Part shown: positions 1-45,353 of the stretch, piece by piece
How the letters are laid out: every line of letters begins with the position of its first letter
Position numbering within the stretch: the stretch's first letter is position 1
DNA from: an uncultured bacterium
Lineage (GTDB): Bacteria > Ratteibacteria > UBA8468 > B48-G9 > JAFGKM01
Direction of reading: 5' to 3'
Length of the DNA stretch: 45,353 nt
Assembly (NCBI GenBank): GCA_964421645.1
Contig: CAYQXZ010000002.1
Location: 1 to 45,353, forward strand
The notes under the pieces: model-generated
What the model was told of the DNA's origin: nothing
The model's input: the letters and a program-made list of their open reading frames with translations, nothing else
The model's database searches: none
Made by a program: the position numbers and the translations under genes

Positions 1-84
1 TTTATCCATGACCTTCCTCTCTTTTTAATCTCGGGGGAAATTGTAACATTTAGGCAGATTCCGTCAACTTCATTTGCATCCACG

Positions 85-1002
85 TCAACCTTTATCCTTT
101 CCCCCTTGGAAAGGGGAACCACAGGACCTGCAAAAGACGGCGACTCTTTCAATACCGGCGAGGTCTTTTTCACTGGTGAGAAACTTCATGCCGCAGTGTA
201 AATTCCTGACAAATTCCGCCTGACCGTACCCGATTTCCATTACAAGAAACCCACCGGCATATAAGAAAGAATCCGCTCGTTTCAGAATTTTCTCTATCAC
301 CCTTGTACCGCCGTCGCCTCCGTTCAGCGCCCTCAAAGGTTCTTTTCTGACTTCCTCATCAAGTGAAGAAATGTCAGAGCATGGCACATACGGGGGATTG
401 CTTGCAATTATATGGAACTTGTCTCCTTCCGCCGGAAAAAGATTCGCTTGTCTGAATTCTATCTTTTTTTCCACCTTATGCAATACGGCATTGAGACAGG
501 AGAGCTTCAAAGCTTTCAACGAAATGTCCGTGGCAACGACTGAACATTTCTCAATCTCTGCAGCGAGAGAAACGGCTACATTCCCGCATCCGGTTCCCAC
601 GTCTAGTATTTTCACGCGGGCCGGCTCAAGATATTTTTTATATAGTTTAAGTGTCTTCTCAACCAGAATTTCCGTTTCAGGCCTGGGGATGAGCACCCCT
701 TTTCTCACAATAAATTTCCGGCCGAAGAAATCCACCTCACCCGTGATGTATTGTACCGGCACATGAGCCGCCCTTCTCTTGAGCATACTCACGTATGTTC
801 GCGCAAGGTCTGCGCTGACAGTTTCCTCCCAGGAGGTATAGATGTGGTGCAGAGGTTTTTGCAGGATATGCGCAAGCAGTATCTCGGCATTTCTGCGCGG
901 TTGGTCAATCTTGTGTTTCTCAAGAAGAACGGTGCCTGATTCAATTAGCTGTTTCAGGCTTCTTTTTCTCCGGTGCCGGTTTGGCGATTGCCGTAAGGAC
1001 AC
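85..1002 (-). CDS. prmC: Release-factor glutamine N5-methyltransferase (PrmC/HemK family)
   Basis: SAM-binding loop ILDVGTGCGNVAV and catalytic NPPY motif (IIASNPPYVP). Same strand and operon as prfA. The ORF-track start is GTG at 1002 and overlaps the upstream ORF by 62 nt, so the true start is uncertain. Confidence 0.9.
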   Translation of the reverse strand: MSLRQSPNRHRRKRSLKQLIESGTVLLEKHKIDQPRRNAEILLAHILQKPLHHIYTSWEETVSADLARTYVSMLKRRAAHVPVQYITGEVDFFGRKFIVRKGVLIPRPETEILVEKTLKLYKKYLEPARVKILDVGTGCGNVAVSLAAEIEKCSVVATDISLKALKLSCLNAVLHKVEKKIEFRQANLFPAEGDKFHIIASNPPYVPCSDISSLDEEVRKEPLRALNGGDGGTRVIEKILKRADSFLYAGGFLVMEIGYGQAEFVRNLHCGMKFLTSEKDLAGIERVAVFCRSCGSPFQGGKDKG

Positions 1003-2785
1003 TTGAAGCGGCTCCTCTTATTTCAGGATAACTACCTTCTTCGCTTAAAAATTCAATAAGTCCCTGCATCTGCACATCGGGTCTCTTCGCTATGTATTCA
1101 CCAACGACCTCTATTATACCCGTACGCAGGCGTACCTCTTCCGCTATGTCCTGCGGATAATCCTCTTTAAGCCTGTTTACAAGGTTCTTTATGCCTGTAA
1201 AATCGCCCAGCCTTCCAAGGGTAAGGAGGTAGTAAATCCTTTCCTTCTCAATTCCGTATTCATTCCATCCTCTCTTGACAACCGGAAGCCCTTCCTTGTC
1301 CCTTATCTCGCCGATAACCCTCATGGCCTGCAGGGCGAAGACAACCTCATTCTTGTCCTCGTCGGTCTCCTGGTAGGTGTATTGCTGCTCCATCCCCGGC
1401 ATCATCATTTCTTCGGGAGACGGTCCTGCCGGCTGTACATTGATGGGCATCGTGATATCCGTTATTTTCTTTTCCTTTGCCTGCAGCAGCGCCACGTATC
1501 TCGCTTTCTGTTTCTCAAGATCCGTGGAATCACGGTCTATCTTTGCTATCTCTTCATTCTTCTGCTTTATGGATTCGTCTATCTTGCGGCCATCTTCTCG
1601 CAGTTTGGTTATTTCTTTCTCGGTCAGAGGCTTTTGAACTCCGGGAGCTGTCGTGCCCGGAGGCATCATCTGGAACTCCGGAGGAACGTCGGTGAACTGG
1701 AGCTTCTGGTCTATCTCCGCCTTCTTCTGTCCGTCCAGGCCAATATCCATGTTCAGCTTTATTTTGCGCGCTGCAAGACTGTCCAGCTTTGCAGTTATTT
1801 CATCAATGTTCTTCTTTGCCGCCGCTCTCTCCGCCTCTCTCTTGTCAACCATCGCCTTCAATATATTCTTGAGCACCCCGGAAACCTGCTGGGTCTTTAT
1901 CTTGTTGAGACTGTCCAGGGAAACAATCTTCATGTCGTACAACTCGTCCTTGTCCTGAATTATGTCAAGTATTGTGGTAATCGCTTCCGGGGTCGCCGCC
2001 TTTCCGAGCGCGTTTATGAGATTCTTTCTCACGGGCGGTTGTTCCTTGATCAGCTGGGTGAGGTCTATTATGTCCGGGGTGACTTTTACAAGCTCCGCCT
2101 GGTCATACAAACGCAGGACTGAAGAAGATTTCAATCTCACGGTTGCCGTGCCGAACCTGATCCGTTTCATGAGCTGCTCAATGGGAATCTTTGCTATTTC
2201 TTCTTTCTTCTGCTCTTCACCGGGCATCCCGGCAAACTCCGGAGGCATACCTTCTGGCGTCTTCCCCGTATCCTGCTTCTTCTGCTGTTCAAGATCCAGC
2301 TGTTTCTTCCTTTCATCTTCTATACGCAGCCACTTCTGTATCATCTCCTTGTTTCCAAGGTCTGCGTTGATAGTTTCCTTCAATTTCAGCGCATACTTCC
2401 CTGTTATGGATACGGGGACAATCTCAATCACCTTATTAAGCTTTGCGATGGCATCCTCAGTTTTCCCTTCAGACAGGTTCAGCAATGCAATGGAATAGTA
2501 GTAGTCCGGATTTGAGCCCTGAAGTTCAACCGCCTTGTTGTAATTCTCCAGCGCCTCTGTCCTCTTACCCATACTGTAATAGGCTTCACCGAGGTAATAG
2601 TACGCTTCGGACGAAGACGGCTGCATGCTCCTGGCGTTTTCAAAAATCCGTACGGCTTCTGCCGGCATTCCCTGTTTCAGAAGAATAACTCCGCTGTTGA
2701 CGACCTCCCTGTAATCGGCGGGGAAGACCATCGTGCAGATTATCACAAAAAACCCGGGAATAATCAGCCATCTGTTCCTTTTCAT
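941..2785 (-). CDS. N-terminally anchored TPR / coiled-coil / HEAT-like repeat protein, function unknown
   Basis: 614-aa ORF with a hydrophobic N-terminus ([16 protein letters not shown]). TPR-like repeats ([28 protein letters not shown]), a long charged coiled-coil centre and HEAT-like C-terminal repeats. Its ATG overlaps the prfA stop (ATGA at 2782-2785). Confidence 0.6.
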
Positions 2786-3852
2786 TGTAGTCGCCCCTTT
2801 AAGAGTTCTATCAGCTCATTCATGTCTCCCTCAATAATCCTGTCAAGGTTGTAGAGGGTCAGGTCTATCCTGTGATCCGTAATCCTGTTCTGCGGGAAGT
2901 TGTAGGTTCTTATCTTCTCGCTCCTGTCCCCGGTTCTCACGGATTCCCTTCTTTCACTATCAATTTTACTCTTTTTTTCCGATTCGTAAAGGTCTTGAAG
3001 CCGTGCCCGCAGGATCTTCATCGCCTTTATCTTGTTTTGAATCTGTGACCTCTCGTCCTGACAGCTTATGACCATCCCAGTGGGTATGTGGGTAATTCTC
3101 ACCGCGGACGAGGTCTTATTCACGCTCTGCCCGCCTGCACCGGAGGAACGAAACGTGTCAATTTTGATCTCCGATGGGTCAATCTTCAGTTCCTTCTCTT
3201 CCGTTTCAGGGAAAACCGCTACCGTGGCCGCAGAGGTGTGTATTCTTCCGTAGTTCTCGGTATCCGGGACCCTCTGTACGCGGTGAACACCGGACTCATA
3301 TCTCAAATCCCCGTAAGCGCCCTTGCCTTTAACCAGAAAAATGATTTCCTTGAAACCGGCGGTGGACTCGTGTGTGCTCAAGATATCCATGCCGTAACTC
3401 TTCTTCTCGCAGAACCTGGAGTACATACGGAATAAATCCCTTGCAAAAAGAGCGGCTTCCTCTCCGCCTATCCCTGCACGTATTTCAACTATTGCATTTT
3501 TCAGGTTCTCGGCCTTCTCGGGGAAGAGAAGTATCCTGATTTTTTCTTCGGCCTGCGTTTTTTCCAGAACAAGAGATTCCAATTCCTCTTCGGCAAGCTC
3601 CCTGATACCTGCATCTCCGCCCTTAAGAAGCTCTTTCGCCTCCGCTATTTTCCCGTTGAGGTCATCCCTTGCTTTCTTTAGGAGTATTATTTCTTCAAGC
3701 CCCCGGACATTTATAACGGCATCCTTGAATTCCGGGGACTTCTTGTCTCCGGAGGTTATTACACTGATGTACCTTTCATATTGTTTCCGTACGTCATCAA
3801 GCTTTTTTTCAAGCAGAACGGCATAATGTTGGTTCCCATTATTTGCTTCCAT
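2782..3852 (-). CDS. prfA: Peptide chain release factor 1
   Basis: GGQ motif ([24 protein letters not shown]) and RF1-type PxT tripeptide (RVQRVPDTE). The likely start is the internal ATG at 3852 (MEANNGNQ...); the ORF track extends to 3891. Confidence 0.93.
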
Positions 3853-4039
3853 ATTTTTTCTTGAATTTTTCCACCATGCCGGCGCTGTCAACGAGCTTCT
3901 GTTTTCCGGTAAAATACGGATGGCAGTTGGAACATATTTCCACCTTTATCTCCGGTTTGGTTGACCTGGTCTTCACGATGTTGCCGCAGACGCACACAAT
4001 GTTGCAGTCCGTGTAATTCGGATGTATCTTTTCCTTCAT
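3839..4039 (-). CDS. rpmE: 50S ribosomal protein L31 (zinc-binding type)
   Basis: 66 aa, MKEKIHPNY... with CxC...CxxC cysteines and the HPYFTGKQK motif. Confidence 0.93.
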
Positions 4040-4055
4040 CTTTTACTTCCTCCCT

Positions 4056-4607
4056 TTATTTTCTCACGCTGTACTGAAAGGTATCCCTGTCCATCGGATG
4101 TTCAACGTCAGTGATTCCCTCTCCGCTGAAATACTTGATTGTCTTGCCGTTTATGAGCAGCTGCACCTTTGTCACGGGATAGAACTGCGTTGCGGTAAAT
4201 ATTATCTGCGCGAGCCGGTCCGTCATCATCTCCGTGCCTCCGCCCTGCTCTATGTCCCTGGAAAAGTCAAGATATACCGTGTCGCCGTCAATCGTAACAT
4301 TGAGCAGAACGGCGTTCTCCGCAACCGCGTTGGTCAGACCTGCCTCTTTTTCCTCTTCCGTAAGGCCTTTCAGCAGACTCTCAATGGCAAGCCTTATTTT
4401 TTCTTCCAGGACGTTTGTCCTCTCAATCTCTCTGCGCTGGGGAACGAGGTAAGACTTTTGCTCTCCCTGGTCGTAGTTCAGGAAATAAACAAAAACACCG
4501 GTCTCACCAGCCCTCCGGTTCCTCTCCTTTATAACCAGGAGAGACACCGCCATGATAATGAGCACCGCCAGCAACATGTATACGACAATCCTTTGCCTCT
4601 TATCCAT
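4056..4607 (-). CDS. GerM/GerMN-domain membrane-anchored protein
   Basis: N-terminal TM helix, then a GerMN-like pattern (YLVPQRREI...AIESLLKG...LNVTIDGDTVYLDFS...FTATQFYPVTKVQLLINGK). Confidence 0.7.
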   Translation of the reverse strand: MDKRQRIVVYMLLAVLIIMAVSLLVIKERNRRAGETGVFVYFLNYDQGEQKSYLVPQRREIERTNVLEEKIRLAIESLLKGLTEEEKEAGLTNAVAENAVLLNVTIDGDTVYLDFSRDIEQGGGTEMMTDRLAQIIFTATQFYPVTKVQLLINGKTIKYFSGEGITDVEHPMDRDTFQYSVRK

Positions 4608-4668
4608 TTTAGATTTCAGGTATCCCTATATTTTACTTATAATTACGGGAGGCGTCAACCCGGGGACG

Positions 4669-7290
4669 CTATATCTCCCGGAGGGCGCCGGTCTTGAGAA
4701 AAACGATGAACCTCTTTACTGCGGGTATGTCCGGGAAGATCCTTCTGGCAGCTTTCTCGTATATATCCATCTGTTCTGCCTGGCGCCCGGTGCTGCCGCC
4801 CTCCAGCTTATAGTCATATATGCAGCAGGTATTTTCTTCCCTGTTCAGGATAACCCTGTCAATCGCACCGGTATAGATCCTGCCCTTTTCCAGCTCAATA
4901 ATGAACGGCAACTCTGAAAAAGCTTCGCCTTCCGCGTGTTTTTCAACAATCGCTTTCAGCCGCGTATTTTTCTCAAGATTTTCATATACAGCCATAAGAA
5001 CGTCCCGTATCTCTCCGGCGTCATCAATTCCTGTTTTCTCCAGGTAGAAACGCGCCCTTTTTTCGTATTCCCGCCTGTCCGGTTTTATTCTGCCTTCGGA
5101 TATATCGCACATGAGCTTGTGCGCGGTATCCCCGGCAACGGTACTCTCAAAACGGTAGTATTCATGCTCCTTTTCACGGGTATACGAGGTAAGCATCGGA
5201 AAAACTTTATCCCCGGGGAAGCCTGTTTTCATCTCCTTCGCCTTCTTCTCAAAAGGCATGCCCGTGAAACATCTCACATCCGAAGGAGGGAATGTACTTT
5301 CAAATTTCTTCAGGCGGTTCAACCACAGGCCGCTGTCGGAGCCGCGCCTGTTCTTTACTCCTGAAACGAAAAGATACTGGCGCGCCCGGGTGAGGGCGAC
5401 GTAAAGCACCCGCTCCTCTTCCTCCTCCAGCATACTCCTGTGGGCATTCCTGTATTCCTCATCCGCTTCGCTTCTCAAAACAAACTTGTACGGGAACTCT
5501 GCTCCGGATGTTCTTCTGTAGAGAATTTCATCCTTCAAAATCACCCTTCCATCCTCAACGTTTATCAGAAACACTGCGGGAAATTCCAATCCCTTTGCGT
5601 TATGTACGGTCAGGATCCTGACGGCATTCTGGTGTTCCGAAAAAATGTCCGCCTTGGCCTCTTCGTCAGAAATCGCCACTGTCCTCAAATTCCTTGACAC
5701 CTGGTACAGCGGCAGGTCTTCCCATTCCTGAAGCAGCAGGAGGAACTTCTCGGTGTTGGCCTTCTGCTGTGTGCTCAGTCCGTCCCAGTATCCTGTCTCC
5801 TCCAGGATGAACTCAACGGTCATCGTCAATTCTTCCGAAGCCAGCCTCCGCCTCCATTCATAAACCTTCTGTTCCGTTATCCCGTAGACAGAATTACGCA
5901 GATTCCACAGCGATATCCTGTCTGTGGGATCGGCAATTGCGAAGACCAGGGCAAGCAGGAATATTATCTCCGGCTCGTTGTAGAACCCGATGCCTCCCAG
6001 AATGACAAAAGGTATCGCCGCTTCCTTCAGCTGCCGTTCCAGGATTAGGAAATTGTTACCGGCTCTCTTTCTCATCAATATGGCGATATCCCTGAACTCC
6101 ATCGGACGCAGCTCTCCTGTCTTCTTGTCCCGCACCGGATTCTTGCGGTTCACAAGTTCAAGTATCCTGCCGAGAATCCATTCGTACTCTTTCTTTTTCG
6201 CTTCCGGATTCTCACTGCCGTCAACCAGGTTTATCTCTATACTGTTCGGACTCCTCTTTTCAAGCCCGGTTGACAGAGGCTGTTCGTTCCATGGATACGT
6301 GTCTCCGAAAACATTGTTGACGAACTCCAGTATCAAGGGTTCGCTCCTGTAATTCCTCAAGAGCTTTTCCTCGCTGCAGTAATCGCTCAAGACTGCTCTC
6401 GCATCGTCAAAGACACTGCCTTCAGCACCCCTGAACTTGTATATTGACTGCTTCCTGTCCCCCACGAGAAAGAGCCCGTAAGACTCCCCTTTTTCCGCCT
6501 TCGCCCCGTAGCCGGAGAGCCACTCTTCCGCGAGCTTGTGTATAATCTCCCACTGGAGTATGTTGGTATCCTGGAACTCGTCCACGAATATATAATTGTT
6601 CTTCTCGTCAAAGTCCTCAAGGATCGTGAGGGACTCCGGGTATTCCGCAAGCATCCGGTACGTCAGTATCTCAAGGTCGTTGAAATCCAGCATTGAAAGT
6701 TCTTTCTTCATCCTAAAATGGACTTCGGATATGCGGCGGGAAAGCTCGCTTATCTCCTTTGAAAACGCGCCTTCCGGAAGACCCGCGGTGGCATAGGGAT
6801 GACACTTCCTGACGGCAAAGAGAAGAGCCTTGAGGGAATTCAGCTTGAAATCCTTCAACACCGACAGCATCCTTTTGCTGTCTCTACCGTTCAGAAAATT
6901 GTAGAAGGCCCTGTAATAGAGCAGGTCGCTCTGTCTCTCGTCTATGACAGTGAAGAACGGGTCCATGCCCGTGTAGAACGCAAACCTTTTCAGCATGATG
7001 CGGCAGAAGGAATGTATTGTGGATATCCGCAGTTTGAGCATTGCGTTTTCCGCGTCAACCTTCCCGGTCTCGGTAAGCCCGGGATATATCCCGGCGTATA
7101 TCTTCTCCAGCACCCGCATCTTCATTTCCACCGCGGCCTTCTCGGAAAATGTCATCGCGAGGATTTTCCGCATCATGGGTGCGGGATTATTTTTGTCAAG
7201 GATACCGGTGAACTCTCCCGTTATGCGGCTCGTCTTGCCGGTCCCCGCTGACGCCTCTATGATTACCGCCCTGAAGTCAGGCTTTTTCAT
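4669..7290 (-). CDS. addA: UvrD/AddA-type helicase-nuclease subunit A (compact form)
   Basis: Walker A ASAGTGKT, DExx box (FVDEFQDTN), UvrD-like motifs (LRNYRS, VHNAKGLEF, VALTRAR). C-terminal PD-(D/E)XK-like motif (GAIDRV...IYDYK). Overlaps the addB-like gene by 14 nt. Confidence 0.8.
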   Translation of the reverse strand: MKKPDFRAVIIEASAGTGKTSRITGEFTGILDKNNPAPMMRKILAMTFSEKAAVEMKMRVLEKIYAGIYPGLTETGKVDAENAMLKLRISTIHSFCRIMLKRFAFYTGMDPFFTVIDERQSDLLYYRAFYNFLNGRDSKRMLSVLKDFKLNSLKALLFAVRKCHPYATAGLPEGAFSKEISELSRRISEVHFRMKKELSMLDFNDLEILTYRMLAEYPESLTILEDFDEKNNYIFVDEFQDTNILQWEIIHKLAEEWLSGYGAKAEKGESYGLFLVGDRKQSIYKFRGAEGSVFDDARAVLSDYCSEEKLLRNYRSEPLILEFVNNVFGDTYPWNEQPLSTGLEKRSPNSIEINLVDGSENPEAKKKEYEWILGRILELVNRKNPVRDKKTGELRPMEFRDIAILMRKRAGNNFLILERQLKEAAIPFVILGGIGFYNEPEIIFLLALVFAIADPTDRISLWNLRNSVYGITEQKVYEWRRRLASEELTMTVEFILEETGYWDGLSTQQKANTEKFLLLLQEWEDLPLYQVSRNLRTVAISDEEAKADIFSEHQNAVRILTVHNAKGLEFPAVFLINVEDGRVILKDEILYRRTSGAEFPYKFVLRSEADEEYRNAHRSMLEEEEERVLYVALTRARQYLFVSGVKNRRGSDSGLWLNRLKKFESTFPPSDVRCFTGMPFEKKAKEMKTGFPGDKVFPMLTSYTREKEHEYYRFESTVAGDTAHKLMCDISEGRIKPDRREYEKRARFYLEKTGIDDAGEIRDVLMAVYENLEKNTRLKAIVEKHAEGEAFSELPFIIELEKGRIYTGAIDRVILNREENTCCIYDYKLEGGSTGRQAEQMDIYEKAARRIFPDIPAVKRFIVFLKTGALREI

Positions 7291-9922
7291 AAGGACATGC
7301 CCCCTTGTACTGGCAGTTGAAGCACGCTGACGGGTTCTCCGCCGTGAAACTTTCCTTCCCTTTCAAATATTCTCCCGCAGCGTTCTCAAGAAAATCCTCT
7401 ATCCTTTCAAGGTATCCCAGTTTCTTCCTGCCGTAGAACTTCTCGTTTCCCCCGGCCTTTTCTTCCAGGAAATCAAAGCGCCATATGCTGCCGCTCACCG
7501 CATCCGTCTTAAGCCTTTTTCCGTACATCCACACGTAGAGCGGCACCTGCATGTTGAACTTCTTAAAGAAATCATCTTCGGTATATGATGGAGGCACGGA
7601 CGTTCCGGTCTTTATGTCTATGATATTGAGTTCGCCGGAGGGCGCCTTCTCAATCCTGTCTATCTTGCCCTTGAGCCGCAGTGACGGAAGCTCAACGGAT
7701 ATCTCATATTCTGCGTCAACGAAGGTGCAGCCCCGGTGCTCTTCAATGATTGAGGCGAATTTCGCGCACACCTCTTCCGACCGCAAAGCCAGCACGTCCC
7801 TGTAGAAAGCAGATATTGCCCCCTCTTTGAAAAGCTGTCTGATGCCTTTTCTCACCTCGCCCCTGAAGTCGTCTTTGAGCGCTTCAACCTCTTCCCCGTC
7901 CATTGACCTGCCCTTATGTCCGAAGAAAATCTTCCGCATCACACTGTGAATGATGGTGCCCCACAGGTCCGGCGCCTCGTCTATTTCAGGCGGCCGGTAG
8001 GGTTTCAGCTTCTCAACAAACTGCAGGTAGAACCTGTACGGGCACTTCATGAGAATTTCCAGTTGAGTAACACTGATTTCCAGTTTCCCGTCAACAACAA
8101 ACTTCTTCCTGAACTTCTCCCCGGAGAACCGGAAACTGAAGAATTCTTTCCCCTCGGGTATAAACTCCTCTTCCCTGACAACCGACTCTTCGTACCCGAA
8201 AAGGAAGATGGACTTCATCCGGTTTTCTCTCCCCACCTTTGAAGGATACGTGAAAACAACGGTTTCGTTCTCGTTCTTAAGCCGGTACAGGTCAAGGCGT
8301 TCGCGGGCTATTCTCAAACCGTAATCCGTGAAACCCAGCTGTTTCTTCAGTGTATCGGGTATGAAAACCTCCTCCAGCGAGGGCGCACCCGGTATATTTT
8401 CCTCTGTAGCCCCGCCAACGATGCAAAGCCGCTTCTCCAGTCCGACGCTTTCCTGTACCCCGCTCACCTTGACGCCCGAACCTTTTCCCTCGTCCACCTC
8501 AACCAGCTCAAAAGCCCTGTTCAGTACGTTCACGAACTCTTCCGACGTAAAAAACGCTTTCTTCTTCATCTCGTGCATTACCTTCTCAAAGGAGAGCTTC
8601 ACTTCAGGGATACCCGGGTCCCAGCCCAGTTTCTCCGTGCAGGTCTCAACATCCCTGACCCATGACTTGAGGGTTCTCGGTTTGTCCCCGGTTTTCCCGG
8701 TAAGGGCCTTCATGATGGTGAAATTCTTTCCCTGAGCGGAGAGGAAGTTATCCATGAGGAACCCTGTTCTGGCAAAATCGTTTCTTGAGCTCTCGGAAAA
8801 CTTCTCCGACTCCCCGAAATCAATACTGCGAAGGTGCGGGCTCATGATTATGTTCATCAACGCATCCCATTCGTAAGTATCGCGGAAGGCGAAAATCTCC
8901 TGCAGGGCTGAAATTGAAGAATTCTTTGACAGGGAATAGCCCGGGAGTATCTCGCAGGGAATGCCGCAGCGCCTGAAGATCCTCTGGACAACCGGCCTGT
9001 ACGAAGGCATGCTCGGAAAAACCGTCATAACATCGTTGAGCGTGGCATCAGGTTTTTCCACAACGTATCGCCGGATTATCTCCGCTATTCCTTTCACCTC
9101 TTCCGGCTGCGACGAAAAATTGCAGCACTCTATCCTGTTTTCCCTGTCCCCGGCTTCAAACCTCCTCTCTTCCCACCGGCACAGGCCCTTCAGCCACGAA
9201 AGGGACTTTTCAAGTATCAGTTCCCTGACGTCCACCGAGGCTCCTTCATCATGACAGAAGGAGAAACAGACCTCCGGAGTTTTCTCAACCAGCCCTTTCA
9301 CGAATCCCTGCTGATACGGCGGAATCTCGCTGAACCCCTCAAAAACGGCCTTTCTGAACTTCAGCTCGCCTGCGTATCCCGATGCCGCCCCGTAGATATC
9401 CTCCATGTCCATCAGCTTCTCTTTCTCCAGGAACGTCTCATAGTCTTCCGTCACCTCAAGGGCAAAAAGCAGGAGCGAAAGGTTGTAGTCAAATTTCCAT
9501 CCGTATTCACTGACGCTGTTCCGGATCTTCTCAAAAGAGATCTCTCCAGACGTGGAAATCTTCACGTCTTTTATGAACTGCGAGATTGCCAGTGCAATGC
9601 CCGGCAGGGTATGCCTGAACCTGTTGTCGTGTTTCTTCTCCTTGAGTATCTGGAGGAGCGTCACGTATTTTTCCACCTCGGATATGATTCTCCTTTCCGA
9701 GTACCTGTCAATGAGCCCGGCAGCAAGGGTTCTTATGGTGTGAGCTGCCGGCAGTAGCGGGCTTTCCGGAAAGAATCCGTGGTACCGCATCTTGAAATCC
9801 CTGACCTTGCTCATGTGCGGCGCCACGTAGAGCATGTCCGGCGGAAATCCCTTGACGGACTCCGAGAGAAGCGCCTCGGTCTTGTTTCTGAATCTGAACG
9901 GGAATACCAGCAGTTTTCTCAT
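7277..9922 (-). CDS. addB: AddB-type PD-(D/E)XK nuclease subunit with C-terminal Fe-S cysteines
   Basis: Nuclease motif GKIDRIEK...LNIIDIKTG. Cysteine pattern C...CxxCxxxxxC (KCPYRF ... CFNCQYKGAC) as in AddB iron-staple domains. Paired with the addA-like gene. Confidence 0.75.
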   Translation of the reverse strand: MRKLLVFPFRFRNKTEALLSESVKGFPPDMLYVAPHMSKVRDFKMRYHGFFPESPLLPAAHTIRTLAAGLIDRYSERRIISEVEKYVTLLQILKEKKHDNRFRHTLPGIALAISQFIKDVKISTSGEISFEKIRNSVSEYGWKFDYNLSLLLFALEVTEDYETFLEKEKLMDMEDIYGAASGYAGELKFRKAVFEGFSEIPPYQQGFVKGLVEKTPEVCFSFCHDEGASVDVRELILEKSLSWLKGLCRWEERRFEAGDRENRIECCNFSSQPEEVKGIAEIIRRYVVEKPDATLNDVMTVFPSMPSYRPVVQRIFRRCGIPCEILPGYSLSKNSSISALQEIFAFRDTYEWDALMNIIMSPHLRSIDFGESEKFSESSRNDFARTGFLMDNFLSAQGKNFTIMKALTGKTGDKPRTLKSWVRDVETCTEKLGWDPGIPEVKLSFEKVMHEMKKKAFFTSEEFVNVLNRAFELVEVDEGKGSGVKVSGVQESVGLEKRLCIVGGATEENIPGAPSLEEVFIPDTLKKQLGFTDYGLRIARERLDLYRLKNENETVVFTYPSKVGRENRMKSIFLFGYEESVVREEEFIPEGKEFFSFRFSGEKFRKKFVVDGKLEISVTQLEILMKCPYRFYLQFVEKLKPYRPPEIDEAPDLWGTIIHSVMRKIFFGHKGRSMDGEEVEALKDDFRGEVRKGIRQLFKEGAISAFYRDVLALRSEEVCAKFASIIEEHRGCTFVDAEYEISVELPSLRLKGKIDRIEKAPSGELNIIDIKTGTSVPPSYTEDDFFKKFNMQVPLYVWMYGKRLKTDAVSGSIWRFDFLEEKAGGNEKFYGRKKLGYLERIEDFLENAAGEYLKGKESFTAENPSACFNCQYKGACPYEKA

Positions 9923-10018
9923 TTTGATTACTATCCCGGGGAAATTGATAAAGTTTCAAAGATGACGCATTCATATTATAATAAATGCTGGCCAATAAAT
10001 AAAGGAACCGCAGGTACC

Positions 10019-10942
10019 ATGGCGAAAAAAAGAAGCAGGGGGAAGAGGATTCAAAAGGGGATATTGCACTTCATCATATTCCTGTTTTTTGTCCTCAACT
10101 ATTATAAGATCAGGCTCATGCCCGCCGTTTTCTATCCCGTCTTTGCCAGGATAACGGGCCTTATGACATTCGGAACAATGAGAAAAAACAGGAAGTTGAT
10201 ACTGAAAAACCTGGACATCGCCTACGGAGACGGCATGAGCCGTGAAGAGAAAATCAGGATATGCAGGGAGATTTTCGTATCAATCGTTCTTGACCTGTGC
10301 GAGACCATACAGATAGGCAAGCTAACCGACCAACAACTGCTGGACACGACCGTCATTGAAGGAGAAGAAAATCTGAAGACCGCCCTGAAGCAGGGAAAAG
10401 GTGTGGTGGCAATATGCCCCCACATGGGCAACTTCCCCAAGCTCCAGGCGGTACTGACGAAGAAAGGACTGCCGGTGACCTACTTCTCAAGACCGCCCTC
10501 CGGCGACCACCTGGCAAGGTTCTTCAAGAGACTCATCGGCAGTGTCAACGTCCCCCTGATATACGTCGTTGACATGAAGAAAGCCATAAAAGAATCCCTG
10601 AAATGGCTTGCGGGCAACGGAGTCCTCGGTTTCTACATAGACCAGCACACCAGAAGCGGTGTCGAGGTAGCGTTCTTCAACAAGAAAGTCTTCTCCCCCC
10701 CGGGCGCCGCCACCTTCGCGAGAAAATGCAACTGCCCGGTCGTCGGCCTTTTCACCTACCGCATGAAAGACGGGAAGCAGAAGATAATCGTGGAAGGCCC
10801 CTACCCCATACAGAGAACGGGCAATGCCGCGCAGGACATACAGGTAAACACCGCCTTCTTCATGCAGAGGGTTGAACACTACGTGAGACAGCATCCGGAA
10901 CAGTGGTTTACCTGGCTAAGCAAACGCTTCCGCACCCCTTAA
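10019..10942 (+). CDS. Lysophospholipid / lipid A acyltransferase (LpxL/HtrB family)
   Basis: ICPHMGNFP (HxxxxE/D-type acyltransferase box region) and family-typical C-terminus QHPEQWFTWLSKRF. The preferred start is the in-frame ATG at 10019 (MAKKRSRGK...) followed by a TM helix; the ORF track begins at 9779. Confidence 0.75.
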   Translation: MAKKRSRGKRIQKGILHFIIFLFFVLNYYKIRLMPAVFYPVFARITGLMTFGTMRKNRKLILKNLDIAYGDGMSREEKIRICREIFVSIVLDLCETIQIGKLTDQQLLDTTVIEGEENLKTALKQGKGVVAICPHMGNFPKLQAVLTKKGLPVTYFSRPPSGDHLARFFKRLIGSVNVPLIYVVDMKKAIKESLKWLAGNGVLGFYIDQHTRSGVEVAFFNKKVFSPPGAATFARKCNCPVVGLFTYRMKDGKQKIIVEGPYPIQRTGNAAQDIQVNTAFFMQRVEHYVRQHPEQWFTWLSKRFRTP

Positions 10943-10949
10943 GCCCACT

Positions 10950-11525
10950 TCACAACGAACACAACAACATCACCAGCGCGGAAGAAAGTCCCACCGACAG
11001 GTTATCGTCAACAGGCAACGGCAGGATTTCAACGAGAGACGCCGTCACCGCCCCTGCCATCAACAGCAGGAACGGCACATTCAACAGAGGGAAGATAATC
11101 ACTGCAATTACCGCGTTGAACAGCAATCCTCCGGCAAGCCCTTCAACCGTCTTGCCGTGAAATATCTTCGTCCTTCCGTACCTCGTCCCGATGATACCGC
11201 TTCCGGCATCGCCGAAAACAAGAAAGAACATGGCGGCAACGGCAATCTCCTTACGGAAGAACACAAGTATTAGAAGCACCGCCAGCATGAAGCAGGTATC
11301 CCCGGTGAGCATGCCCGGACGGTTCTTGAATATCCCCCTGGATTTATTGAGGATATACTGCCATACCCCGGGATGCCTCCATCTTTCGTATTCAAGAAGG
11401 GTAAGCAGGAGGAGAAAGAAGAACGAGATTGCCAGGGGGAAGCCGCGGTTTCCGGCCGCAAGGTATGCAACCGGAAAAATTGAGCCCATCACCATCCGGT
11501 ACGTCTTCCTTTTCCACATCGTCAT
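10950..11525 (-). CDS. Polyprenol/diacylglycerol kinase-like membrane protein (CdsA / dolichol kinase / phytol kinase superfamily)
   Basis: Polytopic membrane protein with the superfamily motif FGDAGSGIIGTRYGRTKI..GKTVEGLAGG. Confidence 0.6.
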   Translation of the reverse strand: MTMWKRKTYRMVMGSIFPVAYLAAGNRGFPLAISFFFLLLLTLLEYERWRHPGVWQYILNKSRGIFKNRPGMLTGDTCFMLAVLLILVFFRKEIAVAAMFFLVFGDAGSGIIGTRYGRTKIFHGKTVEGLAGGLLFNAVIAVIIFPLLNVPFLLLMAGAVTASLVEILPLPVDDNLSVGLSSALVMLLCSL

Positions 11526-11576
11526 TTTTTCGTCTTCAACTCCCTACTTCCTTCCCTCTCCCTTGAGGGGAGAGGA

Positions 11577-12173
11577 TCAGGGTGAGGGTGCTCTCCTGAT
11601 CTCCCTTACCATCCCCGGATTTATCACGAACGCGGACAGGATTAACATAATCGTGGATACTGCCGTCTGAACAAAGAGCGCCCTGTCAACCCTCAATCCG
11701 TACTCAATATACAGACAGATAAAATAGAAGACCGTACACGTAAGAAGGACCCTTGGTGAACGCGGATTTATCTTCTGTGCGATAAACCACAGGATTATCA
11801 CGAGCGGAAAAAGTAGAGGCATGAGAAACAGAACTATCCCTCCGGTAGTCGCTGCCCCCTTGCCTCCCCTGAACCGCAGGAAAATTGACCAGCAGTGCCC
11901 GGCCACGGCAGACAGCCCGATGAGCGTGAGGAGAATTATATTTGTGATGCCCAGGTTTCTCGCAAAGGCCATGGGAACCATGCCCTTTACGGTATCCCCC
12001 GCCCAGACCAGAATGCCCCACTTCTTCCCTATGCTTCTTGCCACGTTCGCGGCACCGGAGTTCTTCGTTCCTATTTCCCTTATATCCTGTCCAGTCAGGA
12101 ACAGTGTGAGCAGGTATGCAAAAGACACACTCCCCAGCACATACCCGGCCACCACGCAGGCAGCTATCTCCAT
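11577..12173 (-). CDS. plsY: Glycerol-3-phosphate acyltransferase PlsY
   Basis: GSVSFAYLL, NSGAANVARSIGKKWG, GHCWSIFLRFRGGKGAATTGG. ATG at 12171-12173; the ORF track uses GTG at 12176. Confidence 0.92.
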   Translation of the reverse strand: MEIAACVVAGYVLGSVSFAYLLTLFLTGQDIREIGTKNSGAANVARSIGKKWGILVWAGDTVKGMVPMAFARNLGITNIILLTLIGLSAVAGHCWSIFLRFRGGKGAATTGGIVLFLMPLLFPLVIILWFIAQKINPRSPRVLLTCTVFYFICLYIEYGLRVDRALFVQTAVSTIMLILSAFVINPGMVREIRRAPSP

Positions 12174-12188
12174 CACCCCCGTTATACC
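12133..12188. repeat. Direct repeat copy 1 (plsY -10 region, start codon and first ~13 codons)
   Basis: 56 nt, CCCAGCACATACCCGGCCACCACGCAGGCAGCTATCTCCATCACCCCCGTTATACC. Recurs at 15034-15089 with one mismatch (offset 2901 bp). Confidence 0.95.
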
Positions 12189-12210
12189 TCCTGTCTCCCG
12201 CCCCGGTCAA
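12181..12210 (-). promoter_or_regulatory. Putative sigma70-type promoter of plsY
   Basis: On the minus strand: TTGACC (12205-12210), 18-nt G-rich spacer, TATAAC (12181-12186), ending 7 nt before the ATG. This implies a leaderless or near-leaderless mRNA. Alternatively the GGAGG in the spacer is a distant SD. Confidence 0.4.
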
Positions 12211-12311
12211 CTGCAATCATCATGCCATTGAATACTCATGTTTCTTGATCTTAGTTTATCTGATGGTTAAGTATGATCGTTTGACAACATCCTGGAATAT
12301 CCGGCTGTGGC

Positions 12312-13907
12312 TTAAGAGCCAAGCAAGCGAACAGTTATGATAGTTACGCAGATTATAACCGCCGAAATGATCAGCGCCAGGGCAAGCCGGTTAAGAGAGC
12401 GCTCAAGTTCCCGGGTGCTGCCCTCCAGGCCCTCATGAAGAAAATGTATCTTGAAACGACCGCTTTCCGCTTTGCGCGCAATTGAGAACATAAGACCCGG
12501 CAATTCGGCTAAACCCTGGCCCGCAAGTCGTGCCTTGCGCCTTAATTTCTTTGATAGGTAATCCGGTTCAAAATGTTTCTTCCTTATTTCCCTGACCACC
12601 GGGCCGGCGTATTTGATTGGCTCAAATTGGGGGTCAAGACTTCCAGCCATGCTCTCAACCATGAGCAAAGATTTCCCCAACAGCGCCATATCGGGAGGAA
12701 AAGAAATATCAAAGTTACGGCAAATCCTGATGCTGTCAATAATGAACTGTCCCAATTGCACTCTCCGCGCAGGCAGTGATTTATATCTTTCAAATAGGTC
12801 GGTAATATCACGCCGGAAAAGGCGCTCGTTGATATCGGAAGAAATCAATTTGAAACGGTAAAATGCCGCCATCAAAGAATCTATATCATCGTTAATCAGA
12901 CTGAAAATAACGTCAAACAGAATATCCCTGTCGGTTTCATGAAGGATTCCTACCTGCCCGAAATCCAGAAGACATATCTGCTTGTCGAGAACACAGATAT
13001 TGCCGGGATGCGGGTCTGCGTGAAACATTCCGAAATCAAGCACTTCCTTGAGAAAAGTCTCAAATATACGCCTGGCGATTTCCGCAGAAGATATTTCCGA
13101 TTTCTCCAATTTTCCGGGAAATAACGGCACGCCTTCCACTAATTCCATGGTCAGCACTCTGCTGGTGCTGTAATCCCAGAAGACTCTCGGCAGATAGACA
13201 TCCGGATTATTGCTGAAATGCGTCCTGAATCTCTCTATCCGCATTGCCTCCAATTGAAAATCAAGCTCTCTATTCAGCTGGTATCCAAATTCTTTTACAA
13301 GTTCTTCCGGACGGAAAATCCTGGCTTCGGGAATCCGGCGATTTACGAGTGACGCCAGCTCTTCCAGGATTTCCATGTCTGCGCGGATTATCTTCGCGAT
13401 TCCAGGACGCTGGATCTTTACCGCGACCGGTTCTCCGTTTTTCAGTTTTGCGGCATGCACCTGTGCCAGGGAAGCAGCCGCTCTCGGTACCGAAGAAAAT
13501 TCGTCGTACAGATTTTCCAAAGGCTGATTGAACTCTTCAGAAATTACCGTTCGGATATCCTCAAACGATATTGGGGCGACGTCCTTATACAGGCGGCTCA
13601 ATGTGTTAATAAAAGCTGGAGGGAGTATATCCGATCGTGTGCTTAGAAACTGTCCCAGTTTGACATACGTCGGGCCCAGCAATTCCATGGCATTGACAAC
13701 CTTTTCAGCGACAATGTGAAGGGGAGGTTCATTCAGCCGGCGTCTATAAAAGAAATATCTCAATGGCGGTTTTGCGGAAAGTCTATCCGTAAGATAACTC
13801 AATCCGCAACGAGTTGCGACGACTATTACCTGCCGTAATCGGCCCCAGCTTCTTATCGGGAGCATGTTTATATCAGGAGCGAAATTCAGCGGCCGGACCG
13901 CTTCCAA
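12312..13907 (-). CDS. ubiB: ABC1/UbiB-family atypical kinase
   Basis: ABC1 domain motifs (AAASLAQVHAAKLKNGEPVAVKIQRPG, HADPHPGNI, LDFGQVG) and a C-terminal TM helix. Start is ambiguous: TTG at 13907 or ATG at 13865. Confidence 0.88.
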   Translation of the reverse strand: MEAVRPLNFAPDINMLPIRSWGRLRQVIVVATRCGLSYLTDRLSAKPPLRYFFYRRRLNEPPLHIVAEKVVNAMELLGPTYVKLGQFLSTRSDILPPAFINTLSRLYKDVAPISFEDIRTVISEEFNQPLENLYDEFSSVPRAAASLAQVHAAKLKNGEPVAVKIQRPGIAKIIRADMEILEELASLVNRRIPEARIFRPEELVKEFGYQLNRELDFQLEAMRIERFRTHFSNNPDVYLPRVFWDYSTSRVLTMELVEGVPLFPGKLEKSEISSAEIARRIFETFLKEVLDFGMFHADPHPGNICVLDKQICLLDFGQVGILHETDRDILFDVIFSLINDDIDSLMAAFYRFKLISSDINERLFRRDITDLFERYKSLPARRVQLGQFIIDSIRICRNFDISFPPDMALLGKSLLMVESMAGSLDPQFEPIKYAGPVVREIRKKHFEPDYLSKKLRRKARLAGQGLAELPGLMFSIARKAESGRFKIHFLHEGLEGSTRELERSLNRLALALIISAVIICVTIITVRLLGS

Positions 13908-14225
13908 TCATTTTGCCGCTTTTTTAATACCTGCCTTTTTCTCAAGTTCCTTGATTCTTCTCTGGAGAAACGCAATATCCTCGGTGCTTGCCACGTGCAT
14001 TTTTTTTAATGCAAATCTCACTTCTTTCTGCACCCGTTTCGCGAATTCCTCTTGAAAAGCGGCGACATTCTTTTTCAATTCCTTCTTCATTTCCGGGATT
14101 TCCTTTCGTTTCTCCTCGGCGTGTTCCGTAATCTCTTGAACAAATTTTGACAATTTCTCTTCGCTGTAAGCAGCCATGCCCAGCCCCACTTCTATCATGC
14201 GCTCAATCAGATTTTTTTCACTCAT
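13908..14225 (-). CDS. Phasin-like coiled-coil protein (COG3937-like)
   Basis: About 105 aa, charged and helical, ending in a STEDIAFLQRRIKELEKK-type tail. ATG at 14225 is preceded by GGGAGG; the ORF track starts at TTG 14243. Directly upstream of ubiB. Confidence 0.55.
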   Translation of the reverse strand: MSEKNLIERMIEVGLGMAAYSEEKLSKFVQEITEHAEEKRKEIPEMKKELKKNVAAFQEEFAKRVQKEVRFALKKMHVASTEDIAFLQRRIKELEKKAGIKKAAK

Positions 14226-14274
14226 TTGCACCTCCCGGAACAACGGTGACGCTGCACAGAGAATCAGCTTTCAG

Positions 14275-14328
14275 AGGCCGCTGTTTCCATCTCAACCGTT
14301 ATACCTCCGCGCCCCTCCCCCCGTCAAC
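14275..14328 (-). repeat. Diverged third copy of the plsY promoter/start region, probably the promoter of the phasin-like/ubiB operon
   Basis: Minus strand: TTGACG (14322-14327), 18-nt G-rich spacer, TATAAC (14298-14303), then ATGGAA. Colinear with the plsY upstream region: CCGTTATACCTCC is identical and the rest is roughly 65-70% identical by hand alignment. Confidence 0.6.
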
Positions 14329-14379
14329 CACATACTGCTCTGACACAAAGTATTTGACATTTCTATTGCCCGGATAATG

Positions 14380-14388
14380 TGGTAAAAT
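14380..14388 (+). promoter_or_regulatory. Extended -10 promoter element upstream of the MNT gene
   Basis: TGgTAAAAT (TG at 14380-14381, hexamer 14383-14388), 8 nt before the ATG at 14397. No SD in between, which suggests a leaderless transcript. Confidence 0.4.
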
Positions 14389-14396
14389 ATTTAACA

Positions 14397-14702
14397 ATGA
14401 ACAAGGCAATTTTGATACCTAAGGAAAAGATTAAAGAATTCTGTGTGCGAAATCATATCAACCGATTATCCTTTTTCGGTTCAGCAACAGGAGACGATTT
14501 TACTCCTGAAAGCGACATAGATATCCTTGTTGAATTTGAGCAGGGCTTCACCCCGGGGTATTTCAAATTACTTTATATGGAAGAAGAATTATCCTCTTTT
14601 TTAAATGGCAGAAAAATTGACCTGCGGACGCCGGAAGATTTAAGCAGATACTTCAGAGAAGAAGTCAAAAACGAATCCGAGGTATGCTATGTCAAAGGAT
14701 GA
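14397..14702 (+). CDS. mntA: Minimal nucleotidyltransferase antitoxin (MNT/MntA family)
   Basis: GSATGDDFTPESDIDILVEF (GSx10-DxD NTase motif). Overlaps the HEPN gene by 14 nt. ATG at 14397 is preferred over the GTG at 14379. Confidence 0.88.
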   Translation: MNKAILIPKEKIKEFCVRNHINRLSFFGSATGDDFTPESDIDILVEFEQGFTPGYFKLLYMEEELSSFLNGRKIDLRTPEDLSRYFREEVKNESEVCYVKG

Positions 14703-15021
14703 CCTGATACGAGTCAAACATATTCTTGATGCCTCTAGAGAAGCCGTGCAGTTTCTGGAAAATCGCGATAGGAAAGACCTTGATTCTGACAGAATGTTAA
14801 GTCTCTCCATCGTGAGACTTCTGGAAATTATAGGTGAAGCAGCAAAAGGTGTTTCTATTAAAACAAAAGAAGAATATCCGGATATACCATGGAAAGAAAT
14901 GACGGGCATTCGTGACCGTCTTATCCATGGTTATTTTGACGTAGATATGGAAATTGTCTGGAAAACCGTCAGAGAAGACATACCTGCACTGATAAACCTG
15001 TTGGACAAAGTCAAGATTTAA
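14689..15021 (+). CDS. hepT: HEPN-domain (DUF86/HepT) toxin
   Basis: Rx4H motif in GIRDRLIHGYFDVD. 110 aa, immediately downstream of MNT. Confidence 0.88.
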   Translation: MSKDDLIRVKHILDASREAVQFLENRDRKDLDSDRMLSLSIVRLLEIIGEAAKGVSIKTKEEYPDIPWKEMTGIRDRLIHGYFDVDMEIVWKTVREDIPALINLLDKVKI

Positions 15022-15026
15022 TCAGA

Positions 15027-15074
15027 CTACCATCCCAGCACATACCCGGCCACCACGCAGGCAGCTATCTCCAT
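15027..15074 (-). pseudogene. Truncated plsY 5-prime fragment (MEIAACVVAGYVLGW-stop)
   Basis: ATG at 15072-15074 followed by 13 codons identical to plsY. It then diverges and stops at TAG 15027-15029, 6 nt from the hepT stop codon, in convergent orientation. Confidence 0.8.
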
Positions 15075-15089
15075 CACCTCCGTTATACC
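15034..15089. repeat. Direct repeat copy 2 of the plsY 5-prime region
   Basis: 55/56 identical to 12133-12188; the single difference is C to T at 15079. Confidence 0.95.
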
Positions 15090-15196
15090 ACTACCCCTAA
15101 CCACACCCCCTATACCCGCCATAGGATCCTAAGTCCCACCAGTGAAAATTCATCCTAAAACACTCACTTGGCTTGGAAATGAAGATAACGGTTGGG

Positions 15197-15224
15197 GGAA
15201 AAAAGAAGAAAAAGTGCACTTTTC
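15197..15224 (-). terminator. Weak intrinsic-terminator-like hairpin after the C39-like gene
   Basis: 14-nt palindrome AAAAGTGCACTTTT (15210-15223), followed on the minus strand by TTCTTCTTTTTT. The stem is AT-rich and therefore weak. Confidence 0.3.
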
Positions 15225-15250
15225 TCTCTATCGTGACTTCCTTCTTCCCT

Positions 15251-15850
15251 TCATTTTATTCCCTGGATATTCAGAGAATAGACCTCGTTCGAACTGTTTT
15301 TCCTATGTGCACAAAACTCTATAAAGGACATTTCCTGGAGGGGAATGCTGCCGGGATCGTGTAGGTAAATGACTTTTTTTCGCAAGTCATAGCCCACAAA
15401 GAGAACGAAATGGTTAAAGATTTCGGAATTCACGTCGACCTTGTTTGAGACACCGGGGAGAGAAATAATGCCAATGAGTACCGGTTCACCTTTGCCGACC
15501 GACTGAACAAGCCATTGGATATCGTCGGTGTAATCTGCGGTATCACTTACTTTCCTGTACCCTCCCCGAAAAAGTATTTGCATTTTCTTCATTGTTTTCT
15601 CAAGATCTTCCGTCCAATAAATTCCCCTGTCCCTGCCTGCCAGTCCCGCCATTACATCATGGACATATTCCTGCGAAACCGGTTTTCCGTAATATCCCGC
15701 TATCATTTGAAGACAGGCCTCCCCGCAGTAATTGGGTCTTGCCATTGCAAAGAAAGGAACCTGAAGAATTACCCTGTCTTCAAGAGCGTTTGCGTCGATG
15801 GAACAGAGCGCCAACAGAAGAACCCACTTATATCTAACTGACAGTTTCAT
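15251..15850 (-). CDS. Secreted papain-fold cysteine peptidase, C39-like
   Basis: Signal peptide MKLSVRYKWVLLLALCSIDANA from the ATG at 15850. Catalytic Cys context NYCGEACLQMIAGYYG, His in NHFVLFVGYD, Asp in LHDP. Confidence 0.7.
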   Translation of the reverse strand: MKLSVRYKWVLLLALCSIDANALEDRVILQVPFFAMARPNYCGEACLQMIAGYYGKPVSQEYVHDVMAGLAGRDRGIYWTEDLEKTMKKMQILFRGGYRKVSDTADYTDDIQWLVQSVGKGEPVLIGIISLPGVSNKVDVNSEIFNHFVLFVGYDLRKKVIYLHDPGSIPLQEMSFIEFCAHRKNSSNEVYSLNIQGIK

Positions 15851-15888
15851 TTCACAACCACTTGTGAAACATTCACCAGCTGTTTTTT

Positions 15889-16035
15889 TCAAAGAATATC
15901 AGAAGTCCCGACGGATTTACAAGAAATTCTCTCTTTAGCAGCTTGGTATGTTTCCTCTCTCTTGATCTTCAACAGTTCCACCCACTTGCCGACTTCAACA
16001 GTTTTCAACAGACTCTTTTCGTCATTCTTCGCCAT
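15889..16035 (-). CDS. Possible 48-aa small ORF (MAKNDEKSLLKTVEVGKWVELLKIKREETYQAAKERISCKSVGTSDIL)
   Basis: Found by hand translation; it is below the 60-aa track cutoff. It fills the spacer between the beta-helix and C39-like genes. No convincing SD and no recognisable motif. Confidence 0.2.
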   Translation of the reverse strand: MAKNDEKSLLKTVEVGKWVELLKIKREETYQAAKERISCKSVGTSDIL

Positions 16036-16145
16036 TAGCATCTGAACAACGATACAGTAAAAATCAGTATTGGTAAAAACACAAGAACCGCCCGGCTGTG
16101 ATTTGACATTCGACTTAAGAAATACATCGCCCTTAGACCATTCAA

Positions 16146-17339
16146 TTAGAAAGGTTCTGCCACAACAATCCCTCCGCGAGATTGTGATACATTTACCACG
16201 CTGCCTTTATGATACACATTCAGGTAACTGCCTGTGTCTGCCGATAAATCCTGTATCTCTCCGATTATACTAGATACAAGATTGGAACCGCTCATCGTGT
16301 AAATACTGCATTTGCTGGGACCTGCCACTTTTATAGGACCACCATAAAGTGTACTTGATTTTTGCAGAACAATGCTAGCCGGAAAATCAGACTGTGTCTC
16401 AACGATTATTTGGGCACCTTCTGCCAGAATATGCCCGTCGTCTTCCAATCCAATAACCGCATTGCTCTGCATTTTGGCTGTCAACGTTATTTCAGTTCCA
16501 TGCATATCTATCCTTCCCGAATTATTGATGGCGAGACAGTTTGACTGCCCGCCCCAGGATGTAATCATGACTTTTTTGCAACCAAGTTCTATGATACCGA
16601 AATAACTGGCGGAGAGAGAACCATTCCCCATGGAAAGACATCCGTTTGAATCCTGCCATTTCACAATTCCACCATAGTCCGCCATGATACCGCAGAATGA
16701 TGCCTCCGTCTGTCTATTGGGCAGGTCTTCATTCATTTCAATCGTACCATATAACAGGACTACACCACCCCTTGAAGCGCATATTCCGCTACCAGACAGA
16801 CTGCCTGTGCGGATTCGGACATCGTTAAGATGGACTTCGCTGCCGGTGCCAAAAACCCTGATTCCTTCCTGGGAACCCGGATAGTCACGATTGCCAATTT
16901 GAAGATTTTGAAATTTCCAGATGCCGTTTTTTACAACAATCAAAGGTGTGAATGGCCAGTTCAATATAATTTGTCCTTTATCAGCCGGCTTGGTGAAACT
17001 ATTATTTTCTCCCGCAAAGGTCACACTGACATCAAAAATAGATGCACTGCTACGATGCATCTGCCGGTCCAATATCAGGTTGTTCTCGGGCATATTAACA
17101 CCACCGGTTGTATTATATTCTCCGGCCCCAAGGTGAATAACGACATGTTGTTGAATAACATCCGGCAGGAGAGCCAAGGCTGCGGAAATCGTTTTGAGCG
17201 GTTTTTCATTTGTGCCAGAGTTTGTATCAAGCCCAAGCATGGGATGTACGTAAATATCGGAAATAGCAACTGCCGCATTTCCGGTTGCACAAACCCACAT
17301 TATTCCCATCAAGAGAAATATTTTGGACACGACTATCAT
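16146..17339 (-). CDS. Secreted right-handed parallel beta-helix protein
   Basis: Signal peptide (IFLLMGIMWVCATGNAAVA). N-terminal YVHP..GLDTNSGTNEKPLKTISAAL signature typical of beta-helix (DUF1565/pectate-lyase-like) proteins, then G/N/I-rich repeats. Confidence 0.6.
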   Translation of the reverse strand: MIVVSKIFLLMGIMWVCATGNAAVAISDIYVHPMLGLDTNSGTNEKPLKTISAALALLPDVIQQHVVIHLGAGEYNTTGGVNMPENNLILDRQMHRSSASIFDVSVTFAGENNSFTKPADKGQIILNWPFTPLIVVKNGIWKFQNLQIGNRDYPGSQEGIRVFGTGSEVHLNDVRIRTGSLSGSGICASRGGVVLLYGTIEMNEDLPNRQTEASFCGIMADYGGIVKWQDSNGCLSMGNGSLSASYFGIIELGCKKVMITSWGGQSNCLAINNSGRIDMHGTEITLTAKMQSNAVIGLEDDGHILAEGAQIIVETQSDFPASIVLQKSSTLYGGPIKVAGPSKCSIYTMSGSNLVSSIIGEIQDLSADTGSYLNVYHKGSVVNVSQSRGGIVVAEPF

Positions 17340-17559
17340 AATTCCCCTGGTTTAACTGTTTTACGACAGTTCAAAAAAATTAGGTTTCTTTTCAACATGC
17401 TACAGACACTCGTATCCCTTTCCCTGGTCACCATGCTTGATTAGAACGTATATACGGCTATTATAGTATCCGTGCTATTCTTGTCAAATATTATTACAGG
17501 CTCAAAGGTGAATATTGTGTATGAGATGACCTTCCCCCAAAAAACTACACCAAGAGGAA

Positions 17560-18534
17560 TCAGAGCTGCACGGGTTTACCGGTCTGCATGGAGGTGTAGG
17601 CGGCGAAGGAGACCTTCAGGCTCTTCAGAGCGTCGGCATAGTCTGATTTCACGAGAGACTGGTCATTCTTCACCACGGCCCTTATGAATGCCCTGTCCTC
17701 CTCCAGCATGGGAGCAATGGATGACGTGTGGATAACCTTTTTGTTGCCCCTGTCTATGGTAAGGGTGTTTCCCGCGTAGCCCAGCATGATGCCCTTGCCT
17801 ATCACGTCCACGCCGCTGTTGAATCCGCTCCAGAGCCAGGTGCAGGTAAGGTTGCCGATGCAGCCGTTCTTGAATCTGACCAGTGTTGCGGAGACATCTT
17901 CCACGTCGTATTGCTCGTATAGCTTTTTGTTTATACCTTCAAACTTGTACGCGAAGACCTCTTCCACGTCTCCGATAAGGTATCTCATCATGTCAACGGT
18001 ATGGGTGGACTGTTCTATCAGCTGGCCGCCGGAAAGGGATTTCTTGCTGTACCACGCTTTACCCGCTCCGGGTACGCCGCCGTAATACCTGCCGAGCGCG
18101 GCACCAATCTTTTCCTTTGCCAGTACCTCTCTTGCCATGTCCACAACGTCAAAGTACCGCAGGACGTAACCGGCAGAGGTGATGAGTTTTGCCGACTGCA
18201 CCTTTTTTGCGATAGCGTCTGCCTTGTCCATGTCCAAATGCAGGGGCTTTTCCACGAAAAACGGGATTTTTCTCTCTATGCACGCCTCCTCCTGGCCCTT
18301 GTGGGCGAAAGGCGGAACGCATATGAAGCAGGCATCAAGTTTTATTTCGTCAAGCATTTTCTCAAAATCGGTATAGATCTTGCCTCCGTAGGTGGCGGCT
18401 GCCTTCTCCGCCCTGCCCTTGTCTATGTCGCACATCGCGGCAAATTTCACATTCTTCAACTGCGCCAGGTACGCCATATGGGCGCCGGCTATCCCTCCGC
18501 ATCCGATAACCGCTATGTTCGCTTTCATTGTCAT
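17560..18534 (-). CDS. Gfo/Idh/MocA-family NAD(P)-dependent oxidoreductase
   Basis: Rossmann N-terminus NIAVIGCGGIAGAHM and the EKP motif (FFVEKPL). Confidence 0.85.
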   Translation of the reverse strand: MTMKANIAVIGCGGIAGAHMAYLAQLKNVKFAAMCDIDKGRAEKAAATYGGKIYTDFEKMLDEIKLDACFICVPPFAHKGQEEACIERKIPFFVEKPLHLDMDKADAIAKKVQSAKLITSAGYVLRYFDVVDMAREVLAKEKIGAALGRYYGGVPGAGKAWYSKKSLSGGQLIEQSTHTVDMMRYLIGDVEEVFAYKFEGINKKLYEQYDVEDVSATLVRFKNGCIGNLTCTWLWSGFNSGVDVIGKGIMLGYAGNTLTIDRGNKKVIHTSSIAPMLEEDRAFIRAVVKNDQSLVKSDYADALKSLKVSFAAYTSMQTGKPVQL

Positions 18535-18604
18535 ATCTCCTTTGTGTAGTGACTGCTACGGGTAATTTACGGTAACAGACGCAATATGATAATATATAAG
18601 AGAG

Positions 18605-19369
18605 ATGGAAGCAAAAGATTTCAGGATAGCAGGCATCACCCGGCTGACCGGACAATTATACAGTATGAAGCTTGAAGGCTCGTTTGCCAGGCCGCCGGTG
18701 CCCGGGCAGTTCATCCATATCAAGGTAGACAACCTGTTTCTGAGAAGGCCGTTTTCCATCGCCAGCCATAAAGATAACATCTTCACAATCCTCTTCAAGG
18801 TCGTCGGGGAAGGAACGAACCTGTTAAGCAGAGCGAAAGAAGGCGACAAGTTCAATGTGATAGGTCCTCTCGGAAAGGGATTCCAGGTTAAGAAAGAATG
18901 GAAAAACGCCTTTCTTGCCGGAGGCGGCACGGGGATCGCCCCTCTTGTTTTCCTGACGGAGACCCTGCTGAAGAACGGCGTGAGCGTTGCCTTCTTCTAC
19001 GGAGCAAGAAACAGGGAGGAAATAGCCTTTGACGTTCTGCCGTTCGGCGTCAACTGCATCTTCACCACGGAGGACGGAAGTTACGGGCAGAAGGGACTTC
19101 TCAATGCGGCCGTTGAAACCTGCATAAAGAAAGACGGCAAACCGGACGTGCTCTTCAGCGGGGGTCCTTACGGACTGCTTAAAGAAATCAACAGGTTATC
19201 GGAGAAATACGGCATACCGGCATTCGTTTCAATGGAAAACAGGATGGCCTGCGGAACCGGACTCTGCTACACGTGCGTCACGAAGATCAAGACCGACACA
19301 GGATGGGAATATAAGAGGGTCTGCATGGAAGGGCCTGTTTTCAATACGAACAAAATAAAATGGGAATGA
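18605..19369 (+). CDS. pyrK: Dihydroorotate dehydrogenase B electron-transfer subunit
   Basis: FAD motif RRPFSIAS, NAD-binding GGGTGIAP, 2Fe-2S cysteines CGTGLCYTC...C. Confidence 0.9.
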   Translation: MEAKDFRIAGITRLTGQLYSMKLEGSFARPPVPGQFIHIKVDNLFLRRPFSIASHKDNIFTILFKVVGEGTNLLSRAKEGDKFNVIGPLGKGFQVKKEWKNAFLAGGGTGIAPLVFLTETLLKNGVSVAFFYGARNREEIAFDVLPFGVNCIFTTEDGSYGQKGLLNAAVETCIKKDGKPDVLFSGGPYGLLKEINRLSEKYGIPAFVSMENRMACGTGLCYTCVTKIKTDTGWEYKRVCMEGPVFNTNKIKWE

Positions 19370-20313
19370 ACAGGCTGGAAGTGCGAATCGGGGGACTGCG
19401 CATGGAGTCCCCCATAGTCATGGTGAGCGGCGTCTTCGGCTACGGGGAGGTCGGCCTTGATTATGTCAATTACGGGAAGCTGGGCGCGATAGTCACAAAG
19501 ACCCTGTCACTGGAGCCTCGCAAGGGAAATTCCCAGCCCAGGGTGTGGGAGACCGCGTCGGGCATGATAAACTCCGTCGGACTTCAGAATCCCGGCGTGA
19601 GAGATTTCATACAAGACAAGATGCCTGCAATAAGAACGCACGGGGCGAAGATAATCATAAGCATCATGGGTAAGAACCTGAATGAAATCTCGGAGGTTAC
19701 CGGAATCCTGATGGAGGAGAAAGACCGCTTTGACGCGATAGAACTCAACCTTTCGTGTCCCAACGTTGACAGGGACAAGCCCATGGTTTCGCAGTCCCCG
19801 GAGATGACAGGAATATTTGTGGAGACAGCGAAGAAGTTATGCGGTAAAGTCCCGCTGATAGCAAAACTGTCGCCGAGCGTCACGGATATAACCGCCATAG
19901 CCGCTGCGGCGGAACAGGCCGGGGCAGACGGTTTGAGCATGATAAACACCGTCAGGGCGCTGGCAGTGGACACGGCCGGCATGCGCATAATAGAAGGCGG
20001 ACTGTCGGGACCCCCGATAAAACCCATAGGATTACGGGCGGTCTATGACGTTTACAGAAAATCCCGCATACCGATCATAGGGATAGGCGGGATAACTACC
20101 GGAAGGGACGCTCTGGAATACATGCTGGCTGGAGCAACCGCCGTGGGCGCAGGAAGCGGCTTTTTTTCCAACCCGGCGCTGATGGATGAGATATACGATA
20201 CACTGAATGATTTCCTGGCAAAGAACGGAAAGAGCCTTGCCGATATCACAGGTTCACTAAATGAAAAAGAACAAGGAAAAGGAACAGGGAACAGTACGGA
20301 AGCAAGGGTTTAG
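19360..20313 (+). CDS. pyrD: Dihydroorotate dehydrogenase B catalytic subunit
   Basis: Class 1 DHODH motifs (GMINSVGLQNPG, ELNLSCPN, IGIGGI). Overlaps the pyrK stop. Confidence 0.92.
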   Translation: MGMNRLEVRIGGLRMESPIVMVSGVFGYGEVGLDYVNYGKLGAIVTKTLSLEPRKGNSQPRVWETASGMINSVGLQNPGVRDFIQDKMPAIRTHGAKIIISIMGKNLNEISEVTGILMEEKDRFDAIELNLSCPNVDRDKPMVSQSPEMTGIFVETAKKLCGKVPLIAKLSPSVTDITAIAAAAEQAGADGLSMINTVRALAVDTAGMRIIEGGLSGPPIKPIGLRAVYDVYRKSRIPIIGIGGITTGRDALEYMLAGATAVGAGSGFFSNPALMDEIYDTLNDFLAKNGKSLADITGSLNEKEQGKGTGNSTEARV

Positions 20314-22132
20314 CGCCGGGAGAATATTTGTTGTTTCCAGCATATTCGTTTTCCTTTTCTTCAGGTTCTTTGTGGACGGGATGAGCTATCCGGGATTCAA
20401 TCTCTTCTGGAACGTATATTTCTTCATCCTTGTCATAGTCCAGCTAACTGCCGACCGGCTGAAAAGTTCCTACGGCAGGGAGGAAACGCTCCTACTCCTT
20501 TTCTTTCTTTTCTCCGCAATATCCACGGGACTTGCGCACATAAAAGGCACGGGCATCATCTCCAACGCCCAGATACTTGCCTACTGGTGTATCTTCATCC
20601 TTATAGCACGGAATTTCACGGAAAAAGACAGGAAGGTTGTCTTTCACATCATTCTCTTCACCGGATTGTTAATAGTTCTGTACGGTTTATACCAGCACTT
20701 CTGGGGGCTTGAGGAAACGAAACAATACGTATATGCCCGGCCTGAACTCTTGAGATCCATGTCCCCGACCTACATTAACAGGCTGAACAGCGACCGCATA
20801 TTTTCAACCTTCGTTTATCCCAACGTGTTTGCCTCTTTCCTGCTTTTTCTGATCCCCATATCCTTTTTCCCCCTTCTTTCAGGGGACAGGCTTCAGCTCA
20901 AAGTACTGTGCGGCGCTGTGTTCTTACTCTCTCTTTATAACCTTTACCTCACAGGTTCTGAAGGTGGTTTTTTTATATTTCTCTTCGTGGCACAGGTAAT
21001 GCTTTCATCCCTCGTTATGGGAAACTCAAAGAGGTTCCGAACCGTGCTTTCCTGCCTCATCATTTTTGAAGTCCTGTTGCTGCTGGCTGGATACCATGTG
21101 GGAAAACTGCCCAAGATGAGCTCTTTTGCGGACAGGATAACCTACTGGAAATCCTCCATGGGCGTTTTCAGCGAAAACCCGGTAACGGGTGTGGGGCCTG
21201 AAAATTACCGGTATCACTACCCGAAGTTCAAGCCGCCGGGAGGAATGGAGGCAAAACACCCACACTCCATATTTTTTGCCACGCTGTCCGAAACAGGCAT
21301 GGCAGGCACAATTTTCCTGTTTGGATTCCTGATCACCGTGTCCACCGGGCTGTTCGGGATTTCAGGGACATCGCCGTTTTTCCGGGGGCTCGCATTCTCA
21401 TTCCTTGCCTTCCTGCTGCACAACCTTGTTGATTTCAATTTTATAAATCCTTCGGTGGCGGTGTTGTTTTTCGTCTCCGCGGGGCTGGGAGCGGAAAACG
21501 CAAAGAACAGTACTCCTAACCCCACTCCTCTCCCCCAGTCGGCAAGGAAACAAAAAGGTACTTTACCCGTCTCGCCGGTTTTGACAAGATGGCTCAATTG
21601 CCTTATCATGATTGCAGTTCTTTTCACGGTAACAGGATACTTGAGATACGTCTCTTCAGAGAGAAATCTCTCTAACGCGCAGAGAGAAAAGAATATAAAC
21701 AATAGCCTTTATTACATTGAAAAGGCCATACGCCTGTATCCGGATAATTTTGAGGTGTATATCGCAAAAGGAGATATCTTCTACAATCTGTTTTCAGTAA
21801 CCAGAGAACCGTCCTACAGGAAAACGGCAGAAGATTCCTATAGATGTGCGCTGCTGTTGAATCCCCGTTCCACCTCGGTTTACAGGAAACTTGCTTTTCT
21901 CTATGAAGATTCTGGACGGATGAAATCGGCCGAACTCATGTACCTGGGCATGCTGGAGACGTACCCCAACAAAAAACAGTATAATATGGAAGCCGCGCTT
22001 TTCTACAAGAAAATCGGAGACGAAAAGAACTTCAGACGTTATTACGAGATAAGCGAAGGACTTCCTGGAGTCTCAGAAGAAGAAGGAAAACTCGTGGAAG
22101 AATACAGAAAATGGATAGAATCGCAGAAGTAG
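20261..22132 (+). CDS. O-antigen ligase (Wzy_C)-like polytopic membrane protein with C-terminal TPR repeats
   Basis: Many TM helices. Wzy_C-type periplasmic loop (NPVTGVGPENYRYHY...HPHSIFFATLSETGMAG). TPR-like C-terminus. 53-nt overlap with pyrD. Confidence 0.75.
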   Translation: MKKNKEKEQGTVRKQGFSAGRIFVVSSIFVFLFFRFFVDGMSYPGFNLFWNVYFFILVIVQLTADRLKSSYGREETLLLLFFLFSAISTGLAHIKGTGIISNAQILAYWCIFILIARNFTEKDRKVVFHIILFTGLLIVLYGLYQHFWGLEETKQYVYARPELLRSMSPTYINRLNSDRIFSTFVYPNVFASFLLFLIPISFFPLLSGDRLQLKVLCGAVFLLSLYNLYLTGSEGGFFIFLFVAQVMLSSLVMGNSKRFRTVLSCLIIFEVLLLLAGYHVGKLPKMSSFADRITYWKSSMGVFSENPVTGVGPENYRYHYPKFKPPGGMEAKHPHSIFFATLSETGMAGTIFLFGFLITVSTGLFGISGTSPFFRGLAFSFLAFLLHNLVDFNFINPSVAVLFFVSAGLGAENAKNSTPNPTPLPQSARKQKGTLPVSPVLTRWLNCLIMIAVLFTVTGYLRYVSSERNLSNAQREKNINNSLYYIEKAIRLYPDNFEVYIAKGDIFYNLFSVTREPSYRKTAEDSYRCALLLNPRSTSVYRKLAFLYEDSGRMKSAELMYLGMLETYPNKKQYNMEAALFYKKIGDEKNFRRYYEISEGLPGVSEEEGKLVEEYRKWIESQK

Positions 22133-22770
22133 AGATACGCAAGACCGACAAACCCCAGCAGTTCAGGGTTCCCCAGAACGTTGAGCTGAAGAAAGGGGAC
22201 CTGTGCATCGTTGAGCTGGCGCAGGGAACCGTTGACTACGGGAAAGTTTACAAGATCAGCGAAGGGAAATCGCTGCTGACGACCCTATCAGGCAAGGTGG
22301 TAAGAAAACTCACCGAAAGAGACATTGAGATTATAAAGGAAAACCGGCGAAGGAAAACCGAGTGCCTTGCCATCTGCAAGGAGAAGATTACCGCTTACAA
22401 GCTCAACATGAAGCTGGTTGACGCCGAGTATTCGTTTGACAAGACGAGAATAACGTTTTACTACTGGGCCGAAGAGAGGATTGACTTCCGCAATCTGGTG
22501 AAGGAACTTGCCAAGATTTTCAACTGCCGCATTGAAATGCGGCAGATAGGGCTGCGGGACGAGGCCAAAATAAAGGGCGGTTACGGCGTCTGCGGATGCC
22601 CGCTGTGCTGCTCGCAGTTTCTGAAGAAGTTTGACTCGGTGACGATGCGCATGGTGAAGAACCAGAAACTGCCCCTTGACATCAATAAAATCACGGGACA
22701 GTGCGGAAGACTCCTCTGCTGTCTCGGCTATGAAGACGACATGTACAAGAAGGAAAAAACGATAAAATGA
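22111..22770 (+). CDS. PSP1-domain protein (YaaT/RicT-like)
   Basis: PSP1 C-terminal pattern (RITFYYWAEERIDFRNLVKELAKIFNCRIEMRQIG...CCLGYE). Confidence 0.8.
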   Translation: MDRIAEVEIRKTDKPQQFRVPQNVELKKGDLCIVELAQGTVDYGKVYKISEGKSLLTTLSGKVVRKLTERDIEIIKENRRRKTECLAICKEKITAYKLNMKLVDAEYSFDKTRITFYYWAEERIDFRNLVKELAKIFNCRIEMRQIGLRDEAKIKGGYGVCGCPLCCSQFLKKFDSVTMRMVKNQKLPLDINKITGQCGRLLCCLGYEDDMYKKEKTIK

Positions 22771-24254
22771 AGTTCTACGTAACGACGCCCCTTTATTACA
22801 TAAATGCCGAACCGCACATAGGGCATACCTACACCACCATTGCGGCCGACACGCTCGCAAGATTCTACAGGATGTCCGGCGCAGACGTCTTCTTCCTCAC
22901 GGGCACTGACGAACACGGGCAGAAAATAGCCGAGGCGGCGAAGAAACAGGGCACAACTCCGGCAGAGCTTGCCGACAAAAACTCCGGGATATACAGAAGG
23001 CTGTGGAAGGACATGGACATCTCCTATACCAGATTTATAAGAACGACCGAACAAATTCATACGGAGATGGTGCAGAAGGTTTTTGGCAAATTGCTGGAAA
23101 ATGGCGACCTGTACAGGGGCGAGTATTCCGGCTTCTACTGCGTGCCCTGCGAAAGCTACCTGGTGCCCGAAGACGAGAGCAATCCGCTGTGCCCGGACTG
23201 CGGCAGGCCCATGAGCAGGATCTCCGAGCCGTCCTATTTCTTCCGCATATCCAAATACGCGGACAGGCTTCAGAAATACATAGAAACGCACGATTTCGTG
23301 AAGCCTGATTTCAGGAAGAATGAAGTTCTGAACTTCATTAAGAGCGGGCTGAATGACGTGAGCATAACCAGGAAAAACGTTGAGTGGGGCATTGCCTCCC
23401 CGACACCGGAAAAATATACGGTGTACGTATGGTTTGACGCCCTGCTGAATTATTTGAGCGGGGTGGGATACCTCCATGACGAAAACCAGTTCAACACCTA
23501 CTGGCCTGCAGACGTCCAGCTTATAGGCAAGGACATCATACGATTTCACGACGTGATATGGCCCGGTATACTCATGGCGCTGGATCTCCCTCTCCCGGAG
23601 AAGATATTCGCACACGGCTGGTGGATATCCGGGAAAGACAAGATCTCAAAGTCAAAGGGTAATGCGGTATCCCCGCAGAAGCTTATCGCTGAATACGGCA
23701 TTGATGCATTCAGGTTTTTCGTGTTAAGAGAGATTCCTTTCGGGATGGACGGGGAATACTCCGATGAGACCTTCAAGAAAAGATACAACAGCGACCTGGT
23801 TAATGACCTCGGCAACCTCGTCAACCGCACGGTAAACCTTGTGGAGACAAAGCTGTCCGGTACGGTAAATTCCGCGCCGCTTGAAGGTCAGCTGGCCGAA
23901 TTGACCGGTTCCGTGCAGAAGAACTGTTCTGAGAAGATCCGGAGCCTGGCTTTCTCGGAAGCACTGGAAGAAATCTGGAGCCTGGTCTCCTTCCTGAACA
24001 AGTACCTTGACGAGAAAGCGCCGTGGCGCGAAGGATGCGGTGACGTCAACGGAGTGCTTCATAACGTCGTTCACGGAATCAGGGATGCCGCGTTGATGCT
24101 GGCGCCCTTTATTCCTTCAACTTCCTTGAAAATCTGGAATATCCTGGGGCTGGAAGGCAACCCGTGTGAGAAGAGCCTTGCCTCTGCCGGCGAAAAACTC
24201 CCGGACCGGCTAAAAACGAACAAGAGAGAAATACTTTTCCCGAGGAAAAAATGA
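22767..24254 (+). CDS. metG: Methionyl-tRNA synthetase
   Basis: HIGH (PHIGHTYT), KMSKS (KISKSKG), zinc knuckles CVPC...CPDC. Confidence 0.95.
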
Positions 24255-24964
24255 AACCCATATATAAAAGATTCATCCTGAAACTGTCAGGAGAAGCGTT
24301 GCAGGGAAAGAGCGGTTTCGGCATCAACTCCGATGCGCTCATCTCAATCGCAAAGGAGATAAAGGAAGTCAGGAAAATGGGATGCGAGATAGGGATCGTG
24401 CTTGGAGGCGGCAACATATACAGGGGGTCGTCGCGGGACAAGAAAATCATTGATCCTGTTACCGCCGATTACATGGGGATGCTCGCAACGGTCATGAACG
24501 GGCTGGCTCTCCAGAACGCCCTGGAAAAGGAAGGGCTGGACACGCGTGTGCAGAGCGCTTTTGACATGAAACAATTTTGCGAGATGTACATAAGAAGAAG
24601 GGCGATAAGGCACCTTGAGAAAAAGAGGATCGTGATTTTCGTCGGCGGCACTGGCAATCCCTACTTCACAACGGACACCGCCGCTGCTCTGAAAGCCACG
24701 GAAATCGGTGCGGAAGCCATTCTCAAGGCAACCAAGGTGGACGGGATATATTCATCAGATCCGGTGCTTGACCCCAGGGCAAAAAGGTATAATAAGCTGT
24801 CATATATTGAGGTACTGCAGAAAAGATTGAAGATAATGGACGCCTCTGCAATTTCACTGTGCATGGACAACAACATTCCCATTGTTGTCTTCAATCTCTT
24901 TGAGAAGGGCAACCTGAAGAAAATCGTTACGGGCAAAGGTACGAGAACAATCGTAAGAGGCTGA
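24251..24964 (+). CDS. pyrH: UMP kinase
   Basis: [36 protein letters not shown]. Confidence 0.95.
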
Positions 24965-25036
24965 AAAACAAAATCATGAGCCCCTCACAAGAAAGCTCAG
25001 AATGTGAGGGTTCGGGGTAAAGGGGGATAAACAACC

Positions 25037-25594
25037 ATGAAAGCAAAGATATTCGGTGAAGCGCAAAAGAAGATGGAAGGTATCATCAGTTTTTTCAAGA
25101 AGGAGGTCGCCGGTTTGAGAGCCGGGAGAGCGTCTCTCTCGCTTCTTGAGGGAATAACCGTGGAATACTACGGCTCCAGGATGCCTGTGAACCAGATTGC
25201 CACCATCACCATACCCCAGCCCCAGCTGATTGTGATTCAGCCCTGGGACAAGAACGTTCTCAACGACATAACAAAAGCCATCCAGAGCAGTAACCTGGGC
25301 CTGAATCCCATATCAGACGCCACCGTGATAAAGATTCCCATCCCACCGATAAGCGAGGAAAGAAGGCAGGAGCTCGTAAAGATACTGCACAAGATGGGCG
25401 AGGAAGCCAAGGTGGAAATCAGGGAAATCAGAAGAAAGGCCAATGAAGACCTGAAGAAAGGCGAGAAGGACAAGACCATCTCCGAAGACGACATGTACAA
25501 GGGTATAGACGAAGTGCAGGATATAACGGATAAATCCATAAAAGAGGTAGACAAGGAGATAGAGGAAAAGTCCAAAGAGATCATGGAAAGCTGA
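25037..25594 (+). CDS. frr: Ribosome recycling factor
   Basis: 185 aa with typical RRF sequence (GRASLSLLEGITVEYYGS...IQPWDK...PIPPISEERR). Confidence 0.95.
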   Translation: MKAKIFGEAQKKMEGIISFFKKEVAGLRAGRASLSLLEGITVEYYGSRMPVNQIATITIPQPQLIVIQPWDKNVLNDITKAIQSSNLGLNPISDATVIKIPIPPISEERRQELVKILHKMGEEAKVEIREIRRKANEDLKKGEKDKTISEDDMYKGIDEVQDITDKSIKEVDKEIEEKSKEIMES

Positions 25595-26271
25595 TGAAGA
25601 AATTCGTCGTAGCCATAGATGGTCCCGCCGGCTCCGGCAAGAGCACCGTGGCAAAGCTCATCGCGGCAAAACTCGGTTTTCTCTACGTTGATACGGGCGC
25701 CATGTACCGGGCGCTCACCCTGAAGGCGCTGAAAGAAAAAGTTCCCTTTGAAGACGCAAAGAAGATGATTGAGATGGCGCGGTCCGCAAGGATAGAACTG
25801 CGCCCGGAGAACGGGAAATACAGGGTTTTTCTGGACGGCGAAGACGTAAGCGACGGGATAAGAACCGAGGAAGTGAGCAAGAACAGCCATTATGCAGCTT
25901 CAATACTCCCCATCCGCGAGATTCTGTGGAAAATGCAGAGGCAGTACAGGGAAAAACATGCCATCGTGATGGAAGGACGGGACATAGGAAGCAAGGTGTT
26001 CCCGGATGCACAGTTAAAGTTATTTCTTGACGCTACCGTGAAGGAACGGGCCAAGAGAAGGTATCTCCAGCTGAAGGAAATGGGCGTAACGGGGAATCTT
26101 GAAGAGATAGAAAAAGATATTGCCGCGAGAGACGAAAGGGACCGGCAAAGAAGTATTTCACCGCTCGTAGAGCTCCCGGACGCCACTCACATAGACACCA
26201 CAAACCTGACAATCCCCCAGGTAGTTGAAAAAATCCTCTCCCTCATGACTTCCTGCCGCACTTTTTCCTGA
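25594..26271 (+). CDS. cmk: Cytidylate kinase
   Basis: P-loop IAIDGPAGSGKSTVAK, YVDTGAMYRA, MEGRDIG. The start overlaps the frr stop (TGATG). The last 29 nt overlap the convergent NTase-like gene. Confidence 0.93.
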   Translation: MKKFVVAIDGPAGSGKSTVAKLIAAKLGFLYVDTGAMYRALTLKALKEKVPFEDAKKMIEMARSARIELRPENGKYRVFLDGEDVSDGIRTEEVSKNSHYAASILPIREILWKMQRQYREKHAIVMEGRDIGSKVFPDAQLKLFLDATVKERAKRRYLQLKEMGVTGNLEEIEKDIAARDERDRQRSISPLVELPDATHIDTTNLTIPQVVEKILSLMTSCRTFS

Positions 26272-26782
26272 AAGATTCATGCTTTTCCCTTGCGCCCTGC
26301 TTCTCAGACCATCTCTTTATGTCAGCCATGTTTATTTTGTTTCTTTTTGCTACCATGACTGCCTGGTCCAAAGATTGCCGGTCATTCCAGAAGAAATAGG
26401 CGGCAAGTCTGTCTTTCACACAATCCGTCGGAGTCAATAAACATATTGTCCCGAATCGTGTTTTCAGATGATTGAATTTTAAAACGGGTTCATCTCCTAT
26501 TGATACAGGAGGAGCCGGGAAGTCAATCAAAAATCTGCACCGGGAATTTTCAAATAGACGACCTCCGGTATTCTTGAATCCTAATTTTTTAAGGACCGGC
26601 TCTATTCTCTTGATGGGACTTGCGGTAATCAAGTCAATGTCATAAGACATATATTGATTATCTGAATACAGCGAGACACAGGCACCTCCGACAAGAACGG
26701 CCTCAATACCGTTCTTCTGCAAATGGACAGAGATAATCGCAGCAAGTTCCGTTATCCCAATTTTCTGCCAATCAACATTCAT
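26243..26782 (-). CDS. Minimal nucleotidyltransferase-fold protein (AbiEii/DUF2204-like), putative toxin/effector
   Basis: 179 aa. hGG-x13-DxD pattern VLVGGACVSLYSDNQYMSYDIDLI. Overlaps the upstream wHTH gene by 4 nt. Confidence 0.55.
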   Translation of the reverse strand: MNVDWQKIGITELAAIISVHLQKNGIEAVLVGGACVSLYSDNQYMSYDIDLITASPIKRIEPVLKKLGFKNTGGRLFENSRCRFLIDFPAPPVSIGDEPVLKFNHLKTRFGTICLLTPTDCVKDRLAAYFFWNDRQSLDQAVMVAKRNKINMADIKRWSEKQGAREKHESFRKKCGRKS

Positions 26783-27108
26783 AGGGGTTTGCCCTTTCTC
26801 CTCGGTCTTGTCCTTCTTCTATAGTATTGTTGAATCTCCCTTTCCGGCAGAAATTCCATCGCCTTATTCAGCAATGCTCTCAGTTCCTTCAAAAATGGAT
26901 ATCTCGGATTAAACTTATACAGCCTGGTTCTTCCCGTCATTAAACTGACTACAACTCCGCCGTTTTCCAGACGTCCCAGTTGCTGCTGAATACCGTTCAC
27001 CGGAATATTGAATATTTTTGACAATTCCGTAGGATACGCCTGTCCGTAAGATTCAATAGTAAACAGAATTTTTTCTATAGTGCCATTGCCCAGTAGAGAT
27101 TCTATCAT
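26779..27108 (-). CDS. Winged-helix (ArsR/MarR-like) DNA-binding protein, putative antitoxin/autorepressor
   Basis: 109 aa. HTH-wing pattern YPTELSKIFNIPVNGIQQQLGRLENGGVVVSLMTGRTRLYKFN. SD GGAGGGAGG lies before the ATG at 27108. Confidence 0.6.
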   Translation of the reverse strand: MIESLLGNGTIEKILFTIESYGQAYPTELSKIFNIPVNGIQQQLGRLENGGVVVSLMTGRTRLYKFNPRYPFLKELRALLNKAMEFLPEREIQQYYRRRTRPRRKGKPL

Positions 27109-27121
27109 GACCTCCCTCCAT

Positions 27122-27159
27122 TACCATAATTCATGGTTATATTACCATAAATAATGGTA
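27122..27159. promoter_or_regulatory. Two palindromic operator-like sites
   Basis: TACCAT-AATTC-ATGGTT (27122-27138) and TACCAT-AAATA-ATGGTA (27143-27159), centres 21 bp apart. One lies in the promoter spacer and one just downstream of the -10. Confidence 0.6.
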
Positions 27160-27167
27160 CGTGTCAA
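27139..27167 (-). promoter_or_regulatory. Near-consensus sigma70 promoter of the wHTH/NTase operon
   Basis: Minus strand: TTGACA (27162-27167), exactly 17 nt, TAATAT (27139-27144). Confidence 0.7.
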
Positions 27168-27204
27168 CACCTGTAAAATTAAAGCACGGACACAGGAAAT
27201 TCAA

Positions 27205-28923
27205 TCAGGATTTGGCAAGCCGGAGCTTGGTCTGGACTTCGCCGCCGTTGATGAGATGCAGGAGAGGCGTCGGCCTGTCCACGCCCTCAATGAACGACGG
27301 GCGCGTCTGCCACGGAGTCACGGACAGGACGTTTACCATGTCCATCCAGTACTCCAGTCTTGCGGGCTTGAGACCCCAGGTCATGTGGAAGTGGTTGGCA
27401 GGTGCGAACTGCTTGTATTCAATCATGGAAGCGTATTTCGGAACGACAAAAGTATGGGGCCAGGTGAAACTTGACGTTCTGCAAACTGCATCGGAGAGTT
27501 TCGCCGGCAATTCAACGGTCTGCGCTTCGTCCCATACAAGAGAGAACAAATTGGTCATGCTGCTGTATGCCATTCTTCCGGCTATGCCCTCAATGCCCGC
27601 GGGTGACACGAAGGTGACGGAGTTCCCCAGTCCCGGGAAATATCCCTCGTCGGCAAGCGGGAAGGATACGTTTGACATAATCTCCTTCAACGATGCACCT
27701 GGTTTCGCAGCCCAGTCAAAGGAGGCGCTGCCGGAGTTGTCGCCGTCTACAAATCCCTTCTTTTCCCATATTGTCCTGCCGGCCAGCTTAATGCCCTTCT
27801 GTTTTGCAAGCTGTTTGATTTCCCACGGCTCCCAGACCTTCCGGAAATCCATGAAAAGCGGAGGATTGCCCGCGGTAAGGTGTGTGAAAAAAAGCATCGT
27901 GAGCAGTCCCTGGACGTCCGCTTCGGTCGCGTAAGGAAGTGGCGCTTTCCTTCCGTTGTGGTCAAACGTTGAGTTGAAAAGCGATTCCATCGCATCGGCC
28001 ACCGGAAGCGGTGTACCGCGGCGGTCAGAACCCCACTCCAGCTGGCTCATGAATCCGCCGCCCACTGCGTTTATGTCCTTCATCACGTCCCTTACTATAA
28101 GATACATGGCAAGGGACTTGTTAAGTCGTTCGCTGTCTTCTTCGTTCCTCAATTCTATCCTTCCCTTGCAGAGAGTATTCAGCCAGTTCCGCAGTTCTTT
28201 CAGCTCATTGCCGTTGTATGCTTCCTTATTCAGCATGTCTGCGAGAAGTTTCATGTCAAGTCGGGTTATTTCAAGTCCGAAGGTGTTTCTCGTGGGTATG
28301 ACGTGCGCGAGCGCGGTTTCCATTCCCATTGAGTCGTGCCCGAATATGACCACGCGTCTGCCCTTCAGTGATTTGAACGCAAGGGCCGCATAGCACCAGT
28401 CAACAAGGTCATCCGCGGTCTTTCCGCTCATAACCGGATTCTGCCCGGTATCCGGCCAGGAGCCCACGTTGATATGCATCAGCTTGCCGTACTGTGCAAC
28501 CGCACCGCTGCAGGCATGGGTATAAACCACGCCTGGTTTCGGACCGCTATTGCCGCAGGTGAGATTCACCGGGGTATCCTCGGAAAACTGCTGCAGGAAA
28601 GAGATGAGCGTCAGCTGGGGAAAAGCCCACGTGTCCGGCGTGCCGACAAGGATATTCACGTTTGCATCCCTGAACTGGCCGGCAACGATGTCCGCCTGTT
28701 TTTCTCCGTCTATAAGGACGTCACTGTAAACGACTTTCACGGGAGTGCCGTCTATATTCCTGATGTTCTCGGCAACTGTATCGGCAGTCATTCTTATGAT
28801 ATTGGCCGCCCTGTCTCTTGACGCCCTGTCAACCCTCGGATCGCACGGTGCAAAAACTCCTATTACGGACTCTCCTATTCCGGTACCTTTTCCAGAACCG
28901 AGCCTTGTCGCTTTCATTTTCAT
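27205..28923 (-). CDS. L-fucose isomerase family sugar isomerase
   Basis: 572 aa, colinear from memory with E. coli FucI. For example NSTFDHNGRKAPLPYATEADVQGLLTMLF... resembles [29 protein letters not shown], and a TWPHTF...ANHFHMTWG tail. Substrate is not inferable. Confidence 0.7.
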   Translation of the reverse strand: MKMKATRLGSGKGTGIGESVIGVFAPCDPRVDRASRDRAANIIRMTADTVAENIRNIDGTPVKVVYSDVLIDGEKQADIVAGQFRDANVNILVGTPDTWAFPQLTLISFLQQFSEDTPVNLTCGNSGPKPGVVYTHACSGAVAQYGKLMHINVGSWPDTGQNPVMSGKTADDLVDWCYAALAFKSLKGRRVVIFGHDSMGMETALAHVIPTRNTFGLEITRLDMKLLADMLNKEAYNGNELKELRNWLNTLCKGRIELRNEEDSERLNKSLAMYLIVRDVMKDINAVGGGFMSQLEWGSDRRGTPLPVADAMESLFNSTFDHNGRKAPLPYATEADVQGLLTMLFFTHLTAGNPPLFMDFRKVWEPWEIKQLAKQKGIKLAGRTIWEKKGFVDGDNSGSASFDWAAKPGASLKEIMSNVSFPLADEGYFPGLGNSVTFVSPAGIEGIAGRMAYSSMTNLFSLVWDEAQTVELPAKLSDAVCRTSSFTWPHTFVVPKYASMIEYKQFAPANHFHMTWGLKPARLEYWMDMVNVLSVTPWQTRPSFIEGVDRPTPLLHLINGGEVQTKLRLAKS

Positions 28924-28927
28924 TCTC

Positions 28928-30985
28928 CTATTTCATCGCCTGCTTCCTGCTTAACTTCACCCTGCCCTGGTCGTCAACCCCCAGACACTTGACTTTAATC
29001 CTGTCTCCTTCTTTCACAACGTCTTCCACCTTGTTCACACGGTGGGGAGCAAGTTCGGAGATATGAACCAGCCCGTCCCGTCCCGGCAGAAATTTCACAA
29101 AAGCGCCGAAAGCCATAATTTTCACTACGGTACCTTCGTAAACCTTCCCCGCTTCCGGCTCTTCGGTCATTCCCCTGATTATTCCGGCGGCCGCCTCGCA
29201 TGCCGCGCTGTCCGGAGAATATATCCTTACCGTGCCGTCGTCGTCAATGTCTATCTCCGCACCCGTATCCTCTATGATTTTCTTTATGGTCTTGCCGCCC
29301 GGCCCGATTATAAGGCCGATCTTGTCCGTCTTAACCTTCAGCGAGAGTATCCTGGGCGCATAAGTGGACGTGGAAGGCCGCGGCTCTGCAATAGTCTGGT
29401 ACATCTTTTCAAGTATTTCTTTTCTCGCCTCGTTCGCCTGCGCGAGCGCCTCTTTGAATATCTCCGTGGTCATTCCGGTTTCCTTGATGTCCATCTGGAA
29501 ACCCGTAATTCCCTTCTCCGTTCCTGCAATCTTCAGGTCAAGGTTGCCGTAGTGATCTTCCTCGCCCGCAATGTCGGTAAGAAGTATATATTTATCGCCT
29601 TCCTTGATTATGCCCAGGGAAGCGCCTGCCACGTGTTTTTTTATTGGAACTCCCGCGTCCATCAGCGAGAGACTTCCCGCACATACCGTGGCCATGGACG
29701 AAGAGCCATTTGACTCAAGAATGTTGGCAACGATCCTTATGGTATAAGGAAACTCCTCCTCTCCGGGAATAAGGAAAGCGAGGGAACGTTCCGCGAGGGC
29801 ACCGTGGCCTATCTCACGTCTTGATGTGCCTCTCAAGAAAGCGACTTCGCCCACGGAAAACGGCGGGAAATTATAGTGCAGCATGAACCGCTTCGTCATT
29901 TCCTCGTGCAGTCCCTCTATCCTCTGTTCGTCCCTGCTTGTACCCAGGGTCAGGGAGGAGAGACACTGGGTCTGTCCTCTGGTAAAGAGGGCGGAGCCGT
30001 GCGTTCTGGGCAGAAGCCCCACACTGCAGGAAACAGGCCTTACCTGTTTAGGATGCCTGCCGTCCAGACGTTTGCCTGTTTCAAGTATCATCTTTCTTAT
30101 CTTGTCGGCAAGCACTCTCTCAAAAATCTTCTTTGCTGCAACCTTAACGGTCTCGTCCTCAAACCCGGCAAGGAACTCCTCTTGCATTTTCTTGTAGAAC
30201 TCTTCCCTTGCATTTTTTTCCGGGAACTCGTAGGCCCGCATTATCCGGCCGGAAATGAAATCCACCGTGCTTTTCACAAGGGATTCGTCTTCCTCCGGCG
30301 CCTTGACTTCCTCTTTCTCAACGGCACATTCCTTCTGGCCATCTATGATCTTTTTTATCGCAGCATGCCCGGTCTCAATACATTGAAGAAACTGCTCTTC
30401 CGTGAATTCCAGCCCGGAGCCTTCAACCATCACTATTGAGTCTTCGGTTCCTGAAATGATTATGTCTATTGAGCTGTTCTCCATCTCTTTGAACGTGGGA
30501 TTTATAACGTACTTGCCGTCAATGTACCCGACCCTCACCGCGCCAATTGGCCCCTTAAAGGGGATTTTTGAGCATGTAAGAGCCAGGGAGGTCGCAACCA
30601 CCGAAATCGCATCGGGATTGTGCTCCATGTCGGAAGAGAGGACGTTGACGATGACCTGGACTTCCTTGAAATAGTGCTCCGGGAAAAGCGGCCTTATTGA
30701 ACGGTCTATTATGCGGCTTACCAGGATCTCCCTTTCACTCGGCCTGCCCTCTCTCTTAAAGAATCCGCCGGGGATCCTGCCTGCGGCCGAGATATGCTCC
30801 CTGTAATCGCAGCTCAAAGGGAAATATCCAAGGTCTTCCCTTGATTCTTTTGAACTTACGACGGTGGCAAGAACCACGGTATCGCCTACTCTCGCCCATA
30901 CGGAACCGTCACTCTGTTTTGCAACGAAATTCACGTCCAGCAACAGATTATTGCTGCCAAACGGTACCTCCACTTTCTTATTCAT
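28928..30985 (-). CDS. pnp: Polyribonucleotide nucleotidyltransferase (PNPase)
   Basis: Two RNase PH domains, KH (IGPGGKTIKKIIEDTGAEIDI) and S1 (GKVYEGTVVKIMAFGAFVKF...GLVHISEL). Confidence 0.95.
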   Translation of the reverse strand: MNKKVEVPFGSNNLLLDVNFVAKQSDGSVWARVGDTVVLATVVSSKESREDLGYFPLSCDYREHISAAGRIPGGFFKREGRPSEREILVSRIIDRSIRPLFPEHYFKEVQVIVNVLSSDMEHNPDAISVVATSLALTCSKIPFKGPIGAVRVGYIDGKYVINPTFKEMENSSIDIIISGTEDSIVMVEGSGLEFTEEQFLQCIETGHAAIKKIIDGQKECAVEKEEVKAPEEDESLVKSTVDFISGRIMRAYEFPEKNAREEFYKKMQEEFLAGFEDETVKVAAKKIFERVLADKIRKMILETGKRLDGRHPKQVRPVSCSVGLLPRTHGSALFTRGQTQCLSSLTLGTSRDEQRIEGLHEEMTKRFMLHYNFPPFSVGEVAFLRGTSRREIGHGALAERSLAFLIPGEEEFPYTIRIVANILESNGSSSMATVCAGSLSLMDAGVPIKKHVAGASLGIIKEGDKYILLTDIAGEEDHYGNLDLKIAGTEKGITGFQMDIKETGMTTEIFKEALAQANEARKEILEKMYQTIAEPRPSTSTYAPRILSLKVKTDKIGLIIGPGGKTIKKIIEDTGAEIDIDDDGTVRIYSPDSAACEAAAGIIRGMTEEPEAGKVYEGTVVKIMAFGAFVKFLPGRDGLVHISELAPHRVNKVEDVVKEGDRIKVKCLGVDDQGRVKLSRKQAMK

Positions 30986-30992
30986 TTTTTTC

Positions 30993-31259
30993 TCACTTTC
31001 GGAGGTTCAGTTTTTTGATAATTTCCTGGTACTTGGCGGGATCTTCAATCTGGAGATATTTGAGAAGTCTTCGTCTCTGCCCGATAAGCTTCAAAAAGCC
31101 GCGTCTTGAGTTGGTATCTTTCTTGAACTTTTCAAAGTGTTCGTTAAGAGCCTCAATCCTCCTTGTAAGCAAAACGATCTGAACCTCCGGGGACCCGGTA
31201 TCTTTTGCATGTCTCCCAAAATCCTTGACCACTTCCTGCTTCTTTTCCGTCACTAACAT
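30993..31259 (-). CDS. rpsO: 30S ribosomal protein S15
   Basis: [48 protein letters not shown]. ATG at 31259 gives an 88-aa protein; the ORF track starts upstream at 31307. Confidence 0.93.
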   Translation of the reverse strand: [88 protein letters not shown]

Positions 31260-31362
31260 TTTCCTCTCCTCTTTCGTAGCGGTGGCATTCATGCCGCAAT
31301 CTAACATGCGATGAATCTACACAGCTTCACAGTAGAGTAGATTATACAATCCGCAAATATTT

Positions 31363-31390
31363 TTGTCAACAATCCGTTTTGTGGTAAATT
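31363..31390 (+). promoter_or_regulatory. Putative hisS promoter
   Basis: TTGTCA (31363-31368), 16 nt, TGgTAAATT extended -10 (hexamer 31385-31390). Only 9 nt and no SD before the ATG at 31400. Confidence 0.4.
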
Positions 31391-31399
31391 ATATACCCT

Positions 31400-32650
31400 A
31401 TGGGTACATACAACAAGGTGCGTGGCATGCATGATCTCCTGCCAGGTGAGACAGAAAAATGGCAGTCCGCCGAGCAAATTCTCGCGTCCGTGGCGAAACT
31501 CTACGGCTACAGAGAAATCCGGCCTCCGGTTATAGAGGAACGGGCCCTTTTTGAGAGAAGCATAGGGACCTCTTCCGACATAATTTCAAAGGAAATCTAC
31601 TGTTTCCAGGACAGGAAGGGGCGTAACCTCGCCTTAAGGCCGGAAGGCACGGCCTCGGTCGTCAGGGCATTTGTAGAATCTGAACTGTCTCACCGGAAGA
31701 AAATTACCCGGCTCTACTATTACGGGCAGATGTTCAGGTATGACCGTCCCCAGAAAGGCAGGTACCGGCAGTTCTACCAGTTCGGCGTGGAACTCCTGGG
31801 AGGAACCCACCCGTACTTTGACGGGGAAGTAATGGAGATGCTTGATGCAATGCTCAAGAAACTGAACGTGCCTGACCACTTTTTCAGTATCAACACGCTC
31901 GGATGTACAGAATGCAAAAACCGGTATACTGAAATAATCAGGGATCGGTTGTCAGGCAAGCGGGATTCTTTATGCCCTGACTGCAACGTCCGGCTTGAAA
32001 CCGCACCATTGAGAATACTGGACTGCAAGAGCAGCCAGTGCAGGGAGACAGCAAAGACCGCCCCGGGAATTACGGAAATACTGTGCGAAGAATGCAGGAG
32101 CCATTTCGGGCAGGTTCAGGAATACCTGCTGAAGGCCGGCATCCCCTTCAAGGTGCAGCCCAGTCTGGTCAGGGGACTTGATTATTACACGCGGACGGTA
32201 TTTGAGCTGTACGTCAAGGACGACGAGAATGCCGTAGCGGCAGGCGGCAGATACGACACTCTTGTTAAGGATCTTGGAGGACCCGATATCCCTTCAGTGG
32301 GATTTGCCATTGGGATGGAACGGCTGATTTCCCTTCTGGAAGAGTCAACTGAAAAACCGCCTGCTCCCGTTTACTGCATATTCATGGGCAGGGAAGCACA
32401 GCTCAAAGGAATTGAAATCGTGAGCTCATTGCGAAATGCGGGGTTGATGACGGTAACCGATTACGAAGACCGCGGGCTGAAGGGACACCTTAAGGAAGCG
32501 GACAGGGCCGGAGCGAAGTGGTGCATAATACTGGGCGAACTTGAAATGGACAAGAATGAAATCGTCGTGAAAAACATGGTTACGGGGCAACAGCAGAATG
32601 TTCCTGTGGACGACTGCGTGAAGAGACTAAAGGAGCTGGTAAATGCTTAG
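31400..32650 (+). CDS. hisS: Histidyl-tRNA synthetase
   Basis: Class II motifs ([33 protein letters not shown]) and a C-terminal anticodon-binding domain. Confidence 0.94.
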
Positions 32651-34412
32651 AAGCCACAACTGCGGAGAATTGACTGGCAGAAACCTCGGAGAAACGGTGA
32701 AGCTTTCCGGGTGGGTACACTCAATCAGAGACCACGGCGGATTGACTTTTTTTGACGTCCGGGACAGGTACGGAATTACACAGGTGGTATGCTCACCCGA
32801 TGATACGGACAATAAAATCCTTGAGGAAATAAAGACTTTGAGGAACGAATGGGTCGTAACCGTTGAAGGGGTCGTCATAAAAAGGCCGGAGGAAACGGTA
32901 AATCCGAAAATTCCCACGGGTGAGATAGAGATACAGATAAAGAAATTCAAGGTGTTGAACAGGTCCCTGCCGCTGCCTTTTGAAATTGCAGAAGCGGACA
33001 AGACCAACGAGATGCTCAAGCTGAAATACAGGTACCTTGACATTCGCAGTTCAAGGATTAGCCGAAACCTCCATAAGCGGGCTTTATTCTGCCACAAGAT
33101 ACGGGAATTCCTGACGGCGGAAAACTTCATTGACGTGGAAACCCCGGTTCTCACAAAGAGCACACCGGAAGGAGCCAGGGATTTCATCGTACCCTCAAGA
33201 ATGAACCCGGGAAGATTTTATGCGCTTCCGCAATCTCCGCAGCTTTTCAAACAGCTGCTCATGATCGGCGGCATTGACAGGTATTTTCAGATAGCAAAAT
33301 GCTTCAGGGACGAGGACCTGCGGGCGGACAGGCAGCCGGAATTCACGCAGGTAGACATGGAAATGTCCTTCGTAGAAGAAGAGGACGTTATCTCTATCAC
33401 CGAGAGAATGCTGCAGTACGCTATCAGGGAGGCGTTCGGCATGGAGGTTGAGATTCCTTTTCCGAGGATGTCCTACGACAACGCGATTTCAAAATACGGA
33501 TGTGATACCCCGGACCTGAGATTCTCTCTTGAATACAGAGATCTTTCACCCGTATTTGCAAAGACGGATATAAAGATCCTGAAAAGTATCATGGAAAAAG
33601 GCGGGATAATAAAAGGTTTCTCCGTGCTCAAAGGAGAAAAGATATCGCTGAAGGATCTGGAGAATATTGACAAAATGGTAAGAGAGGCCGGAGGCGGGGG
33701 ACTTGGATGGGCAAGGTTCAAGGGCAGCGAGGTGCAAAGCCCGTTCAAGAAATTTATAACGCCGGAGATTGCCGCAGAGCTGAAGGCGGAAAATGCGTCC
33801 GATAACACCGTAATATTTTTCCTTGGAGGAAAGCTCAAGCAGGTAAATGAAAACCTGAACCTGATAAAGAAGACGATACTGGGAAAAATCTTCACCCCGG
33901 AACCAGGCGTTTTTAAATTCACCTGGGTCACGGAATTTCCGCTCTTTGAATACAACGAGGAAGAGAAGCGTCTCCAGGCCGTGCATCATCCTTTCACCTC
34001 CCCCAGAGAAGCTGACATGCCGAAATTCAAGACGGACCCTGCCGGCATGAAATCAAGGGCATACGACATAGTTTTGAACGGCATAGAGATCGGGGGAGGA
34101 AGCATAAGAATCAACGTAAGAGACATACAGGAAGAGGTCTTCAGGATCATCGGTGTCAGCCGCGAGGTATCGCTTGAGAGGTTTGGATTCCTTCTTGAGG
34201 CGCTGGAATACGGAGCACCCCCCCACGGCGGGATTGCCCTCGGACTTGACAGGCTCATAATGTTGCTGACCGGTGAAGAAAGCATCAGGGAAACCATCGC
34301 TTTCCCCAAGACGCAGAAAGGGACGTGTCCCCTGACGGACGCACCGGGCGAAGTCGAGGAGCTCCTGTTGAAAGAGAACAGAATAAAAATTGACATTCAC
34401 AAGCCCGAGTGA
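32643..34412 (+). CDS. aspS: Aspartyl-tRNA synthetase
   Basis: OB-fold N-terminus, [45 protein letters not shown]. Confidence 0.95.
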
Positions 34413-34472
34413 TATTATTAAGCCTGTAGAATTCTTAATCCAAAATCCTGAACTTCAGACAGTTAAAGGGAG

Positions 34473-35246
34473 ATGGCAAAAATGAAAAGAGAAACGGGTA
34501 TACTTCTGGCGGTAATGTTGTTCGCGTCCGGTTGCGCAACGACACAGAAACAGAAAGAGCCCACCCAGAGCGAACAGGAAATCATGGACATTAAGATGAA
34601 ACAGCTGCTTTCCATATCTGAAACAAGCCTGGAAGTGAGCAAGAAAGCTGAGGAAACTGCGAAGGAATCACTGGAAACAAGCCGGAAAGCGGAACTCACC
34701 AGCGAAAAAGCACTTGAAGCCTCCAATAAAGCCACCGAAGCAGCAAACGAAGCCAGGAAGTATACCGAACAGGAAGTTGCAAAGGCCATCACGGCAACGA
34801 ATGAAACCAGGCAATTCGCCGAAGAAGAATCCCAGAAGGCGATTGACTCGTCAAACAGGGCGTCAAAAACCGCAATGGACCATGCGGACAGGTCTGCGGA
34901 AAGAGCGATTGCCGCGGCAAACGAAGCGATAAAAGCCGCTAACGACTCAAGCGAAAAATCTATAGCCGTTGCCAACCAGACGATTGCGGAAATCAACCGG
35001 CTGAGAGCCACGGTAAAGATGCAGCAGGAACAGGAACCTATTCTCAAGGAAGAACCCTTATCGCCTGTAACCAGCGGCATCTCCTCACCGAAATCCTACA
35101 CGGTGAAGCGCGGCGACACCTTGAGCGGTATTGCATCCATGAATTACAAGGATGCCGGGAAGTGGAAGAAGATATACGATGCGAACAAGGACGTCATAAA
35201 AAATCCCAACGTTCTTATTCCCGGGACGAAGATAGTCATACCGTAA
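34473..35246 (+). CDS. Lipoprotein with low-complexity helical repeats and a C-terminal LysM domain
   Basis: Lipobox-like LFASGC. E/A/K/S-rich repeats. LysM: YTVKRGDTLSGIAS...YDANKDVIKNPNVLIPGTKIVIP. Confidence 0.8.
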   Translation: MAKMKRETGILLAVMLFASGCATTQKQKEPTQSEQEIMDIKMKQLLSISETSLEVSKKAEETAKESLETSRKAELTSEKALEASNKATEAANEARKYTEQEVAKAITATNETRQFAEEESQKAIDSSNRASKTAMDHADRSAERAIAAANEAIKAANDSSEKSIAVANQTIAEINRLRATVKMQQEQEPILKEEPLSPVTSGISSPKSYTVKRGDTLSGIASMNYKDAGKWKKIYDANKDVIKNPNVLIPGTKIVIP

Positions 35247-35247
35247 A

Positions 35248-36273
35248 ATGTTCCAGATCAGAGAATTTCTGCTCTCCAACGAAGAAGCACAGATAATATC
35301 CGGGAGCAGGGATGCCAACCTTGAGTATATAGAACAGCTGATGCACGTCCAGATCTTTGCGAGAGGCAACATTCTCAAGATAAAAGGCGAAAACGACTTC
35401 GTGGATCGGACAGTAAGACTCCTGGAAAGGGTCCAGGGCTACGTTGGAAACAGAAGTAGTCTCCATAAGACTGATATCCTCCGCCTTGCAGAAGAATGCA
35501 CGCCCATTCAGGAAAAAGGCGCCCTGAACACGGACTCAATCCTGGTGGATTCAAAAAGAAGAACGATCCATCCCAGGGGCCCGAACCAAAAAAAATACGT
35601 TGAGGCAATCAGGAACTATGACCTTGTGATGGGCATAGGCCCTGCGGGAACCGGCAAAACCTACCTGGCGGTTGCCTGCGGAATTGAGATGGTGAAGCAG
35701 GGACACTTCCAGAAAATAGTACTGACAAGACCCGCACTTGAAGCAGGAGAAAAGCTTGGCTTTTTGCCCGGCGACCTTGAAGAGAAAATCAAGCCTTACC
35801 TTCAGCCCATATACGATTCCATATACGACATAATGCGCTATGACGAGATTAGAAAATGGACGGAACGGAAAATTTTGGAGATCGTACCGCTGGCCTACAT
35901 GAGAGGGAGAACGTTGAGTAATGCATTCATAATACTTGACGAAGCCCAGAACACCACTTTTGAGCAGATGAAAATGTTCCTGACACGGATCGGGTTGAAT
36001 TCCAAGGCCGTGGTAACCGGCGATATAACGCAGATAGACATACCCCTTTCATCCGTAACATCCGGCCTGGTGGAGATACAGAATATTCTTCACAGGGTAA
36101 GCGGCATAAAATTCGTGTACTTCTCAAACAGGGACGTTGTGAGACATTCTCTCGTAAAGAAGATAATCAACGCCTATGAAAGACACAGCAGGGAAAAGAA
36201 ACCCGGAATTCCTGGTAGAAAACCGACAGAAGAAGATCAGGATATATCCGGACAGGATAAGAACGCGCATTGA
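35248..36273 (+). CDS. phoH: PhoH-family ATPase (YbeZ-like)
   Basis: Walker A GPAGTGKTYLAVA, Walker B FIILDEAQN, VTGDITQID. Confidence 0.92.
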   Translation: MFQIREFLLSNEEAQIISGSRDANLEYIEQLMHVQIFARGNILKIKGENDFVDRTVRLLERVQGYVGNRSSLHKTDILRLAEECTPIQEKGALNTDSILVDSKRRTIHPRGPNQKKYVEAIRNYDLVMGIGPAGTGKTYLAVACGIEMVKQGHFQKIVLTRPALEAGEKLGFLPGDLEEKIKPYLQPIYDSIYDIMRYDEIRKWTERKILEIVPLAYMRGRTLSNAFIILDEAQNTTFEQMKMFLTRIGLNSKAVVTGDITQIDIPLSSVTSGLVEIQNILHRVSGIKFVYFSNRDVVRHSLVKKIINAYERHSREKKPGIPGRKPTEEDQDISGQDKNAH

Positions 36274-36631
36274 AAAATCTTCCGGACTCTTTGAGCGCCC
36301 GCCCTCCCGGATAGGCGTGATACTGGTCGGCCGGAGAAAGATCAGGGAGCTTAACCGGCAATTCCTTAATAAAAACGCGGATACCGACGTAATGAGTTTC
36401 AGGATATCAAGGGATTACGGGGAAATCGTGATTTCGGCCGAAACGGCAGCAGAAAACGCCGTCACGTACGGGCTGACAACTGAAAACGAGATACTTTACC
36501 TTGTAATGCACGGTTACCTGCATCTGAAAAACTACAGGGATTACACGGAACGGGAGAGAAAAAGGATGTTTGACAAACAGGACGGCATGTTCAGAGAATT
36601 GATGAAAAAATCAAGGGGTGTACGGCGATGA
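36176..36631 (+). CDS. ybeY: YbeY-family rRNA maturation endoribonuclease (variant metal motif)
   Basis: Position after phoH. Motif VMHGYLHLKNYRD corresponds to the canonical HGxLHLxGYDH. The only ATG start (36176) overlaps phoH by 98 nt. Confidence 0.8.
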   Translation: MKDTAGKRNPEFLVENRQKKIRIYPDRIRTRIEKSSGLFERPPSRIGVILVGRRKIRELNRQFLNKNADTDVMSFRISRDYGEIVISAETAAENAVTYGLTTENEILYLVMHGYLHLKNYRDYTERERKRMFDKQDGMFRELMKKSRGVRR

Positions 36632-37362
36632 ACGCGGAAAAGAACGGCAGAAAACAGGATATCGTTGCAAGTTTCAATTCCGCGCTGGCCGGATTGCTCT
36701 ACGTTCTCAAGAAGGAGCGGAATTTCAAGATACACGTGGTTGCCGCAATTCTTGTCATAATTCTCGGCCTTTTCCTCAAACTGCCGATTCCGGAATTCCT
36801 TCTCCTGCTGATTGTTATCACAATTGTGATGACTGCCGAACTGATAAATACGGTGGTGGAGATAGTAATTGACGTTTTCATAGAGGAGTACCATTTTGAA
36901 GCAAAAAAAGCCAAGGACATATCGGCCGCGGCGGTGTTGCTGGCGGCGATCCTTTCGGTGATAGTCGGCTACCTGATATTCGTGAAACATTTCCCCGCGG
37001 GATGGAGAAACATGTTTGACAACATAGCGGCATCTCCATGGCACATGAGTTTCACCGCACTCGTGCTGGTGGTCTCCCTTTCACTTTTTGCCAAGTTTGT
37101 CATAGAAAAGAAATACTCCATATCGGGAGGAATGCCAAGCATCCACAGCGTTATCGCCTTCAGTATCTGGACTGCGATATCAATCTTCACGTTCAGCGAA
37201 TTTCCGGTTATTTCCCTGCTCGTATTAATTCTTGCATTCTGGGTTGCCCAGAGCCGGGTCTTGAGGGGAATTCACAAACCCGCAGAGGTGGTCGCAGGCG
37301 GCATTATAGGAATTTTTCTCACCACGCTCTTTTTCCAATTGATAGGGGTCATATCACGGTAA
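36628..37362 (+). CDS. dgkA: Fusion of DgkA-type diacylglycerol/undecaprenol kinase with a PAP2-like phosphatase module
   Basis: N-terminal half has DgkA motifs (RNFKIH, ELINTVVE..ID, AKKAKDISAAAVL). C-terminal half has PAP2 C2/C3-like motifs (MPSIHS; SRVLRGIHKPAEVVAG). Confidence 0.75.
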   Translation: MNAEKNGRKQDIVASFNSALAGLLYVLKKERNFKIHVVAAILVIILGLFLKLPIPEFLLLLIVITIVMTAELINTVVEIVIDVFIEEYHFEAKKAKDISAAAVLLAAILSVIVGYLIFVKHFPAGWRNMFDNIAASPWHMSFTALVLVVSLSLFAKFVIEKKYSISGGMPSIHSVIAFSIWTAISIFTFSEFPVISLLVLILAFWVAQSRVLRGIHKPAEVVAGGIIGIFLTTLFFQLIGVISR

Positions 37363-37618
37363 TCTTGACTATTTGCCGGAGGTGATTTTGGAGCGAGACA
37401 AGGAGCGAAAAGCGTTGCGTAGTCAAAGTACTACGCATGCGATGAGCGACACGGTCGCAGCCCAAAAGCGACCCGGCCCTTCGGGGAGTTCCATCTTTGG
37501 GTCATTGCGACGTTGCTTCTCAGTTATGTGCCACAGAGGGCACACAGCCTTCGCAGCGCCTTGCACTGACCTCAAATCTGGAACTCCAAATGGCCAAGAT
37601 TACCGTGATCCGACCCCT
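37344..37618. other. G+C-rich intergenic element closed by a 24-bp inverted repeat (candidate structured ncRNA / MITE-like element / invertible segment)
   Basis: Arms at 37344-37367 and 37595-37618 are complementary at 22/24 positions, with a 15-bp perfect core. Several nested helices can be drawn in the 227-nt interior. No credible CDS. Confidence 0.5.
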
Positions 37619-37632
37619 TTAGGAGGTGGTAA

Positions 37633-38253
37633 GTGAACACCCTCAAAAAGCATTTTCTTTCCGGATTGATATTTATTATTCCAGTATCTCTTTCATTATG
37701 GATACTTTTCAAGATAATCAGTTTTATTGATAACATACTCGGCGGTTTCATGAAGAAGTATTCTCCGGGGATCTATACCCCCGGCGTAGGTTTTTTCTCC
37801 CTTATTCTTCTGATACTTCTGCTGGGTTTTCTGGCTGACAATTTTTTCGGTAAGAGATTGCTGAACATGTTTGAGAATCTTTTCAAAAAAATGCCGGTAA
37901 TCAACAGGATATATGTTTTCACAAAGAGTATCAGCCAGAACCTTCTGCATGGAAAGGCAATAGCTTTCAAGGAAGCGGTAAAGATAGAATTTTTTAGCGG
38001 GACATACACGATAGGATTCATAACGGGGGAATTGTGCCTGAACGGCAAGGAAACCTTTGTAAGTGTTTTTGTTCCCACCGTACCCAACCCGACCACGGGA
38101 TTTTATCTTCTTGTACCGGAGGAAAAAATTGAGAGACTTCATATTCCGGTGGAGGAAGCCCTGAAGATGATCATATCCATGGGAATGTTTGAACCTGAAA
38201 ATGGCACCTCTAAAAACAGAAGCAATAGTCCTGAAGAAAAACAACTTCCGTGA
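37633..38253 (+). CDS. DUF502-family membrane protein
   Basis: Two N-terminal TM helices and the motifs KMPVINRIY and VFVPTVPNPTTGFYLLVPE. GTG start 6 nt after AGGAGG. Confidence 0.8.
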   Translation: MNTLKKHFLSGLIFIIPVSLSLWILFKIISFIDNILGGFMKKYSPGIYTPGVGFFSLILLILLLGFLADNFFGKRLLNMFENLFKKMPVINRIYVFTKSISQNLLHGKAIAFKEAVKIEFFSGTYTIGFITGELCLNGKETFVSVFVPTVPNPTTGFYLLVPEEKIERLHIPVEEALKMIISMGMFEPENGTSKNRSNSPEEKQLP

Positions 38254-38944
38254 AACCAGCGTTATACTTTCCGTCTATACGGAGCACCTGGGGAAAATTA
38301 AGGGATTGCTCAAGGGTGTCAGGACGGAAAAGAGCAAAGTGCCGCCGCTCACCTTCACCCCCGGAGCGCACATATTCGCCATCTTCTACATCAAAAGGTT
38401 CTCCGAGCTGAATCTTATCAGCAGCCCTTCTTTGCTTCAATTCTACGAGACAACCGGGAAAGCAAACCTGAAGGCATGGCACCTGATGCTGAATCTTGTC
38501 AACCTCTTCACGCCCGACAAGGAAAAAGACGATAGAATTTTCATTCTGCTTAAAGAAAGCGGCAGGATGCTTGCTTCCATAAAAACACCGGAAATTCTAT
38601 TTGTCATTTTCAAGCTGAAGTTGATAAAAATACTGGGATACGGGATAGAACTGCACAAGTGCATCGTGTGCGGGAGCGAAGAAAAAACGGGCATATTCAG
38701 CGGCAAGCTGGGCGGAATAGTGTGCCGTCAGTGCAGGTATAAGGATCACCGTGCAATCAAGATCTCGGACAGGGTGCTGAAGGTCATGCGCCAGCTTGAA
38801 AGAATGGAAATTGAAAAAGCAGGTATAATAAAGAGCGTCCCGCAGGAAATACTTGAAAAAATAAATTTTTACGGAAACATAACTTTGAATTATCATACGG
38901 GTCTTGATAAAATATGGTGGATAAATGAAAAAAATCTCCTATGA
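38201..38944 (+). CDS. recO: DNA repair protein RecO
   Basis: N-terminal OB pattern (EAIVLKKNNFRETSVILSVYTEHLGKIKGLLKG) and zinc finger CIVCG...CRQC. ATG at 38201 is preferred; the ORF track starts at 38189. Confidence 0.88.
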   Translation: MAPLKTEAIVLKKNNFRETSVILSVYTEHLGKIKGLLKGVRTEKSKVPPLTFTPGAHIFAIFYIKRFSELNLISSPSLLQFYETTGKANLKAWHLMLNLVNLFTPDKEKDDRIFILLKESGRMLASIKTPEILFVIFKLKLIKILGYGIELHKCIVCGSEEKTGIFSGKLGGIVCRQCRYKDHRAIKISDRVLKVMRQLERMEIEKAGIIKSVPQEILEKINFYGNITLNYHTGLDKIWWINEKNLL

Positions 38945-39758
38945 CAGAATAATTGAGAAAGTCTCCGGCATGGTTATGGAGACGGCCTATTCCCTGCCTG
39001 AAGAGGTCAGTGAGCACATCCGCAGGGCTTACGCAAGAGAAAAGGGCCTCGGGAAAAAGTGCCTCGGCATAATACTTGAAAACCTTAAGACGGCGGAAAA
39101 AGAAAGACTGCCTATCTGCCAGGATACCGGGCTTGCCGTGTTCTTCGTCGAGATGGGAGCCGGCGTGGTGATTGATACGGGCAGATATGCGGACATTGAG
39201 GAGATTATCAATGAAGGACTGAAACAGGGAAGCAGGAGGGGATTTCTGCGCAAGTCCGTGGTATCTCCGGTAAAGAGGAAAAATACAGGGACCAACGCTC
39301 CGGGCGTGGTGCATATTGTCCCAGGCAGGAAGAACGAGTTAAGAATACGGCTTATCGCAAAGGGGTTCGGATCGGAGAACACATCCAGACTGGCCATGTT
39401 GAATCCTTCCGCGGGCAGGAAAGGAATTGAAGAATTTGTTATGGATACTGTCAGACAGGCAGGCTCCCTGCCCTGTCCTCCTGTCTTTGTGGGTGTCGGA
39501 ATAGGCGGCTCTTTTGAAAAGGCGGCCATTCTCTCCAAGATGGCATTGTGCAGGATGGGTGAGAAATCCGGAAACACGGTCTGGGAAAAAGATCTACTCA
39601 AAAAATTGAATTCTTTGGAAATAGGACCCGCGGGTTTCGGTGGAAGGACGACCGCGCTTGGCGTCCGCATAGAGACGTTCCCGACGCATATAGCCGGCCT
39701 GCCCGTTGCAGTGAACATTTCCTGCTGGGCGCATAGGTCCGGAATAATCACATTATGA
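38925..39758 (+). CDS. Fe-S hydro-lyase, class I fumarate hydratase / tartrate dehydratase alpha subunit
   Basis: ICQDTGLAVFFVEMG and GIGGSFE motifs; cysteine ligands present. Confidence 0.88.
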   Translation: MKKISYDRIIEKVSGMVMETAYSLPEEVSEHIRRAYAREKGLGKKCLGIILENLKTAEKERLPICQDTGLAVFFVEMGAGVVIDTGRYADIEEIINEGLKQGSRRGFLRKSVVSPVKRKNTGTNAPGVVHIVPGRKNELRIRLIAKGFGSENTSRLAMLNPSAGRKGIEEFVMDTVRQAGSLPCPPVFVGVGIGGSFEKAAILSKMALCRMGEKSGNTVWEKDLLKKLNSLEIGPAGFGGRTTALGVRIETFPTHIAGLPVAVNISCWAHRSGIITL

Positions 39759-40294
39759 AATATAAGATAAAGTTTCCGGTGGATAATGACAGAGAGATCG
39801 GGAAGTTGAGAGTGGGCGACGAGGTTGAAATCTCCGGTACTATCTACGTGGCGCGGGATGCCGCTCACAAAAAGATGATAGAAGCGCTCACAAAAAAATC
39901 CCCCCTGCCCTTTCCAGCAGAAGGAAGCCTTGTCTATTACATGGGCCCGTCCCCGGCTCCTCCAGGCAGGATAATCGGGTCATGCGGACCCACCACGAGT
40001 TCCAGGATGGACAGGAATACGGTCCCCCTCCTGCGGGCAGGGCTGAAAGCAACCATGGGAAAGGGCAACAGAAGCAAAGAGATAGAACAGGCCTGCAGGA
40101 AATACAAGGCCGTCTACCTGCTTACCTACGGAGGATGCGGGGCGTACCTCAACAGGTTTGTCAAAAAGGCCGGGTGTTTTGCCTACTGCGAACTCGGACC
40201 CGAGGCGGTTTACAGGCTGGAGGTTGAGGGATTTCCGGCGATAGTGGGTATTGATACCAAAGGAAATAACGTATATAATAGAGACAGTGGTTAG
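39755..40294 (+). CDS. Class I fumarate hydratase / tartrate dehydratase beta subunit
   Basis: ISGTIYVARDAAHKK, GPTTSSRMD, YLLTYGGCGA. ATGA overlap with the alpha subunit. Confidence 0.88.
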   Translation: MKYKIKFPVDNDREIGKLRVGDEVEISGTIYVARDAAHKKMIEALTKKSPLPFPAEGSLVYYMGPSPAPPGRIIGSCGPTTSSRMDRNTVPLLRAGLKATMGKGNRSKEIEQACRKYKAVYLLTYGGCGAYLNRFVKKAGCFAYCELGPEAVYRLEVEGFPAIVGIDTKGNNVYNRDSG

Positions 40295-40300
40295 TGATTA

Positions 40301-40343
40301 GTGGGTAGTGGTTAGCAAAAACGAATCACTATCCACTTTTTTT
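40301..40343 (+). terminator. Rho-independent terminator after the fumarase genes
   Basis: 13-bp stem GTGGGTAGTGGTT / AATCACTATCCAC (two G-U pairs), 10-nt loop, then TTTTTTT (40337-40343). Confidence 0.8.
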
Positions 40344-40370
40344 AGGTTTTCACTCTAAATTGCTTTAGCA

Positions 40371-40443
40371 GCGCCCATAGTTCAATGGATAGAACGCCAG
40401 GTTGCGGACCTGGAAGTTGCCTGTTCGAGCCGGGCTGGGCGCA
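40371..40443 (+). tRNA. tRNA-Arg, anticodon GCG
   Basis: Hand-folded cloverleaf. Acceptor GCGCCCA/TGGGCGC+A, D stem GTTC/GAAC, anticodon stem CCAGG/CCTGG, loop TTGCGGA, T arm GCCTG-TTCGAGC-CGGGC. A20 is present. CCA is not encoded. Confidence 0.88.
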
Positions 40444-40470
40444 TTTCTCAAAACTTGGTGTTTAATTATA

Positions 40471-40546
40471 CGGGGCGTGGCTCAGCCTGGTTCAGAGCGC
40501 TTGGTTCGGGACCAAGAGGTCGGCGGTTCGAATCCGCCCGCCCCGA
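40471..40546 (+). tRNA. tRNA-Pro, anticodon CGG
   Basis: Acceptor CGGGGCG/CGCCCCG+A, anticodon stem CTTGG/CCAAG, loop TTCGGGA, T arm GGCGG-TTCGAAT-CCGCC. CCA is not encoded. Confidence 0.9.
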
Positions 40547-40652
40547 TTAGCAAGCTTCTTTGGAGGCGGGTTCGAACACTGGTTCGAGCCGAGGCATGTT
40601 TTTCCCTGAATCATATGCTCAGAGCCGCTGGTGCCGAGACCGTGCAAAGCAC

Positions 40653-40670
40653 AATCCGCCCGCCCCGATT
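40653..40670 (+). repeat. 18-nt duplicate of the tRNA-Pro 3-prime end
   Basis: AATCCGCCCGCCCCGATT is identical to 40531-40548. T-arm-like fragments lie between the copies (GGCGGGTTCGAAC about 40565-40577; CTGGTTCGAGCCG about 40579-40591). Confidence 0.85.
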
Positions 40671-40753
40671 CGCAGGGTATATTCCGGGCACATAGTTTAC
40701 ACTTTTCTTCTTTCTCCCAAAAAAGCCACCAGAATTGCTACCTATCGTTAGTG

Positions 40754-40782
40754 TTGACTGAATAGTACTTTTAGTGTATAAC
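40754..40782 (+). promoter_or_regulatory. Putative vapBC promoter
   Basis: TTGACT (40754-40759), 17 nt, TATAAC (40777-40782), then SD GGTGGAGGTG before the ATG at 40803. Confidence 0.55.
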
Positions 40783-40802
40783 AATGGTGGAGGTGAGCGG
40801 TA

Positions 40803-41063
40803 ATGACAAAAATAAACATCAGTCTGCCGGATGAGTTCCTGGATGAATTGGATGCATTGAAGGATGAAGAAAACATAAGCAGAAGCGAGTTATTGAGAAA
40901 ATCCGTGAGGACATATAAGGAGTTAATGGAAAGGCAGAAAGAAGAAAAGTTACGGAAAGAAAGGATAATGGAAGCCGTCCGAACCCAGGATTACTTAAGG
41001 ACAAAAAGCGGCAAATGGGACGGGGTGAAAGAAGTACGCAAATGGAGAGAGAAAAACAAATGA
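40803..41063 (+). CDS. vapB: Ribbon-helix-helix (CopG/VapB-type) antitoxin
   Basis: N-terminal RHH pattern MTKINISLPDEFLDELDALKDEENISRSELLRKSVRTY. The stop overlaps the vapC start (ATGA). Confidence 0.8.
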   Translation: MTKINISLPDEFLDELDALKDEENISRSELLRKSVRTYKELMERQKEEKLRKERIMEAVRTQDYLRTKSGKWDGVKEVRKWREKNK

Positions 41064-41491
41064 TAAAGAGATATGTACTGGATACATCCGTTGTTGTGAA
41101 ATGGTTCTCATCAGTTAATGAAAGAGACTCGCAAAAATCATTACAGCTTAGACAGGCACATATGGACAATTCAGTCACGCTTACCGCACCCGATCTACTC
41201 TACTACGAACTGGCAAATGCTTTACGATATAATCCCGCTTTTACAGCAAGAGATGTGGATGTGGCTGTCGAGAGTATCTTCAAGCTTGGCATGGATACAA
41301 GGCAGGTCAATCCCGAATTAATCAGTAACGCCATAGAACTGGCATATAAGATGGGCATAACCGTTTACGATGCTTGTTTTCTTGCCCTTGCGCAGGAACT
41401 TGATGCCATACTGATTACTGCTGACTATTCCTTCTGCAAAAAAATGCCCTCCCTTAATTTCGTGCAAAGACTCTGCAACCTGGAACTGTGA
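41060..41491 (+). CDS. vapC: PIN-domain ribonuclease toxin VapC
   Basis: YVLDTSVVVKW (first acidic residue), ...YELANAL..., VYDACFLALAQ, LITADYSF. ATG at 41060 is preferred; the ORF track starts at 41015. Confidence 0.82.
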   Translation: MIKRYVLDTSVVVKWFSSVNERDSQKSLQLRQAHMDNSVTLTAPDLLYYELANALRYNPAFTARDVDVAVESIFKLGMDTRQVNPELISNAIELAYKMGITVYDACFLALAQELDAILITADYSFCKKMPSLNFVQRLCNLEL

Positions 41492-41604
41492 GTATCGATA
41501 GTCCTTTCTTGAATAGAAACAGCTTCACATCCGTATAATGACAGGAACTCAATGTCATTGTATAATTGAAACAATTATTTTTCCGCAAAGTCAAGAGGTG
41601 AGCA

Positions 41605-42663
41605 ATGGATTCAAGGGAGAGGGTTGAGACAGCGTTGAAGCATGGGGAGCCGGACAGGACACCGGTATTTGAGTACGTCCTCCAGCCGCCGGTTGCGGAT
41701 GCCATTCTTGGCAGGAAATACGTTTACGGCGACAGGTTTGCCGCATATGTGCATGAACATGGCTGGGATAAAGCAGTAAGACAGACTGCAACGGACATGG
41801 TTGAGCTTGCAGTGAGACTGAAACACGATATGATCTATGCAACCCCGAACCTTCCGCCACCGTCTCCGGAACAACCGTCACAAACCAAGCAGGAGGAACC
41901 ACCGTCAGATCCTGTTGAGAACCTGCGCCTGCGGGTTGAGCACGCGGAAGCGGCGCCTTATAGAGCACCGGAAGAATCTTTTTTCATCTATCCCTGCTTA
42001 AGGCAGGCAATGAAGAATTTCGGCGTTGACCTTCCTCTTCTCGCACCCGCATATTCGCACGGAGTATGGACCGATACCGCTCTGATGCAGACCATGGTTC
42101 TTGAACCTGAACTCGTACACAGGCTCTTTGCCTCAAGGACGAAAAACACAATAGCCCTGATTGATAAGTACCATGGCCTGGGAATAGAGATGCTCGGAGT
42201 CGGAGGCGATTTCGCAGGCACAAGGGGTCCCATGATTTCACCCGCCGCGTACCGCAGGTTCATCATGCCTGAAATAAGGACACTCTCACGTCACATACAT
42301 TCCCTTGACAGGTATGCCATTAACGCCAGCGACGGCAATCTCTGGTCACTCATTGAAGATTTTCTGACGGGATGCGAAGTGGACGGATATATAGAGATTG
42401 ATTTCTTTGCAGGCATGGACCTCGGCAGGTTGAAGGAACAATTCGGCAAAAACATAACATTCTTCGGCAATCTGGACTGCGGGAACATACTTTCATTCGG
42501 AACCGTTGAGCAGGTGAAGGAACATACAAAACAGTGCCTTGAGAAGGGCATGGGAAGCGGCGGGCACATCCTGTGCGCGAGCAATGCCATAACCGCAAGC
42601 ATACCCGTTAAAAATTATCTCGCGGTTTACGGGGCCTACAGGGACTTCTTCAGTCTGGATTAG
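41605..42663 (+). CDS. Uroporphyrinogen decarboxylase (URO-D)-fold family protein, MtaA/CmuA-like
   Basis: N-terminal RERVETALKHGEPDRTPVF pattern and overall length typical of URO-D-like enzymes. Specific function is not inferable. Confidence 0.55.
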   Translation: MDSRERVETALKHGEPDRTPVFEYVLQPPVADAILGRKYVYGDRFAAYVHEHGWDKAVRQTATDMVELAVRLKHDMIYATPNLPPPSPEQPSQTKQEEPPSDPVENLRLRVEHAEAAPYRAPEESFFIYPCLRQAMKNFGVDLPLLAPAYSHGVWTDTALMQTMVLEPELVHRLFASRTKNTIALIDKYHGLGIEMLGVGGDFAGTRGPMISPAAYRRFIMPEIRTLSRHIHSLDRYAINASDGNLWSLIEDFLTGCEVDGYIEIDFFAGMDLGRLKEQFGKNITFFGNLDCGNILSFGTVEQVKEHTKQCLEKGMGSGGHILCASNAITASIPVKNYLAVYGAYRDFFSLD

Positions 42664-44234
42664 TCTCCTCTCAACAGCAGCCGGCCGGAACGGACGCCGG
42701 TGAGTTTTCCTTTTTCCACGGCAGGTTTGCCGTTAACAAGAACATACTCAATCCCCTTTGACCTGCGGTTAGGATTTTCGTAGGTCGCCATATCCTTAAC
42801 CCTGTCCGCATCAAATATGACGATGTCCGCAGCATTACCTTCTTTTATTTCTCCGCGTCCCTTTAACTTCAGTTTCTCCACGGGAGCACGGCTGAACTTG
42901 TATACGGCTTCATCAAGAGTGAGAACCTTCTCTTCCCTCACATATTTCCCCAGTATCCTGGTGAAGGTTCCCCATAACCGGGGATGCGGACGCCTGCCGG
43001 GCAAGCCGTCCGTACCTACGAATCCTATCTTCTGCTTCATTATTCTTCTCACCGACTTCTCGCACATGGAAAGGACTGTCATTGTTACACTGCCATGCTC
43101 CTCCACGAGAAGATCAAACGCGGATTCTATGGGATCCCTGCCCGTCATTTCCGCTATAGCAACAAGGTTTTTTCCCTCGTATTTTCTGTTTCTTCTGCTT
43201 TTCACCTGGTTTATTATTATCCTCTCGGGTCCGTAAAACAGCCAGTTCTGCCATTTCTCTCCGCCGGGCTTTTCTATGGATTCACGTGCTCTCTTCCTTT
43301 CGGCCTTATCCGTCAATTTTGCAATAAGTTTCTCCTGTCCTCCCTCGTGCATCCACGGAGGGAGAAGCGCCGTGGCTGTCGTGGAAGAAGCAGTGTAGGG
43401 ATACTGGTCATAGGTTACATCAATACCTTTCTCCCTTGCCTCGTAAAGCATCCTCAAAGCTCTGTCAGTTTTGTTCCAATTGGAAGGCCCGGTTGCTTTC
43501 ATGTGTGCCACGTGAACCGGAACGCCCGCCTTTTCTCCCACCGACAGTATCTCTTTTAACGCAGGGAAAAGCGTTTCTCCTTCACCCCTGATATGGGAAG
43601 TATATATACCGCCGCAACCAGCCACTATTCCGGCAAGAGAAATTATTTCATTCAGAGGCGTGAAAATCCCGGGAGGATATATAAGTCCGGTTGACATCCC
43701 CCAGCATCCCGTTTCCATTATTTCGGTAACAATATCCTTCATCCGGGTAATCTCATTTTTCCGTGCAGGGCGATTCTCAAAACCCACCACCAGCGAACGT
43801 ATGTTGCCCTGGCCTACAAGAGGTATTACGTTGGTGATCAGGGGGGAAGCCTCAAGCAGTCTAATGTAGTTTTTCCACAGGCAGGGAAGAGGCCTGTCGC
43901 TCTTTCCCAGCAGCATGTCCTTCTCTTCCGGATCCCTGCCTGACAGGTAAGGCACGGCCGACAATCCGCATTGACCGGTAACTTCTGTCGTAATGCCCTG
44001 GGTAATTTTTGCGATGGAAGGCGCCTTGTTCAGCAAAACCCTGTCGTTGTGGCTGTGGAAGTCAATGAAACCGGGCGTCACGCACAAACCTGAAGCATCC
44101 ACAATTTTTTTTGCAGGCTTTCTTACCGAAGGACTTACTGCCGTTATCTTTCCGTTCTTAATCCCCACGTCGGCAGCAAATAGCCTTCCGGTACCATTTA
44201 TTACCGTTCCGTTTTTTATCAGGATGTCGTACAT
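42660..44234 (-). CDS. N-acyl-D-amino-acid deacylase (D-aminoacylase) family amidohydrolase
   Basis: MYDILIKNGTVINGTG...DVGIKNGKITAV...IDASGLCVTPGFIDFHSHND. ATG at 44234 with an AAGGA SD; the ORF track starts at 44294. Confidence 0.75.
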   Translation of the reverse strand: MYDILIKNGTVINGTGRLFAADVGIKNGKITAVSPSVRKPAKKIVDASGLCVTPGFIDFHSHNDRVLLNKAPSIAKITQGITTEVTGQCGLSAVPYLSGRDPEEKDMLLGKSDRPLPCLWKNYIRLLEASPLITNVIPLVGQGNIRSLVVGFENRPARKNEITRMKDIVTEIMETGCWGMSTGLIYPPGIFTPLNEIISLAGIVAGCGGIYTSHIRGEGETLFPALKEILSVGEKAGVPVHVAHMKATGPSNWNKTDRALRMLYEAREKGIDVTYDQYPYTASSTTATALLPPWMHEGGQEKLIAKLTDKAERKRARESIEKPGGEKWQNWLFYGPERIIINQVKSRRNRKYEGKNLVAIAEMTGRDPIESAFDLLVEEHGSVTMTVLSMCEKSVRRIMKQKIGFVGTDGLPGRRPHPRLWGTFTRILGKYVREEKVLTLDEAVYKFSRAPVEKLKLKGRGEIKEGNAADIVIFDADRVKDMATYENPNRRSKGIEYVLVNGKPAVEKGKLTGVRSGRLLLRGD

Positions 44235-44313
44235 TGTAATTCCTTTCACTTTCACCTGTTTCCTTCCCCCTCCCACCACCGATACCTCGGCCAACTTCGC
44301 AAGGGAGAGGGAA

Positions 44314-45353
44314 TCAAAAGGAAGCAGCCGGGAAATGGAGGATCAAGGCAGAGAAAAGGTTTACGGTATAGGGCAGCACTTTCTCGTCTATTGAGAAGTT
44401 ATTGTTGTGATTGGTACCGTACCTGTCTCCTATTCCCACGAACAGGTAGGAAGACGGGACCTTCCGGGAAAAGAACGCAAAATCCTCTCCTCCCATGACG
44501 GGATGGAAATCAGCTATATTCCTTCCCGAGAACATGTCTCTGGTAAGATGCTCAAGAAGGGTCGTTAATTTCCTGTCATTGATGCAGGCCAGTGAATAAC
44601 TGTCGTAGCTCATTTTTGCGGCACACCCGAAACCCCGGGCTATTGCAGAAATCTTGTTTTCCATTTCTGTCTTTATCCTGTCCCGGATCATGTCATCAAG
44701 GGTTCTTACCGTGCCGCCGAGCTCAACCGTTTCTGGAATTATGTTGTAGGCATCCCCGCCTGAAATTTTACAGACCGATATCACCGCAGGTTTCAGCGGG
44801 CTTATATTCCTGCTGACTATCGTCTGAAGACCTTCTATGATCGCCGCAGAACATATCACGGGGTCTTTGGTAAGCTCGGGAGCCGAACCGTGCCCGCCCT
44901 TTCCCTTTACGGTAATGTGGAAGAAATCCGTGGTCGCCATCACGGAACCTACGCCGAACCAGAGCTTGTACATCGGCATGGTGGGGAAGAAGTGAAACCC
45001 CATAAGATAATCAACACCCTTCAGAACGCCCTCCTTTATCATCACCGAGGCGCCCCCGGGAGGTTTTTCCTCGCATGGCTGGAAAATCAGCCTGACGTTC
45101 ACATTGAGATGTTTTTCCAGTTTTTTCAGGACTTTCGCAACGCCAAGCAGCACCGCCGTATGGCCGTCGTGCCCGCAGGCATGCATAACCCCTTTATTGA
45201 CCGATGCAAAAGGAAGGCCCGTCTTCTCTTCAACAGGCAGGGCATCCATGTCAGCCCGCAATCCCACAGTTATGTCCGCACCTTTCTCCAAGTATCCGAC
45301 AACGCCGGTCTTTGCCATGGCCTTGAAAGGAATACCTGCTTTCTTGAGAACGT
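44314..45353 (-). CDS. M20D-family amidohydrolase (aminoacylase / hippurate hydrolase-like), N-terminally truncated by the window edge
   Basis: MHACGHDGH metal-binding motif and an M20D dimerisation-domain pattern. The reading frame stays open upstream of the track Met (...VLKKAGIPFKAMAKTG) to the window end. Confidence 0.8.
   Translation of the reverse strand, partial: VLKKAGIPFKAMAKTGVVGYLEKGADITVGLRADMDALPVEEKTGLPFASVNKGVMHACGHDGHTAVLLGVAKVLKKLEKHLNVNVRLIFQPCEEKPPGGASVMIKEGVLKGVDYLMGFHFFPTMPMYKLWFGVGSVMATTDFFHITVKGKGGHGSAPELTKDPVICSAAIIEGLQTIVSRNISPLKPAVISVCKISGGDAYNIIPETVELGGTVRTLDDMIRDRIKTEMENKISAIARGFGCAAKMSYDSYSLACINDRKLTTLLEHLTRDMFSGRNIADFHPVMGGEDFAFFSRKVPSSYLFVGIGDRYGTNHNNNFSIDEKVLPYTVNLFSALILHFPAASF

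Follow-up and report, generated by a model that had tools for sequence, protein, structure and literature searches.

Why does the beginning of plsY, the gene for glycerol-3-phosphate acyltransferase, occur more than once in this genome, and how did the genes between the copies get there? In the window, by which we mean the whole 45,353-nt stretch of DNA analysed here, two 56-nt direct repeats (R1 and R2, Table 1) are identical at 55 of 56 positions, the sole difference being a C at 12178 and a T at 15079. The initial annotation interpreted this arrangement as the possible trace of an integrated element, and we compared the locus with its relatives, with other assemblies and with related toxin–antitoxin (TA) cassettes.

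The repeated start of plsY

The repeat comprises the 15 nt upstream of the plsY ATG, which contain the GGTATAAC -10 box, and the first 41 coding nucleotides, i.e. 13 complete codons plus the first two positions of codon 14. A GGTATAAY box 6–8 nt before the plsY ATG is conserved in all eight relatives examined. The longest run of exact identity between R1 and R2 is 45 nt. None of 100 shuffled controls gave any match, and in a DNA search of the 2.1-Mb metagenome-assembled genome (MAG) R1 and R2 were the only two copies of the 56-mer. The near-identical repeat with one mismatch that had been reported is thus borne out by the sequence, the repeat search and the DNA search, and it is also correct that only R1 runs on into an intact plsY: the open reading frame of R2 reads (V)MEIAACVVAGYVLGW* and stops after 15 codons, ending at 15027.

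The repeats are spaced 2901 nt apart and enclose 2845 nt (12189–15033), the ends of which carry no inverted repeats according to the repeat search. Pfam matches confirm that this interior holds ubiB, a phasin-like gene and an MNT/HepT pair. The phasin-like gene is translationally adjacent to ubiB, and the MNT and HepT genes overlap by 14 nt (14689–14702). Gene callers place the MNT start at the ATG at 14397 (gene calls in L053, a contig from another metagenome).

Table 1. Features of the plsY locus (positions in the window).
Feature	Position	Strand	Remarks
plsY, glycerol-3-phosphate acyltransferase, intact	11577–12176	-	PF02660, E=8.5e-38; ATG 12173–12171, alternative GTG 12176–12174
R1 (copy 1)	12133–12188	-	plsY -10 box GGTATAAC, 7-nt spacer, first 41 coding nt; joined to functional gene
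plsY-proximal stretch homologous to R3, 54 nt	12158–12211	-	plsY -38 to +16, with -35 TTGACC and G-rich spacer
UbiB/ABC1 atypical kinase-like gene (cargo)	12312–13907	-	PF03109, E=1.6e-72
Phasin-like gene (cargo)	13908–14243	-	PF05597, 29.3 bits, barely above cut-off; probable ATG 14227
R3 (copy 3)	14275–14328	-	decayed plsY promoter and start: TTGACG, 18 nt, TATAAC, vestigial ORF METAASES*
MNT, MntA-like nucleotidyltransferase antitoxin (predicted)	14379–14702	+	PF01909, E=1.1e-11; PF18765
HepT, HEPN RNase toxin (predicted)	14689–15021	+	PF01934, E=7.1e-27
R2 (copy 2)	15034–15089	-	dead plsY -10 box and first codons; 12 nt from HepT stop, convergent with HepT
C39-like cysteine peptidase gene, accessory, outside the R1/R2 pair	15251–15892	-	PF13529, E=1.1e-12
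DUF1565-like secreted protein gene (probable beta-helix), accessory	16146–17339	-	weak PF07602 match
GFO/IDH/MocA oxidoreductase gene, ancestral upstream neighbour of plsY	17560–18534	-	synteny in relatives

Beyond these two copies, the genome contains a third, decayed one (R3), which lies between MNT/HepT and phasin-ubiB, upstream of the latter. It matches the plsY-proximal 54-nt stretch of Table 1 at 41 of 54 positions (76%; E=3.7e-5 against the whole genome, blastn with 1/-1 scoring), with a local alignment score of 28 compared to a mean of 9.7 (sd 1.6) for shuffled sequences. It extends from -38 to +16, precisely as a 54-nt duplication spanning the junction between the cassette end and plsY would predict, and we propose the plsY-proximal stretch as the other copy of a second target duplication. 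Given the third copy, the 2.85 kb are probably the nested product of two events and not one element.

Accessory genes between plsY and GFO

The empty state in related genomes has the gene order addB, lpxL, hyp191, plsY, GFO, pyrK, with GFO located about 24–90 nt upstream of plsY in six of them (G004, G005, G007, G013, G017 and G024). In the eight relatives compared, plsY adjoins GFO or other genes, the flanks addB-lpxL-hyp191-plsY and GFO-pyrK are kept, and the syntenic plsY orthologues are 55–79% identical. None of the six accessory genes at the plsY locus was present in any of the eight in this between-species comparison; UbiB homologues were found in 0/8 same-genus genomes, in agreement with the view that the bracketed genes are accessory. 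Among 26 genomes only G000 has a C39-like gene, and the same is true of the DUF1565-like gene.

Relative to the plsY-GFO junction of the relatives, the whole of 12177–17559 (5.4 kb, six genes) is extra, and its GC content is lower (0.39–0.49 vs. 0.50–0.56). R2 therefore sits in the middle of the accessory stretch, and R1 and R2 do not delimit the island, contrary to what had been assumed. An empty site was expected to join plsY directly to the sequence from 15090 onward; what relatives have instead is plsY beside GFO, and neither an empty-site nor an intermediate allele of the window locus was found. Alignment revealed no duplication scar in the C39/DUF1565 segment, nor were there scars at the different insertions that occupy the same junction in G008 and G002.

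The nearest UbiB relatives, 56–60% identical, belong to other Omnitrophota and are always accompanied by a phasin-like gene at a uvrC locus; the phasin-ubiB pairing is conserved in L058, L062 and L059. The closest HepT relatives are not located at plsY.

MNT/HepT cassettes and duplicated gene ends in the family

MNT/HepT cassettes of this bacterial group commonly have such a duplication scar at their borders. In the family, 25–135-nt duplicates of a target gene end flank 11 of 30 HepT loci, compared to 2/300 random windows and 0/38 matched loci. The duplicated targets, at least seven of them unrelated within this one family, include the 5' halves of tRNA-Ser genes, where the repeats reach into the anticodon loop and end there, and the 3' ends of comF and comM as far as the stop codon. 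In sequence the repeats agree with the gene of the host concerned, and the cassettes, 660–890 nt in length, hold only the two TA genes. Neither inspection by eye nor pairwise blast of the cassettes showed a core shared by the repeats of the 11 loci. Cassettes at the same target in different species are 84% alike, as opposed to 76–80% for their flanks, which fits horizontal spread through homologous gene ends. On an unrelated contig (L123), four TA pairs have piled up serially, three of them with their own bracketing duplication.

A second locus in the same genome, on contig C6, carries a perfect 54-nt duplication. Here an empty allele is available (L074), in which the repeat occurs exactly once; in the filled allele it occurs twice, with an additional 756 nt.

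A Pfam scan of all open reading frames between 9.8 and 17.3 kb detected neither integrase nor transposase, and the initial annotation was right in noting that the segment and its surroundings lack an integrase, transposase or relaxase. It had further raised the idea of a cognate recombinase elsewhere in the genome. Two tyrosine recombinases and a possible serine recombinase do exist, all on other contigs (PF00589 matches only on C130 and C190), with none on this contig region. Within 1.5 kb of the HepT loci, 0/30 had a recombinase.

Two further classes of mobile DNA were considered and rejected. A DNA transposon or insertion sequence does not fit, as there are no terminal inverted repeats and no transposase, and the duplications are long and variable. 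For an integron cassette array, a tyrosine recombinase is missing from the contig and the separators are copies of the plsY start, not attC-like imperfect palindromes.

[quoted passage not shown]

We hypothesize that the 56-nt repeat is the scar of an insertion, made without a recombinase, that duplicated a long target at the promoter and start of plsY (probability roughly 0.7); that it is a genuine insertion scar at the plsY 5' end, as first suggested, is supported. In the ancestral state plsY, with its -10 box right at the start codon, would have followed directly after the GFO gene, where six accessory genes now lie in this species. The MNT/HepT cassette of about 730 nt would then have inserted at the start of plsY, with duplication of 56 nt or more (-15 to +41); the dead R2 would be the distal copy, and plsY would have kept a working one. 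Thereafter phasin-ubiB (2063 nt) would have entered between the cassette and plsY with duplication of 54 nt (-38 to +16), leaving R3 as its putative promoter and leader, and R1 as the present plsY promoter. The reverse order cannot give the observed arrangement. At each duplication plsY would stay intact while the newcomers receive a ready promoter. The repeats would later permit precise loss of the insert, and re-entry at the homologous gene end of related cells would probably proceed by host homologous recombination, which would explain why the same gene ends are occupied across species and why the repeats are near-identical.

Could the locus have arisen in a different way? An assembler that crossed the short repeat might have joined non-contiguous DNA, e.g. 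a free repeat-bearing circle and an empty site; the source is a short-read MAG of 253 contigs, many HepT loci are at contig ends, and a k=31 Logan contig breaks inside both repeats. The copies, however, differ at one base and share only 45 nt of exact identity, a k=141 MEGAHIT contig (L056) crosses the R2 junction, and L053, a 36.4-kb contig of a different sample, runs across the two junctions, shows the C/T difference too and has 6 SNPs elsewhere in 14.8 kb. Parts of the repeat-bracketed structure are present in four further assemblies, the R2 junction recurs in L052/L057, L053, L054 and L056, and the five samples agree. With the structure reproduced by at least four other metagenome assemblies, the mis-join that had been left as an option is very improbable. 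We give equally little credence to a purely local rearrangement, in which native DNA around the plsY start would have been duplicated in tandem and then drifted: this promoter and start do occur three times within 3 kb, all in direct orientation, but the DNA between the copies is foreign to the genus and lower in GC, and with plsY abutting GFO in relatives, synteny and gene content contradict it. The attL/attR reading of the initial annotation deserves more weight. Here R1 and R2 would flank a non-autonomous integrative element, comparable to the cis-mobilisable elements next to ICEs, that carries a mimic of the plsY start and depends for its movement on a tyrosine or serine recombinase acting in trans, for which the recombinases on other contigs would be candidates. 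In its favour, the repeats are arranged as around an element that has integrated into a gene end, the tRNA-Ser repeats end in the anticodon loop, and those of comF and comM terminate precisely with the stop codon, which is what a mimic of a gene end would do. Against this stand the many unrelated gene ends duplicated in a single family, with repeats that vary in length, share no core and match each host's own gene, the minimal cassettes of two TA genes, and the lack of a neighbouring recombinase at all 30 loci; we consider this reading unlikely.

Another possibility concerns the number of steps. The 2845-nt segment could have entered at once as a pre-assembled composite of MNT/HepT, R3 and phasin-ubiB from the plsY start of a related donor. 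Its entry would have involved a new 56-nt duplication or, alternatively, Campbell-type recombination between the recipient plsY start and an excised circle of repeat plus module, and R3 would be an imported older scar. R1 and R2 are 98% alike and R3 is only 76% like R1, the opposite of what the proposed order predicts, so that the order needs either gene conversion between R1 and R2 or a donor-derived R3. The homology for such conversion would be the 56 nt shared by R1 and R2, compared to only 31 nt that R3 shares with them. Single-step entry is further favoured by R3 being the outgroup at 6/6 differing positions in the shared stretch from -15 to +16, by the whole module being free of SNPs among the assemblies, and by the greater similarity of same-target cassettes than of their flanks. 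On the other hand, no possible donor turned up in which phasin-ubiB lies at plsY; the nearest UbiB, 60% identical, is at a uvrC locus, the closest HepT relatives likewise lie elsewhere than at plsY, and the limits of R3 are explained equally well by a second duplication in place. We regard entry as a composite as possible but doubtful.

[quoted passage not shown] 2000, Gene 259:99; Furuta, Abe and Kobayashi 2010, PMC2853133), and it is so far only for R-M genes that a recombinase-free scar of this type has been published. Their duplications exceed 30 bp and are variable, from 46 to about 420 bp, and breakage of the DNA by the cargo's own enzyme was suggested (PMC2853133). With regard to the Furuta criteria, the between-species comparison gives an insertion relative to a related genome with alignable flanks, the direct duplication is unique and longer than 30 bp, and the insert, at 2845 nt, is well below 20 kb and has no mobility gene in or beside it. 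[quoted passage not shown] In contrast, the cargo here is a type VII HepT/MNT pair together with a metabolic or structural phasin-ubiB pair, the events appear nested at a single promoter, and the cargo would reuse the duplicated piece, a working promoter with its start codon. Because the insert encodes UbiB, the phasin-like protein, MNT and HepT and no R-M genes, it falls outside the published R-M set, and DNA cleavage by an enzyme of the cargo is excluded as the cause.

The assignment to type VII follows from adjacent MNT (PF01909/PF18765) and HepT (PF01934) genes in one operon: as in known HepT/MntA systems, both Pfam domains are present in overlapping genes of 101–107 and 110 amino acids, in the order MNT then HepT. 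That family is defined by the action of the proteins, which is predicted here, and not by the movement of the cassette; its RNase toxin, HepT, is countered through nucleotidylylation by MntA. Cis-mobilisable elements at ICE/IME sites (e.g. the ICESt1/ICESt3 family at the fda 3' end) also consist of recombinase-less units stacked between gene-end direct repeats. There, however, the repeats serve a known integrase as att sites, with a fixed core, and the units are what is left of large ICEs, whereas at the loci described here there is no integrase and no common core, the targets are many and the cassettes minimal. With TA cassettes of integrons the locus shares the accumulation of small promoter-proximal cassettes at one site, the newest nearest the fixed site; it differs in having no adjacent intI, no attC hairpins and no uniform orientation.

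Do TA cassettes, and through them cargo such as phasin-ubiB, spread by a cycle that requires no recombinase? Tentatively, we suggest that insertion with a long gene-end duplication may be followed by loop-out through recombination between the repeats, and that the looped-out unit may re-enter the same gene end in related cells via host RecA. The duplicate would then be a portable homology arm, making conserved gene ends universal landing pads. If this is true, duplicated promoters would express cargo immediately, and the cycle would give uncultivated lineages with small genomes a general means of acquiring genes.

How TA and R-M modules move without a mobility gene has long been asked, and this locus is a tractable natural case: the precise scar is reproduced in several populations, the sister locus is polymorphic for presence of the cassette, and cassettes in different species occupy the same gene ends. 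Annotators should read a short dead start or end of a gene next to a TA pair as an insertion scar and not as a pseudogene or mis-assembly. Non-selfish cargo, phasin-ubiB, appears to have been added beside the cassette by the same route, with a duplicated promoter and start codon that would both protect the target gene and express the newcomers. If general, this would provide streamlined genomes such as those of Omnitrophota with a route to gain genes at safe sites.

The plsY repeat and a third, decayed copy

The direct repeat at plsY is a recombinase-free insertion scar, which is probably nested and forms part of a larger accessory stretch. The window is an entire contig of a metagenome-assembled genome of 2.1 Mb (253 contigs, 86% complete), which the database names of homologues assign to Omnitrophota. 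Sequence comparison, profile search and shuffles showed that the initial annotation had accurately described a 56-nt repeat and four enclosed genes (see table). The copies are separated by 2845 nt and differ at a single position (C at 12178, T at 15079), and none of 100 shuffles contained a match to the repeat. A search for further copies had been proposed; the entire source genome holds only these two. Read in the direction of plsY, the repeat comprises GGTATAACGG(G/A)GGTG followed by the ATG and the next 38 coding nucleotides, and copy 2 translates to MEIAACVVAGYVLGW and then stops. The order in this direction is an oxidoreductase gene of the GFO/IDH/MocA type (GFO), DUF1565, C39, copy 2, HepT and MNT (reversed), copy 3, phasin, ubiB, and copy 1 with plsY.

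Features of the window and independent assemblies that cover them
Feature	Window position	Strand	Remarks
plsY	11577-12176	minus	PF02660, E=8.5e-38
Copy 1	12133-12188		on functional plsY
ubiB	12312-13907	minus	between copies 1 and 2
Phasin-like gene	13908-14243	minus	between copies 1 and 2
Copy 3	14275-14328		decayed
MNT	14379-14702	plus	between copies 1 and 2
HepT	14689-15021	plus	between copies 1 and 2
Copy 2	15034-15089		dead
C39-like peptidase	15251-15892		only in the source genome among 26 genomes searched
DUF1565-like protein	16146-17339		only in the source genome among 26 genomes searched
L053 (JGI 3300022556)	10222-25021		36.4-kb contig; both copies and both junctions; 6 SNPs, same C/T difference
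L054 (JGI 3300025145)	12879-25017		6 SNPs
L056 (ENA, k=141 contig)	14327-16797		copy-2 junction crossed; 0 SNPs
L052/L057 (JGI 3300010319)	14327-15936		2 SNPs
L055 (Logan, k=31 contig)	12148-15078		0 SNPs

The option of an assembly artefact, also raised in the initial annotation, is disfavoured by the recurrence of the structure in independent assemblies, one of which spans both junctions. The k=31 contig ends inside both repeats, as expected of such a graph, and every SNP between assemblies lies outside 12133-15089. A mis-join at the repeats is therefore very unlikely. An exact-pattern scan for the repeat core found no match in public genome contigs and one metagenome contig, from the same population. 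Exact look-ups of PlsY, the neighbouring hyp191 and the C39-like protein returned no alternative alleles of the locus, and intermediate alleles are likewise absent from the records. In G007, a genome of the same genus, plsY is split across two contigs (end of C156, 10474-10641; start of C192, 1-468) with an 18-codon overlap; a branch of the assembly graph within the start of plsY could point to an insertion polymorphism in this genome as well.

Copy 3 aligns without gaps to 12158-12211 (41/54 identical positions; E=3.7e-5 against the whole genome, next-best match E=0.27), with a score of 28 vs. 9.7 ± 1.6 for shuffles. It spans a -35 box (TTGACG or TTGACC in the alignment with plsY), an 18-nt G-rich spacer, TATAACGG and the sequence up to codon 5, and retains a vestigial ORF, METAASES*. 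Its position is exactly between the MNT/HepT toxin-antitoxin (TA) pair and the phasin-ubiB pair, upstream of the phasin-like gene and in the same direction.

All relatives carry the motif GGTATAAY 6-8 nt ahead of the plsY start codon (window 12174-12188; plsY loci L043-L050) and lack a Shine-Dalgarno sequence. Because the -10 box is located at the start codon, the plsY transcript is probably leaderless, with the -10 box of its promoter touching the ATG. A consensus scan for promoters and terminators gave counts equal to those of shuffles; it missed TATAAC because it demands T at the last -10 position. Copy 2 has kept the extended -10 element (TGGTATAAC), which faces the 3' end of hepT at a distance of 12 nt. 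If active, this promoter would yield antisense RNA over hepT.

The accessory stretch between plsY and the GFO gene

Eight relatives of two genera share the gene order addB, lpxL-like, hyp191, plsY, GFO oxidoreductase, pyrK, and in 6/8 plsY starts only about 24-90 nt after the GFO gene. The corresponding interval in the window measures 5.4 kb (12177-17559). No UbiB homologue was found in eight genomes of the same genus, and matches in the rest of the order do not exceed 37% identity. Together with the restriction of the C39-like and DUF1565-like genes to the source genome and a GC content of 0.39-0.49 over 12.2-17.5 kb, vs. 0.50-0.56 in the flanks, this distribution indicates that the whole 5.4-kb stretch is accessory. 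The 2.85-kb module delimited in the initial annotation is thus accessory as proposed, but the accessory region is larger and has copy 2 in its middle. A fourth copy of the plsY start was sought in the GFO/DUF1565 and DUF1565/C39 spacers and not found.

The same junction carries an Ldh_2-like dehydrogenase gene in G008 (L043 8171-9277) and a large heparinase-like gene in G002 (L044 7987-9693), with no plsY duplicates beside either insertion. The GFO/plsY site is a recurrent landing place in the genus.

The nearest UbiB proteins (56-60% identity) belong to other Omnitrophota. Their genes are always paired with a phasin-like gene, with uvrC on one side and a fused OMPdecase/RraA gene on the other. 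Therefore, phasin-ubiB represents a conserved unit that was relocated to plsY. These UbiB proteins form a short subfamily of 501-531 aa, and a small phasin-like gene invariably comes before the ubiB gene (L058, L062 and L059). Phasin-ubiB looks like a conserved functional pair in organisms that are not known to make ubiquinone.

TA cassettes bracketed by target-derived repeats

A genome-wide scan of the source genome (G000) for similar repeat pairs returned 18 only, and the cleanest besides that of the window is on contig C6. Here, an MNT/HepT cassette of 756-759 nt (C6:12541-13410; L065 3542-4411) lies between two identical copies of a 54-nt repeat, or of a 57-nt one if a single mismatch is allowed. 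The repeat corresponds to the last 17 codons and the stop of a ComF-like gene, and this filled allele occurs in at least eight assemblies. In L074, a Logan contig from SRR5214703, the identical ComF-like gene directly adjoins the downstream PIG-L gene, with one repeat copy. L074 is a precise empty site from a sister population, and its single-copy structure shows that adding the cassette and a second repeat copy to the empty allele gives the filled one. The HepT of the C6 cassette was not found among the records from SRR5214703.

We surveyed 30 HepT loci with 1.5 kb on either side in 23 genomes of the family. Direct repeats of 25-135 nt, at a spacing of 690-1720 nt, bracket 11/30 loci; a twelfth match (L093) was omitted because it reflects an internal duplication of the MNT gene. 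In controls, matches were found in 2/300 random windows of the source genome, both being one pair of paralogous gene starts (the match on C52 joins the similar starts of two epimerase genes and is not a cassette), and in 0/38 plsY or UbiB loci of the same relatives. The difference between HepT loci and matched controls (Fisher p ~4e-5) is indicative only, since the genomes are kin.

The repeats are different at each bracketed locus and derive from the target: the 5' half of tRNA-Ser(GCU) up to the anticodon loop (45 nt in G002; 44 nt in G022, confirmed by ARAGORN), the start of another tRNA (25 nt, G005), the 3' end of a ComF-like gene up to the stop codon (54 nt in G000, 53 nt in G006), that of a ComM-like gene, also up to the stop codon (65 nt in G008, 44 nt in G004), and a gene start (38 nt, G017). 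The bracketed cassettes consist of the two TA genes only, in some cases with their own promoter.

Where one target is occupied in different species, the cassettes are more closely related to each other than to any others, and their conservation equals or exceeds that of the flanks: 84% vs. 76% for the comF gene (whose downstream flank is unrelated), 84% vs. 79-80% at comM, and 77% at tRNA-Ser, whose flanks are unrelated or too short to compare. Repeats within one genome match perfectly or almost perfectly (65/65 in G008, 54/54 in G000). Because neutral dead copies would have drifted since such old insertions, the repeat copies are either homogenised or the units turn over through them.

Two further TA-like pairs of the source genome (C48:3129-4060 and C219:1-1257) are bracketed by direct repeats, one set measuring 36 nt (89% identical) and the other 25 nt (100%). 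One pair is UPF0175-like and PIN/DUF3368-like; the other is VapBC-like and adjoins a serine-recombinase-like ORF. On an unrelated contig (L123 2169-4787; JGI 3300077317, Ga0643563_0000629), an epimerase gene is followed by a stack of four TA pairs (Phd/ParE, HicB/HicA, MNT/HepT and HicA/HicB). Each of the first three has its own bracketing direct repeats, of 22, 90 and 66 nt, which overlap one another, and the fourth is followed by a 31-nt tRNA-like repeat. This is a serial pile-up resembling the one proposed at plsY. Contig C136 of the source genome contains, near its end and starting about 75 nt past another HepT gene, a tandem repeat with a period of about 248 nt (4576-5156; L066/L076), in which neighbours share 320 nt at 99.7%.

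Proposed order of insertion and possible mechanism

We propose that the TA cassette would have entered the plsY start first, duplicating at least -15 to +41 and giving rise to copy 2 and a plsY copy. A longer original duplication is suggested by weakly similar sequence (TGTGGTT..GGGG) upstream of copy 2. The 2063-nt phasin-ubiB block would then have entered and duplicated -38 to +16, which would account for copy 3 and for the promoter now in front of plsY. This serial model fits all boundaries at the locus: copy 3 is flanked by the cassette end on its left and the phasin leader on its right, copy 1 has the ubiB tail on its left, and +17 to +41 is kept in copy 2 only. Had the events been reversed, the TA pair would lie between ubiB and plsY, which excludes that order. 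A difficulty for the serial model is that copies 1 and 2 are 98% alike, whereas copy 3 departs from both at 6/31 shared positions. Conversion could keep copies 1 and 2 alike, as they have 56 nt in common and only 31 nt with copy 3, and homogenisation of repeat copies occurs at other HepT cassette loci. A possible one-step alternative is that a related donor supplied copy 3 together with the cargo, through recombination at the start of plsY. However, no such donor was found among UbiB and HepT relatives: the nearest UbiB (60%) is at a uvrC locus and not at plsY, and the closest relatives of HepT (76-81%) occupy other targets.

The initial annotation compared the repeats to attL/attR. Its insertion reading stands in part: the scar is genuine and recombinase-free, but it is probably a nested structure, and the accessory stretch to which it belongs is larger. 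A profile search found no recombinase gene in or near the region; the two tyrosine recombinases of the source genome are on other contigs, one of them Xer-like and adjoining ligA. The variety of targets argues against a single att core, the variable repeat length (25-135 nt) rules out transposition with a fixed staggered cut, and the module has no terminal inverted repeats. Both dif/Xer-type sites and integron attC sites were rejected on sequence grounds, as a palindromic core and an adjoining recombinase are absent.

The closest described phenomenon is the insertion of restriction-modification units with long target duplications (PMC2853133). These duplications measure 46 to ~420 bp, are unique in the genome and at times overlap gene 3' ends or tRNAs; the insertions occur without mobility genes by an unexplained mechanism, and a cycle of insertion, amplification via the repeats and release has been proposed (PMC2853133). 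In the library searched, we found no paper that applies this to TA modules; the two TA reviews in which the phrase occurs cite PMC2853133 in their reference lists only. In our working model, a host repair or replication event would create the first duplication, and the repeat, acting as a homology arm, could then mediate loop-out of the unit and its return to the same conserved gene end. As the duplicated piece contains the promoter and start codon, plsY would be kept intact and the cargo expressed immediately. What distinguishes the plsY locus is the presence of non-selfish cargo beside the cassette, duplications that are nested and overlap, and a duplicated promoter that would be put to use again.

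Follow-up and report, generated by a model that had tools for sequence, protein, structure and literature searches.

In the 45,353-nt stretch of uncultured-bacterium DNA analysed here (the window), the phoH-ybeY-dgkA-DUF502-recO operon contains a 270-nt 'spacer' closed by an inverted repeat, and the question is what this segment represents. An earlier note on the sequence had left three readings open: a novel structured RNA, a MITE that rebuilt the C-terminus of the upstream protein, and an invertible switch. The analysis indicated that the spacer is likely to be a non-autonomous mobile DNA element (MITE), a member of a family that occurs across Omnitrophota-like genomes. The inverted repeat of 32 bp that closes it corresponds to the terminal inverted repeats of this family, and the nested helices are its conserved three-way-junction interior.

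The element in its operon

The neighbours of the element were assigned by Pfam as dgkA-PAP2 and DUF502. The TAA stop of the former was confirmed at 37360-37362, inside the left arm, and the right arm was found just ahead of the AGGAGG (37621-37626) and GTG start (37633) of the latter, both as previously described. The segment was indeed G+C-rich, with 0.53 over 37250-37549 against 0.39-0.47 in the flanks. The inverted repeat, first reported as 24 bp, proved to be real and even longer, with 32 nt and 88% pairing, and the perfect 15-nt core of its arms had just two occurrences within the window, for a chance expectation of 0.01. Table 1 lists the features of the element; the family boundaries and the length mode were taken from the comparison of copies. 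An nhmmer profile generated from 72 family members matched positions 37344-37617 with E = 4.8e-74, and the same profile detected only this copy in the 45-kb window. With 273 nt, 32-nt arms and an 87-codon frame as its sole ORF, the segment is short (below about 600 bp), lacks a transposase gene and carries terminal inverted repeats, as MITEs do. The left arm encodes the final six codons of dgkA-PAP2 (GVISR plus stop, 37345-37362), and a stop codon at arm position +18 was also found in six other copies.

Table 1. Features of the element and of its flanks, with positions on the 45,353-nt window.
Feature	Position	Strand	Remarks
dgkA-PAP2 fusion gene	36628-37362	+	3' end rebuilt by the insertion; Pfam DAGK_prokar and PAP2; C-termini compared with relatives
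Left flank triplet ATA	37342-37344	.	Decayed target-site duplication; sister remnant L014 has TTA here
Left terminal inverted repeat, P1 5' strand	37344-37375	+	Helix 1: 30/31 pairs with compensatory changes
Element proper, GGGG...CCCC	37345-37617	+	273 nt, the modal length of the GGGG-ended subfamily
87-codon stop-free frame	37373-37636	+	'Open' frame of the family; out of frame with dgkA-PAP2; no Pfam match
Domain A	37376-37476	+	P2, P3, P4 and invariant junction strand GGAGCGAGACAAGGAGCGA
P2	37376-78/37474-76 and 37386-94/37460-67	+	Domain A
P3	37405-09/37443-47 (tandem G-A) and 37416-23/37430-37	+	Domain A
P4 hairpin	37446-58	+	Domain A
Central small hairpin GGCCC-UUCG-GGG	37475-37486	+	At the three-way junction; variable-length insertions here in other copies
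Domain B, long hairpin	37487-37585	+	37487-91/37581-85, 37499-508/37563-72, 37515-16/37556-57 and terminal hairpin 37527-37544
Right terminal inverted repeat, P1 3' strand	37587-37618	+	Ends 2 nt before the DUF502 Shine-Dalgarno
Right flank triplet TTT	37618-37620	.	Decayed target-site duplication; empty site in L005/L015 is CAATTG-CTA-TGGAGG
AGGAGG Shine-Dalgarno and DUF502 GTG start	37621-37635	+	Native; homologous to GGAGGTGGTAAATG of the empty sites

The reading of the segment as an inverton, switching between the 32-bp inverted repeats, is supported by the suitable length of these repeats and by reports that Correia elements invert (PMC10969869). However, no promoter in either orientation and no terminator was found inside the window copy, and no recombinase gene is present in the neighbourhood; the earlier note had likewise seen neither a good promoter in the segment nor a recombinase gene in the window. 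The three independent spanning assemblies and two partial ones showed one orientation throughout. Of the features that define an inverton, only the inverted repeats were thus seen in this neighbourhood and these assemblies, and the membership in a dispersed family accounts for them as ends of a transposon. We thus regard inversion as extremely improbable.

A dispersed family and the history of the insertion

Copies of the element were found on 32 occasions in metagenome contigs with unrelated flanks, and an exact match to the 19-nt core motif at 37384-37402 occurred in no fewer than 119 stretches from representative genomes of species, nearly all of them Omnitrophota-like. The complete genome of Ca. 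Velamenicoccus archaeovorus (LiM) is among them, with the two copies L063 and L124. Individual MAGs contained several of these stretches, at least 14 in JAZDPL01 and at least 12 in CAZVUE01. The copies had terminal inverted repeats of about 31 bp, and those of the GGGG-ended subfamily were flanked by identical triplets in 27 of 55 cases (TAA in 12, TTA in 12), compared with 1 of 55 in the control. In the CTGAG subfamily, TA/TA flanks were detected in 24/34 copies (control, 2/34), and the TTGACC subfamily likewise showed a 2-bp TA duplication. Two filled/empty pairs were available, the window against L005/L011/L015 and L083 against L161, and the empty sites held the target once; the duplication of the window copy itself has decayed to ATA/TTT. 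The earlier note had proposed that many dispersed copies with target duplications would identify an ordinary MITE; such copies were indeed found, but their conservation pattern, described below, is not that of an ordinary MITE.

Internally deleted derivatives were observed at different sites of one MAG, and solo-arm remnants among the fetched loci. The search for a transposase gene bounded by the same termini in about 170 fetched loci (about 1 Mb) gave only remnants and solo-arm hairpins. Viral contigs scanned with the core 19-mer gave 0 matches, and therefore no sign of a phage vector. The idea that a variable arm segment guides insertion by matching the target was discarded, since the longest match to the own flanks averaged 6.40 nt vs 6.39 nt to the flanks of other copies. 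The literature search on Omnitrophota MITEs or repeats, and on the core sequence, retrieved nothing on this family; a paper on a 'mobile intron' of Velamenicoccus deals with a 23S group I intron, which is different from the element. This mobile repeat family is thus apparently undescribed.

Most copies were intergenic or at gene ends, and one sits between a Shine-Dalgarno sequence and its ATG. A sense preference of about 3:1 was observed, with 47 copies between two sense genes vs 15 between two antisense genes (p = 6e-5); the orientation bias ranged from about 3:1 to 7:1, and the CTGAG-type copies were even more biased. Five copies were read through in frame inside conserved genes, i.e., those for an EF-Tu-like GTPase, a GATase_2 protein, ComEC, an RtcB intein and a PCMT precursor. 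The peptides predicted from in-frame copies include LPEVILERDKER and AAQKRPGPSG. Insertion at stops, between ribosome-binding site and start, and in frame in conserved proteins will mislead gene callers and pseudogene counts in this poorly known phylum. In addition, contigs often ended inside copies, including two assemblies of the dgkA-PAP2/DUF502 locus, and the family breaks Omnitrophota assemblies.

The comparison of the spacer with related genomes, suggested in the earlier note, yielded relatives with either an empty site or a decayed left-arm remnant. In the closest relatives, the gap from dgkA-PAP2 to DUF502 was 0-29 nt. In those with an empty site, the protein ends in ...FFQLLWRW* and its stop abuts the ATG, whereas the window protein ends in ...FFQLIGVISR*. 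Three loci (L014, L004 and L008) kept the left arm as the C-terminus of the gene, with three different internal deletions. Since the interior is missing from L004 and L014 but the left arm is there, a native left arm, of which the right arm would be an inverted copy, was first considered; this was dropped, as the same arm architecture is found throughout the family, and the L004 and L014 loci are deletion remnants. The sequence comparison showed that the element entered an ancestor of this lineage at a T-W-A site within the final dgkA-PAP2 codons, just 5' of the DUF502 ribosome-binding site, and that most of it has since been deleted in sister lineages. The single-gene tree, in which the remnant-bearing lineages were not cleanly monophyletic, is too weakly resolved to order insertion and loss. 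Along with the dispersed copies, terminal repeats and target duplications, the empty sites and left-arm remnants in relatives support the earlier suggestion of a MITE that rebuilt the dgkA-PAP2 C-terminus. The local annotation is corrected in two respects: dgkA-PAP2 owes its final six codons, including the stop, to a transposon, and the 'spacer' is probably not a regulatory region of the operon.

It is also conceivable that the element was domesticated at this locus as a cis-acting RNA of the operon, with P1 cleaved by RNase III, forming a stabilising mRNA end, or coupling dgkA-PAP2 termination to DUF502 initiation. Despite an apparently old insertion, with 50-61% identity to the remnant-bearing relatives at third codon positions (40-50% differ), the copy has remained intact, and this combination hints at either constraint or refreshment by other copies. 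Moreover, the departures of the window copy from the consensus are compensated, with the changes 37359G/37603C in P1 and 37490T/37582A in domain B being specific to it, and where the closest family members have GAA in the left arm and TTC in the right, the window copy reads CGG and the matching CCG. The stop codon lies within P1 and the Shine-Dalgarno sequence 2 nt beyond it, and RNase III is known to cleave at the inverted repeats of the Correia MITEs (PMC10969869). However, the interior was deleted in three related lineages and the operon persisted, further relatives lost the element or never had it, and hundreds of unrelated sites carry this fold as well. The full copy was found in one species-level lineage only, identical in five samples, and so provides no covariation within the locus, and recombination with other copies is an alternative source of its integrity, as a 30-nt module is common to copies with different arms. 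Domestication is, in our view, unlikely.

A conserved fold and its possible role in movement

The 275-nt segment had a predicted folding energy of -133.9 kcal/mol (z = -9.2 vs shuffles), and the other strand -131 kcal/mol (z = -8.8). Compensatory changes were found across the family in 59 of 68 base pairs; 94.3% of the cells were paired, compared with 35-41% when the partner was slid, and the covariation score was 0.60 vs 0.07. The window copy is structurally intact, with 3/68 pairs broken. This comparison supported some of the inner helices previously drawn by hand, namely the hairpins at 37416-37423/37430-37437 and 37527-37544 and the CCC-UUCG-GGG cap, but not 37454-37459/37506-37511 or 37461-37468/37495-37501; instead, 37386-37394 pairs with 37460-37467, and 37499-37508 with 37563-72. 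The interior is a three-way junction with covarying helices, and its junction strands are invariant across the family. No Rfam family was detected at gathering score in the whole window, or at E up to 10 in the region, where the best match was a chance CRISPR-DR of 14 bits, and two divergent copies, searched with the same E limit of 10, had no match either. Of the proposal that the segment is a novel structured RNA, the conserved covarying structure thus held, but it belongs to a mobile family and not to the locus.

The stop-free frame raised the question of whether this is a coding palindromic element, like those of Rickettsia, with an 87-residue protein translationally coupled to DUF502. The frame is open in 35 of 56 GGGG-type copies and contains 1.3 stops on average, vs about 4 in other frames; the five in-frame copies mentioned above, the modal length plus duplication of 276 nt (92 codons), and the ending of the window ORF in GTGA, overlapping the DUF502 start, point in the same direction. 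Nonetheless, the peptide has no Pfam match and was found in only 14, mostly short, predicted proteins of a 5.8-billion-protein database; the CTGAG-type copies are open in just 8/31, yet more orientation-biased; subfamilies differ in frame owing to indels and inserted hairpins; and the intragenic copy L043 is out of frame. The substitutions follow the pattern of paired helices, and the window ORF begins with TTG, with no ribosome-binding site noted. The frame is probably not a gene here, and we judged this coding role very improbable.

In MITEs, the ends are usually kept and the middle is free. Here the pattern was the reverse, with helices that covary and junction strands that do not change between distant genomes: overall identity was 72% in the core vs 49-50% in the arms, and within one MAG the core was 92% identical vs 61% at arm positions 6-14. 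At the same time, the arms of the same copy were 93.7% Watson-Crick paired, against 52% between arms of different copies (72 copies). That the core is better kept than the arms, and that variable arms stay complementary, is left unexplained by a plain DDE MITE. These observations would fit an element that moves as a folded single strand, either as ssDNA, like REPIN/RAYT, IS200/IS605 and attC, or as RNA copied back, with an enzyme that recognises the three-way junction and the paired P1 rather than the arm sequence. The orientation bias is expected of strand-specific mechanisms, and no parent insertion sequence was present among the fetched loci. On the other hand, the clear 3-bp and 2-bp duplications and the empty sites with one target copy are what staggered cutting of both DNA strands typically leaves, unlike the action of HUH or tyrosine enzymes, and inspection by eye revealed no reverse transcriptase, RAYT or integrase genes beside the copies. 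The signs of strand asymmetry were also inconsistent: assignment of the strand from wobble pairs failed (P1, G-U 39 and A-C 54; interior, G-U 98 and A-C 72), and minimum free energies for both strands of 88 copies did not separate them, those of the core showing no difference, although two pairs were strongly G-U on the + strand (G-U 37 vs A-C 1, and G-U 23 vs A-C 4). We consider this mode of movement doubtful.

For the preferred reading as a MITE, the GGGG-ended subfamily would be mobilised in trans by a DDE transposase making 3-bp TWA duplications (IS5/PIF-Harbinger type), and the other subfamilies by TA-duplicating relatives; as no arm-flanked transposase was found, we infer the enzyme from the duplication length only. 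The element would then be transcribed in the sense orientation with the phoH-ybeY-dgkA-DUF502-recO operon and form a compact fold in its mRNA, and we propose that the insertion is tolerated because the P1 stem places the stop of the first gene next to the ribosome-binding site of the second again. That the core and the arm pairing are so well kept may reflect selection on the element lineage, for single-strand folding during movement or for harmlessness when transcribed or translated, and a locus-specific regulatory role would not need to be invoked. A stronger claim, that the core is a functional nucleic-acid machine (a silent-insertion fold, a single-strand mobility structure or, at the extreme, an intron-like RNA that is removed from host transcripts) and not mere filler, appears to us fairly unlikely. 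In the first of these options, P1 would clamp the flanks and make insertions in operons, ribosome-binding regions and coding sequences phenotypically silent, as in a 'stealth' transposon; if any of the three holds, the family would be a structured mobile element of a novel type, confined to the ultra-small Omnitrophota. The family lends itself to the question of whether selection on a mobile element can favour its folded single-stranded form.

Comparison with known systems

Several known classes did not fit. Retron ncRNA was rejected, as the neighbours are dgkA-PAP2 and DUF502 and the element occurs not at a single locus but as hundreds of dispersed copies. Neither riboswitches, ribozymes, RNase P, 6S, tmRNA and group I/II introns nor HEARO, OLE, GOLLD and ROOL gave a gathering-score match to the window. 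Like REPIN/RAYT and attC sequences, the family is non-autonomous, hairpin-forming and long-lived in its lineage, with variable arm sequence and preserved pairing; however, those systems make no target duplications, which are present here, and lack a large conserved interior, and the fetched loci did not connect a RAYT or an integron integrase with the family.

The termini of the GGGG(C/T)TG type presumably resemble Tourist/IS5-type ends, and those of the GGGGTCGT.TCAGAA type, we assume, Tn21-type ends; a relationship with the Tn3 family was excluded, since it requires a 5-bp duplication and none was seen in the family. The 3-bp TWA duplication of the GGGG-ended subfamily is like that of IS5/PIF-Harbinger and Tourist MITEs, and the 2-bp TA duplication of the CTGAG and TTGACC subfamilies is like that of Tc1-mariner/IS630 and Stowaway MITEs. 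The difference is that one conserved core is here combined with two duplication lengths and several unrelated arm sequences. These assignments follow the description of TWA as the PIF/Harbinger duplication and of TA as that of Tc1/Mariner (PMC3278479, Table 1).

Rickettsia palindromic elements lie in frame inside unrelated conserved protein genes and add a peptide segment to them (PMC10969869). Some copies of the Omnitrophota family likewise lie in frame within conserved protein genes, where they would add such a segment; nonetheless, only a minority is both intragenic and in frame, the element is about twice as long, one subfamily is rarely open, and the target duplications are clear and the terminal repeats long. 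Among prokaryotic MITEs, the Correia elements (CREE) of Neisseria and ERIC of enterobacteria are predicted to form stable stem-loop transcripts (PMC10969869). The family resembles them in this very stable predicted fold, its length of about 270 nt, the lack of a transposase gene, the terminal repeats, the short AT-rich duplications, and the many dispersed copies, often at gene ends or inside operons. It differs in having no known parent IS, in ends that vary even within one genome, yet stay complementary, and in a three-way-junction interior that is conserved across a phylum-level group, and better so than the ends.

The spacer between dgkA-PAP2 and DUF502

The spacer had been described in the earlier note as G+C-rich and closed by a 24-bp inverted repeat, with a novel structured RNA, a MITE that rebuilt the C-terminus of dgkA-PAP2 and an inverton as possible readings. 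We found that it is a MITE copy and neither an inverton nor a locus-specific riboregulator; the structure is true, its category mundane, and there is an interesting twist. The inverted repeat exists and is longer than proposed, with arms 88% complementary over 32 nt and 211 nt apart. Its perfect 15-bp core was confirmed, and this 15-mer occurred at only two sites in the 45-kb window, against 0.01 matches in shuffled sequences. The stop codon and ribosome-binding site around the spacer were found where they had been placed, the DUF502 start codon was the GTG described, and the G+C content of the element region was indeed high, at 0.53 vs 0.39-0.47 in neighbouring DNA. Folded as RNA, the 275 nt reached -133.9 kcal/mol for the + strand and -131 kcal/mol for the - strand, with z scores of -9.2 and -8.8, respectively. 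The search for a known RNA retrieved no Rfam family for the window at the gathering score, nor for the spacer region at E up to 10.

Coordinates of the element, its surroundings, other repeats in the window and in-frame family copies
Feature	Coordinates	Remarks
Element	37345-37617	273 nt
Arms (closing helix P1)	37344-37375 / 37587-37618	
Domain A	37376-37476	
Central hairpin	37475-37486	
Domain B	37487-37585	
Most conserved 19-mer	37384-37402	GATTTTGGAGCGAGACAAG
dgkA-PAP2 stop TAA	37360-37362	within left arm; ORF with Pfam DAGK_prokar + PAP2
Shine-Dalgarno AGGAGG	37621-37626	5' of DUF502
DUF502 start GTG	37633	
tRNA-Pro(CGG)	40471-40546	
tRNA-Pro 3' end	40531-40552 / 40653-40674	AATCCGCCCGCCCCGATT; second copy 122 nt downstream, 95% identity, just 5' of RHH/PIN toxin-antitoxin pair
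56-nt direct repeat	12133-12188 / 15034-15089	98% identical, 2.9 kb apart; weaker copy at 14250-14305
Local inverted repeat	10073-10093 / 10180-10200	21-nt arms, 86% complementary, 86 nt apart; unrelated to the element
In-frame copy, EF-Tu-like GTPase		between domain 2 and C-terminal domain
In-frame copy, ComEC		between DUF4131 and Competence domain
In-frame copy		inside GATase_2 domain
In-frame copy, RtcB RNA-ligase gene	L078 5928-8000	inside intein
In-frame copy, PCMT		between signal peptide and catalytic domain

The DUF502 protein and an identical spacer were present on contigs of five other samples, and two short assemblies of the locus ended within the spacer. Homologues with source names belonged to Candidatus Omnitrophica/Omnitrophota. 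The gene order aspS-LysM-phoH-ybeY-dgkA/PAP2-DUF502-recO-fumarase was unchanged in the closest relatives, whose DUF502 proteins are 73-80% identical and where the gap between dgkA-PAP2 and DUF502 was only 0-29 nt. Three related loci (L005, L011 and L015) were empty, with the sequence CAATTGCTATGGAGGTGGTAAATG, in which the dgkA-PAP2 protein ends in FFQLLWRW and its stop lies directly against ATG. Another three (L014, L004 and L008) had no element interior, with a different deletion end point in each, and the left arm was still recognisable as the dgkA-PAP2 C-terminus, IGV(I/V)SK/R and stop (in L014, GGGGGCATATCACGGTAATATTGACTATT). These remnants first suggested that the left arm was native sequence; this was rejected, as the family data indicated that they are decayed copies. 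The proposal of a MITE insertion that reshaped the end of dgkA-PAP2 was thus borne out.

A dispersed family with transposon signatures

The translation of the stop-free frame of the spacer, used as a degenerate query against metagenome contigs, retrieved 32 loci with a ~245-275-nt unit like the window element and unrelated flanks. A scan of one genome per species with the most conserved 19-mer gave at least 119 matching stretches, with at least 12-14 in single MAGs; three to four were chance matches without the rest of the element. Among the matches listed, nearly all carried Omnitrophota-type labels, the others being unlabelled or probably mislabelled MAGs, and the complete Ca. Velamenicoccus archaeovorus chromosome had two copies. 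Both arms were within reach in 112 of 153 core matches, and the length mode was 270-280 nt; shortened derivatives of ~160-230 nt, made of the arms and domain A, were found at different sites within one MAG. Numerous copies are located at the ends of contigs, and the viral contig collection contained none. The family is phylum-wide. Literature searches on Omnitrophota repeats or MITEs and on the core sequence returned no paper describing it; a Velamenicoccus 'mobile intron' paper was rejected as a prior description, its subject being a 23S group I intron. As far as could be found, the family is undescribed.

The flanks carry target-site duplications far above controls. In GGGG-type copies, which include that of the window (arm GGGG(T/C)(T/C)G......AATAA..TTGAC.ATTTG), the flanking triplets were identical in 27 of 55 (TAA 12, TTA 12), against 1 of 55 for triplets three bases further out. 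TA/TA flanks were found in 24/34 CTGAG-type copies (arm CTGAGCC..; control 2/34) and in 6/6 of the TTGACC type (arm TTGACC..; control 0/6). The duplication of the window copy has decayed (ATA...TTT; TTA...TTT in L014). The PIF/Harbinger superfamily has TWA duplications and the Tc1/Mariner superfamily TA duplications (PMC3278479, Table 1). A search of the collected family loci for a transposase bounded by family ends yielded only remnants and solo-arm hairpins. In bacteria, PIF/Harbinger and Tc1/Mariner have the IS5 and IS630 families as relatives. Besides the window locus, one more filled/empty pair emerged: in locus L083, a copy separates the Shine-Dalgarno sequence from the ATG in a topoisomerase-like gene starting MSKNLVIVESPTKAK, and at the same site L161 (2202-2501) reads uninterrupted, GGAATTAAATG. 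In L083, the P1 stem alone would keep Shine-Dalgarno and ATG close. Of 96 copies, 68 have the stop of an ORF with 100 codons or more at -12 to +46 nt from an element end; the flanking triplet itself is the stop codon in ten GGGG-type copies, and in six copies the stop is provided, as in the window, by the TAA at +18 of the arm. These positions relative to genes result from the target preference.

Solo-arm hairpins (L038 751-793 and L169 7737-7789), with joined arms and almost no interior, resemble the remnants of L004 and L014 at the window locus. Ca. Velamenicoccus archaeovorus LiM (L124; NZ_CP019384.1, block 1752001-1760000) and a second species-level genome (L117) have one common copy, with arms GTCCAAGCCTATCTATGG... 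and the same flanks; the two differ by only a few substitutions, so this copy has persisted at one orthologous position in different species. Within the window, the repeated tRNA-Pro 3' end resembles an attachment-site scar left where an element integrated or was excised.

Conserved pairing and arm behaviour

When 72 non-redundant copies were aligned, the alignment supported P1 and two domains of ~100 nt, which surround a small central hairpin. RNAalifold gave 68 pairs, 59 with compensatory changes. In this structure 94.3% of cells were paired, vs 35-41% after shifting the partners by 1-3 columns; the covariation score was 0.60 vs ~0.07, and none of 500 shuffles reached the observed values. 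The junction strands are invariant, e.g., GGAGCGAGACAAGGAGCGA, and helix 37405-09/37443-47 has covarying flanking pairs (G-C/A-U, A-U/G-C) around a tandem G-A. Two pairs showed a strong + strand G-U bias (G-U 37 vs A-C 1; G-U 23 vs A-C 4). Overall wobble counts left the strands unseparated (P1, G-U 39 and A-C 54; interior, G-U 98 and A-C 72), and folding 88 copies on both strands gave no consistent difference. The data show that pairing is under selection, where the folding molecule may be RNA, one DNA strand, or both. By this alignment the family is structurally conserved in the manner of functional RNAs, and this part of the structured-RNA proposal stood at family level, with no locus-specific riboregulator.

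The arms behave differently from the core. The outer arms had a mean pairwise identity of 49-50% and the core one of 72% (68-70% vs 79% within the GGGG subfamily), and arms of the same copy were 93.7% Watson-Crick paired vs 52% for arms from different copies. In one MAG with ten copies, identity fell from 92% in the core to 83-84% in the arms and just 61% at arm positions 6-14; this last segment was mirrored in the opposite arm of each copy. The variable segment bore no relation to the flanking DNA. This behaviour is unexplained by a plain transposase-binding model.

The family profile found a single copy in the window (37344-37617, E = 4.8e-74). Of 110 strongly conserved columns, it departs from the family at 8 (family median 3.5), and 3 of its 68 pairs are broken (family median 4). 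Two compensated pairs, 37359G/37603C and 37490T/37582A, account for four of these eight departures. This intactness is notable because lineages with the common insertion differ at ~40-50% of DUF502 third codon positions. It could mean constraint at the locus, or possibly refreshment from other copies. The latter is conceivable because copies with differing arms (L031, L035, L091, L125, L140 and L143) contain in domain B a 30-33-nt hairpin module, CCCTTGTCAATCCTATGACAAGGGG..., that is missing from L107, otherwise orthologous to L091; this implies inter-copy recombination or a secondary mini-insertion. A single-gene tree was too weakly resolved to order gains and losses at the window locus.

Orientation and copies within genes

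When ORFs were called crudely after masking of the element, 47 copies lay between two + strand (element sense) genes vs 15 between two - strand genes (p = 6e-5), the split being 22:9 for the GGGG type and 21:3 for the CTGAG type. The copies are thus not randomly oriented. The window element is in sense orientation inside a tightly packed gene string, all on the same strand, and we infer that it is co-transcribed. If so, P1 would set the dgkA-PAP2 stop, inside the stem, beside the DUF502 ribosome-binding site, which begins 2 nt past the stem. Neither a promoter nor a terminator motif was found in the element, in line with the earlier failure to see a good promoter there, and the inverton was not borne out.

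One reading frame is open in 35 of 56 GGGG-type copies. A single out-of-frame intragenic copy was found, splitting a MacB/FtsX-type permease gene (L043 1270-2840): its 269 nt plus an AAA duplication make 272 nt, not divisible by 3. The N-terminal 72 codons hit a stop after 13 codons of element sequence, and the remaining gene part continues in the open frame of the element. This probably represents a recent insertion that disrupted the gene. Five conserved genes each contain a copy that is read through in frame; the copy in the RtcB intein is a mobile element nested in another. In this in-frame placement within genes, the family is reminiscent of the Rickettsia palindromic elements (PMC10969869).
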